Source of the DNA: Klebsormidium nitens
Lineage: Eukaryota > Plantae > Klebsormidiophyceae
Length of the DNA: 55,082 bases
Direction: 5' to 3'
Assembly: GCA_000708835.1 (NCBI GenBank)
Contig: DF237159.1
Location: 2,466-57,547 of the forward strand
Shown: positions 1 through 55,082 of the stretch, piece by piece
How the letters are laid out: every line of letters begins with the position of its first letter
Position numbering within the stretch: position 1 is the stretch's first letter
Translations under genes and position numbers: made by a program
Notes under the pieces: model-generated
The model's input: only the letters and a program-made list of their open reading frames with translations
Told to the model about the DNA's origin: nothing
The model's database searches: none

Positions 1-1
1 C

Positions 2-3000
2 CTGCTACAATTCCCCCTCGCAACACTCCCCCCCGTCACAATTCCGCCTGCAACGCTTCCCCCTGTTACGAGCGCTCCCTCAACCCTTTCTCCCGTCACA
101 AATCCCCCCGTAACCCTAACCCCAACTCTCGCTCCGATCACATTAGCGCCAACTTTGAGCCCCATTACTCCAGCCCCGACCCTCGCTCCCATAGCCACGA
201 CTGCCCCCTTAACCAAAGCACCGACAATTGCCCCCGTAATAAGCACCGCGGCGCCCATTCCTAAGGTTACCATCCCCACAACACTCGCGCCTAACGCGCC
301 CTTTGTTCCCCCTGCCGCAACACTGCCTTCGACACTAACCCCGCCGCTAACCCCGCCGCTAACCATTCCGCCCGCGGCCACGGTTGCACCTACCACACCT
401 GTTACGACACCTGTCACACCAACGTCAGTTGTCCCTTCCGGAACCACCGTAACCCCGTCTCTAACCCCCCCCGTAACCACCCCCCCGGTCGTCACCGTCA
501 CGCCTTCCACCCCCCCAGGTTCTGCAGTCGGCGCGACCCCCTCAAACGCGAATCCGGTTTCGGCGACAAATACGAAAAGCAAGAGTTCAAGCTGGATTGT
601 CCCGGTGGCCGCTGGAGGGGGCGCGGGAGTTTTGGGCCTTGTTGCTCTTGGCCTCGTTCTCTGCTGCTGCCTGAATAGAAGGAAGAGAAGCGACAGGCGG
701 GATGAACAGGGCCTCTCGCTGAAGGGGGATTCCTTTGGCAGCGGACAGGGGCCGGTGCTGCCGCTGTATGAGATGAATGGAGGTGGGCTTATCTTTGACG
801 TTCTGCAATCTCGTTTATAGGTTTCCAATCTCATCTTGTTCTCAGAGATTCGTCTTTGCAATGGAGGGATCCCTGGAGGAAAGGGCATTCGACAAACTGG
901 ACAGTTGAAAGAAGTAAATTGTTGGTTGGGAGTTTCACATTTGTTCGTAGTCCCTCGAATTTCCAAAGCAGTTTGTTTTTGGCACTCAGGTTGTTGTTGA
1001 CTTGCCGCACTCCAATTAAAATATTGTATCAGTTCAGTGGGGCTGCTGATATGGCTACGCTTTTCCACGATTGAAAAAGTTGAACCTTCTTGACTTGAGC
1101 GTCAACTTGGGAGTGCAATCGAAATCAGAGACTATCTGCTAACTGAAGCAGGCTGAGATGCGACTCATTTTATACTATTTACCTTTCCTTTTCTGTTCAT
1201 GATCCATCAAAATCTACACCAGTTGTTTGGGGTACTCTGGAGGTTATTGACCTGCCGAACTGGATCAACATGTTGTACCTTGTCGGAGGGGCTGCAGATA
1301 CGGCTACGCTACTTTGTGAAGCAAAAACTCGTATCTACTGGACTTGAGCGCCAACTTAAAAAGTGTAGAGTCTGCTTGGCTGATGAAAGCAGCTCGAGAT
1401 GTGGACTCAACCTAATTTTCCCCTCTCAAGTTTGTGTTATTGATATTAAGTTGAAGCCTTTGTTGTTGTCACGGAAAGCGACCTTTTGTTTCCTCTCCCT
1501 TTGAGTGATCGGGGTGAAGGCCTCTCTTACAATCTACAATGTCGGTCTAGACCTTTTGCCCGTATTGCCCTTAAAGACCCCCGCTTGCCTCTTCAAGGCC
1601 AGTCCTTGTGTAGATTCAAATGTGCTTTAGCAAGCCCAAGAACACTCGCTACTCAAACCGACGAGAGGCATGCGACCTCTTGAATCAAACGTTGTCTGCT
1701 GGCTCACGGCTCCTCCCCTCTCCCCTGCCGCAGGTTTCCGCAGCTCTCGTGCATCCAATCGCCCCCACTCAAGCCAGACCCCCCGTGCCTCCTTAGGGCA
1801 GACAGGCGCTTCTGCGAGCGCTTACCCCGTTTCGGGGGGGAGCACCTCTTCCCGAGGGAGCCGGGAAACCGGAACGACGGCTGGCAGTTCGCGGGTTCGC
1901 CCTTACTCGCTCCAGGTTAGTAATTAACCCTCAAGGGTCACTGAAGGGGTCTGTTTTGTCCGACTTCGAGATTGAAGAAGACTCTGTTTGTATATCGTTG
2001 TTCCAAGTCGCGGAGAGATGTTGAGATTTCAACCGTTTGCGTGTTTGAGTTTCTGTGCTTTAAAAACAGCTTTTCGCAAAGCAGACGGAGCTTGCTTGGT
2101 TCTGTATACTGTCTATGTTGCCGCTGTGGGATGCGAAAGGTTTTTAGATGGATGTTTAAACGGCTCAATTTGACGTGAGTCTCCGCATACAGAAAAGGTT
2201 ATCCAACAAGAAGTGAGTCCTCTCTCATCTACTGTATGCACACTTTTCTGGAGATGCAAGTCTTCTGCAAGATTCAAAAGAGGTGACCTTTTCCTCGATA
2301 TCCAGTGGACTTTGCTTCAATAGGTACAAAATAACGTTTCTTCTTTTGTGCAGGAACTCACAGACATGAAAGTTGTACAATTCTTAAAGGGTCAATGCCT
2401 TAGACGAGGTAACCGGACGGTCTTTTCTTGTGCAGAAAGTCAAACACGGACCCTTTCCCTGAATCTCAACGGACCAAGAAATAATCAAAATACGATTTTC
2501 TGCTGTGCTGAAACTCAGAAAGGCGACCTTTTCTTTCCTTTTCAATGGACCAATGCTTCGGAAGGCACAAAAACACGTTCTTTCCTTGTGCAGGAATTAA
2601 GACAGGCGACCCTTTCTCCGATTTCCAATGGACCAGATCAGCTTTTCTTTTGCGCAGGAACTTAAGAGAGGCGACCCTTTCCCACTTCCCAATGGACTCC
2701 CGAACTGCAACATACCAAGGCTTCAGAAGAGATAAATGGACGTACTTTTTTAGCGCAGTAACTGTAACAGGCAACCCTTTCCTCATATTGCAATAATTCA
2801 AAAAGGACAGACGGACGGTCTTCTCTAGTGCAGGAACTTAGAGAGGCGACTCTTTTTCCCATCCCCCGTGCTTTAGAAAGAACAAAACAAACAGACGTTC
2901 TTCTCTTGCGCCCCAAAGAGGTAACCCCTTTCCGACTTCCAGTGAACAAATGCTTCAGAGAGGATGAACAAACGTTCTTTTCTTTTGCAGGAACTCAGGC

Positions 3001-6000
3001 AGGCTACCAATGACTTTGATTCTGCCCACAAGCTGGGCGCCGGTGGTTTCGGGACAGTGTACCGGGGCGTTCTGCCTAGCGGGAAAGAGATTGCGGTGAA
3101 GCGGTCGGGGCAAGGGCAAAAGGACTACAGACAGTTCCGCAATGAGGTGAGGGAATTTAGCGGGAGAGTTTTGGGGCTTCGATCTGTTTTGGGCTGCTTT
3201 CGGGAAGGGTGATTCGTCTTTCTGCTGCGTTTCGACTCTCTTTCTCAGCAGTCAGGCACGTGCGCGCAACTTGGAAATCAGCTCCGAAGTAGTGTACACG
3301 CCAAGGAAGGCGAGAAGACTCTCTTTAATGTAAGGTTACCTTGCGCCCCCTCGCTTTGTCAGCTGGATTTGAGACGCCTGGTCCAGCTTTCCACATTCTG
3401 CTACCCGTTGCATATGGTTTCTCGTTGGCCAGGCGCGGATTCAGCACTTACGATTCCTGAGAAGTGCTTCGAAACGTTTAAATTGCACGTTGATTAACGC
3501 GGTTCCACAGATTCTACCTGCCACGTGGAGCTTCTGAGCCGACTTATTCCGGCACATCGGGAGTTCGGCTTTACAAAACAGAACTAAAGTAGAACACTTC
3601 CGCAATCGTTCAGAATCTGAACCCCGGTTTCTGCTTTTCAGGTGGAGCTCCTGAGCCGCCTTCACCACCGGCACTTGGTTGGACTCCTCGGTTTTTGCGA
3701 CGACGACGATGAACAGATGCTGGTCTACGAATTTATGGCCAACGGGGCAATTACCGAACACTTCAAAGGTAAGCGCGCTCTACGTGTTCTTTGTTTAGTG
3801 TGTCCCTGGTTATGGTCCTTTTTGCGTGTTTTTGTACTGTCCCAGTCCGGGTTCGGGGATTGTCGCGCAGACGGTCTACGAGTGCATGGCAACGGAGCCA
3901 TCGCCGAACACTTGAAGCGTGAGCGCACTTTTTGCTGGTTATGGTCCTTTTTGCGTCTTTTCAGATGTGCTATTCCGGATTCGAGGATAGCCGCGCAGAT
4001 GCTGGTGTACGAGTTGTTGGCCAACGGGGCAATCACCGAACAACTCAACCGTGAGCGCGCTTTTCGATGTTGGCGAGTTGCTGGCGCTTTGCGACCAGCA
4101 CCTCGCACCGCCTAGGAACGCATTTTGACACGATTTTCTAAAATCGCCAACTGCCTCGAGCAGCTTCAGGTCCCACACCTTGATTGGCAGTTTCTCCCGT
4201 GATGTCAGATTCAATGTGCTCACGGATTCAAAGGACTCCCACGCACAAACCAGGCCGCCTCCGATTCAAAGGTTGACCAGGCCTCCCTTTGCCTTCTGTC
4301 TGTTGACGGTCAGAGTTGAGCAAGGAACGAGCGGCTTAGAAAGAGAAGCGGAACAGAGCCTTGAAATGCTCGTTCTTTTCAGCCGAGAAGGCGACCCTTT
4401 CCTGACAGTCCCGTCTCGCAGTCGCCCCCAGCTCCGCCCGGGGGTTCGACTACCTGCACTGTTGGGGCAAGTCCATAGTACTCCGAGCAGAACGAAGCAG
4501 GATGCTAACGATAGTATTCTGCAGATGTTTCGAACGTAGGTGTCTCTCTTTGCAGCGGAAAAAGCGACCCTTTCTTGGCAGTCCCGCCTACGGTCGCCCC
4601 TGATTTCGCCCAGGGACTCAATTATCTACACAAGTGGGCATCTCTCAGAATATTTTTCAAGCAAACAGGGACAGACGGGGCAGAGTTAGACTTCAGAGAA
4701 CTCTTCAATACGTCCACGTAATTTCTGCAGCGGTAAGGGCGACCCTCTTCTGACAATCCCGCCTTATGGTCGCCCTCGGTTCCGCGCAGGGCCTCGACTA
4801 CCAGCATACAGTCGGACGGATCCAAAGATGCCTTTTGGATAGGAGCAAAGCAGTATTCTGGACGCCTTGAAACATGCACGTCTTTTTGCAGCGGAAAGGG
4901 CGACCCTCTCCTGGCAGTCCCGCCTTATGGTCGCCCTCGGCTCCGCGCGGGGGCTCGACTATCTGCACAATTGGGCGGACCCTCCGATCGTGCACCGGGA
5001 CGTAAAGAGCGACAACATTCTGCTGGATGCGGACTTTAGCGCCAAGGTGGCCGACTTTGGGCTCTCGCGCCTGACGCCAACGGCTCAGACGATGACTATG
5101 TCCGGCGTGAAGGGGACTTTTGGTAAGCTTTTGCGCAAAAACTCCTAGGTTTCGTCAAGCCTGAAGTTCTGAGCCCTTGCTCTTTCCCTTCGAATTTCAC
5201 TCAGCAACGGTGCTCCAAAGGCGACGACCTTGAGCTATTGCGCCTGCCGCACCCGAGCAGACGGACTATGTCCGGCGTTGAAAGCGACTTTCGGTGTGCA
5301 AACATGCGAATCGGTCTGGTCTTGGACATGTCCGGTCCTTCATCTGTGTTCGAACGCCCGCTGTAGAAAGTCTTGACTCACTAAGGTGGCACCACAGTCC
5401 GGCGTTCCAGTCCAGTAAACGAGCGTCATGGTTTGCGACTTGAGAAACTCTCGGTGCACGCTAGTTTGCAGAACCGTAAACCTCCTAAGGAAATTCAAAA
5501 TGCGAATATCCTCTAAAAAAATGTCAAAGCGGTTTCGGCGGACGTGACTCAGTGACCGGAGATACGCCTTTCGTGTCGTCTGTAAGGCCACTTGCCGTTG
5601 GAGTCGCAGCGACACACAGTCGACGTCTGTACTTGAGGTGTCGCCGCAAGGTCACTTGGATCAATCTTTTCGACTCGCACATTCCTCTTCGGGCGTTCAA
5701 AGGCAGCCATGTCAGCCCCGATGTCAAGCTCATCAGCCCCGATATCAAGTCCGTGTGATTCGCAGCGACAAGAAACGGCCGCAGGCAAGCTTTACATTTG
5801 CCGTTTCTTTGTACGCCCTTTTAAAGTAACAATCAACTCACGACCTGTCCCCTTTCTGTGCAGGTTATATCGACCCTAACTATGCGGCCGGTCAGCCCCT
5901 AACCAAGAAGAGCGACGTGTATTCTTTCGGCGTGGTGCTTCTGCAACTGGTGTCGGGAAGACTGGCGGTCGATCTCACTCGGCCGCAAGCAGAGTGGAGC

Positions 6001-7216
6001 CTCGTGGAATGGGTGAGGGTTTGCGCACCTTTTGATTCAAAGTGGTCTTCAGTGGAAGATAGTGGACCGGAATTCCGCCATCATTCCAACGGCTGTCGTC
6101 CTACGTCTGCCCGCGTTCTCATCTGCTGCTCTTTGTCTGCGGTTTGATTAGATTGGGAAAGTCCGCGGTCTGTCAAAACCCTTTCTCAACAGCTCCTCCC
6201 GTTCATCTTTTCATGTCCTTCTTGTTTCTGTTATTGGATTGGCACGGCGTGTTCTGTTGATTCCCACGTGCAAACCTTAAAACATCCGTTGTCTTCCCTT
6301 CTGGCCCGCTCGTTGACCTTTTGGGGAACGGTGCGTTCGGTATACATGTAACTTGCAAAGTAGAAGGCTCTTTACACAACTGAGTGCCTTGTTGCGACTC
6401 GACACTTCTCTTCAAGAGCACAGCTGACTGGAGAACAGTGCAAAGTAGGGTTCTGATCCAGGCCCTTCATTTCCGGACGGAGAAGCGGCGAGAGGGACAC
6501 GGGCACTGAATATAAAGCCAAGCCTCTCAGAAGATGGAAGCACGCATCCCCAAGCTCCCTGCCCTTGACTGCCGTTTTCTGCAACGCCTCATCCGTCTTT
6601 CCTGAGCGGAATCCTTTGTCGAAAATTGCTGCCCTTGTAAAACTGCTCACGGCAAAGCTCCGTCTCTTTCCAGGCCCGCCCGTTCCTACACGAGAAGCGG
6701 TACACCCCTCTCGTCGACCCGCGCATGGGAGACTATAACGTCGAAGATTTGGCGACGCTCTGTGCGCTCATCGGACGCATGCTCTCCCGGCAAGCGTCCG
6801 CGCGTCCGCCCATGTCGGAAGTCGTTCGTGCGATTGAACGGCTGGTGGCGTCCGATGCCGAGCAATCGACGGCTTTCGAGCCAGCGTACAACGAGGAGGA
6901 ACCGGCGCCGTTGGATCTGAGCCACTTTTCGTACAACTCCTCCGCACAGGGGTCGGAAGGAACTAGATCAAGCGGGAGCTCGGGGTATGCCACGTCAGCG
7001 GGGTTCCCTACGTCAGCACGGACGATGAGGGACGTCACGAGGTCGAGCATGGGGAGCGCCAATCCGCGATCAAGGGGTGGGGATCTAAGGTCCTCAAGGG
7101 CATCCGATGGTCGCAGTTCAGGCACGCGGCAGGAGGGGAGTGGAGAGTTTTTGACTCAGCCGCCAAATGTGATGTTCACACGGTTGCAAGAGAGCAGGTT
7201 ATACGAGGGAAGATAA
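2..7216 (+). CDS. Receptor-like Ser/Thr kinase (RLK/Pelle) with Pro/Thr-rich extensin/PERK-like ectodomain and one TM helix; 5' end lies outside the window
   Basis: Exons: <2-782, 1734-1915, 2991-3146, 3642-3768, 4892-5122, 5864-6012, 6674-7216, all GT-AG with matching phases. Motifs: P/T-rich repeats, TM ([27 protein letters not shown]) followed by [65 protein letters not shown]. Confidence 0.93.
2255..2940 (+). repeat. Degenerate ~80-bp tandem array in RLK intron 2 resembling the acceptor site and start of the next exon
   Basis: About 8 units like ttcttttgtgcaggaact..aggcgaccctttc (near 2341, 2425, 2500, 2581, 2645, 2746, 2821, 2900) versus the real junction tcttttgcag|gaactcaggcaggctacc at 2990/2991. 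Confidence 0.8.
3860..4065 (+). repeat. Two degenerate copies of the RLK exon-4 3' end plus donor site
   Basis: gcagacggtctacgagtgcatggcaacggagccatcgccgaacacttgaagcgtgagcgc (~3868) and gcagatgctggtgtacgagttgttggccaacggggcaatcaccgaacaactcaaccgtgagcgc (~3995) versus real acagatgctggtctacgaatttatggccaacggggcaattaccgaacacttcaaag|gtaagcgc. Confidence 0.9.
4372..4825 (+). repeat. Three degenerate ~170-bp-period copies of the RLK exon-5 acceptor plus first ~85 nt
   Basis: Copies at ~4373, ~4548, ~4722 of tttgcag|cggaaagggcgaccctctcctggcagtcccgccttatggtcgccctcggctccgcgcgggggctcgactatctgcac (real exon starts 4892). Confidence 0.9.
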
Positions 7217-9388
7217 GATTGTGCCTACTAGATTCTAGCCCCAGAAGTCCACGAAAGCGGACTGTGACCTAGATTTATTGTCATGTGTTGATTGCTAGTA
7301 GCGCAACCGTTTGCATTGAAGACAAGGTCGCCTTTTCACTAGTTGCAACCGTAATCAAGCTTACAAGGCACGTTATGGTGTTAGGTGTTTAAGCCTAGGA
7401 GGATATCATACGCGTGACAATGATACGAAGTGCCCACCGCACCCTCAATAAGTATAGTGGATTGTGTACCGACTGTATCCTGGAAAATCCAATTACAGTA
7501 GAGACGTTAAGTATCGTGACCTAGATGGTGGGAGCTCAGTGGTTGTCAGACCCGTGAAGATGACCGTCAGCTTCTGCTACAAAACCAGACACTAGAGTAC
7601 TTGAGAATGACGGTAGTCAAGTACGACGGTAGTGAAGCAACAACAATTAAGTTAAGTGCATGTATTTTGGGCTTCAAGAAATTTGGAACCCGCACAACTG
7701 GCATGCTAACTAAATGATGGCAGCAATGTACCATCATAGTCAAGGTCCGACGCTCTTATATCATGAACTTACACGCTGTGGTATTTTTTCTTAATCACGG
7801 GCTTCTAAACCTTACGTTATCTTTGCTGCATGCAAAGTTGAAGGGCCAATTCATGTTGAGTGCAAGTAACTTTAAGCTTGGCTGGTCCTCGAATGTCGGT
7901 CGATCACTGCATGCATGACGTACTACCTTAAGATCGTATTAATTAACAATTGGACACGAACCAGATTCAAGTTGTCTCATATATATGGCCGGTCGGACGC
8001 GGTTGCGGTTCACTTATATCGGGCCAACCACGGACTCATCCCAAAATTTGAACATCATGGCGTGAGCCTGCTGGATCGTTGGATAATTTCATTGGCCACC
8101 TGCTCAGGGGCATGCCAGTTGGATGGGATAAGAAAAGCCGGGTACTATGGGTCTCGATCCGACATTGTTAGTCTCTTCTTCATTGATAATTGCCAACATG
8201 TGGTAGCTTCCGTATCATAATCCTCATGTCGACAAGAGTGACTACTACATAGCTGCCGGGGCCGACTCCGATCACATGATGGTGCCTCATCGTGGATCGC
8301 AAGGGAATCTTTCGTATGCATGCAACGTACATATACTACTGCTCATCATACCCGCCATAATTTGCAAGCATATAGAATAAGTATAGAATATTATTCATGT
8401 TGATTGAATGGCTTTTCGATCTTGCAAGGTATTCATAGGGATATTCAAACGAGTCTGGCAAGAGCATATGACGTTGTTCGTGACCATGTCTCAAGCTGGT
8501 CTTTTTATTTCTTCGCACGCGGCCTGATTGAAGAGCGAGTCTTTCATGCATCATTGAGCATACAATTCTGAGGGTTTGATCCTTCTACTCATATCACGCG
8601 TACACGCGGATCCTATGGTGCGCGTTTTGACCTCAGCAACAAATGGAGAACTTATGGCCTTCCATGCACCTTCCATGAGGCTCAGCTTGAAGCTATGATG
8701 CTAGCTATGATGCTGCTATCCACATTGCAAGCTAGAATAGTTGTTTAAGTTGTTGTCTGATCGGATGCGACTTGAAATTTTATACGACCCTTGTCATCTG
8801 CGTGGCCATTCAATGGCAGAGGCTCTCATCCTCTCAAAATAGGTAGGTACCTACGTCAGATTTTCATGTCTGTACGGTCAGGGTAGACAGTGACTGGCCG
8901 GTGCACATGGTCTAGACTCTAGCCTACATGGTATTACAGTCACGTCACCGGTCACCAAACCAGTCAACTTAACCCAGAAATCTGATGACCGTTGGTCGAA
9001 GAACGTGTTCCCGGAGCCGTACGATCCTTTTGTACGGTCGAGATTACTCGGAAGAAGGTAAGGTACATCCTGGTATGATTCAAGTCAGGCCACACGCAGC
9101 CTGCTCGTGTCTGCGAAACCGGGTTTGAGATTGTGGTTCAGAATGCGGTTCCCACTTTACAGCAAAAAGCAACACAGGAGTGGCAGAAAGTGCAGCTTTT
9201 GAGGCTGTGACTGGCTGTGACTCCTCTCTGGAAAGGGACTCTTTCCGAAGGTGCCGCATTCGCCTTCTTTGTGGTTGCATGAGTCTCCCTTCCACCTGCA
9301 ACAACCTGGAAGAGACCTTTTACGAGTCAATGTGGGTTTGATTTGGCACCATCTATCGTCGTAGCTTACGCTAGACGGGCCCCCAGCC

Positions 9389-12300
9389 ATGGCGGCTGCC
9401 CTGGTGAAGTCACAGTTCTACTGGCCCGGGCACTTGGTTCGACAGCCCTCAAACAACCACCAGCACACTGGAAGGATCCAAGCTAGTCTGCACAATGCAG
9501 GTCCCGTACCCACTCCATCTGCTCAGAGAGCACCACAGAAGGCCGCTGCCACTGAGAAGCCGCTACAAAGCCAGGAGAGAAAGGACAATGCAGCCATGCA
9601 AACGAAGGACCTCAAGCTAGTAACACCTTCAGAAGCAAGGGATGAGGCATCCAAGAAGCGAGCACCTCTCATTAGTCGGGAAAGAGTGAACCACCAGGGA
9701 AGGAGGAGTCTGCTTACCAAAGGCCTGATGGCGGCAGCATTGTGCCCTCTCTGTTCAGACTTGCAACACGCATCAGCTGCAGAGTGGGGCTATGGCGGGC
9801 CTGCGGGGCCGCTGAGATGGGGTGGCTTTTGTATACTAGGGAGACAGCAGTCGCCGATCGACATGCCTGTGAAAGGCACTTCATACAGGCCTGACACATT
9901 CGGCAAGCTGCAGTTCGACTACCATGCCGCTGACGTCAACATTCTAAACACGGGACACGGCACAATGCAGGTAAGCAAGACCTGCATTTCTGTCGTCAGC
10001 TTCAGATTACATTCCCTGGTGTTTTGTTGCTTACGAAGGCACTCAATGGGTCACAATGACCTCAATGGATATAGTGTCAAGAGGTGGCCAGGAGAGTTAG
10101 CAACCTGCCAGAAAGAAGAAGCATGCAAGCGACTGCACCTTCCCTCCAGGTTGACTGCAGCGTTACCAAATGCAGGAATCTTCAGTGTAGTTTTCCGGAC
10201 TCTCAGCTTGCTGTCGTGTTTGGCTTCCCCTGTTTGTTGAATCGCTGCTTTCAAAAAGGAGACGGAAATTGACGTGCAATGTTATTCTCACCCTGGAAGC
10301 TCACCAGGAGTTTCGATCGCCTCTCAGCACATGCCTCCTAAGTCTTACCTGAATTCTCTCAAGATGATCCGAAGCGAAGAACTACCTGGCTAATGTGCGC
10401 CACCGTTCGGCCATGTGCACTTCCAACCTGCGCGCTCGTATGCTTAGGGATCCACCATGATGCGGTCACTGAACCTCGGATGACATCACATCAGTGGCGT
10501 AGCAGTCTCATCACGATGCGCTCAGTGACGTTCTTTCCTCCCCGTCCAGGTCAACTTTCCGGCCGGGAGCAGCACATTGAGAGTGGGAAAAAGGACGCTG
10601 GACCTCCTCCAGTTCCACTTCCACAGCCCCAGCGAGCACGCTGTTGACGGAGAGCGGTTTGATATGGAGGCGCACATGGTGCACAGTGAGCTGTCTGTGA
10701 CCTATCATACACTATCCATCTTACCACCTGTTCATGAGAGCAGGCCTGAGTTTGCAGCAAACGGGCATTTTACTCTGGAGGTGTTAAGGAGCTCTTGCGC
10801 CTGCTGGTCAGATGCAGGACTCCTTGTCTTCTCCCAATTCATATCAGATGAAGCACATCAACAGGCTTCACATGGAAGAATTGTCTCAGCAAACAGGTTG
10901 TGTGGTGGTTGAACACAGGGTCTGTCTTTGCAATCATTGTTGTGCGTACGTCGCTGCTATGGCTGACTCAGCAGTCCGCTTTGTGCAGAGGATCGTGAAA
11001 CCGGGACCCTAGCTGTTGTTGGGTGAGTCCTGTCCTCCCATCTGATTTGGTAAAACAGCCTCTGTTGTGAGTGAGCAGGTGCCGGCAGCCATCTTCTGTC
11101 CAATCACTTTTAATAGAGGCAGGGCTTCTCTTGACCTTTCGCTCATGCATCGCTGCTTATATGCGGCATTTCTTTGAGCTTGCCCGTCAACTGCGGATCT
11201 TCTTCAGAATCTCCATAAACGTCGTTCGCTTTTTCAAACACCAAGATATACTTTCAATAAAGGAAACATATTCAATGTCATGACATTCTTGGGTTATGCT
11301 ACAGGACGCTCCTCCAGGCCGTTCCGGACGTGGAGGCCCTCTTCAACCCGGCCCTTGAAGCAGCACTTCAACTTGCTCCCCGCGAGCACGGAGCTATGAA
11401 GTAAGCTTTGCAAAATCTGCTCTTGTTTGGGGAGGCACCTCAATCACCTGCAGACCGCATTGACATGTGCATGGCTTTCATTGGACACCCTTTTAGGCTG
11501 TTTTGACCCTCGGCTGTTCGTAGGTTCCATGTAGTAGAAGTAACTCCTGTGCTTTCTGACGACTGACAGTGCGTGCTTCCTTTCTTTTCCATTCCCCAAT
11601 TGGGGTCAGGGAGCATCCATCTTGTGAAGTGACAAATATACCTTTGATTTGCATAAACCTTGTAGAGTTGTAGTCAGTTTACTGCAAAGTCTGGCAGTGC
11701 AAGCAGCAGTTGATGAAAAGGTGCTCTTCTTCTGCTCAGTAAATGTACATGATAGCTTCCGAGCCTTCAAGATGATTGTACGAATCCTGGGCGTGCAGTT
11801 ACACAATCTCAAACAGATGTCCTTTGCTTTAAAGCCTTTGGAAAGCTGAATGCTCAAAATCCCGTTGATTGCAGGCCTGCGGCAGTCTGCGCCCCCACTT
11901 GCATCAACGTGAAAGTCTCTGCTGAAGACCTCCTCCCAGTTGTCAGCGACGTAAGTGGCTCTATCCAAGAGTAATTATTTATGTCAGCTGAGATCGTTGT
12001 TACTGACGTCAGAACTCAAGCACCTGCTTTCAGGGTGGAAAGAAGTTCGTTGTGCCTTGCTGTTGCAATTCCCTGCTGTTGACAAAGCCTTGTCCTGTCA
12101 ACCCCCCCTGTCATGTTATGCCGTCTCATGATGAATAGATGCAGAGCAACAATACACAACATCGTCTCAAAAGAAGGGACTCAGGGCAGGGTAAACATGT
12201 GCCCCTTGTCTTTATGGCACCCGTGCGACCTGGCTAATGATCAAACAGCGTTCGTTCAGCAATTCCTTGCTAACATCATCATCAGGCTAGAAGGTACACT

Positions 12301-13617
12301 TCGCCTTGTGAGTTCGATTGTTCAGGGGGGCTGGTTTTTGTGCATCGTGATCGTACATATATTCTGACTAAATACTTTCTTCCTGCAGGCGGATAGCCGA
12401 TCGTACTTCCACTACGCGGGTTCGCTGACTACGCCGCCTTGCAGCGAGGGAGTTGATTGGTTCATGATGGGTGAGCGAGACGTGTATTTATAATTCGTCC
12501 ATTTGAGTGCGAGCTTATTTTGGTCAATCGGTGTCTGAAGGGGGTGCGTCTCATTGTTGAGGGCCTGGATCACTGGAAAAAAAAACGGCAACGTTAGCAT
12601 CTTTTTCTGGTCTGCTTGATGCGCTTGGGGCAGCTGGCGTCAGTTCTGCCTGCCTAAATGAAGATGCTCTGAATCGGACGATCTAGATTAGGCCCTTGAA
12701 GCCTCATCTGAGCGCCTTACTAGAGCGAGCTTTTATGTCTTAGCAGTGGAGTCGGTTTGATGAGGACAGCTTTGCACTTTCCGGACATGCCCTTTCAAAG
12801 ACTCCGAAACACTCTTACGCGCTTGCTCGAGACTCCGACGCTACCGGTTGTACCTTGCTGCTTGCAACCAGCTTCGCTGCTCGACTGCGGCTCAACCATT
12901 GGTGGAGTCATGTCTTATTGCTTGACGGGTTTTTGATCTCAGCAGCTGGCACATCGTCAGCACCACAGAATTCGGAGTTCCACCCGGGTTTGCTTTCGGA
13001 TGCTTGCTATAAGAATCTCTCGTTTGGTTCTTTATGGGACCCATACTGAAGGCAGTTCATGACAGCACATCCTAGCTGAATCTGAGTGATTGAGAGTGAC
13101 TAACTCGATTTCGGATCCGTTTTCTGCTGTGCAGGGAACACCGTTCGCATCCCGTACACGCAGCTTGTCAGCTTCCTGCAATATGTCGGCGACCAGAGGA
13201 CGCTGGCCTTCAACACTGTGAGCTTATCCGGACTCAAAAATTCTGTACGGCAAAAGTACCTTGTGAATGAGTCCTGTCGATGTTTAATAACGATCCTGGC
13301 TGGCATCTGAACCTGAATACTCGGTGGAATCTGCCCCAGAACCATGGCTCGGCTCTGACTTGCCGACAGATTCAGTGTTTTGTTTGTCTCAAGGTCATTG
13401 CACTGCTAGAAAGAAGGGGGTCTTGTCATGGGTCTTTGCGTTCTGACTCCGTCTGACGTCCATCGGAATCTGCCTGAACCCATCATGCAGCATTTACTAG
13501 CAAACGAAGGGAGACACTAAGTAAGCGTACAACGAAAAAAGCCTGACGCAGAGCGTTTTACTGCAGCGTCCGTTGCAACCAATCAGGGATCGGGAGATCA
13601 CGAGGGGCCCAGCATGA
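9389..13617 (+). CDS. CAH3: Alpha carbonic anhydrase, CAH3-type, predicted thylakoid lumen (379 aa)
   Basis: Exons 9389-9970, 10550-10685, 10989-11022, 11305-11400, 11875-11950, 12389-12470, 13135-13217, 13567-13617 (1140 nt, in frame). Bipartite signal with twin-Arg GRRSLL..CPLC..ASA|AEWGY, QSPID, NTGHGTMQVNFPAG, LLQFHFHSPSEH, MEAHMVH (three Zn His), YAGSLTTPPCSEGVDWF, NTRPLQ. These segments closely match my recollection of Chlamydomonas CAH3; orthology needs a tree. Confidence 0.92.
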
Positions 13618-16600
13618 GACCGTCGAGAGGGTGATCAAGTATCTAATGCGTTGAGAGAAGATCTTTGTGTCTCAATCTGTGGACCAATTTTTCCACCACC
13701 ACTCTCAATAGCTTGATCAGTAAAGGTTCCCCACTTAGGTGTTGCATGCGAATGAACTCGGTAGCAAGCCGTCAAAAGTTTCTTGCGCATCTGCCATGAT
13801 AAGAGCATCGTTAGCGTTCTACAGCCTTCCATCATAGGTCCTGCAAGTTTGAATGTGGAAGATACCGTACTACTCACTGCAGGACTGATCAGGTGTATGT
13901 CCTTGATCGAGAGCCTTGGTCTATTCGCATCGGCTAGACCAGGCGCTCCTTTGGTTGACCCCATGCAAGTACGTTCAGCTTCAATTCGACTTATGAAGTT
14001 GTACGTGCAGTTCAAAGGACTTTCTGTTGCATTTCTCAATCTCAGTGTGACACAAGTGTATAGGATGAACCACACATACCGCACCTCCACATGTGTATCC
14101 TCCTTTCAAATTACGATCACTGCGCATATGTTTATCAAGAGAGGAGAGAGCTACAGATCTTGTAAGTTTGTACCATACTTTCCATACAGGTGGGTAGCCG
14201 AATCTCGAATTGCCTGAGGGTTTCGCTGAAATGATAGCGGAACCATCCGATGAAATCTCCTGAAATCAAAGCCGCTCAATAACTATGCCAACTCCTAAGG
14301 ACTGATGGGGCCTGTAATTCCATCATGCAATTATACCATGCTCAGACTTGAGCGCAAGCACTGCGCAGCTGAAAGAGTGGCTTTTCAGAGCAATGTGCTG
14401 CTTCCGTATAATATTTTTGAGCTGCTGAAAGACTTTTGAAGTCTTGTCAAGCCATCATAAAGCCTTGCAGAAGGCTTACTGAAGGCTCAAATGACGATGT
14501 CTTCAATTGTCTCCCGAAACCATACGATACACTTTGCTGGTCAAATGACCATCTCTGGCCTCAGTTGTAAAAAGTGTCAACATGTGCTTAGATGAGTTCA
14601 TCACACTAAAGAGAGCTTTATGAGCGTAAACTTATGATGAACTTAAGGAGAAGCACTCATGAGGAGAAACAGGCTATACCCTAGGTCCAATTGGAAGCTC
14701 GGGAAGCTTGGCAGCCATTGCATGCCAGGCAGCTACCCGTCAGCCTGACGTCATGCAAATGCTAGTAATGTATCTGTACCCGGCGTCCGATGCGTTCATC
14801 GCAATGCTAGGCGCCCCCGAAACGGCCGGAGCCAACGGCGCTATCAGCCGGGAGGAAGGCCCGAATTCATAGTTGGTGTTCCACTGACCTGACACACAAG
14901 TATAATGATACAGTTTGGAATCGTATAACCGGCATTCCATTCCACTTGAGATGCATGATCTGCACTGAAATGAAATCCTCACAATTGGGACGTCACACAT
15001 ACGGTCTTGGAAGAATTCCATCAAGCATATCTAGGCGCCCGGGCCCGCCCGCAACATTACAAGGGCAGGCTCTCAGTATGCATGAACCTTCTGCATTCAA
15101 TTGATGATCGCTTCGATCTATACTTTATAACGGTCACGGAGCAGGTCGACGACCGGGTGCGGCGGTGCATCGATCGGCTCGCGCAGTTCAGAGCACTCTG
15201 AGTGTGAGGCCTTTGCAGCCATGTCCGGTTTTGTCAGTCGCGTTGATTTGTTCACGATCGCTGGAGGGAGGCGTAGCAGCGAGGAGCTAGTGACATTTGA
15301 ACATTTGAGCTAGGTGCTGTGGCACTCACATGCGACTTTGAGTTGGCTTGGCCAACCGGAACATTGTTTGTGTTGTTATTGTTATATTCAAGTTGCTTCC
15401 AAAGGCTCACCCTTCAAACGGACGGTCACGTGCATGCGCTTATAAAAGCTAGTGACCCGGCGTTCTGGCGCAATGTCCTTGGCATGGCTCGTGCATGGTG
15501 TCTCTTCTAGCTGACGATCATTATGCATCGATCTCCACTCATCTTCGTCGGACATATATCGCATGCGGCCCGGGCAGCCCTTGATAGAAGTTGGAGCATA
15601 CTGACCACGTACGTGCGTTTTGGGCTATGCGCACACGCGGCACCGTGCGCTTGTGAATAAGCGCGTGATGCACGTTGGACCGCGCCCGAATCTTCTGAGA
15701 ACGCAGCCATTGACACGAATGAAAGGGGGCCGAATTTCAAATGTTAGCCGCAAATTAAGTTGGCTTTCACAGATCATGTAGCCGCAAAGTTGGCTTTTAC
15801 ACATCATGCATTCTTTCGCTGCGAGCGAGGAATGATACACAGAATTCTTGCATCCGCGGAACAACTGAACACACTTTCTTCGAACATACATGGCAGTGGT
15901 TTGACCCTATATAAAATTTATCAGTACAAGCTTAGGCGCCCGCGTCTGTGCCACCCAAGCGCAGAGATAAGAGTTTGATCAATCAAACACTGATACTACC
16001 TACCTATTGAGCAAAACTAACATCGAAGCAGCATGACTAACATGGCTGATTCTCTGCAGACTACCTGGTCATGGCATACAATCACTTGGAGTCTTAGTCG
16101 ACTCAAGCAAGCAACCCAAGGCGTGACATCTGGGAATTGATCTTCCCCCTATTCCAGACCAGATCAACTGTATTTCTTCTCCAAGGCCTCCGCATCGGCC
16201 AACGGCAGGTGCTTAAGTAGCAACTGCAATGCCTGCAGCATCACCGCATCCACAAATGTCAAGTGTCTGCCCATTCAACCCGCCCTAAGGTTTCCGACAA
16301 TCTCGACAATTGAGCATTAGTGGAGAGTTGCATCAACTCTCAATAAACTGCTCTCACACAGACCTTCGAGTGACTAAAAAGATACAATCCTGATTCAATT
16401 GCGCCCAAACACCGAGTCTTTTAAGCACCTGACCTACGATGCACTATACACAATGCAACTTGCAGGAGCTACTCCAAAAAACGAGACCCGTCAATTGTGC
16501 AAGCGAACAAATACATGGACCTCAAGGCTGCCTTGACTTGCTAACCAGATCAGAAGCCCACAACTCGACAAACACACTTGCTTGACCCTTCCCGCGGTCA

Positions 16601-16694
16601 AACGTAGCATCGACTTCAACTCTGACTGATTCAATCCTAGCTAATCCGCTTATCATTGGAGCCAGCCGAGTCCGTGAGTCCCTCGGGACATACA

Positions 16695-19600
16695 TCAGTT
16701 TGTCACCTGGACGTTCGTCCGGCGCGCGGCAGCCCCGTCCGCAACCCCGTTCTGAGACGCCCCGTTGAGCTGCGCCTGCTTCTTCCCGCCGATCGCGCGC
16801 TTGTTCAGATGCTCACCCTGAAGCCGGGTCAGCTCCCGGACGTTCTTCTCGGCGGTGTTGCAAATCGCGTGGAGGGGCAGGATCGAGAACGGCTCTTCAA
16901 TCAGCACCCCGACCTGCGGCGACGTATGTTGGATCAGTCTTCATGGCAGCTTTGATAGCAATTCTGAAGATCCCGACATAAGCGGAACAGCTCTGCAATC
17001 AGCACCCTGAGCTATGGCGCTGATCAGTCTTCGTGCAAGTTTTGAGAAGCGGTCTTTCAGTCCCGAAGGTGAGCGGCAAATGTCCGATCAATCAGTCCGT
17101 TCAAAGAGGACGGGTCTCCGACCAGAACCCCGGCCTGCGGCGCTGTATGTTGATATTGGTCTTTGAGAAGGGTTTGGACAGCGGTCGTAAAATTCCGAAC
17201 ACAAGCAGTATATGTCGATCAATTGATCCATTATTAAATGAGAGCGTAAATATCGATCAATCAATCCAATAGGAAAAGACACAACATAGGCAGCCAACGT
17301 CGATCAATCAGTCCATTCGAAGAATTTCTGGTCTTCACGCCTAAGTGAGTAAAGCTTGGGCCATCAGTCTAGTTTCAAGAGCATTCTGCGCCTCCTACAC
17401 AAGAGCAGCTATGAAAACAACTTGGCTTGTTGTCAACAGCGTTCTGATCGATCAGTCCGTTCTCAGATAAACGCCTTGCAATCAATCATTCTGTGTGAAA
17501 GCCGACCTATTTCGTCCAGTAGGAGCGTGTGTCAAAAACCAGATTATGATTTGCACAGAGATGAACGGGCACATGGCTCATACAAGCCGCAAGACAGAGA
17601 TACGATCAATAAGGAAGGTGAAGCAGAATGCGACAAGTAAACCTAGGCTAAATGGGGCTCCAGGAGGTTACCCCACTACCTTGTGGGATCCGGCCAAATC
17701 ATGTGTACAAGGGAGTCTGCAAGCTAGGCTGCTTTGACCAGATGTACTTCAATCTGCCAATTGTGATTTGTGGCTCTGATCTTTCTTCCGTCGTCCAATG
17801 TTGTGCAACAATATTCAGGTCGAGAGGGGAAAAGCAGGGTGTTCCCAAGTATTAGAAAGAAGGCGCTAACCCTACCAGTCAATCAATGCTCCCTTTGTCA
17901 AAAAGGTCGAACAAGAGAAGAGAACAGCAATATGACGAATGGTGAATCCCGACCTTAGAACACCCTGAAACCCTGAACACCTCAAACCCTGAACCCTAAT
18001 CACCTTTTCAACGCAGAATTCAATGCAGAAGACTTGGGAGGCCGCCAGGAAGGTAGCCGCAATAACCATCCAAAAAAGGATTGAAAAACCGATGAATGGT
18101 GACAAAAGAGGGCATTCTGGCATGAGAACCCCTAAGCTATGAAACCCTAAAGAGCAGATCCCTACCATCTCAAAACCCTTCAAAAATCACTAGGTGTGGC
18201 ATCGCCTCTTCAATGCAGAAGAGCCCGGCAGCAGACACGAAGGTGGCCAGGACTACCACACTTAAAAAGGGGTTGTTGACACAAAATGAATGGTGGAAAA
18301 AGACGGTGAAAAACACGGCGCTTCGGCGGCGAAACCTTGAAACCCTAAAACTCTGCAATCCCAGAACCCCTCACCTCTTCCAATGCAGAAAAGCGCAGCG
18401 GCGGACAAGAAGGTGGTCAGAAGACCATCTTACAAAAACAATGAATGGTTTGAACAGACTATGAATGGTGCAAACAGAGGGCAATTTGGCGTGGAAACCT
18501 AGAACCCTACAATCTCAAAATCCCTCAGTGGCCTCACCTCTTCAATGCAGAAGAGCGCGGCGGCGGACAGGAAGGTTGCCGGCACAACCATCCAGTGGCA
18601 CGCGTCCCAAAGCGCGAGCGGCAAGAAGAAGTGCCACAGGACTAGGAAACGACTGGTCAGGCGCGTGTAGGAAAGGGGGAGGGGGGTCTTGAAGATACGC
18701 TCGCAGCCTCCAACTTGGTCGTGGAAGTGGGTCAGGTTGTGGTCCTGCAAACCGGCACAGACATCTTTAGGTTTAGCTTAACTGCGCCTGATTGAGGAGG
18801 CTGCTAACCTATAGCCCAAGAAAACAATGCGTGCGTGCATTTGGCGTCTAGAGCAGTGACTGGCCTTTCCTTTTGTATCCCCAAAATTTTATTTTGATCA
18901 GCAAACTCCAAGCTCTATGAATGTACAACAGCAGAACTGACAGCGCAATGTCAGTTCTGGGATGGAAGGGGGGGGCCCTTCTGGAATGGAAGGGGTGGGG
19001 GCCCCAGTAGACTTCAGACATACATCTCAATGCATGTCCAGAACCGGGCTTACAAGCTTCTCTAACTTTTCCTCACTTAGCTTCCTTCACGTTGTTTTTG
19101 AGCTCTGAGGAACACCTAGCTTTGTCGAAATGCATTGGGCCAGTGCATGAGAAAAGAATCCTTCTCAGGCGAACAGCAAAGTAGTCAGAAAGTGCTTGCT
19201 TACAAGGTTAACTCGCTGAAAGTCGGTGAGGTCAGTGTTCTTGGAGATGACTTGGGACATGACTTGCAGGCAGTAGTTCGGCCGGTGCTCCGTCGACGTC
19301 AAGATCTCGATCTCGTCGGAGTTCAGTCCAACGTTCTGCAGTCAAACAGAGTTGTTAACAGCTTACAAGATGAGCATTCACAGACCCACAGAATCTTTGT
19401 TGTTCCAGCAAAGAAGCACAGTCTGAAGTGGGCCCCGGGCGGCTTTTCTTCTATGACGAGATTTTGCATGTGAGAAGAGGGTGAGAGCAGAAACAGCCCT
19501 CTTGAGGCGAGGTGTGACAGAAACGACTTTGTTGACGAGATGTACCTGCCTACCTCAGGTGCTGGAGCTCAAGAAAATGCTCAGCAACGTATGAGCTACA

Positions 19601-21616
19601 AGAAATAAGCTACTTCATGCAAGGCCACATGCGGATCCCAGACCAAGTCTGGACACATCCTTGTGAACCCTAACTTCGATCTTCACTTGACCTGCATTTC
19701 TATCACAACAACCAGGAGCTGACCAGTAAACCCCAAAAAGCTTTCTGTTCCGCTGGTAACCTGCAGTTTCCATGTTACCCGCGCTTTGTCTTCTCGCAGC
19801 ATGCAGTCCTTGAATGTCACTGTCACCTAACCAGTGCTAATCAGGCCAGGTTTACGGTGTAAACCCCTCCTGCCATACCCGCATGTCGCCCACAATGCGA
19901 TCCTCTCCCAGTTTTTCAAGGCTGAGCAAGCAAGCACTAATCACTTTGGTTATCAGCACAACTTTTTCGTGTCAAAAGTAACCCCAGTTTCCAACTTACC
20001 CGCATGTCATCGACAATGTGGTCCTCGCGCAGCAAGTGGTTCTTGAACGCGTACGGGAAGGCCATCAGATAGCGCAGCACTTCCTCCCGCTCCTCGTTGT
20101 CGTCCATGTAGGACAGCGCCTGGCGCGCCAAATCGCGGACGCGATTCAGCGTCGCACCCCACATCTTACGCGCCTGCACCACAATGTGACAAATGAGTTA
20201 ATATTACAACCAATACTCTTAGTCCATTCTTTTCCGTCTCAAACAAATTGATGTTTTTCCCGCAACTCATTTAATATCGCCCACCACATATTGAGCACTG
20301 CACGACGATGATGTCAAAAAGCCCTCTTTGAAAGCGATTGTTCCAGTCACCATGTTGTTTCATTCTAGTTCCTTGTGAAAGCAAGCAATGCGGACTTTTC
20401 GTCGCAGGATAGGTGCAAATAGGGTTTCAGAGGCCATGCCTCTTGCACCGGAGAAGTGCCTGATCTAAAACCAGGGCCTCTGCCATTGCTTTCCTGTGCG
20501 GGCAACGGGCGGCCTTGCTTCAAATGACAAGCAGAGCCCAGCAGACGAATGCAACTAGACGGGAGATTGATGAAGGCAAGCTTCCAGAGCACTTTTGAGA
20601 TTAGCGCGGATGGAACCGTGCTAAACGCAGATGAGCAGATGTTCTTGCTTTGCACTAAAGGAATGTGACTGGGGGCTGTGCAACCGCAAGGACCATGTGC
20701 GCATCTGCGGCGTTTTGCTCAAGTCACAAGACTCCATTTCTTCCAAGGGACCTGGATTCCATGCCTTGCGGCTCTCAGGCAGCAATGTGCACCCACTCAC
20801 AAACGAGTCCAATGTCCTCTTAGAGCTGCTTACTAAGATGGCACAGCGAAAGTCACTCTTCATACTTCAGCTGGATGTCCACTTCTCCACATCACCAAGG
20901 CTTGACCAACATAGGTAGATGTTCCTTCAAGAAAACCCTAGTCAAACCCGGAGCAGCCGGCTCACCTCGTCGAAGCGGGAGTACGACGCATTTGTCCGGA
21001 AGACCAGCAGGAGCGCCAGGGCTGGGGCTGTCAGCTGAAGCGGGAGTGCAGATGCTTTCAGCAGGGGAAGCTCGTGCGGGAGAATATCATGAACAATGGC
21101 CTCATTGTACAGAGCCATCGCAAGGGCGCCACCTGTCAGAGCCAGGACTGGGGGCCCCAAGGCCAAGATAACGCGTGACGAACTGATGCTGAGTATGTGG
21201 CGGTAGTGCCGCGTGCTGCTCCTGTGGCGCAGCCACTCGGGGTGGCCGAAGACAGTGCGCCGGTAGACCATGCTCTCCTCCTTTTTGACATCCGCGCTGA
21301 TGGGGGTGAGGTAGTGCTTCAGGGCGACAGGTGGCGGACTGTTCGACTTTGGCGCGCTCTGGCACCGAACCGAGCGCCGCTGTGGAAGGGAAGGAGTTCT
21401 CGTCTTGCGAGCTGCTTCCTCTTTCGAGTCTGCCAGGTCGAGGGACGCCCTCAGAGATGCATGCCCCCACATTCGCTGCCATTTTTCCTTAGTGGCCAGA
21501 GGGCATCCAACTTGTGCGGGGAGCGGGTTGAATGCAGGAGCCGATCTAGCGGAGGCGGGGCCCCCCCCGGTCCAGAGGGCCTGCGGCCGCATGGCAACGT
21601 GAGCGGAAGTCGCCAT
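16695..21616 (-). CDS. VCCN: Thylakoid bestrophin-like anion channel (UPF0187; VCCN1/BEST and Chlamydomonas BST family), 460 aa, with predicted plastid transit peptide
   Basis: Exons 21616-20966, 20173-20000, 19335-19204, 18744-18538, 16913-16695 (1383 nt, in frame). Motifs RRTVF..WLRHRS..RH, QLTAPALALLLVFRTNASYSRFDEARKMWG, HRPNYCL, GGCERIFKTPLPLSYTRLTSRFL, LFCIEEVGVLIEEPF. Confidence 0.95.
16935..17470 (-). repeat. Degenerate repeats of the bestrophin last-exon acceptor region
   Basis: ggtctccgaccagaaccccggcctgcggcgctgtatgttgat (~17113) versus real ggctcttcaatcagcaccccgacctgcggcgacgtatgttggat (~16891); the motif gatcaatcagtcc recurs through ~17460. Confidence 0.65.
17960..18470 (-). repeat. 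Three degenerate copies of the bestrophin exon-4 3' end plus donor, with aaaccct-rich spacers
   Basis: ttcaatgcagaaga..gaaggt copies at ~18018, ~18205, ~18372 versus real cctcacctcttcaatgcagaagagcgcggcggcggacaggaaggtt (~18533). The ORF track shows AAGLFCIEE and ASQVFCIEF echoes of AAALFCIEE. Confidence 0.88.
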
Positions 21617-22565
21617 GGATGCAGAGTGTGTGGCTTCTGTCCAAACAGAAGGCAATGTGCTGGGTTGCCAGACTTGGCAAGACGCCTTCCTTCTCAACAG
21701 ACTTGGCAAATGAGCCGCTCCGTCGCTCGCATAGGGTGGCTCTACAGTCCCTAGGAATTCTAGTAGAAATCCTGATTGTCCAAGTGCCCCGCGTTCCAGT
21801 ACCTACTACTTCTAGGATTCAAGTTGGAAGAAGCAGCACAGCTCAGTAAGTATGGTACTCGTGTCGCTCGACCCTACTTTGTCACTAGAGTACCTGGTCG
21901 GCGGTCGCTCTAAATTGGAATTTGTAACTTCGGACGGGCTATTTCTATTTCGGAGGCCTAACAAAGCAGTCTACCGAGTACCTGGTACTTCGACCATCTC
22001 CAATCTTCGACTTTCGATGAGCTTCTCAAAGATATCGTGTGTCAATCCACCGAGTGTATTTGACAGTCTGGAATTAAGCTTCCATCTGCTTTACCCGTTT
22101 TAAATAACAGAAGTATGAAATCAGGGCGACCATTCAGATGAAACTGTGTGGCCAGTCTCCGTCTTCCCTACTGAAAGCTCCCGGTTGAGGACACAGGAGT
22201 GCACAGGAGACCAGCTTGGTGCTGCGTATCTGACCCAGCGGCCGGTAGAGCCCCACCTTGGCCGGCCGCGGGGAAATTGGGAAGGAGTCTGGAATTCGAG
22301 CGCATACGGTATAGGTATGTGTTCGGCTCAAAGCAGGTGATTTGTGCCTACCGTAGAAATCCACATATAACAAATTCAAGACTGCAAGGGTTGCGTATCC
22401 AGTTTATTATCTGATTCGGGGACACCCAAATCCTTCCGGAGCTCACCGAAAATCCGGGGCCGCACGTTTTGGTCTTCCCTGGGGGACTTTGATACTGCCC
22501 TTGCTCATGCCAGCATGCGTGCCCGGTTGTGCGCAATGTGTGGCGCACTGAACGAAGTGTGCGTC

Positions 22566-22818
22566 GTTACGTAACCAGCCCATGATCCTGAGGGATCCCT
22601 TCGTTTGAGACTTCCCCCGCCGCCCCGCGTCCTCCAACCGAGGCAGAAGGCCTAGCCCAGACCCGGTTACGTAACCCCTAATATAGGCGGTGCCTGCAGG
22701 CTGCATAATACAGATAAGGTATTCATTCCTGAATGGACAAGTGGCTCGTTCGACTGGAACGTACCGTCAGGTCTGTGTGCCATGTGATTCCATGAGGCTT
22801 CCGCGATGGTTACGTGGC
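22566..22818. promoter_or_regulatory. Candidate bZIP-type ACGT-core palindromes in the divergent bestrophin/LCIB promoter
   Basis: GTTACGTAAC at 22566-22575, GGTTACGTAACC at 22665-22676, variant GGTTACGTGGC at 22808-22818. Function is inferred only. Confidence 0.45.
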
Positions 22819-23145
22819 AGAAGTTGCTGGATTCAATGCGAGGCAACCAATGCCATCCACTAAAATTTCAAGGGACAACTTGAGCTCACCCAATTTGACA
22901 GATCTGCGGCTGTGGTACGGTCTACCCGAATCAGCATTGCATTTGGTACGTACGTTTCTCGTCTGCTCGTTCCGACAAGGAACTCGGAACAGCTCCGAAA
23001 CTTCCACAAGCGGAGACCCAAAATTCGCTGCACCTTCAAGTTGCTACATTGGGGAGGATCATTCAAAAGCGAGCATCAAAAGAAGAAAGCCCACAAACAA
23101 ACTTTTTTGGCAGCTTTCGCACGCTACCCAAACCATCCTAGCACA

Positions 23146-26100
23146 ATGGCTGCCGCAACACATGCCGCCGCCGGGCGGGTGATGAGCTTGGAGTCAACTG
23201 TTCTGGGTGCTGCGCAGCCTGTTCACACTGAGTTTGCTGGGTTGCCTCTAAGTTCCGACCGCGGCCGCGGCAACTTGTTGAGTACCAGACGCAGCTCGGT
23301 CTGGGTCCCCTTGAACGGCCAGAGGGTGCGCCCCGTTTGCGCCCTTAACGGGAGCAAGAATGTGTCGGCCCCTGCCCAGGTCTCAGGTGCGCCTTAGTCT
23401 CTCATATACTTCTGCTGCGCCTCACATTGCACATTTCCTGTTCATATCTGAGTCTGCTGATGCATTTTGAGCGCCCTTTTCAAGAGTTTCGATAACAGCC
23501 TTGCAGCACACTTGGAAGGACTGGTGCATTGTGTCAATGTCGATGCTTCTTCTTGTGAGTGGTGGTTCACATTGTGGATTCTGAGTCTTGCGATCTCAGT
23601 GGTACCTTTTGTGGGTTTCGGGTTTCGTGTTCAGAGCAACAAAGTGGCAATGGCATCAAATGATAGAGAGGATGGTATGTCGTGGGAAGCTGCTCAAGAG
23701 GAGGTCTTGCGCTATTTGTGAGGGCAATGGTAAACCAATGCAAATGAGGCACTGTGGAACCCTAATGCAACATACAATGGAGCGTGCATTTCGCAACAAC
23801 ACCTGCATTTGAGCAAGTGTAGAGATGGGGACTCTTGATTTACCAAGCTTTCCGGGAATACCATCCTGTCCAATTACCAAGCTTTCCGGGAATACCATCC
23901 GTCCAGAAGTTCAAAGAGGAAACACAACAGGAAATTCTTGAAGAGGAGGCAATGAAGAAGCAGGAACTACATTGTGTAGACCCACATTGTGCTAAGAGTT
24001 GGTGAGCTAAAGTTAGTAGACGATATTTGGAAAGACCTGCTTTGATACACTCTTCTCCATGCTTTGTCCCAACTATCCAAAGTCTTTCTCAAGCATCCTC
24101 ATTTGCTCCACACAGAAAACTGAACAAAACATTCCTTTTCCCACTTTAAACACAAAACCCTACTCAAGCCACCTCCCTTTCTTAGAAATCCTTCACCCTC
24201 TTTTCTCACTGCCTTGGCACACATTGTCTCCTCAACTGACCCACTTTCTCCCTCCCGCAGTTGAGGCGACACCTGTCCCCGCCCAGCGCCCCCAGACCGT
24301 CGCCTCCGTCCAGGCCGCCCCCCCTCTGGCCTACGTCAACAGCAGCCAGCAATACCTCCCAGCAGTGCTCGTCGGCGCAGGCCTTGCCGCGGCCTTCTAC
24401 GCGCTTTTCGGCAACAAGCAGCAGGCCCCCGCTCCTGCTCTCGCCGGCAATGCCCCCGCAGCGCCTGCGCCTCCGGCACCCGCTCCCCAGCCCATTGTCA
24501 TCAAGATTGAGCAGCCCCAGACGACGTCAGGTGGCGGCAGCTCAGTGGCTTCCAAGGCAGCTCCGACGGACGCCACGCGCAAGGCGCGGGATACGATGGC
24601 CAAGTACTTCCCGGTGGTGCAGAAGGACACCGACTTCCTCGGAAAAGTGTCGGAGGCGCTCGAGGACCTTGGTTTCAACAGGTGAGGGACTTATTCATCT
24701 GTTTGTGCATTTGGTCTCTCTTTTGTTTGTGGAGTTCGTTCATGTTGATATCGTGTACTTTGTTCATGTTGATTTCGTGTACTTTGTTCATTTCGACATC
24801 TGATGTTGGGACTGACCCTTGTGTTTGAGCTGCTTGTAGTCGCCCTGTGAATGACGAGTCCAGAGTAGGGTTTTGGAAATGTCCCTTATGGCTGACAACT
24901 GAGGAAATGAGGAAAGAATCTTGATAGAGATGGGTACTCCAAAAGTTGTGTCTCAGTTCATTGCTCAACTTCAGATAAAGGTCCCAATGAACAGGCTCCA
25001 GTCAGGACTGTGCTTACCCTCCTTTCTTTTGTTTGTTGACATTGGGAACCAGAATAAGTCTCGTCAATGGGTCTTTCAACGAGAGCTTGATATCTTCTCT
25101 ACACTACTAATGCTGTCTAGGCGCTGATGAGTTTGCATATAGAATGGATAAGTGGCTATGGGTGTTGATGCTGTTCCTTTTATTTCAACCACAACCACTC
25201 CTTGCCACGCTCAATCTTGAGCTGCATTGTACCACTTGTGTGTTTTGCTTCAAACTCGTTGTTCAGGTCACACTTTATCTTGAGCTGCATTGCACCACTT
25301 TGCCTTCAAGTGAAGCAAGCTCGTTGTTCAGGTCACACTGTATCTTGAGCTGCATTGCACCACTTTCCATTCAAGTGAAGCCAAACTCGTTGTTCAGGTC
25401 ACACTTTATCTTGAGCTGCATTGCACCACTTTGCATTCAAGTTATGATCTCACTTTCCAGACTCTTTGTTCAGGCTGAACTTGAGGGTAAAGACATTGTG
25501 CAGACTTGTACAAGCAGCTGCTTAACATTACACAGCTGAGATGTGGTTCTTGCAGAGAGCGCCATTCAGTATCTCATGACCTGTGTCTCATCTCGTGTTT
25601 TTGCAGGAACAACTGCATTGCCCTGGTCGATGCTTGCCGTGACGAGATCACCCGCGGCCTGGTTCAGAACATTGATGAGGTGAGTCCAGAATCAGTCTGA
25701 ATCAGTCTGGGGGGAAAGCAGTTGCCCACACAGACCCTTTTGTTCAGGGAAATTGGTGCTCAAATGTGAGCCCTATTCTTCAAGGATATATGCTCCAGTT
25801 CAGTCAGCTGATGCTGATATTGGCTCTGCCTTGATTGTTGACCCTGAATGCAACCCTGCTTCGATGTTTTGAGGGGTATTCTGATGCTTTTGTCGCGTTC
25901 AGCTCAGAGCTTCTGCACAGGAACAGTCATTGTTTGCTCTTGATCGTCAGTGCACTTGCCTCTTTAAAGGCACAGTCAGTGAGAAGGGATTGAGAAGAGG
26001 GTTGTGCAGACCCTTTTGCAGCTTCAAGTCCAGAACAGATTGATGTTCCAGCAATGCACCAGTTGAAGTCCCTTGAGAATCACAGTGACTCCCATCCCTC

Positions 26101-28326
26101 CATACGTGGAGCTTATCTTCGCTCATGTCATGCAGATTTACGGCGAGTCGTTCAACATTTCCGGCCTAGGAGGGTATGTCAACTGCGGCAAGACCGGCCT
26201 AGGGGCTGGCATGGCCCACTCCCCCACCCTCCCTGACCGCGACCAGGACGGCAAGATCCGCGAGAAATGTGAGCTTTCCTGGTTTTTGACTTGTTCTTCA
26301 AAGTGCATCAGAAGTCCCTGCCGCAACAATTGCACAGTCCTTTAAGATGCAGGAAGGTTTGTGACCTATGATTCCCATACAGAGTAACTGGTATCTGGCC
26401 AGTGCTGACTTGAGAACTTCAGACTCGAGAGAAGTCTTCACTGGAAGTAGAAGCCATAGAAGCTCAAACAACAATGAATCTCAGGTCCAACCAGATCTAC
26501 AGAATTGCAACCTCTTACCACTTCAAAAGACATTTTGAGAGACGCCCTATCACTTGCATTACCCAGTCGCCTATAGAAACCCAGGGGTTGCTTCATAAAC
26601 CAGCAAGTTCATGCAGAACTTTCATTGAAACTCTTTTTGTTTACTTAGAGTTCCTGGTAAACCCTCTGACGCAATGCTTTCAACCCATGTGCAGATGTCT
26701 TCTTCGCTTTCCCCCACGTGGCTGTTAGCGCCGACGGCGCCGAGGGCATGGTTCAGCGCATTGGGCGCGAGAAGATCTCCAGCGCATGCGGCGCGTTGAT
26801 CGCGATCCAGGGAGAGGCGAAAGGCTGGTCCGGTGATGCACAGTACCCGGACGACATCGAGTACACCATTCTGAGGAACAAGGTGCTCCACAAGGTAAGC
26901 CGTCGATTCGGTGTGACTGTGTTGCTTGGCATCGCATTGAACTTACTCTCCACCGCTCGCTTTGAAAGCATCCCGCCGCTTTCATCCACTCCCTTGACCA
27001 ATCATGTGGAACTCTCCGCCATTCAGTGGAGTTCTTTTCTGCATAAGCAAACTCATTACCACAGGCTTTCAGTGGAGCCGAATGACTTTCAAATAATCTT
27101 CTCCTGGGGTTGCTGCTCTAACAGGGTGCGCAGCATTTACAGTCCATTTCATTCAGCCTTGCTCAACTGCGTCTTTGGTACGGATTCTCCAACGTCTGAC
27201 GCCAGCTATCGCCGTGTGCAGCAATCGTGCCTATGCAACATGGCGACCCAGACGCCGTCGCTTATGGATGTCACCAAGACCGCCCTTGACGTAAGCAATC
27301 CAGCATACTCTGAAGACGAAACTCTAAATTGACTCTTGATCCAGCATACTCTGAAGACGAAACTCTAAATTGACTCGGATCAACAATCCCAAAAGGCTCT
27401 TCAGATACTTGTGCGGGACTGTTGCTGCCAGGCTTCGAACGTTCAGTCGGATTTTTCCGAGGACCGGTAGACGTTTCGACCACACAGTCGGACGTCCTTG
27501 GTCATTCGTTTGTGCATGAAGGATCACTGACGGCTAGTCCTCTGTCTGTGTTGGTTTGAAACACCTTGACGAGCGACATGTAGTCCCACATTAATATACC
27601 TTACAAGCGAACATCGAGAGAAAGCTGTCCGCTTGCTGAGCATATCCGGTTCACTGTGTGCAGGTGATCACAGAGGACCTGAACGACTTGCTTTCCAAGG
27701 TCGTCGATCCTGCAAAGGCAGACTTCGCCGTCGTCACCGGCATTCAGATCCACGCAGGAACATCAGAGGTAAGCAGAGGATCCATCCTCTGACAGTCCAT
27801 TTCTTGCATCCGAGTTTGATTTCCCAGTGGATATCAGATCAGTGTGAGCCAACGCAGATTACATCAAAAGATCCTAGCAACTCGCAGAGTCTACCAGCCT
27901 TTTGACTTCTCACTCCTCCATATTTGGGTCTGTTCTGGAGTACGAAGTTGCTGTGCCTCTTCCGCTTCCGTTCCTTTCCCGTCCTGAGCCCCAAATTTGC
28001 TGTTGCTATTGGCCGCTCTTGTTGGCACAGCGTTTCAGTGGTCTCTCGAGTTTGGAAGGACATTGACCTCCGAAAGGACAGAAAGTCTGTTAGCCTTAAT
28101 GCTACCATAACCTGTCCTAACCTGTGGTTTTTTCCCCCCGGTGCAGGCTCCCGATGATCAGAACCAGTTCGTGGACTACGTTGCCCCGGGCACCATGTAC
28201 GCCGTGGTTAACGGCCAGGGTTACTCGCTTGACTGGCGCTGGGAGAACGGCTCGGTGATCTCCAAGAAGATGCCCGCAGGCACCCCTGACAAAGTGCCGG
28301 CCCTTGAGCTTATTGGTGCGAAGTAG
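23146..28326 (+). CDS. LCIB: LCIB/LCIC-family (limiting-CO2-inducible, beta-CA-fold/theta-type carbonic anhydrase) protein, 484 aa, with plastid transit peptide and extended N-terminus
   Basis: Exons 23146-23379, 23635-23674, 24261-24681, 25607-25679, 26136-26268, 26695-26894, 27222-27290, 27664-27768, 28147-28326 (1455 nt, in frame). Family motifs: NCIALVDACRDE, YGESFNISGLGG..CGKTG..AGMAHSP, YVFFAFPHVAV, SACGAL, ITEDL..VDPAKADFAVVTGIQIH, YVAPGTMYAVVNG. Cys/His/Cys Zn ligands are present. Confidence 0.95.
23840..23900. repeat. Direct duplication (27 bp, period 34) in LCIB intron 2
   Basis: ttaccaagctttccgggaataccatcc occurs twice. Confidence 0.85.
24738..24792. repeat. Short tandem repeat (~24 bp) in LCIB intron 3
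   Basis: gttcatgttgatatcgtgtacttt / gttcatgttgatttcgtgtacttt / gttcat. Confidence 0.75.
25212..25442. repeat. ~62-bp minisatellite x4 in LCIB intron 3
   Basis: Unit atcttgagctgcattgcaccactt...aactcgttgttcaggtcacact repeated; no resemblance to an exon. Confidence 0.88.
27298..27376. repeat. Direct tandem duplication (~42 bp) in LCIB intron 7
   Basis: atccagcatactctgaagacgaaactctaaattgactc occurs twice. Confidence 0.88.
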
Positions 28327-28351
28327 GTTCCAAAACAATGGTTTCACAAGC

Positions 28352-28505
28352 AATCTGGGGAGGGTTCTACGGTAACGGGCTCACGGGGTTAACATTTTGA
28401 TCAATTATAGAGTCGATTCCAAGCCCAGAGAATCTGGGGAGGGTTCTAAGGTGATGGGTTAAAGGGTTAACGATTTGATCAGGGTAGTATCGTTTCCAAG
28501 CCCAC
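28352..28505. repeat. Two ~80-bp degenerate tandem units just after the LCIB stop codon
   Basis: aatctggggagggttcta..ggttaac..tttgatca..gt..ttccaagccca twice. Confidence 0.75.
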
Positions 28506-29815
28506 GACTCTTGTAGCTCGGTGTAGGAGGTGATCGATGTGCGGGGCGGGTAGGGGTGTTGACGACCGGTAATGTACAGAAGAGTCAGAGCGCATGAATA
28601 TGGAACGTACGTTGATGAACGACAACTTGCGCATAGTAAGTAGCTAGTGACTGCACACTGCCAAGGAATGCGGACAAGTTGTGTTTGAACGACGCTTGTG
28701 CATGCAGGTCAAATCTGAAAGCTACTTGTGCAAGAAGGTCAAATCTATAAAACTTGCGACAATCTGGCAATGTCTTGTCTCTCTTCAGACAAGTCTACTT
28801 GAACATGGATGTATGCAAACAAGGTGCAATCGCCGCTGAGTAGTAATCTGGTCTACTTTCTAGCGTCACTGACACTGCCTGGGACTTCAGTATAAAGCCG
28901 ATTATATATGCACCGTGATCGGAAATTGCGAAGCCTTGTAACAACCAAGTCTCAAAGCTCTTAAGATCTGTGACAGATATAGTGTATATGAATGTTTAAT
29001 GTTAACTTGAGCCGTTGAAAGTCTCTATCAAAGAGTCGCCATGGCAGCCTGCCCCAATTGGTCACTTAGTTGGAGAACTAAACTTCGTGCAATGTCGGCC
29101 GAATAATAAGCGGTGACAGTCGGCCGCTAAGGCATGCACCGGGTTTACACTCGGCCACCGTTATGAACCTCAGTCACTGCACAGCACAAAGTAGCGCGTA
29201 CTGACGCAGGATCATATCCCGAGATTCTGGCAATGATGCATTATGAGAAGTGCATGAACCCTGAAATAAAGCAGCTATACCTATCTTGATACTAAAGTAT
29301 ATAAGGGCGCGGCCGTCGAGTAGTTATATATAGTTCTCATGCCATTTTCAGTAATTGGCGTCAGACTTCATCCTAATCAAAGGATATGCCGCCCTAGCCT
29401 TGTATACTAAGTGGTATCAGTATTGCCAGATACATGTCATTGAAGTTCATGCACCGTCTGAAATGTAAACCGTCAACCTACGTACGAGTGACACAGGCAC
29501 ATTAAGACTTAGAATCAATTTGAACCCAGCCGACTCTCGTGTACACTCTGAACTTCAGAAGAAGCTGGTCAATTACACTGGACTTTGGTCGTAAAAGATC
29601 CACAACTTTCCAGACACACTGGGGCGCAAGGGAACACATGCACCAGCTTGACTTTCTGGACTTTCGACTTATGTTACACACGACTGACTGAGGGCCCAAG
29701 GTAGTCTTCGCAACTAAGCTCCAAAAAGTGGGAGCAGCAGACATCCCACGAATGGAAACTCTTCTCTTATGCACTACCAAAAACCGCTGTACACTGACAC
29801 GAAGCTCAGCCGCCA

Positions 29816-32800
29816 TTAACCCGCTTCTTGCAGCTTCCGCTTGCCGGCCCGCACTCTCCGGCAAAACACCTCGAACGACGGACTCAAGTCCACGGACTTG
29901 ACCAGCTGCGCGTAGCTCTTCTCCTGGAACCATTTCGTGAGCAGTTCGTTCGCGTCGGGCAGCGTTTGCAGCAGCTCTCTGAACTTGTTCTTTTGGACCT
30001 TCCGCTTGGCGATTTCGGTGGTTTTGTCGTATTGGGGGCTGTTGTCCGCTTCGGACGCTAGAGCGTCGTTGATGAGGCCCCACGACATCGCGATCATGTC
30101 CACGAGAGCGGACCTGCAGAACGAGTATGGGGAGGATTCTGGTTTTAGGCTCCTTTGGAAAGAACGGGTTTAGCATTGTCGATAAGGCCCTACGAAAAAG
30201 TAATCGTGTCCACAAGAGCGGACCTGCAGAACGAGTATGGAGAGAAAAATGTCTCCAGATTTTGGAAAGGGCCGCGAGGGGGACGTTGATTAGACCCCAG
30301 AAAAAGGCACTTAATGTCCACGAGAGCGGATCTGCGGAACGAGTATGTGGAGGAATCTATCTGAGGACTTGTTTGAAAGGGACACGAGGGCGTTGTTGAT
30401 GAGACCCCAAGACACGACGCTCAAGTTCACAAGAGGAAACCTGGAGATTAAATACGGAAAACAGACCATCTTCAGACTTGTTGGAGAGAGGGATTTTGCA
30501 GAGAGCAGGAAGGAAGGGCAAATCTTGACGTCTGGCCAGTCCAAGAGTGTCGAACGGCAGAACGAGATTGGGGGGAAAAGTTGGATGCCATCATGTCCAA
30601 AAAGAGTGACCTGCGGAACTTGATTAGGCGGAAGAGCGCGTTGAAGATAAGGGCGTGAGGGACAAGGAAGCGGACGCGAAGAATGAGAAGAAGGGAAGCG
30701 AACATTCAATCAAACATGAAGGTGACGTCAGTTGTACGGAGATAAGAGCTGGCGGGCAGACGGAGCGAGAGAGCATCCAAATAAAGTGGGAGTGCAAATA
30801 AAGCAAAGTTGCACCTTGTCCAGGTATAACCTAGAAAACGGAGAGCGTAAGGAGAGACAACAGCCGAGAGACACTAGGGCAGGGCAAGACCAAAGGTAAG
30901 TCCAAAGAGAAGTAGATACACAATCCTTATCCTTTCAGCAACTATGACAGAGGATTATGCTGACTGCATGACCGCGTGATCTTTGCGCTGACTGCATGAC
31001 CGCGTGATCTTTGCACGTGCCAGTTGAAACAACCCGTCCTTCGAATACATCCAAAACACCAAAGGGTGAGAACAAGTTTGCAAATCTAGAAGACCCTAAT
31101 CAAGGTCCGACGGGTACCAACTGAGCTTTTCTTCACATTCCGGGCTGTTAAAACCCGTCCCATGATGTGTTTCGCTTACTGGTGCTCATTTTGTACCTCT
31201 GAATATTTCCAAGAACGACGCCCTTCGAGTGGACACCTGAGCTGTCTGTCACAAGTTCAAACTCCACGAACGAGCCAAATTCCCTCAACAGGGCTGGAAT
31301 GCAAGGGTAAAGAGGGGGACGCAAACTGCCGAAATACGTCAAACCCGTGCTTGCGTTATGACAACTACATCGCAATCTCGATTCAGGACGACCGTAATGC
31401 CACCGGAACAAGCAGAAACGGGGCGGTCCGCAGCCAAAAAATGCTGACCCGGGCTAACTGCGAAGACAGAAAGGTCCGGCACAAGACAAGCCTCATCGAG
31501 AATGGGTGAAAGGAGGGGACAAATAGTGGAAACACAATGTCCTTCAAGAGGGCTTCGTGGTGGCGTGCACGATGCAGCGACCAATCACTCATAATGTTCG
31601 ACTCGAAATCGAAGTCGTTGGTCGCTGCTTCGACTTTTATGCTGACGGATGCTCGGCGGCCGAAAGGCTCAGCGTGCGCATACACGGGCGCCTTTGTGAC
31701 GTCATGCGGATGCAACCGCTGACGCCCACTTCAAAGGCTGGGTCGAAAGATTTCGCACCTGAGCTGGGGCGGCCGCAGGCCCAGCACGACAATTCTTGCA
31801 CACGTTGACCTGTACTTGCGCAACGTCAGACACAAAGTCCGGTTCCGTTTGCGAAATGGCGGTAACGGAAAAGGCAGCGGAACAGGCGGAAAATGGGCGG
31901 CTCGCATGCCAAAAAATGCGCACCTGAGCTGGGGCGGCCGCAGGCCGAGCGTGGACATGCTGGCGCACGCGATGGCGCCCTTCTCAGGGCCGACCAAACC
32001 CTCCAGCACCTCCAGCGAGAACTGGCCCACCAGCCGCTTGCACTCAGTCTCGGGGATCGCCTGCGGGCAAAATAAACAGTGGGTCAGCTTTCCTGCCTTA
32101 CAAACGAGCCTGTCAGTGCGGGGGAAGGCAATAGAACAAATCTGGTTGGACCGACCTCAAGTTGCAATGTGTCGTGGAAACTCTTGGCATGATCCAAGAA
32201 CGAAAATCAGACATATCTGTCTCACAATCCATCTAAATGTACCTTCCGGCTCGAGACTTGCTTAGCCAGTGACAGCCTCCGTCAGCTGTTCCATAAAGCC
32301 CTTCCCCACCCCGCGCCGAATAGATCCCGTCAAACTTCGACTGAACCTGCTTGAATATCATTCTGACATCCTGAGCTTCAATCCCGGAGTCTGACTTGTG
32401 GCACGCCAGCGATTAGGCTTGGACCATGCAGAAATTCGACCTGGAAAGGACTCGGACAAGACGCCCAGGTGAGCGACAGGCCAGAGACTCTTGCATCCGA
32501 AGACCGCCCGACACGGGGCGAGTGCATCGTTTAATGGGGTTTGCCTGACCTGCTCTTTGTTCACCGCAAAGCTGGATTTTATTCTTCATACCTTCGAAAC
32601 ACTAGGGACCCCCATCCAACGGTGAAACGAAAGTTGTGTTCAGGCCTCGAACGCTTGCGGACGGACTGTCGTCCTCGCGCTGCCAACAGAAAAGTTTGCC
32701 CGTAGACACGTTGTCATCGTCCACCCGTCCTCTCCTTGTTTCTCATGTTACAAGCTCCACCCAGACAGGGGGGTAAGAGTTCGGTTGCCGAAACCGTGAG

Positions 32801-35042
32801 CCTTAACCCACCTTGGACAGCCAGCTGCAGCACTTGGACCACGCAAATAAGTCGTAGTTGTTTGCCTAACCCTGGACTTAACCCACCTTGGGCAGCCAAC
32901 TGCGGCACTTGGACCACGCAAATACGATCTCAGGGATCGCCCCCATCTCCCGGAGCACGCCCATGATCCAGAGCGCTTTCTCCACGTGGTACTTGAGGAA
33001 CGTGCGCCGACGGGCGGAGGGGCCGGAACCCGCAGAGGGCATCGCCAGTCCCGTCGCCACCTGCACGAGTTGAAGATTGTGCACAGCTTCGATGAACAAC
33101 GTTCATTGACTCGATTTGAAACAAACGGGGAATCAGAATGGCGAAATGAGATGAGCTTTGTCAGTGTAAAGTACCAGTGCATCCAGGAGATTATGGATGG
33201 ACCTGTAGAATCGAAGTAGGAATGTACAACACTTCGAGACGGAAGCCAGATGCAAGTATTCGGACAATCTATGCAGAAGTATCACAGCCAGATAGTTCCA
33301 GACAGAACTTGAAGTTGCCTGCGCATCGTCAAACCTTAACGAGGTGATAAGCAAACAGGCTCGATCGTCACCGCAGCTCTGACTCTTTGCGTGGGCAAGG
33401 CAATCATTCCTAAAGCAGATGTATGAGTCCGGTCAGGCTGGCTGAAAAAGTCGGACAGGTAAAATCCGAGCGTCGACCAGTCAACCGTTTCATTCAATCA
33501 AAGTCGGAGGCACAAGCAGTGAGGCCGACAAGGACTGGAAATGGATATCTAGTGCGTTTTCCCATGAGACTCGATCTAGCATACAGGGAGCGCTTTACTA
33601 AGGATTCAGCTGCTTGACTACTGACACTCACCTCAGCCAGAGCTCCGTCTATCTTCGCCGTTACGACGTCGAGGAAGGACGCGACCAGAAGCTCATCGCC
33701 GAGCTCCGAGACAGCGGTGGAGAGGAGCTTGTGGAAGGTGCCTGGGGGGGAAATGCATAGGAAGTTTAGCCCTCTATTATATGAATGCGTAACTTGAGCG
33801 GAAGGTCTCCACTAAGCTTCGACTTTTCTAGACGGTGGGGAAAGCACAACGCAAGTGTGGAGGGCGCTGATTGGTTGAATGCTACAGAGGAGCTCGAAGA
33901 AGGTGCGTGAGGAAGGTGCCTTTTTGAACCAGGGGGAGAATGGGAAAACCAGGGGGAGAAGGGGAAATTTCACACTAAATTCTGGTAAGACTAGGGAAGC
34001 ATTGCTACACGGACCCCTGCCAAAGAGTTTACTTATGAACTCAAATGCCGGTTGTCTCAAGTCTACCAGTTTCCACCAACATGCGGATTCTTCTTTCTCG
34101 TAATTTCAGCAAAGCGGACGATGCCTCCATTGCAGAAGAAAGCTGATCACCGCTACTCTCTGCTTTGGAGAAGCTTCATTAGCACTCACCTCTGAGGTAG
34201 TCCTTGTCCTGCTCCAGCGCCGACAGAAACGCCACCTTGAGCGTCTCTATGCAGTTCGACCCGCTCACAGGCTCCGCCCTCTGAAGCAACTCCCTGGCAG
34301 CCGGAAGCTGCAGCGGTCTGATCGCATCCTGGATCCGAACCAGCTCATCTTCGCTCCACCGGGACGCTTCCAGGAAGGTGCAGCAATACTCGATGAGTGC
34401 ATCGTACTGCAGCTCCGCCGCCACCTCCAAAAGATCAAGCGCGATCGCGACAGTGTCAATCACTGCCTTGTAGTTCTCATAGTACATGAGGTCGAGTGCG
34501 ATGCTGTACGCGTTGTACCGCGCCCTGAGCACCCCCCGGTAGTACTCGCTCTCCTCCTCCTCTTCTTCATTCTCCTCTTCATTTTCGTCCCCGCTGTCCT
34601 CGTCAATCTTCTCGTCATTCTCCCCATCCCCTTCTCCAGTACTCGCGACGTCATCGTTCGCAGGGGCAGCTGAAGTTGAAGCGTCCTGCTTGCTCTCCGC
34701 GGGGGAGCTCACGTCTTTAGAACTAGACGCGGCCACATTCTTCGCGGCCGTGTCAGGAGCTGGGCCCTTGGCTGGAGTCACTGCCTCCCTATCATCTTTG
34801 ACGCCGAGAATGATGAGAGGCATCCCATCGCTGCACTTGCCTTTCGGCCATCGCTTGGAAAGCAGCGCAGCAAAGAAACCCGAGTGCTTAATCAGGACGG
34901 ACTTGTGGAGATGGATGAACTCGTCTTCCTCTCCCACGCCAATCTGGACCCTCACATCGTGGGGGCCCCAATCATCGTGGTCGTCTCTTTCCATTGAGGA
35001 TTGAACGAGGCCGTCCTTACTTTGGAACAGGACAAGCGACAT
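29816..35042 (-). CDS. BTB/POZ-domain protein (plant type) with acidic low-complexity insertion
   Basis: Exons 35042-34190, 33741-33632, possible extra exon near 33322-33171 (uncertain), 33060-32887, 32060-31924, 30113-29816. BTB signature DVRVQIG..FIHLHKSVLIKHSGFFAALLS..W, followed by LLEVAAELQYDALIEYCCTFLEASRWSEDE. Confidence 0.8.
30160..30625 (-). repeat. Three degenerate copies of the BTB last-exon acceptor and start
   Basis: tgtccacaagagcggacctgcagaacgagtatgg (~30207), tgtccacgagagcggatctgcggaacgagtatg (~30315), catcatgtccaaaaagagtgacctgcggaac (~30590) versus real gatcatgtccacgagagcggacctgcagaacgagtatgg (~30092). Confidence 0.88.
30959..31014. repeat. Perfect 28-bp tandem duplication in a BTB intron
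   Basis: gctgactgcatgaccgcgtgatctttgc x2. Confidence 0.9.
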
Positions 35043-37005
35043 GTATACTGATGGCCTCCACGCTCTTCAGATGGTTTTTCTTCTACAATGCGCGCAGTAT
35101 TTCGGTACCACTACGGTATCATTCTACACGTACGACACAATTGTTGACATCAGTCAGCTGAAGTTCTTTCAGAGAGCAACAGGGTTCTGACTTCCGCATT
35201 GAGCGGTTCTGCCTGCGCACTTTCTCTTCGTGCCAACCAACATGGCCGCCCTGCCTCATGAGCCTGCAAACCTAGCCGCTAGCGCCCTGGCCTGCTGACC
35301 GCATGAGCACAAATGGTCAGCTAAATGTTGAACGAAGTCTGCCATGAATCATGATCATGGTGCTCATGCATGCTTCTGTCAGGTATCATGTATGTGGGGT
35401 CGCGCCATTTTTGCAAATTGCCAATTGGCGACTTTGCGCGCGGAGGATTCACACTTTCTCGCAGTCAGGGGTTAAAATCTGAACTTCTATGAACTTCACA
35501 TACTGCGACCGGTGGTAACCGCAGGGTTATTAGATGAAAACTGCTTGCATGGCCAAGCCAACAAAAGCTGAGGGGAAATACGCTCCAGCTTCATGTGGCA
35601 AGCGGCGCGTATGAGGCGGGGGCATGCAACCTTCGAACGACATTCATCATTTCATGTATGGTCCATGGAGCAGGAAAGTTGCTCATGGCAGCATTCTGTT
35701 GTCCCTATCCTCTGATCCATGGGGTTCAATCACGCAAGTGGCGGCTCAGAGATGCTCGAACAGAATGCCAGGATTGAGATTTTTAAGTCACCAATCTGGT
35801 TGAAAGCGCTCAGAGCCCTCTCATTCGCAACCCTCTGAGGAAGATGCAAATCTGAAAACAGCTACGCGCATGGTGGATCACAGTGACCTGTAAGAAGCGG
35901 GTGAGTCTGGACATATTGTGTGGATGTCTGCACCAGCTTTGACGTACTTTTGCCGGTTGTGAGTAGTTGGGGGAAAGTTAGGGTTTGGTACACTATGAGC
36001 GTGTAGGGGCAAGGTTGGTCTTCATTTTGATGGCTGGTTGAGGCTCCGTTTTGTGCGCCTGTGGGAGGGGGTTCTCTTTGAGAAGCTCCAAAGCTGGAAG
36101 ATGTCTGCCCTTTCACTAAACTTTCTTAAGGCGGATTGATGTTCAATCCAACCTACTCCAATTGCATAGAAGCCTTTGAGACCAGAGCCAGGTGAAGGTT
36201 GGCAGTCATATCCCCAAGGGTTTCCAACTTTCCAGCATAACCGTGGAAATTTTGTTTCCTGCACGCCAATTTAAAGGGGGGATGGAGAAGAGGAGGATCA
36301 GTCCATGTATGGTTGACATACAGTGGCTGACAGACTTTTTGGGCATTCTTGCATGGGTTTTTTGGGGATTGGCCAGCATCTCTTCAGAGATGTCCATGAC
36401 GCGTCTGGGTAAAAGCTATTGCCTCAGAGCTCCAAGGGTCATGGAAAAGGAAGTCTTGACTCTAAGCTGAAACTCTTGGGGCTTGAAGAGCTCCAGAGCT
36501 TGGATGGTCCATCATTGAGTCGTCGTTCTGCAAAAGCAATGGGAATCGATTTCAAGAAAGTAGCCTCTGATTCTGGTAAACGGAAGACAAAATGGGCTGT
36601 TCCCTCTACTGCCCCATGTATTGTTTCTTGTGCATATTCCTGACCCCACACAAGTGTCTGACAAGTTAATTCATTTCATCATACTAGATCTGATCTGCCT
36701 TGTCCTAGCATTGCGATTATGGGGAAGGGAGTAGTAGTTTGTGATGGTCAACTGAGCTTCCTATCATGAAGCTGGTCCCCAGCTCCTTATCGGGGTCGTC
36801 CGGCCCCACCTCAACCTTTCTCTTGTCTTTCCCAAGAACTCCGCTGTCCTACTCTGCACCTACCGAAGAGCCTTCCACTGCCTGGTACCAACTTTTATCC
36901 ACAAAAAAGCATTTTGTGTATCCAGGTTCATGCTTGACTCCTACAAAATGAAAGAGGTTTTCGCTGCGGGTTAACCAGGAAGTTATCTGCAGGTAGTTAA
37001 CCAAC

Positions 37006-40000
37006 ATGGCTGGAGTTGCGGCGGCCACTGCTGCAGGGGCGGCCCTTTTCCTGTACTACTCTGGCCGCTCCACCAATCGCCCCCCCTGGCCTCTCAAACT
37101 GCTCAGAGGAGCCCCACCGAATGGTCCCCAAACGGAGGAAGAGGAGTCTGCTCATGGGCGCTCACCAGGTGGGTTAGAAATCTGCATGGTTAGTAATAAC
37201 TCAAAACCAAGGCTCACCAGGTGAGAAAAGATATGCGTGGTTATCATGAACTTAAAACCACGGCCCATCACGTCAGTTGAGATTTGCATGGTTAGAATTA
37301 ATTCAGAGTCAAGTTTACCGAGGTGGGTTGCGACGTGCGCTGTTATCGTCAGTTGAATATCAAGTTTCAAGGTCAGACTTTACTTAGTGCTGTTGGAAGC
37401 TGGAGGCTCTGGGGCTGTCTGATTGAAAGACAGAACTTAGCTCAGCCAGTTGAATGAGTCGGCGTCGCTAGGGAGATGATGCTGAGAAACATCTATGGGT
37501 GCCCAAGTCATGGTTCGAACAATCCGAATGCAGCTTATTGTCACTGGGCTTTTCAGTAACCAGGTGAAACGCGAGCCTTGGCATAGAGCGAAGTTTCTCG
37601 GCGACTTATCTTGATCAGGCCGAGGTATCCCAGGGCCACTTTTGGCCAAGGTCGTTGAAATTACAGAGTGTGCGTTTCGTATCAGTTTGAGCACTTCGAA
37701 TGTTACTTGGCTGCTTCATGGTAATCTTGTATCTATCCTAATGCAGCCTTTTCAACATTTCCAAACCGAAGCTGTGAGGTATTACGATCCAACCATTTAC
37801 GCATTTTCTATCGTAACGACCAACTTTGCCAGGTGGCAGCTTCCGGGCAAAGCCGTGGCGGCCCCCCTCCGCATGGGCCGAGGCGGTGGCGACTCTGGGG
37901 GAGACGCTCCGGTTCACGTATAGTGAGACATTAGGCAAATGGCCGTTGGTAGACCTGGCGTTTGGGATCAACTGGCTCACAAGAACTAAGGTGTGGTGAA
38001 CCATAAAACTCGTCAAGTTCTTACATTCTGGGTATGTATGTTCGAATTTCGCTTCTTCATCGAGTTGTCCAGATGTTGGTCGATCGGCCGTTGATGGACC
38101 TAGCGTGTGAGATCAACTCGCTGACAAGGACAAAGGTGGGGTCAAGTAGTGACTTTAGAATTCTGCCAGTTTTCGGGATTGGCGTTTTGGAAATCTGCTT
38201 CCTGAGGTATCTAGATGTCGTTGAAGTGGCGTTTGTGGATCTGGCCTTTGGTATCGACTGGCTCACAAGAACTGAGGTGGGCGCTTTTCGAAAATCGGAC
38301 CTTTAGCTTATTTCATTCTGTCGTTTCACCCCTCGCCGCCGCTCACGATGCCACAACCGCACCTCCAAAGGAGAGAAGCAGCGAGAATCCTGACATGCCT
38401 AGTCCCTTCTGTCCGTCGTTTTCCCTGGGCCTCACCGATGATGCTGGTTTCGCCGATCCCGTCACCAATCTTCTGACGCCTTGATCAAGCTTGTGACGGG
38501 AGAATCGTGCTAGACCCTGCATGATAATTTTGGTTTCTCGTTTCTTTGTTCAGGGCCAATCGGACGTCGCAGCGGTCTATGCCGGTCCCGGCAGCGTGCA
38601 ATCTTGTCACCATGTCCCGCTTAGTCGTCGTGAAGCCTGAACCGCAGTTTGCAATGGGAGAAGCAGCAGTAGATACCACCGTGCCTAGGCACATTCTGGC
38701 AGATCTCGACTTTAGGAACCCTCAGCATCAGGAATACTAAGCTCCCAGCTGACACCAAACCCGAAATCTGCCTGCTCCGCAACACGCACCCAGCCTGAAT
38801 CTTGAAACTTACCCCACTCGTCCCGAACTTACTTTCCCGTCAAATCCGGTTGCTGAACTCCATAGATCATCGATCCCCTTTCCTTCTCCAGGGCCACACC
38901 GACGTAGCAGCGGTCTACGCTGGCCCCGGCAGCGTGCAACTGCGCGGCCCTGACGCCATCGCCCATATTCAGGAGCTCCTGCGCCTGCTGAACATATGCA
39001 TTCTATTCAAGCGGCCGTTCCCCATCTTCCTGGAGAGCACCGGGTTTAAGGCGGACCAGATCCTTCTGCGCGAAGGAACTGCCGGGGTAAGCCTGTGGCA
39101 CGTGTCTCGTTTTGTTTAAGGGGGATTTTGGGAATGGTTCACTGGTTCGGTCCCGTGAGACTGCATAGAGCCGTAGGACTGCGTAGAGTCGGGTGAGGGA
39201 ATCAGCAAAGTTGTAAAGAATGTTGGCTTCATTGGGACGTCTAACTTGAGTGACTATATCGAGTTCAAAGCGGACCAGATCCGTCTGCGCGAAGGAACTG
39301 CCGGGGTAAGCCTGTGGCACTTGTCTGAAGCACTGCTTCAAAGGAACGATGCATTTAGGAGACCCACCGCTTCAGTTGTCTTGGAGGAGAATAGCGAGCC
39401 CTTGGGAGACGAAAACGCCTCCCCTCGAATCTTTGATCTCATAGCTCAAGCTTCTTATTTAGTCACTGCTCGGTCGGTGACTAGATGACGTTGTGGGAGT
39501 TGGGGTGCGACGGGCCCGTTAATCCTTCCCCTCGAGACGTCGGTTTAGAGCGTTTTCTGTGTTTTGATGGGTGGTGCTCTTGTTGGATATACCGAGGAAC
39601 GAGAAGTAAAGTCTGCTAGCCGTCAGAACATGTACTTACCTGATAGCAATCTCGCATGGTAGAGTCTACCAGGAATCCTAACGTTTATTTGTCAGGCTCA
39701 TCTGACGCGCTTGACAATCGGTAACAAGCAGACGAGGACTAGGACCTGATTTACGACACGAAAAGTGGGGAAGTGGACAGGTGATATGCGCGTTGGAGCA
39801 GAATGAACCACACCGGTCACATCCGAAGCGAGACCGTCCAGTAGCTGCTCCGCTAAGCCCACATTCATGGTCCTGCAGTGCTTGGAAAATTCAAACGGAT
39901 CTGACTTTCGCGATTGGTGGCTCTCGCGCAGCTGCTGAAGCCAGCTTTTGTGGTCATTCGGGACGACGCGAACAAGACGGTGCTGCTGATCATTCGGGGC

Positions 40001-43000
40001 ACATACTCCATGAAGGACACTCTGACCGCGGTGACAGGTGAGCAAACGGGGTTTGGTGATCTTTCGCCGTTTGGAGCTACCTCATCTGCTGTTGTTTTCG
40101 ACCCCGGAAGTGCCCATGTCAGCCAGTAGCGTGCGTGCGGTCACAGTTTGTTAACGGAGCTATCTTTCCAGATTACGCACTTCTTCTTTCTCTCGTTTAT
40201 GATCGTTCTTATCGTAGGATCACGCTTGGCCCTTGTGGATGAAGCTCGTTTGCTCTGAGAATCGCGACTGCGACCGCAAAGGGTAAAGGCATGCCTGCTT
40301 TCCTCCCCGTAGAGCAGTGATCGTCGCTCCATCTCCGCTTTGAACTTCTTAATGCCGGGTTTTGCCTTGTAGTACTTCCCAGGATTGGTCCTATAATAAA
40401 TTTTCCTGACTTTCCTGCCACCCCTCTGTCCTTGTTACTTTCCCATTTGGGGGTGTCCCCGCACCCCGCACTTCTCGCCTTATCTCAGCACACTCCCCGC
40501 CCTTGCGTGCAGGCTCCAGCGTCCCGTACCACCACATCGTGACACGTGTCCCGCCCTCCGGGAAAGGTGACGTCATCGTCGACCGCGTGGTCACTGGCCA
40601 CGCCCACTGCGGCATGGTGGCGTCTGCCCGGTGGATCGGGCAACGGGCCGCGGGGGTCATGGAGGAGGTTTTGAAAGCTAACCCGGGTTACCGGTTGAAA
40701 ATCGTGGGGCACAGTTTGGGAGGCGGGACCGCGTCGCTGCTCGCATACAGTCTGCGGGAGAAGGCGTGCTTCGGAGGAACGGAGGTCGTCGCTTTTGCGC
40801 CAGGTGAGGCATTAGTTCGGGCTTTTCATCGGTGACGCCTGACTATGATTGTGAGGGTTCTAGTGAGGGCTCCATGGGCAAGATCCTGCTACGGTTCGTT
40901 GGGTTGTCCGTCACGAATCCGTCGTTTTCAACGTTCACCATGCTTTGGGAATGGCTGGATTGCAAAAGCGTGTGAATTCGAAGTACGCTTTTTCTGATGG
41001 TAAAACTGCTTGCCCAAGCGAGCTCGAAAAAGCAAGCTGGCTTGAGAGGCGGGGTGAAGAGCTTCGATGCGTCACCTTCATTGTCGACATTCAGGAACAT
41101 TTTAGTGGTTCGAGAAGGCGAGCGTCCTTCGAGCAGACGCCATCTGTCTTCTGTGGCCGTTTGCAAACGCCATCTTGCTTCTTCTGGGGCGAGAGACCAG
41201 CGGCTGAAATTATTTCTCGAAACCCAAAAACATACAAACCGACACTCCAGGCACTCCGCACCCATACCCACACTAAGCTTCCAAATGATCACCGAGGCCT
41301 TCAATCTATGCTGCGTCAGGTCAATATTATTTGCAGGCCTGAAGTCTTACCTCCCTCCACGGGCCCCCTTCCCAGTTCTTAAGTCACCCTCGTAACCATC
41401 CTCATGTACCTTCTACTCCGCATCCTTTCCTTGAGCATTCTTTGTTTCACCCTCACCTGACCTCTGTCTCTTGCCAGCCGCCTGCATGACGTGGGACCTG
41501 TCCGAGTCGGGCCGCCCCTTCGGCAAGTCTGTCACCGACGGTTTTCGTCTCGCTCACCCTTTCTTCGAGATTTTCAGCCGATGCCTAACCCGGAAATTAA
41601 CCCGGGTTCCTTCTTTCTCCAGCTGCCTGCATGACGTGGGACCTGTCCGAGTCGGGCCGCCCCTTCGTCACGTCCGTCATCAACGGCTTCGACCTGGTGC
41701 CCACTTTCTCCTGCGCGTCCGTCGACGACCTCCGGGCTGACGTCACCGCTTCCGCCTGGTGGCCGGAGTTCCGCTCCCAGATGGACCAGATCCGCGTGCT
41801 CCGCCTGCTTATGGGTGGCGCGGACCTTATGGGCCGGGGGCTCAGCCAACTCGGTCACGTGCCGTCGCTTATCGGTAACAGCGCCGGGGTTGTCTGGCGA
41901 CCCGTTTCGTCGGGCGCTAGGACTGCGGTCTCGGCGGTTGCGAGCGTGCGGCCGAAGTTGAGCTGGAGCGGGCTCGCGTGCGGGGGGGTACGAAATAGGG
42001 TGAATACGCCACCCCCGATCCCGGAGGAGCACCCCCCCGAACCGGGGGAGGGTGGGTTCGTGATGGAAATGGAGAGAGAGGGGGGGGCGGAAGTTCGAGA
42101 AAACTTGGGGGGAGTGATCGGTTCGCTTTCAAGGTCACAGTCGGTTGGGAACCTGTCGGAGGGAGGAACCAGCTCGGGCGAAGGGACGCCGCGGCACAGC
42201 CGGTCGCGGTCGGTGTCGCGAATAGACCTGACGCGGCAAGAGGAAGTCACAGGTGGGCGGTCATCCTCGAACTTGAATAAATATTCTCACTGAATGTTCT
42301 AAGTTGTAGTTTTTTGTATCTTGGGGTTCATGGCATGTGCCACGTCGTGAGGGATGTTGACAAGGCCAGTTGGACCAACGGGAGCCTCAAACACGCCTTG
42401 CCGGTTTGATTCTTCATTCCAGAAGGTTCTCGAGGGACTATTCATCCGTTCCTCGCAGGCCTTCCCTTTTATTCAAGTAACGAGGAACCTCAGAGCCGCT
42501 TCGACCACAGTTTTGAATGGTCTTCGCTTTCAGACGATCTCTCAGCAGTTACAGAACTTATTATTATGCAGCCTTTTGCTAGGTTCGTCAATTACGTTGC
42601 TGGCAGGGTCCAATGGACAGGCGACTCATCCTTTCTGTAAAAGCCGATGAGAATGGAAGGATTTCCGATACCCACGGCCTCCGAACGACATCAGGAAGCA
42701 GACCGCTCGAGGCGGAAGAAGTAGGCACTCATTTTGGAAGTTTCCGGCCTTGAGTATTGAAAGAATGTTTCCAATCTTGCAGGCCTTGCCGCGATTTTGA
42801 ACGACGTGGGCAGGCAAACCGCTCGCGACGAAGGGATCAACGACTCGGACGATGAGGAAGAGGAGGCGGCCTCGATCCGTTCCGACGCCAGCGGACTCGA
42901 CCGGATGCAGGCGGAACTCGAGGCCTTGCAAGCGGAGCTCGACGCCAAAGACGAGGGGGAAAGATTGTCGTTAGGGATAGAAACAGGGCCTCTTGAAACG

Positions 43001-43843
43001 GTAGACGGTTTGGAGAACGAGAGCGAAGAGGAACCGGTGAAAAGAGCAGTGGGTTCGGAGGAGTGGCTCCAGGAGAAGACCCGCTTTTTTCCCCCGGGGA
43101 AGATTATGCACATTGTGCGGGGCCCGAGGGGTGCTCGGGACGAGCCGTCCAAGCAGGGGTTTCAGGCGGAGGGCTCAGGAGACGGAAACGGAACCGGAAC
43201 CGGAACCGGAAACGGAACCAGTCTTCCGGAAGGAAAGGGAGCGGTGCCGCCCAAGTTCTCCTTTGCCGCGGAGCTGATGCGGGCGTGGAGGCCGCAAGCC
43301 GTTCCCGACGCTAAGCCCCGTGAGGGCGAGCCGGAAAACTCGGAAGAGGTTCCGTTCTTCTGCCGGGACGTGAAGCTAGATGTCGGGGACGAAATTGAGG
43401 TGGATGCGGCCGTGATTGAGGAAGGGCTGCCGTTGAGCTCGGGCTTTGGGAGCCCCATTGAAATCGAGGATCGTTCCAGGGGCGAAAGCGGGATCGAAGG
43501 TGGAAACGAGGGAACGACTTCAAGTAGAAATCCGCTGGAAGGCGCTTCCGCGAAACACGAACCGTTCGTTTTGCGGAAGCGGAAGGAAAGTGAGCAGGAA
43601 GCGGAACAGCTAGGAAATGGTACTTCGACTTCTTCGACGGGAGAGAAAGGTGGAACAACGGCGGAGTCGTCAAGTGCGAGTCACAACGAACGGGAGGAAA
43701 GTTTTGTGTACCGCCTCTTTTCGACGGATAAGAAGCTGTACGGAAAGATCTGGCTGTCTCGGAGCATGGTGATGGACCATTATATGCCCCATTATAGGCG
43801 GTGCTTGCAAGAAGCACTTGTAGCATTGGAGCAAGACCATTGA
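37006..43843 (+). CDS. Class-3 lipase (mono-/di-acylglycerol lipase N-terminal domain + Lipase_3), 867 aa
   Basis: Exons 37006-37168, 37833-37990, 38892-39086, 39932-40037, 40513-40803, 41623-42252, 42783-43843 (2604 nt, in frame). Motifs ATAAGAALFLYY, ETLRFTYSETLGKWPLVDLAFGI, LLKPAF..IRGTYSMKDTLTA, GHAHCGMV, GHSLGGG (nucleophile), AACMTWDL, NGFDLVPTFS, MVMDHYMPHY. Confidence 0.93.
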
Positions 43844-46182
43844 TTCTTTAGTACCCTAGGTTTTGAAGCTTGTCGAGGAGCAGTGCAAATTTCTAGAGAG
43901 CTTAAGTTAGGACGTTGTATAAACCATAGCGGATTTTATTTACATTCCATATTCTGGAATGAGAAGCGGCGCAAGTCAAGGAGGCAGCTTGACTGTACAG
44001 TCCCTAAATCAGTTGCGGACCACACCAACCGTTATTCTTCTTATCGGATCGACTTGAGCAAACGATCACGCTAAGAGAAGAACATGCATGTCGTTTACAT
44101 TCCTCCCTGCCTTGTTTACTTTTGTGATGATGGTTGTTATGGGCATTCTGGCAATAGAACATGGAATCAAGCTGCAATAATGTCTCCTGCCCGCTCTCGG
44201 CACATCCCGTCGCATGGTGAATCGTTCTTTCAGCTTCTTCATTGCTTTCACCTTTTCTTTCATCAGACTCGAGGGGCTCTCTTTCAATCTTCAAGCGCAA
44301 GGATGGCTGCTGCGTCAATTCATGCGATCTTTAAGGTTCAGAAGTTTTTGCGACCAAAACCACCGGAGAAGCCGTCCAGGCGTGCATGATACATACATAT
44401 AGCAGGAGGAGAAGGCGGTCAGGGCGGCAGAACGCGTCACCCTGGCCGCAACGTCCCTCGCAGCTTTCGACCACAGGCTGCCAAACTGGAAAGCCTTTCA
44501 AAGGAGACTTCTGAAATATCTCGTGGAGAAGGGCTGGCTGGGGTCCACTCACCCCACGCCTCTACAAGCAATCAGACTCTTGCAGGAGCAAATTGCTTGA
44601 ACAAACGGAGGGGCCTGGCTGGGGCCCACACTCTCTGTGCAATTGCAATAGCGAGGTCCACCATCGGGCACGTAAATTCTTCCCTCAACCCACTATAGCT
44701 TATATAAATGAGTCATTTTTAAGTCGCCAGCAAGCCAAAATAAGCATACGAAACGCTGCAAATGGTTCTCTGAACGTGATGGTGCATGTTCTTGATGGCC
44801 GGTAAATTTGAAGTTGGGCTCATGAGTCTAGCGCATGTCCTTCGCCAAAGGTACCTGACCGTTTGGAAAATGGACTTTCAAAAGGCTGATCCAGCACATG
44901 CATGTTCACATGCTCTTCAATACAACATCGTTGCCAATATGGGGCCCCCATGTGCAAAACCGTACCAGCTGCGAACATCGGGCACCTTTTCTGAGCTTCA
45001 ACACAACGATTATCTGCGTGTTGATTGACTGGACTTGAAACCATAGGCCACACATGCATTAGATGTCAACAGTCGCCACAAAGCAGCTCAGAAAGCAGAC
45101 CATTCCTTCAGTAAGCGGATATTTGGCAACCATGTGTTACACAAGGTCCCTTCACGCACAACTGAACACACCTACACTGGGATCGTGCAGGCCAATTGAG
45201 GATGCGCGCGTAAAGTGAATTTTTCTGAACATTACAATTAGCAAATCAAGCGCAGACAAAAGGGCACCGGACATCACAAGAAGAAACAAAGACCAGAGTA
45301 CAAGAAGCGATGTTTAGATATGACGCAGGTCATAATCATATAGGAGCTACGCTATCTGCAACAGAAGCGAGGGGTAGAACGGAGCGGAGGCCCAGAACCA
45401 GGAAATCACGAAAGAATGCAGCCCCGCTCAATGGTGCACCAAGTCCCTGTACCGTATCCGTCCAACATATGGGGCAAACCACAGTGACCATCCTACATAT
45501 AGTTCCCATATAGTCCCAAATCGAGAAGGCAAATCGAGAAGGCAAATCGAGCAGAGCAAGCAGCAGCAAGGGCATGAGGCCCCAGCAACCAGCAGCAACT
45601 TGGCCATGAGAAACATATACAGGCTATGCTCTTATATATGCAGGCTCCGCTTACATATGTGCTGGTCCAAGGATCGACAGCCTGGATCTCTGGCCACCAC
45701 AGGGCGTAGGCCTTGTCTGGATCCGTGGCGCCAATAATGGCCACCTGCTGCAGGAACTTCGCGTCACAGCTAACCGCTGCTCGCCGCCGAGCGTGCCTGC
45801 AAGATGGACCCATGGTTCCGCCCTCGTGCGTTCCTACCTCTTGTGCGCGTGCAGGCGTTCCTGGCTGTCTCAGACACCTTATGGATTTGGGCTCGAGTGG
45901 CTCGGATTGGCGCTAGCTTAGCTCGCGGCCTGGCGCGGCCGCGCATCGATGACAATCAACGAAGCTCAGGGTTTGGGCAGGGTTCGCGTTCAAATGTGGG
46001 TTACTGGGGGATAACTTGCCAGTTCTTATCAGATGAGTTATTGCTAACCCGACCTGCACCCCCAAAGCCGGCCGCGCAGGTTAAATTCCGCGCCCCATGG
46101 GCCCACCTGCTCAGGCTCCAGCTACGCAGCTCAGCTGCTCCTGCATTGGCATTTGGCAATTGGCGCACAAAAGGCGGCCACT

Positions 46183-48288
46183 ATGAGGACCTGTGCAGGC
46201 TGCAAAGCCACTGAGTATGCCAAGGAGCGAGACTTTCAGCGCTGTGGGCGGTGCAAGGTAGCTCTTTTAACCACTTACTGGCATGTCTTTGATGAAGACG
46301 TTGGATAAAACGACGGTGCAGAGCGGACCTTGTATGTTTGTTGCTCCTTTGTAGCGATGCCTTTGTTGAGGGCACGTTAGTGGACTTCAAGTCTTTGTCT
46401 CTGGTGCTGGCCTTGCAGATCTCTGATAAGCCATTGCTGAAGCTGCCAGCATTGTGATTGGTCTGACGGTTGAGTTCAATTGGTCTTCAAGAGAATCAAA
46501 TGCGGGATCACAAAAAGTGGAGTCTTCCAATGCCAGCAGTGACATTACGCAACTCACTGGATGCTTCAAGGAGTCTGAATCAGTGGTGCTTAGTTCCCCT
46601 TCATTATAGTACGTGCAACATGTTAGACCACATGAGACAATTGAGGCATTAGCACTGCACAACCACCGCCATTGCCTCCTTCAAGGCAAGCAGATGCTTA
46701 TGCTGAAGGTTCATTGTTCAGAATGATTAAAAGGTCTGTTGACCTGGCAACCATGCTTCCTTCAAGTTCCATGAGATGTGTGTCAGTGCTTGACGAAGAG
46801 TTCCCCCTTTTCAGGTGCCGTTCTATTGCAGCAAGGAGTGCCAGAGAGCTGACTGGCAGGTTCACAGGAAGATATGCAAGGAACTGAAGCAGAGAAAAGA
46901 AGCTGGGGAAGTCAAGAAATGTGGCCTTTGTGGAAATCGAGAGAGGCCGCTAACGAAGACGAAATGCTGCAATCACTGGATTTGTGACGACGCTCGAGAG
47001 TATCAGCTCTTCTCATACGACAAAAACTGCTGCTACAGGAATCACAAGAGGTGCGTGACCTAAAGGCAAAGTCAAATGCACTAGGAGTGCAGCCTATTTG
47101 ATTCGATTGAACGCGTTTGATGACTGTTGGGAAACTTGCTCACTCATGAAAATGCTGCCAGTCAAGGATGAAGTATAATGTGCCTTATTTTGACTATGTA
47201 TCAGTTTCTGACACTACCCTTCTTTTGATTCAGAATGGGCGGTTATTTTTCCAGGCTGTGCCCCTTTTGGCTTCTCCATTCAGGGGCTAGCACGTACCAT
47301 TCACGGGCTGTGCTTTTGTTTCCGCGCTGAATAGAAGGCATTCTAAACAGGAAGATCGGGTGAGGAGGGGAGGCTTGTGAGCTAAATGCAGTGCTTGAAT
47401 TTTTAATATCTATTGGCTCCTTACAGGTACACCTTGTGCGCCTCGCACCATGATGAGGGCCACGGAGGGGATTGGAGGACCTGCCAAACGTAAGTACCAA
47501 GCTTGTGTTCGCAGAGGCTAAGCTTGTCTTGTCCCCTTAATTGCTCTCCTGATTCTCTTCATTCCTCGGTGGGAGTTCCTCATTTTCTATCTTCTTGATT
47601 GCTCGCTTGCTACCTTCAATCTTTAGTAAGGTTCTTAAACGTGTCTCCCCTTAATTGTTCTCTTCTTTCGAAGAGTCTTGGCAAGAACTCTCCGTTATGT
47701 GTTGCTTTGATTGCTCTCCTACCACTCTTCATTTATCAGGAGAAGTTCTGTGACATTGGCTCGCCAACTGTTTTACCCTGAGCTTTTATACAGAAGTGAG
47801 TCAGTTGGCGGACATACAAAGCCTTCCCATGTAAAAAGCGCCGTACAGAAAGTATAGAAGGAGGCACCTATGCATTGCTGTCTGCCAACTTCAATTAAGC
47901 TTCAATGCCTTTGTGCACGAAAGGAAAGTGTGACTATGCTTGACATGGAGGACGAGCGCATCTTGCCTCCGTTTTCTTTGCATCCCCCCTCGAGTTGCTT
48001 TTGGCATGCTACCTTCAACCGACGCTGTGCAGGTGCAAGGACTACTTCCAAGATCCTTGGGAGTGGTGGTGGCGTGGCCGAAACTTCGACGACTTTCGAT
48101 CGCAGTACAACTTCGAAGTGCTTCCGGACACGATCCCCAAGCCCCCAATGCCGAGGTGTTCGGATTGCAATAGAGGGATCGACACGCGGCTGGAAGCGCA
48201 CTCGCTGGGTAGAACAGGCATTCTGTGCACGGGTTGCGTGGATCATGGCAGCACGCCTCCGTTGACTTACAGAATGGACGGGCATTAA
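46183..48288 (+). CDS. MYND-type zinc-finger protein with a C-terminal Cys/His-rich domain of unknown function (209 aa)
   Basis: Exons 46183-46257, 46815-47050, 47427-47489, 48033-48288 (630 nt, in frame). CAGC..CGRCKVPFYCSKECQRADWQVHRKIC is a MYND motif; then CGLCG..TKCCNHWICDD..FSY..NCCYRNHKRYTLCASHHDEGHGGDWRTCQTC..YNFE..RCSDC..LCTGC. Confidence 0.85.
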
Positions 48289-49167
48289 GGTTAGCTATGT
48301 TGCAAGCAAGGAGTTGTGATCAGCGTTTCTGGACGGGCTTTCGACTGTCAATGATGAATATACGGGGCTGCCATGTTATCATGGTCAACAGCGCGCTGAG
48401 TGCTTAAGTTACGCTTATTGTCTGAACCAGACCAAGACCGGTGTATCGTGCATATTGGACATGCCGAAGCTGCACGTGTGACACATATTTCTTTTCAAAT
48501 GATTCAATCAGGTCAAGCATGCATTCATGGTTTGATCTCGAGTCAACCGTTGGAGTGGGGTAGGCGAATTCAACGTCCCGGCGCAACATACAAGTGTAAC
48601 ATGCACAGCTGGGTGAAGTCAAGTGCATAACATGATGCACCGCCTGGCATACGGGCCCCACCATGTAAGATCGAGCGAACGGTAGTGATTAAGAATCACA
48701 TTTCCGGTACCATATAGCCGGTGTAAACTCAAATCTAGCAGTCAAACTGCAGTCTTCAAGACTTCAACCATGAGATCATTGTACCCAATGATGTATGCAC
48801 TCATTGCAGGCACTTCTGCAGACTGCTAAAAACAAACTTGCCAGCAATCCACGTTTTGCAAGTCATGAACTGCCACTCACTTTGACATGACATTGCATGA
48901 TACATATGCACTGAATCCCAAGACGACATTTGTATGGAGTAGCTAGGTCGAACTGACTGATATTCAGGCCACATGTAACAAGCCACAGTAACCACAATAG
49001 TAAACTTTTCGAATTTAAGCAGTTATGCTCGCCGAACAAAACACGTTTGCTCTAGCTCTCAGCAACAATCATTCAAGACCAATTTGTTCGACCCCATAAG
49101 AGGTACTGTTTTCCTGCAGTCCCTAGTATACAACAATGACACTAGCCCAGATGGTGAGGCGCGACGG

Positions 49168-54818
<5,651 letters not shown>

Positions 54819-54979
54819 CTTCCTCAAACAATTAAGACGAGGGGTAGAAAGCAGCGAAAAGCCCGTGTAAAGCCTGGAAATAAGTCGCTTCTTCTTCTCA
54901 GAGTTTCAAAATGGAAAGAAAACAACGAAGCGCCTCTCCACAATGCTTTAAGGTCGAACTTCCCTAATTCGGAGATTCA

Positions 54980-54987
54980 AAACCCTA
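54980..54987. promoter_or_regulatory. Possible telo-box (AAACCCTA) upstream of UAP56
   Basis: aaacccta ~160 bp upstream of the ATG. Telo-boxes are common upstream of plant RNA-processing genes, but one 8-mer is weak evidence. Confidence 0.3.
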
Positions 54988-55082
54988 TTGCCCGTGGTTG
55001 AGAATCATGAAGACGTCTTCATTCATATCTCGAGCTTCGCTTGATCTTTTTGAGATTTGTCTTTTGCATGAGCAAGGACATG

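Follow-up and report, generated by a model that had tools for sequence, protein, structure and literature searches.

We found that three consecutive genes in the streptophyte alga Klebsormidium nitens (GCA_000708835.1, nuclear scaffold DF237159.1), encoding a CAH3-type alpha carbonic anhydrase (CA), a VCCN1/BST-type bestrophin and an LCIB protein, probably form a genuine nuclear trio for the core of a passive pyrenoid CO2 loop, arranged not as an operon but in a linkage that is non-random, old and labile. In the public annotation of the window (the whole stretch of DNA analysed, 55,082 nucleotides), the trio occupies positions 9389-28326 and consists of a Carb_anhydrase protein of 379 residues (9389-13617, + strand), a Bestrophin_2 protein of 460 residues (KFL_002100030, 16695-21616, - strand) and an LCIB_C_CA protein of 473 residues (KFL_002100040, 23146-28326, + strand). 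Coding sequences rebuilt from the window, with one GT/GC-AG exon chain per gene, reproduced the annotated proteins exactly, giving eight, five and eight coding exons, respectively; together with the matching annotation limits and with RNA joints in the CA and bestrophin genes, this confirmed the first-pass annotation, which had described three consecutive, intact, spliced genes from the sequence alone. Its assignment of the three families was also upheld by full-length Pfam matches, namely Carb_anhydrase PF00194 for CA (130 bits, profile positions 5-251 of 254), Bestrophin_2 PF25539 for the bestrophin (280 bits, positions 2-288 of 288, the full domain) and LCIB_C_CA PF18599 for LCIB (181 bits). 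The window contains no N gaps, and no Pfam-bearing ORF, tRNA or Rfam match was found between the three genes, in agreement with the earlier view that no recognisable gene separates them. A kinase gene lies upstream, and a gene for a BTB-like 507-residue protein, then a lipase gene, lie downstream, all unrelated to the trio. With three non-homologous genes as immediate neighbours, the locus has the form of a eukaryotic gene cluster; no description of it was found in the papers searched, in keeping with the first-pass annotation, which knew of none.

The CA gene (P0001, 379 residues, 9389..13617, +) was delineated by tblastn, exon chain, Pfam and an RNA joint. Its coding exons, to which P0001 is 100% identical by tblastn, lie at 9389-9970, 10550-10685, 10989-11022, 11305-11400, 11875-11950, 12389-12470, 13135-13217 and 13567-13617; the RNA joint 13217>13567 (GT..AG) confirmed one intron in four runs, and the 3' UTR ends at about 14018. 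Among solved structures, to which this ranking is confined, the best relative of the protein is 4xiw (236 bits), which we take to be Chlamydomonas CAH3, followed by the next solved CA at 121 bits, so that by this measure the K. nitens protein resembles CAH3 more than it does any other alpha-CA. The FHFHSPSEH, EAHMVH and SLTTPPC motifs align with CAH3, and the three zinc-binding histidines and the Thr-Thr/Glu network of the alpha-CA fold are present. A lumen-type signal, encoded at 9701..9778 (+) and recognised from a pattern in seven homologues, has twin arginines at residues 105-106, then a hydrophobic stretch, a CPLC motif and, at residues 128-130, a cleavage-type site of sequence ASA (AxA); the mature protein starts at A131, the residue at which its match to mature CAH3 also opens. 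The corresponding pattern, RR..hydrophobic..CP[LV]C..AAE|W.YG, occurs in all seven of the seven CAH3-like homologues, bearing out the proposal of a CAH3-like enzyme with a twin-arginine signal and suggesting that this bipartite signal directs the protein to the thylakoid lumen.

Exon chain, Pfam and RNA joints defined the bestrophin gene (P0008, KFL_002100030, 460 residues, 15851..21616, -), with coding exons at 21616-20966, 20173-20000, 19335-19204, 18744-18538 and 16913-16695 and a further 3' exon running from 16231 to about 15851, to which either of two alternative donors, at 16693 or 16706, is spliced. High-depth RNA joints were seen at 16911>18536 (the last coding intron), 16231>16693 and 16231>16706. 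The match of the protein to the bestrophin-like protein 7ek1, presumably VCCN1, reaches 341 bits, extends over residues 87-444 and takes in the pore-forming region; its named top database matches are land-plant VCCN1/2 proteins. A complete domain and close likeness to a characterised thylakoid member thus agree with its original placement among thylakoid bestrophins, as a VCCN1/BST-type channel. Since the characterised protein nearest to it is VCCN1, a Cl- channel of land plants, we infer the HCO3- role: the gene neighbourhood and the literature suggest that the channel may conduct HCO3- and serve a CO2-concentrating mechanism (CCM), the literature basis being the HCO3- conductance and CCM role of Chlamydomonas BST1-3 (PMC6708349) and the BST1 of hornworts.

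The third gene, which had been called an LCIB/C protein (a family of theta/beta-type CAs; P0278, KFL_002100040, 473 residues, 23146..28326, +), was supported by its exon chain, Pfam and RNA over exon 2, with coding exons at 23146-23386, 24261-24681, 25607-25679, 26136-26268, 26695-26894, 27222-27290, 27664-27768 and 28147-28326. Its best solved relatives are Chlamydomonas LCIB (5k5w, 182 bits) and LCIC (5b5x, 165 bits), consistent with that identification. Across 15 aligned streptophyte sequences, C231-R232-D233-E234 (CRDE), H297 (PH) and C321 (CG) are invariant; we take the Cys/His/Cys columns (C231, H297, C321) to be the zinc ligands, as in LCIB structures, so that the domain carries both Cys-His-Cys ligands and the Asp/Arg catalytic residues. 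N-terminal to this domain, positions 24356..24499 (+) encode a predicted membrane anchor (residues 113-131, LPAVLVGAGLAAAFYALFG, Kyte-Doolittle 19-residue mean 1.89) followed by a Pro/Ala-rich linker. Hydrophobic segments of the LPAxxxGAxLxAAxY type are found in Klebsormidium-type LCIBs and in most Closterium LCIBs. The protein does not conform to the soluble stromal type that forms LCIB-LCIC complexes around the pyrenoid, given the predicted anchor and the single LCIB found in K. nitens, where no LCIC-like partner was seen; its likeness is rather to the membrane-bound LCIB of hornworts.

The three products would fit a loop in which membrane-anchored LCIB hydrates CO2 entering or leaking into the stroma to HCO3-, the HCO3- crosses the thylakoid membrane through the VCCN1/BST-type bestrophin, and CO2 is regenerated from it by the Tat-targeted CAH3-type alpha-CA within the acidic lumen of pyrenoid-traversing thylakoids. 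This scheme would make the trio members of one pathway in K. nitens; the placement of the proteins in the cell, the passage of HCO3- through the channel, joint regulation and any selective value of the linkage are likewise presumptive. The same three families constitute the CCM loop of Chlamydomonas reinhardtii (LCIB/LCIC, BST1-3, CAH3): among solved CAs, CAH3 is by far the nearest to the K. nitens enzyme, whose lumen signal is of the same type, and the LCIB domain, with its zinc-site motifs retained, comes nearest to CrLCIB and CrLCIC. In contrast, the K. nitens channel is nearest VCCN1 and not any characterised BST, and its LCIB has a predicted anchor, whereas Chlamydomonas LCIB-E are soluble and without transmembrane domains (PMC10096703). 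Pyrenoids traversed by thylakoids and pH-drift evidence for a CCM are on record for Klebsormidium (PMC5633629). The same components, in the same streptophyte lineage, make up the pCCM model of the hornwort Anthoceros agrestis, with membrane-bound LCIB, thylakoid BST1 and lumenal CAH3. The LCIBs of hornworts form the sister group of the one from K. nitens (PMC8075897), and the predicted anchor, present in most streptophyte LCIBs examined, fits the membrane-bound state of hornwort LCIB (bioRxiv 10.1101/2024.06.26.600872). Hornwort CAH3 keeps its lumenal transit peptide according to the hornwort preprint, which makes no mention of gene linkage.

The trio had also been described as operon-like, a reading that fails in its strict sense because the strands alternate (+, -, +) and the transcripts are separate; the genes are neither co-directional nor carried on one RNA. 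CA and bestrophin are transcribed convergently, with ends at about 14018 and 15851 and some 1.8 kb of untranscribed DNA between them, and RNA depth is zero over 14.2-15.75 kb, bar a 43-nt repeat piece. Spliced contigs of both genes were found at high depth in four runs, in all four of which the bestrophin/CA depth ratio was about 3-5, contig depth being a poor measure of expression and this comparison covering CA and bestrophin only. LCIB exon 2 was complete (1.00) in 19 RNA-type runs, very small assemblies included. The locus gives three separate spliced transcripts, with bestrophin and LCIB diverging from a 1.5-kb spacer and CA converging on bestrophin. The trio may be co-regulated; hornwort LCIB lacks CO2 regulation (PMC8075897), and therefore shared low-CO2 induction may be absent even from a functional module.

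The spacer between the divergent start codons of bestrophin and LCIB (21617..23145, 1.53 kb) holds both 5' UTRs and is probably a shared bidirectional promoter. Its head-to-head layout is kept in a relative, here called J, to which two non-coding blocks are conserved. Block 1 (22519..22600) is 74% identical by blastn, the rest of the spacer around it being unalignable, and contains a GGTTACGTAACC palindrome at 22566-22575, of which a second copy lies at 22666; a TTACGTGGC motif is found at 22810. Block 2 (22848..22932, 81% identity) precedes the start codon of LCIB by 214-298 nt and belongs either to the promoter or to the 5' UTR of that gene.

The first-pass annotation had named microsynteny in relatives as a check; in those examined, linkage is partial and involves pairs of the genes. 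In J (L002/L009), the LCIB-bestrophin pair is retained with a 1.57-kb spacer, while both of its flanks differ from those of K. nitens; no CA gene lies within 12.5 kb of the LCIB end of the pair or within 7 kb of its bestrophin end. In a more distant relative, E, whose CA falls in the other of the CA clades sampled (bootstrap 68%), LCIB and CA are convergent and 4.4 kb apart. In lineage D, bestrophin (L003) and CA (L004) each lack either partner nearby, and at Closterium and other metagenomic LCIB loci neither bestrophin nor CA stands beside LCIB. The bestrophin-LCIB pair moves as a unit and the position of CA differs between lineages; most likely, the linkage is non-random and old within the Klebsormidiophyceae, yet labile.

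These patterns can also be read as neutral adjacency, in which the genes perform their usual chloroplast jobs and came together by chance rearrangement, their proximity lasting over short evolutionary distances with neither shared regulation nor selection on linkage. The lack of a CA near the pair in the close relative J and the missing linkage in D and at the Closterium and other LCIB loci speak for it, as does the finding that none of the 8-mers conserved in the spacer between bestrophin and LCIB is found again in the CA promoter; in addition, a 1.5-kb spacer is a small breakpoint target, so that no selection is required to explain why the pair survives in J. However, with about 16,000 genes and one to five members per family, values assumed for a rough estimate, three such specific small families would be consecutive by chance in well under 1 genome in 10,000. 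The two pairings, LCIB with bestrophin in K. nitens and J and LCIB with CA in E, moreover lie on either side of the deepest split among the CAs sampled, and the pair in J is intact, with its conserved spacer blocks, though both flanks have changed. We consider a purely neutral origin somewhat unlikely. That mis-scaffolding joined genes that are not neighbours in the organism is barely conceivable: the four runs over the CA-bestrophin gap are all RNA and give no DNA bridging, but the window is free of N, a relative shows the bestrophin-LCIB junction again in two independent metagenome contigs, each of about 100 kb, the CA-LCIB junction is present in an independent ENA contig, and an independent Logan contig is collinear with the kinase-CA side.

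It is also conceivable, if quite improbable, that the module is not CCM-specific, comprising a VCCN1-like Cl- channel that tunes thylakoid proton-motive force, a lumenal CA for photosystem II and LCIB as a general stromal CA; equally improbable is the corollary that the neighbourhood reflects general thylakoid physiology and not a CO2 pump. The likeness to VCCN1 and to land-plant VCCN1/2 would fit such a module, as this nearest relative works in plants without a CCM, and expression was high in every run examined, suggesting that it is constitutive rather than inducible. A possible photosystem II-supporting role of CAH3, cited in a review (PMC10814762), points the same way. Against this, LCIB is found among land plants only in hornworts, which share it with pyrenoid-bearing algae (PMC8075897), the localisation of hornwort BST1, CAH3 and LCIB is consistent with a CCM (hornwort preprint), conductance of HCO3- is a general property of bestrophins (Qu & Hartzell, cited in PMC5948301), and Klebsormidium has a pyrenoid and CCM physiology (PMC5633629). 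VCCN1 works in plants lacking both a CCM and LCIB, whereas the K. nitens bestrophin shares its spacer with LCIB, which points to the proposed HCO3- role.

Beyond the favoured reading of a labile CO2-loop trio, we tentatively raise the unlikely prospect that the trio is the remnant of an ancestral, selected CCM 'supergene' of early streptophyte algae, with LCIB and bestrophin on one bidirectional promoter. If so, the VCCN-type thylakoid bestrophin would originally have gated HCO3- for a pyrenoid CCM, and the Cl- role of land-plant VCCN1 would be a later re-use that followed the loss of LCIB and, in vascular plants, of CAH3.

In Chlamydomonas, the LCIB, BST and CAH3 genes are on different chromosomes. 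The earlier statement that these families are unlinked there holds with a qualifier, as LCID adjoins CCP2: by gene numbers, CCP2 (Cre04.g222750) is followed by LCID (Cre04.g222800) on chromosome 4 (PMC8320531), giving the physical pairing of CCM genes a precedent. As in K. nitens, an LCIB-family gene stands beside another gene, and both Chlamydomonas genes are low-CO2-inducible. CAH1, CAH2, LCIE and CCP1 are presumably nearby. That cluster differs in holding mitochondrial carriers and periplasmic CAs and in having been built largely by duplication, whereas the K. nitens neighbours stand for three steps of a single chloroplast loop and are not homologous to one another. In cyanobacteria, the ccm, cmp and sbt operons of the CCM likewise group successive inorganic-carbon steps physically, but these are true polycistronic operons, whereas the three K. 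nitens genes are nuclear, monocistronic, rich in introns and placed on alternating strands.

Four genes are annotated in a row on DF237159.1, encoding a kinase, a Carb_anhydrase protein (379 aa, + strand), a Bestrophin_2 protein (460 aa, − strand) and an LCIB_C_CA protein (473 aa, + strand). Each of the last three was reproduced as a single GT/GC-AG exon chain equal to the annotated protein: the carbonic anhydrase (CA; P0001) starting at 9389 with eight coding exons, the bestrophin (P0008, KFL_002100030) with five, and LCIB (P0278, KFL_002100040) with eight, ending at 28326. P0001, a 379-residue entry named 'carbonic anhydrase [Klebsormidium nitens]', was retrieved with the open reading frame of the first CA exon, and its exons match the window at 100% identity. 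P0278 was reached by an exon search of a representative library and then via a full-length relative, and its exon chain was rebuilt by homologue-guided reconstruction. The whole window contains no N, and no tRNA or Rfam match was found in it. The annotated order, the exact exon chains and this clean background confirm the observation in the first-pass annotation that three consecutive, intact genes occupy 9389–28326, with identical limits. The next genes downstream of LCIB encode a protein of 507 aa that has no Pfam match and then a lipase. The 507-aa gene, which adjoins LCIB at 29816–35042 (− strand) and has no Pfam match on record, begins by eye with a BTB/POZ-like first exon followed by an acidic tract; as a candidate fourth CO2-concentrating-mechanism (CCM) gene it was rejected on this BTB-like start, as judged by eye, and it appears unrelated to the CCM.

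The CA contains a full alpha-CA domain (130 bits, Pfam), and its best match among all solved structures, at 236 bits, is 4xiw, which we take to be Chlamydomonas CAH3; the CA ranked second scores 121 bits. Both the zinc-histidine and the Thr-Thr motifs align with 4xiw, and the match begins at residue 131, directly preceded by GRRSLLTKGLMAAALCPLCSDLQHASA. The segment before residue 131 resembles a twin-arginine thylakoid-lumen signal, which would place the enzyme in the lumen, and the arrangement of RR, a hydrophobic stretch, CPLC and AxA recurs in seven of the seven CAH3-like homologues retrieved. At the level of sequence, the earlier description of this gene as a CAH3-like CA with a twin-Arg lumen-type signal is therefore upheld. 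A CP[LV]C motif (9740–9760, CA residues ~118–124) immediately precedes the AxA site in all CAH3-like precursors retrieved, which are otherwise only ~45% identical, and its conservation suggests that it functions in the signal or in the handling of redox or metals.

The bestrophin carries a complete Bestrophin_2 domain (280 bits, Pfam) and matches the cryo-EM structure of a 'bestrophin-like protein', 7ek1, presumably the thylakoid channel VCCN1, at 341 bits; its named database matches are the land-plant channels VCCN1/2. LCIB has an LCIB_C_CA domain (181 bits, Pfam); its best matches are LCIB (182 bits) and LCIC (165 bits) of Chlamydomonas. The CRDE, PH and CG motifs, whose Cys-His-Cys residues we take to be the zinc ligands, are invariant in an alignment of 15 streptophyte LCIB sequences. 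N-terminal to the domain, 24356–24499 encodes a predicted membrane anchor, a 19-residue hydrophobic stretch with a Kyte-Doolittle mean of 1.89, and a Pro/Ala linker after it; anchor-like segments are also found in the LCIBs of Klebsormidium type and in most of those from Closterium. In contrast, the LCIB-E proteins of Chlamydomonas are reported to be soluble, without transmembrane domains (PMC10096703). Hornwort LCIB has been described as membrane-bound, co-localising with TIC40 (bioRxiv 10.1101/2024.06.26.600872), and 'the K. nitens homologue' as sister to hornwort LCIBs (PMC8075897); a streptophyte anchor and linker of the predicted kind may explain the membrane association in hornworts.

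Transcripts were compared over 13000–18900 in four sequencing runs, all RNA (X15 and X19 among them), and splicing was seen directly in RNA for the CA and bestrophin only. The last CA intron (13217 to 13567, GT..AG) and the last coding intron of the bestrophin (16911 to 18536) are both spliced; the CA 3' end lies near 14018 and the bestrophin transcript ends near 15851, and between them RNA depth in the four runs is zero from ~14.2 to 15.75 kb, save for one 43-nt repeat piece. These introns, 3' ends and the silent interval show that the two genes give separate, convergent transcripts, so the term 'operon-like' used for the cluster had to be withdrawn. Contig depth, a weak proxy for expression, was high, and in all four runs it was ~3–5 times greater for the bestrophin than for the CA. 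Nineteen RNA-type runs, drawn from many studies and including very small assemblies, contain LCIB exon 2 in full, which together with the CA and bestrophin contigs places all three genes in RNA-type assemblies. The sole transcribed piece of the CA–bestrophin gap, 15314–15356, is probably a dispersed repeat, since the contigs that contain it run into unrelated sequence on both sides; compared with the assembly, RNA contigs of three runs carry one additional T after 15329.

Gene-context look-ups of homologues yielded five informative loci, which come from species other than K. nitens because similarity is confined to exons. In relative J, represented by two JGI metagenome contigs of ~100 kb with domain identity near 85%, LCIB and bestrophin stand head to head across a 1.57-kb spacer, matching the K. 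nitens layout. In J, the 12.5 kb past LCIB and the 7 kb past the bestrophin contain no CA, and neither flank resembles that of K. nitens, indicating that the pair stayed together while its surroundings changed. In relative E, an ENA contig with domain identity of 66–75%, LCIB and CA are convergent and 4.4 kb apart, without a bestrophin between them. This contig stops 1.3 kb upstream of LCIB, where a divergent bestrophin could lie, in which case one inversion of the pair would account for the difference between E and K. nitens; an E bestrophin was not found among the matches listed. For lineage D, neither LCIB nor a CA lies within 10 kb of the bestrophin, and around the CA the 4.4 kb upstream and the 6.4 kb downstream contain no partner. 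The closest CA locus, L006, runs collinear with K. nitens over the stretch from kinase to CA, its contig ending 1 kb past the CA, and for a further bestrophin lineage (L011) the contig is too short to show neighbours. Among more distant loci, Closterium NIES-54 LCIB and five metagenomic LCIBs lack a nearby bestrophin or CA; a metagenome scan with an LCIB profile gave just six loci, and none has such a neighbour. In quick trees K. nitens groups with J and L006, and D and E fall opposite them in the CA tree only (68% support); trees of Klebsormidium-type LCIBs, including the place of E, have bootstraps of 32–36. Taken together, the J, E and D loci and the CA tree indicate that linkage appears to either side of the deepest CA split sampled, that its form differs, and that some lineages have lost it. 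Conservation in the sampled relatives is thus partial: the LCIB–bestrophin pair in J and LCIB with the CA in E, but no CA near the J pair and no nearby partners in D and Closterium.

The spacers of J and K. nitens, the latter spanning 21617–23145 between the bestrophin and LCIB start codons, align in blocks only, among them the palindrome GGTTACGTAACC. An ACGT-core element, GGTTACGT(A/G), a candidate bZIP-type site, occurs three times (22566–22575, 22666–22675 and 22810–22818); its first and third copies lie within blocks conserved in J, and the second is only partly conserved. Comparison of the conserved spacer with the CA promoter found no shared k-mer at 8-mers or longer, and a small, unconvincing excess of common 7-mers.

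The most economical reading is that the three families became linked early in Klebsormidiophyceae, with the LCIB–bestrophin pair as a stable core, probably through a promoter region common to both genes, and with a labile CA position. Functionally, LCIB would act first, the bestrophin next and CAH3 last, supplying a thylakoid-traversed pyrenoid, as modelled for Chlamydomonas (PMC6708349) and spatially for hornworts (bioRxiv 10.1101/2024.06.26.600872); Klebsormidium anatomy and pH-drift physiology are compatible with a CCM of this kind (PMC5633629).

The main rival, that the genes are neighbours by neutral chance, draws on the patchy conservation of linkage and on the lack of a promoter motif shared with the CA; we consider it unlikely, though by no means negligible, given that different pairings recur and that the chance expectation, a rough estimate on approximate assumptions, is very low. 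A general role of channel and CA in thylakoid physiology, like that of VCCN1 in land plants, strikes us as improbable. An assembly artefact is very unlikely, although the runs examined across the CA–bestrophin gap were all RNA.

All three genes are already annotated, and LCIB is in a published tree (PMC8075897). A literature search found no paper with the adjacency of the trio, a streptophyte CCM gene cluster or the K. nitens gene identifiers, in line with the initial impression that the cluster was undescribed. Chlamydomonas already offers a case of physically paired CCM genes, CCP2 and LCID, whose gene numbers follow one another (PMC8320531), and we rate the K. nitens trio as a eukaryotic functional gene neighbourhood made of known CCM families. 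Molecular descriptions of streptophyte-alga CCMs are almost absent (PMC5633629). The neighbourhood offers genomic-context evidence that LCIB, bestrophin and CAH3, the trio put forward for Chlamydomonas and for hornworts, form a unit in an early-diverging streptophyte as well, and it connects a VCCN1-type channel with the handling of inorganic carbon. It also suggests a compact natural cassette of ~19 kb with a 1.5-kb two-way promoter, testable for crop pyrenoid engineering, and provides a concrete case in which to ask if selection favours the linkage of genes from one pathway in the nuclear genomes of algae.

The bestrophin gene (− strand) showed two further features. A 3' intron absent from the annotation has its acceptor side at 16231 and alternative donors at 16693 and 16706: the former, at ~2x the depth of the latter, keeps the annotated stop, so that the intron lies within the 3' UTR, and the latter skips the stop and would swap the C-terminal VTN for 22 other residues. 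The 3' end of exon 4, donor region included, has three degenerate 'echo' copies in the following 1.6-kb intron (18019–18072, 18196–18258 and 18366–18428; 80%, 84% and 60% identity). RNA splicing there uses the true donor at 18538 and no echo donor, and, since the same intron is only ~420 nt in J, the echoes are lineage-specific.

Follow-up and report, generated by a model that had tools for sequence, protein, structure and literature searches.

The LCIB homologue of Klebsormidium nitens and other streptophyte algae is probably tied to a chloroplast membrane

Does the LCIB homologue of Klebsormidium nitens work free in the stroma, or is it held at a chloroplast membrane? In Chlamydomonas reinhardtii, LCIB and LCIC form a soluble stromal complex that relocalises around the pyrenoid, and the placement of LCIB depends on LCIC and on the starch sheath. 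Models of pyrenoid-based CO2 concentration also depend strongly on where LCIB sits. A first-pass annotation of the window (the whole stretch of 55,082 nucleotides analysed here, from scaffold DF237159.1) had described a hydrophobic stretch between the transit peptide and the LCIB domain of the K. nitens protein, and had proposed a membrane-tethered LCIB with a distinct architecture.

The gene lies on the + strand and is the annotated KFL_002100040 (GAQ84874.1). An eight-exon GT-AG model was identical to GAQ84874.1 and spanned the same 5181 bases as the annotated gene range, so the protein has 473 aa and not 484 aa as given at first pass. When transcript L001 of a relative was aligned to the window, its exon borders matched exactly. 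The hydrophobic segment, which had been assigned to exon 3, is encoded by coding exon 2 (24261-24681), and the EFAGL and VCA motifs reported ahead of it were found in exon 1. The N-terminus encoded by exon 1 has many Ser, Thr, Arg and Ala and few acidic residues, and it holds HTEFAGLPL and RVRPVCA, the latter being a plausible candidate for the stromal-processing site. Exon 1 ends with a phase-1 donor (CAG/GTGCGC) that joins in frame to 24261, and the same exon 1/exon 2 junction was seen in the proteins of two relatives (P0002 and P0173). The features of the gene are listed in Table 1.

Table 1 Positions in the window of the coding exons and protein segments of KFL_002100040
Feature	Positions	Strand	Remarks
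Coding exon 1	23146..23386	+	Start codon, aa 1-80 plus one base, transit-peptide-like N-terminus
Coding exon 2 start, N-terminal tail before helix	24261..24352	+	aa 81-111
Hydrophobic segment, putative single transmembrane helix	24353..24412	+	aa 112-131
Lys133 and Pro/Ala-rich spacer	24413..24484	+	aa 132-155
Conserved QPIVIKIEQP motif within linker	24485..24514	+	aa 156-165
Variable Gly/Ser-rich linker end	24515..24568	+	aa 166-183
LCIB domain start, end of coding exon 2	24569..24681	+	aa 184-221; 5K5W match from aa 184
Coding exon 3, CRDE motif and zinc ligand Cys231	25607..25679	+	Pfam, invariant columns
Coding exon 4, LCIB domain	26136..26268	+	PF18599 E = 1e-09; transcript alignment 91% nucleotide identity
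Coding exon 5, FFAFPH (His297) and SSACGAL (Cys321)	26695..26894	+	PF18599 E = 1.4e-12; PDB matches LCIC, LCIB
Coding exon 6, 23 aa	27222..27290	+	Aligned by transcript L001; required for identity with GAQ84874.1
Coding exon 7, LCIB domain	27664..27768	+	PF18599, transcript alignment
Coding exon 8 including stop codon	28147..28326	+	Transcript alignment

The family of the protein was determined from its C-terminal domain. PF18599 (LCIB_C_CA) matched exons 4, 5 and 7 with 38.5, 47.9 and 25.2 bits, all above the 25-bit gathering score, and exon 3 with 13.1 bits, below that score; a precomputed PF18599 match was also present on the protein P0172. The Chlamydomonas LCIB structure 5K5W matched aa 184-440 (E = 2.3e-52) and the LCIB/LCIC structure 5B5X matched aa 164-443 (E = 2.5e-47). 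C231, R232, D233, E234, H297 and C321 were invariant in an alignment of 42 sequences that included the Gonium LCIB-family proteins, and FFAFPH and SACGAL aligned to the LCIB and LCIC structures. By these sequence features, KFL_002100040 is a member of the LCIB / theta-type (beta-like) carbonic anhydrase family with an intact domain and its zinc ligands, and is predicted to be active. It shares the catalytic domain, the Cys-His-Cys zinc site and the CRDE motif with Chlamydomonas LCIB/LCIC and presumably carries out the same chloroplast reaction. Among the matches of non-exhaustive word searches, there was one LCIB-type protein for K. nitens and no LCIC-like paralogous partner.

The hydrophobic stretch of about 20 residues was confirmed as YLPAVLVGAGLAAAFYALFG, and the linker behind it was there as described: NKQ followed by QAPAPALAGNAPAAPAPPAPAPQP, still within the open exon that continues into the start of the LCIB domain. 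None of the 20 residues is charged or polar; the segment is rich in Gly and Ala (VGAGLAAA) and has a Tyr close to its C-terminal end. Its best 19-residue Kyte-Doolittle (KD) mean was 1.89 (usual threshold for a membrane helix, 1.6) and its Wimley-White octanol sum was -5.3 kcal/mol, so it passes the classical membrane-helix hydropathy scales, with a position-independent Hessa sum (+2.3 kcal/mol) that is borderline. The Eisenberg mean hydrophobicity was 0.73 and the moment 0.06, which means that the segment is uniformly hydrophobic and not amphipathic. There was no second hydrophobic window along the protein, the next best (KD 1.10) lying within the LCIB domain. The protein thus has the layout of a single-pass N-anchored protein, with one putative helix of 19 residues or more separating the transit peptide from the soluble domain. 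The exon 2 hydrophobic stretch also gave 18.4 bits with the Pfam family DUF6133 (cut-off 27 bits); we rejected this as evidence of homology and attribute it to composition, the family being one of small membrane proteins.

The Ala-rich N-terminal 189 residues were shuffled 20000 times. The KD peak was reached in 957 of the 20000 shuffles (p ~0.05) and a 20-residue run free of polar and charged residues in 81. As a single sequence, the segment therefore differs only modestly from chance, and this is what speaks for the segment being low-complexity sequence rich in Ala, or a mistakenly translated intron. But one exon and one reading frame encode both the segment and the start of the LCIB domain, the gene model agrees with the annotation, and the segment is present in transcript-derived proteins of relatives (a Logan contig and TRINITY assemblies). 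In addition, 37 of 40 distinct complete N-termini of the streptophyte type have it at the equivalent position, and this recurrence puts it beyond chance; we regard a chance or annotation artefact as effectively refuted.

A sequence was counted here if a window between 20 and 130 residues ahead of the LCIB domain reached a KD of 1.5 or more; the equivalent segments lie 30-75 residues from the domain, and the median distance in the 37 sequences was 37 residues. Carriers include K. nitens, K. subtile, Mesotaenium, Netrium, many Closterium paralogues and several further transcripts, and in a tree of the domain the segment-bearing sequences form the streptophyte clade. Their common pattern is P-x-[ILV]-[LV]-G-A-G...A-A-x-Y, then K/R, then a Pro/Ala/Ser-rich linker. 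Between the helices of K. nitens and P0002, 15 of 20 codons differ, nine of them synonymously and six by conservative swaps of hydrophobic or small residues. The layout of helix, spacer and domain is conserved under purifying selection. No equivalent segment was found in the Gonium LCIB-family proteins (no window above KD 0.7) or in Auxenochlorella. It is also missing from Coleochaete scutata and a close relative, so that the segment is dispensable in at least one lineage. What the first-pass annotation had said of a distinct architecture thus holds for the order of helix, spacer and domain, which is unlike that of the soluble Chlamydomonas type; the segment is not peculiar to this gene, being the rule in streptophyte algae.

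The soluble Chlamydomonas type, represented here by Gonium pectorale (P0107, P0215 and P0216), has no segment and stays at KD <=0.7; the K. nitens protein departs from them by a 20-residue hydrophobic helix and a Pro/Ala spacer. Because the layout differs in this way from the soluble type and is kept under purifying selection, a membrane tether is the most likely reading, and the LCIB of streptophyte algae is probably tied to a chloroplast membrane and not free in the stroma as in Chlamydomonas.

In the full-length AlphaFold2 run (42-sequence alignment), aa 186-463 had pLDDT >90, aa 1-175 were not packed onto the LCIB domain, pLDDT was <50 over most of the linker end (aa 166-183), and aa 112-131 had pLDDT <50 with almost no helix. 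The lack of confident structure for aa 1-175 in this run is due to the poor alignment of the N-termini. When a focused fragment alignment (A2) was used, AlphaFold2 gave one 22-residue helix (aa 112-133, pLDDT 62-77). The segment could instead belong to an unusually long targeting sequence cleaved off on import, or be a hydrophobic patch for oligomerisation or for peripheral binding to a membrane or a partner. The low confidence of the full-length run would agree with this, as would the borderline Hessa value, the Gly/Ala-rich small-xxx-small pattern, and Coleochaete, which manages without the segment. However, 20 residues without a polar or charged one and with an almost zero moment fit a buried helix and not a surface helix, and the length of the segment is conserved together with the aromatic and then basic residues at one end. 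Transit peptides, moreover, evolve fast and are not hydrophobic, whereas the hydrophobicity here has been kept over the divergence of Klebsormidium and Zygnematophyceae. On balance we consider a segment that does not span the membrane unlikely.

The tail of aa 81-111 ahead of the helix has a net charge of about 0 and no twin-Arg, its APPLAYVN is conserved in the Klebsormidium clade, and the 15 residues directly N-terminal of the helix carry a net charge of 0 with no Arg or Lys. In K. nitens the bias towards the C-terminal flank is weak, a single Lys giving +1 against 0 on the N side. Of the 37 distinct sequences, 29 had the more positive charge on the C-terminal flank and 3 on the N-terminal flank, with no difference in 5; the mean charges of the C- and N-terminal flanks in streptophyte-type sequences were +0.84 and -0.3, respectively. 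Basic residues directly past the helix are the rule among relatives, distant ones having RKKD, KK or similar there, and across the 37 sequences the positive-inside bias is the one that would put the C-terminal domain in the stroma.

The linker past the helix is uneven in its conservation. QPIVIKIEQP (aa 156-165) had 90% amino acid identity to P0002, against 33-57% in the adjoining parts of the linker (33% for aa 166-183), and apart from changes at its C-terminal end it was kept in the compared sequences of the Klebsormidium clade (four proteins and locus L002). About 10 residues past the helix there is A140-L-A142 and then G, and the same four proteins and locus have A-[LYF]-A-G. An A-x-A is expected by chance in a linker rich in Pro and Ala.

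This A-x-A-G could be a candidate signal-peptidase site, in which case the stretch ahead of it would act as the H-domain of a cleavable Sec/Tat signal to the thylakoid lumen, as proposed for the diatom theta-CA and CAH3. The stretch might also be a signal anchor that carries the C-terminus through the membrane. Either way the LCIB domain would be lumenal, like that of the diatom theta-CA Pt43233. The Ala/Gly-rich composition of the segment resembles that of lumenal signal peptides, the motif is conserved in the Klebsormidium clade, and a lumenal enzyme of the LCIB family is known from Phaeodactylum (Kikutani 2016). Pt43233 of P. tricornutum, together with PtLCIB4, belongs to the same domain family as the K. 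nitens protein (5B5Y, 5B60, E ~1e-16), and it is an example of this family in a sub-compartment enclosed by a membrane. But the K. nitens sequence has no basic or twin-Arg n-region, its N-side net charge is 0 (clade mean -0.3), and the basic residues come past the helix. The A-x-A is absent past the helix in Closterium, Mesotaenium, P0010 and P0006, where the distant relatives have their basic residues instead, and it is expected from the composition of the linker. A spacer of about 50 residues past the supposed cleavage site would have no obvious use, and the LCIB of hornworts is at the envelope. Furthermore, an alpha-CA gene lies about 14 kb upstream of LCIB (start codon to start codon), and its product has a textbook RR-hydrophobic-ASA lumen signal with GRRSLL before the H-domain (Tat-type), so the role of a lumenal CA seems to be already filled. 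Pt43233 is delivered into the lumen, while in K. nitens the flank charges argue for a stromal domain and the Tat signal is on the separate alpha-CA. We therefore judge a lumenal LCIB domain to be quite improbable.

The reading that we favour, with reasonable though not high confidence, is an uncleaved anchor with the enzyme domain on the stromal face of the membrane; its non-cleavage, its topology and the identity of the membrane are all inferred. After removal of a chloroplast transit peptide some 66 residues long, the mature protein would retain aa 112-131 (up to 133) as a single helix across the membrane, with a short neutral or acidic N-terminal tail on the far side (intermembrane space or lumen). 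Lys133 and the catalytic domain would face the stroma, as would the spacer of roughly 50 residues between them, which is first Pro/Ala-rich, continues with the IVIKIE motif and ends Gly/Ser-rich. Such a tether would confine CO2 hydration to a few nanometres from the membrane surface, without the diffusion and relocalisation of Chlamydomonas LCIB/LCIC. The layout has precedents in TIC40 of the inner envelope and STN7/Stt7 of the thylakoids, which are N-out/C-in proteins in which a transit peptide and one N-terminal helix precede a large C-terminal domain in the stroma; near its anchor, TIC40 further has a Ser/Pro-rich sequence. They have no sequence relationship with the K. nitens LCIB, and the cargo here is a carbonic anhydrase.

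Hornworts have no starch sheath and the pyrenoid of K. nitens is starch-sheathed, so the optimal placement of LCIB may differ between them. LCIB::mVenus of Anthoceros agrestis, whose LCIB bears the identifier AagrBONN_evm.model.Sc2ySwM_368.2612.1, overlaps TIC40 at the chloroplast edge and is described as membrane-bound (bioRxiv 10.1101/2024.06.26.600872; also 10.1101/2024.06.24.596764), as such an anchor predicts for a protein of the streptophyte lineage, and hornwort LCIBs have been placed sister to the K. nitens protein (PMC8075897). The analogy with A. agrestis favours the inner envelope as the membrane in K. nitens, and the anchor would explain the envelope localisation of hornwort LCIB, the link being one of phylogenetic bracketing. 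Among the matches of the word searches and cluster look-ups, no LCIB was named as hornwort; several Logan and JGI transcripts of the clade may be of hornwort origin. We found no mention of a membrane segment in LCIB in the literature covered (full-text search, reviews and hornwort papers), and the hornwort preprints covered, including the two cited above, give neither an LCIB transmembrane segment nor a mechanism of membrane binding.

At the inner envelope, CO2 that enters or leaks would be trapped by LCIB in the form of bicarbonate, which would pass through bestrophin channels to a lumenal alpha-CA. LCIB and a bestrophin gene are head-to-head neighbours in the window, with a shared divergent region of 1.5 kb, and the alpha-CA gene adjoins the pair. 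From this head-to-head arrangement it may be, as suggested at first pass, that LCIB sits next to the bestrophin for substrate channelling; in the hornwort, the two proteins are apart, BST in the thylakoids and LCIB at the envelope (bioRxiv 10.1101/2024.06.26.600872). Contig L002 of a relative, which extends just 1.3 kb upstream of LCIB, had no bestrophin match, and around the Closterium LCIB loci neither a bestrophin nor a CA was seen within 10 kb.

A wider picture can be drawn, which we put forward tentatively and with some doubt. In it, the anchored LCIB would be ancestral in streptophytes, the soluble LCIB/LCIC of Chlamydomonas would be derived, the anchor would lie behind the envelope localisation in hornworts, and alpha-CA, bestrophin and LCIB of K. 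nitens, as the three parts of a minimal CCM chassis, would be a co-regulated cluster. Since the layout also occurs in a pedinophyte chlorophyte, the anchored form could even be ancestral to all green plants. A conserved N-terminal anchor would place the arrangement earlier than the emergence of land plants, and it would give a simple sequence-encoded mechanism for the placement of LCIB at the envelope, which the hornwort papers leave unexplained. For crop engineering, the helix and Pro/Ala spacer would be a ready-made part with which a CO2-trapping carbonic anhydrase could be fixed to the chloroplast membrane of choice.

The LCIB gene was rebuilt using splice sites and Pfam matches, which gave eight coding exons with consistent phases and only GT-AG introns, and the product of 473 aa was identical to GAQ84874.1 (KFL_002100040) of Klebsormidium nitens, a homologue that is already known and annotated. 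The GenBank DF237159.1 stretch was identical to window 13146-38326, and the alignment of the 1773-nt transcript contig L001 from a close relative (encoding the LCIB protein P0002) broke exactly at the LCIB exon borders of the window. The region 24261-24681 (+) is a single exon with its AG acceptor at 24259-24260, and it codes in order for the tail of a transit-peptide-like N-terminus, YLPAVLVGAGLAAAFYALFG (24353-24412), NKQQ, a Pro/Ala-rich run and the start of the LCIB domain, the first 38 residues of which are in the same frame and exon as the hydrophobic segment with no stop between. Translation of this exon bore out the segment sequence and coordinates of the first-pass annotation, which had made two small errors in giving the protein 484 aa and in placing the segment in exon 3 rather than coding exon 2. 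The LCIB introns also carried short tandem duplications at four places, without obvious function.

Coordinates of genes, LCIB coding exons and intronic tandem duplications in the window
Feature	Position	Strand	Remark
Receptor-like protein kinase gene	3600-7200	+	
alpha-CA gene	9389-13617	+	
Bestrophin gene	16695-21616	-	
LCIB gene	23146-28326	+	
Coding exon 1	23146-23386	+	splice sites/Pfam
Coding exon 2	24261-24681	+	splice sites/Pfam; holds hydrophobic segment
Coding exon 3	25607-25679	+	splice sites/Pfam
Coding exon 4	26136-26268	+	splice sites/Pfam
Coding exon 5	26695-26894	+	splice sites/Pfam
Coding exon 6	27222-27290	+	splice sites/Pfam
Coding exon 7	27664-27768	+	splice sites/Pfam
Coding exon 8	28147-28326	+	splice sites/Pfam
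Tandem duplication, LCIB intron 1	23840-23905		34 bp x 2
Tandem duplication, LCIB intron 2	24738-24791		24 bp x 2.2
Tandem duplication, LCIB intron 2	25251-25442		65 bp x 2.9
Tandem duplication, LCIB intron 6	27298-27376		41 bp x 1.9
507-aa gene	29816-34994	-	BTB/POZ match 26.2 vs Pfam cut-off 20.5 bits
Class-3 lipase gene	35313 onward	+	annotated 897 aa
DEAD-box helicase-like gene	about 50300-54200	-	motifs judged by eye only

Residues 112-131 were the sole run of at least 15 residues in the protein without D, E, K, R, H, N or Q. Kyte-Doolittle means over 19 residues peaked here at 1.89 (against 1.10 for the runner-up window of the whole protein), the octanol sum on the Wimley-White scale was -5.3 kcal/mol and the simple Hessa sum was borderline at +2.3 kcal/mol, while an Eisenberg mean hydrophobicity of 0.73 with a moment of 0.06 meant that the segment was uniformly hydrophobic and not amphipathic. 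Shuffling reached the hydropathy peak in 957 of 20000 cases and the 20-residue apolar run in 81 of 20000, which is only modestly significant because the N-terminus is Ala-rich. AlphaFold2 on a focused alignment of the anchor region (18 sequences) predicted a single helix at residues 112-133 with pLDDT of 62-77.

Conservation across related proteins is the decisive evidence that the putative anchor exceeds chance. The most conserved LCIB exon served as the query against 1.84 billion representative proteins, and together with word searches and cluster look-ups this gave 275 LCIB-family proteins. In the complete sequences only, the LCIB domain was located and the region upstream was scanned for hydropathy. 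Sequences were taken as streptophyte-type if their domain scored 200 bits or more against that of K. nitens; many Closterium paralogues were among them, although each distinct anchor was counted once. Comparison with other streptophyte LCIBs, as the first-pass annotation had proposed, returned an equivalent segment in 37 of 40 distinct N-termini, as a window with a Kyte-Doolittle mean of at least 1.5 (a crude criterion for a membrane helix) 20-130 residues (median 37) ahead of the domain. The carriers were K. nitens, K. subtile, Mesotaenium endlicherianum, Netrium digitus, dozens of Closterium paralogues and several further transcripts; the three exceptions were a truncated Closterium gene model, Coleochaete scutata and one close relative. 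The segments are recognisably homologous in their common pattern of P-x-[ILV]-[LV]-G-A-G, A-A-x-Y, K/R and a Pro/Ala/Ser-rich linker, and the sequences bearing them formed the streptophyte clade in a domain-only tree. Gonium pectorale (LCIB family of the Chlamydomonas type), Auxenochlorella LCIB1 and Pavlova were among the many in which no comparable segment was found upstream of the domain. Of the 20 codons for the helix, 15 differed between K. nitens and P0002, nine synonymously and six conservatively (Y/F, L/I, V/M, G/T, F/L, L/I), which points to selection for hydrophobic character. An early-branching chlorophyte (Pedinophyceae sp. YPF-701, CAG9467872.1, residues 64-110) had this layout of helix, KK and Pro/Ala linker ahead of the first of its two LCIB-domain matches, and a weaker hydrophobic segment was found in two Mesostigma viride isoforms, which likewise had two domain matches, so the layout may be older than streptophytes or may have arisen convergently, more than once.

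Within the linker, QPIVIKIEQP (24485-24514, aa 156-165) was near-invariant in Klebsormidium-clade LCIBs (90% identity vs 33-57% in adjoining parts) and might serve as a short motif for binding or strand formation. The Coleochaete scutata LCIB, without the hydrophobic helix, had two copies of a 22-residue repeat with PVIVDYRIK, similar to QPIVIKIEQP. A Klebsormidium-like genomic contig (ENA ERZ26165376, 1338-5261) held an LCIB gene in eight tblastn pieces of conserved order, with the same anchor and the A-L-A-G and IVIKIE motifs.

The enzyme domain itself is ordinary and intact as judged from its sequence. PF18599 matched four LCIB exons, three of them above its gathering score and one below, the crystal structures of Chlamydomonas LCIB and LCIC matched the whole protein from residue 184 onward (E = 2.3e-52 and 2.5e-47), and the zinc ligands and CRDE motif (C231, R232, D233, E234, H297, C321) were invariant in a 42-sequence alignment. 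Full-length AlphaFold2 gave pLDDT >90 at about residues 186-463, and pLDDT <50 at residues 1-175, which did not pack onto the domain.

K. nitens had no Lys or Arg in the 15 residues ahead of the helix, the clade mean net charge was -0.3 in the 15 residues before the helix vs +0.84 in the 15 after, and in 29 of 37 cases the C-terminal flank was more positive than the N-terminal one. With basic residues after the helix and not before it, the layout is opposite to that of a Sec/Tat signal, and by the positive-inside rule it fits a predicted N-out/C-in anchor that leaves the enzyme facing the stroma. It is therefore unlikely that the stretch is the H-domain of a thylakoid-lumen signal that would carry LCIB into the lumen: proteins of the Klebsormidium clade do share an A-[LYF]-A-G motif some 10 residues past the helix, as such a signal would have it, but motifs of this type are to be expected where Pro and Ala abound, in distant relatives the helix leads straight into RKKD or KK without AxA, and the spacer of about 50 residues can be understood as a tether, though not as the first part of a lumenal enzyme. 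The upstream alpha-CA is a contrast case in the same window, as its N-terminus (a transit-peptide-like region, GRRSLL, a hydrophobic core and H-A-S-A, then the mature domain) is by its layout a textbook Tat-type lumen signal.

Sequence alone gives no choice between inner envelope and thylakoid for the predicted stromal-face anchor. In a hornwort, a membrane location of LCIB has already been seen: tagged A. agrestis LCIB lined the edge of the chloroplast as a thin layer in two independent studies (10.1101/2024.06.26.600872; 10.1101/2024.06.24.596764), and it overlapped TIC40 and was termed membrane-bound by the authors (10.1101/2024.06.26.600872). A transmembrane segment in LCIB is not mentioned in either preprint, supplements included, or in a further hornwort preprint, and full-text literature searches found no paper describing one. 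An earlier study placed LCIBs of hornworts as sister to that of K. nitens (PMC8075897), and by phylogenetic bracketing the hornwort protein probably has the same anchor, which would explain where it sits and would make the envelope the likelier membrane in K. nitens too.

The alpha-CA, bestrophin and LCIB genes are neighbours on the K. nitens scaffold, in a stretch of no more than 19 kb, and the latter two are head-to-head (divergent), their start codons 1529 bp apart. Gene order is the only basis for the channelling to bestrophin proposed in the first-pass annotation, and this arrangement suggests that the two genes are co-regulated rather than that their products touch. The hornwort has BST in its thylakoids and LCIB at the envelope (10.1101/2024.06.26.600872). 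Closterium LCIB loci had no bestrophin or CA neighbours within 10 kb, and a single literature search returned no paper on Klebsormidium CCM genes, judged by title.

Diatoms and chlorarachniophytes are known to have LCIB-family enzymes in other compartments. We found no published description of streptophyte LCIBs as a group in which a predicted helix, basic residues and a Pro/Ala spacer are conserved at the N-terminus, an arrangement that Chlamydomonas-type LCIBs lack. This conserved putative anchor is easy to test, and would be useful for explaining and engineering the placement of LCIB.
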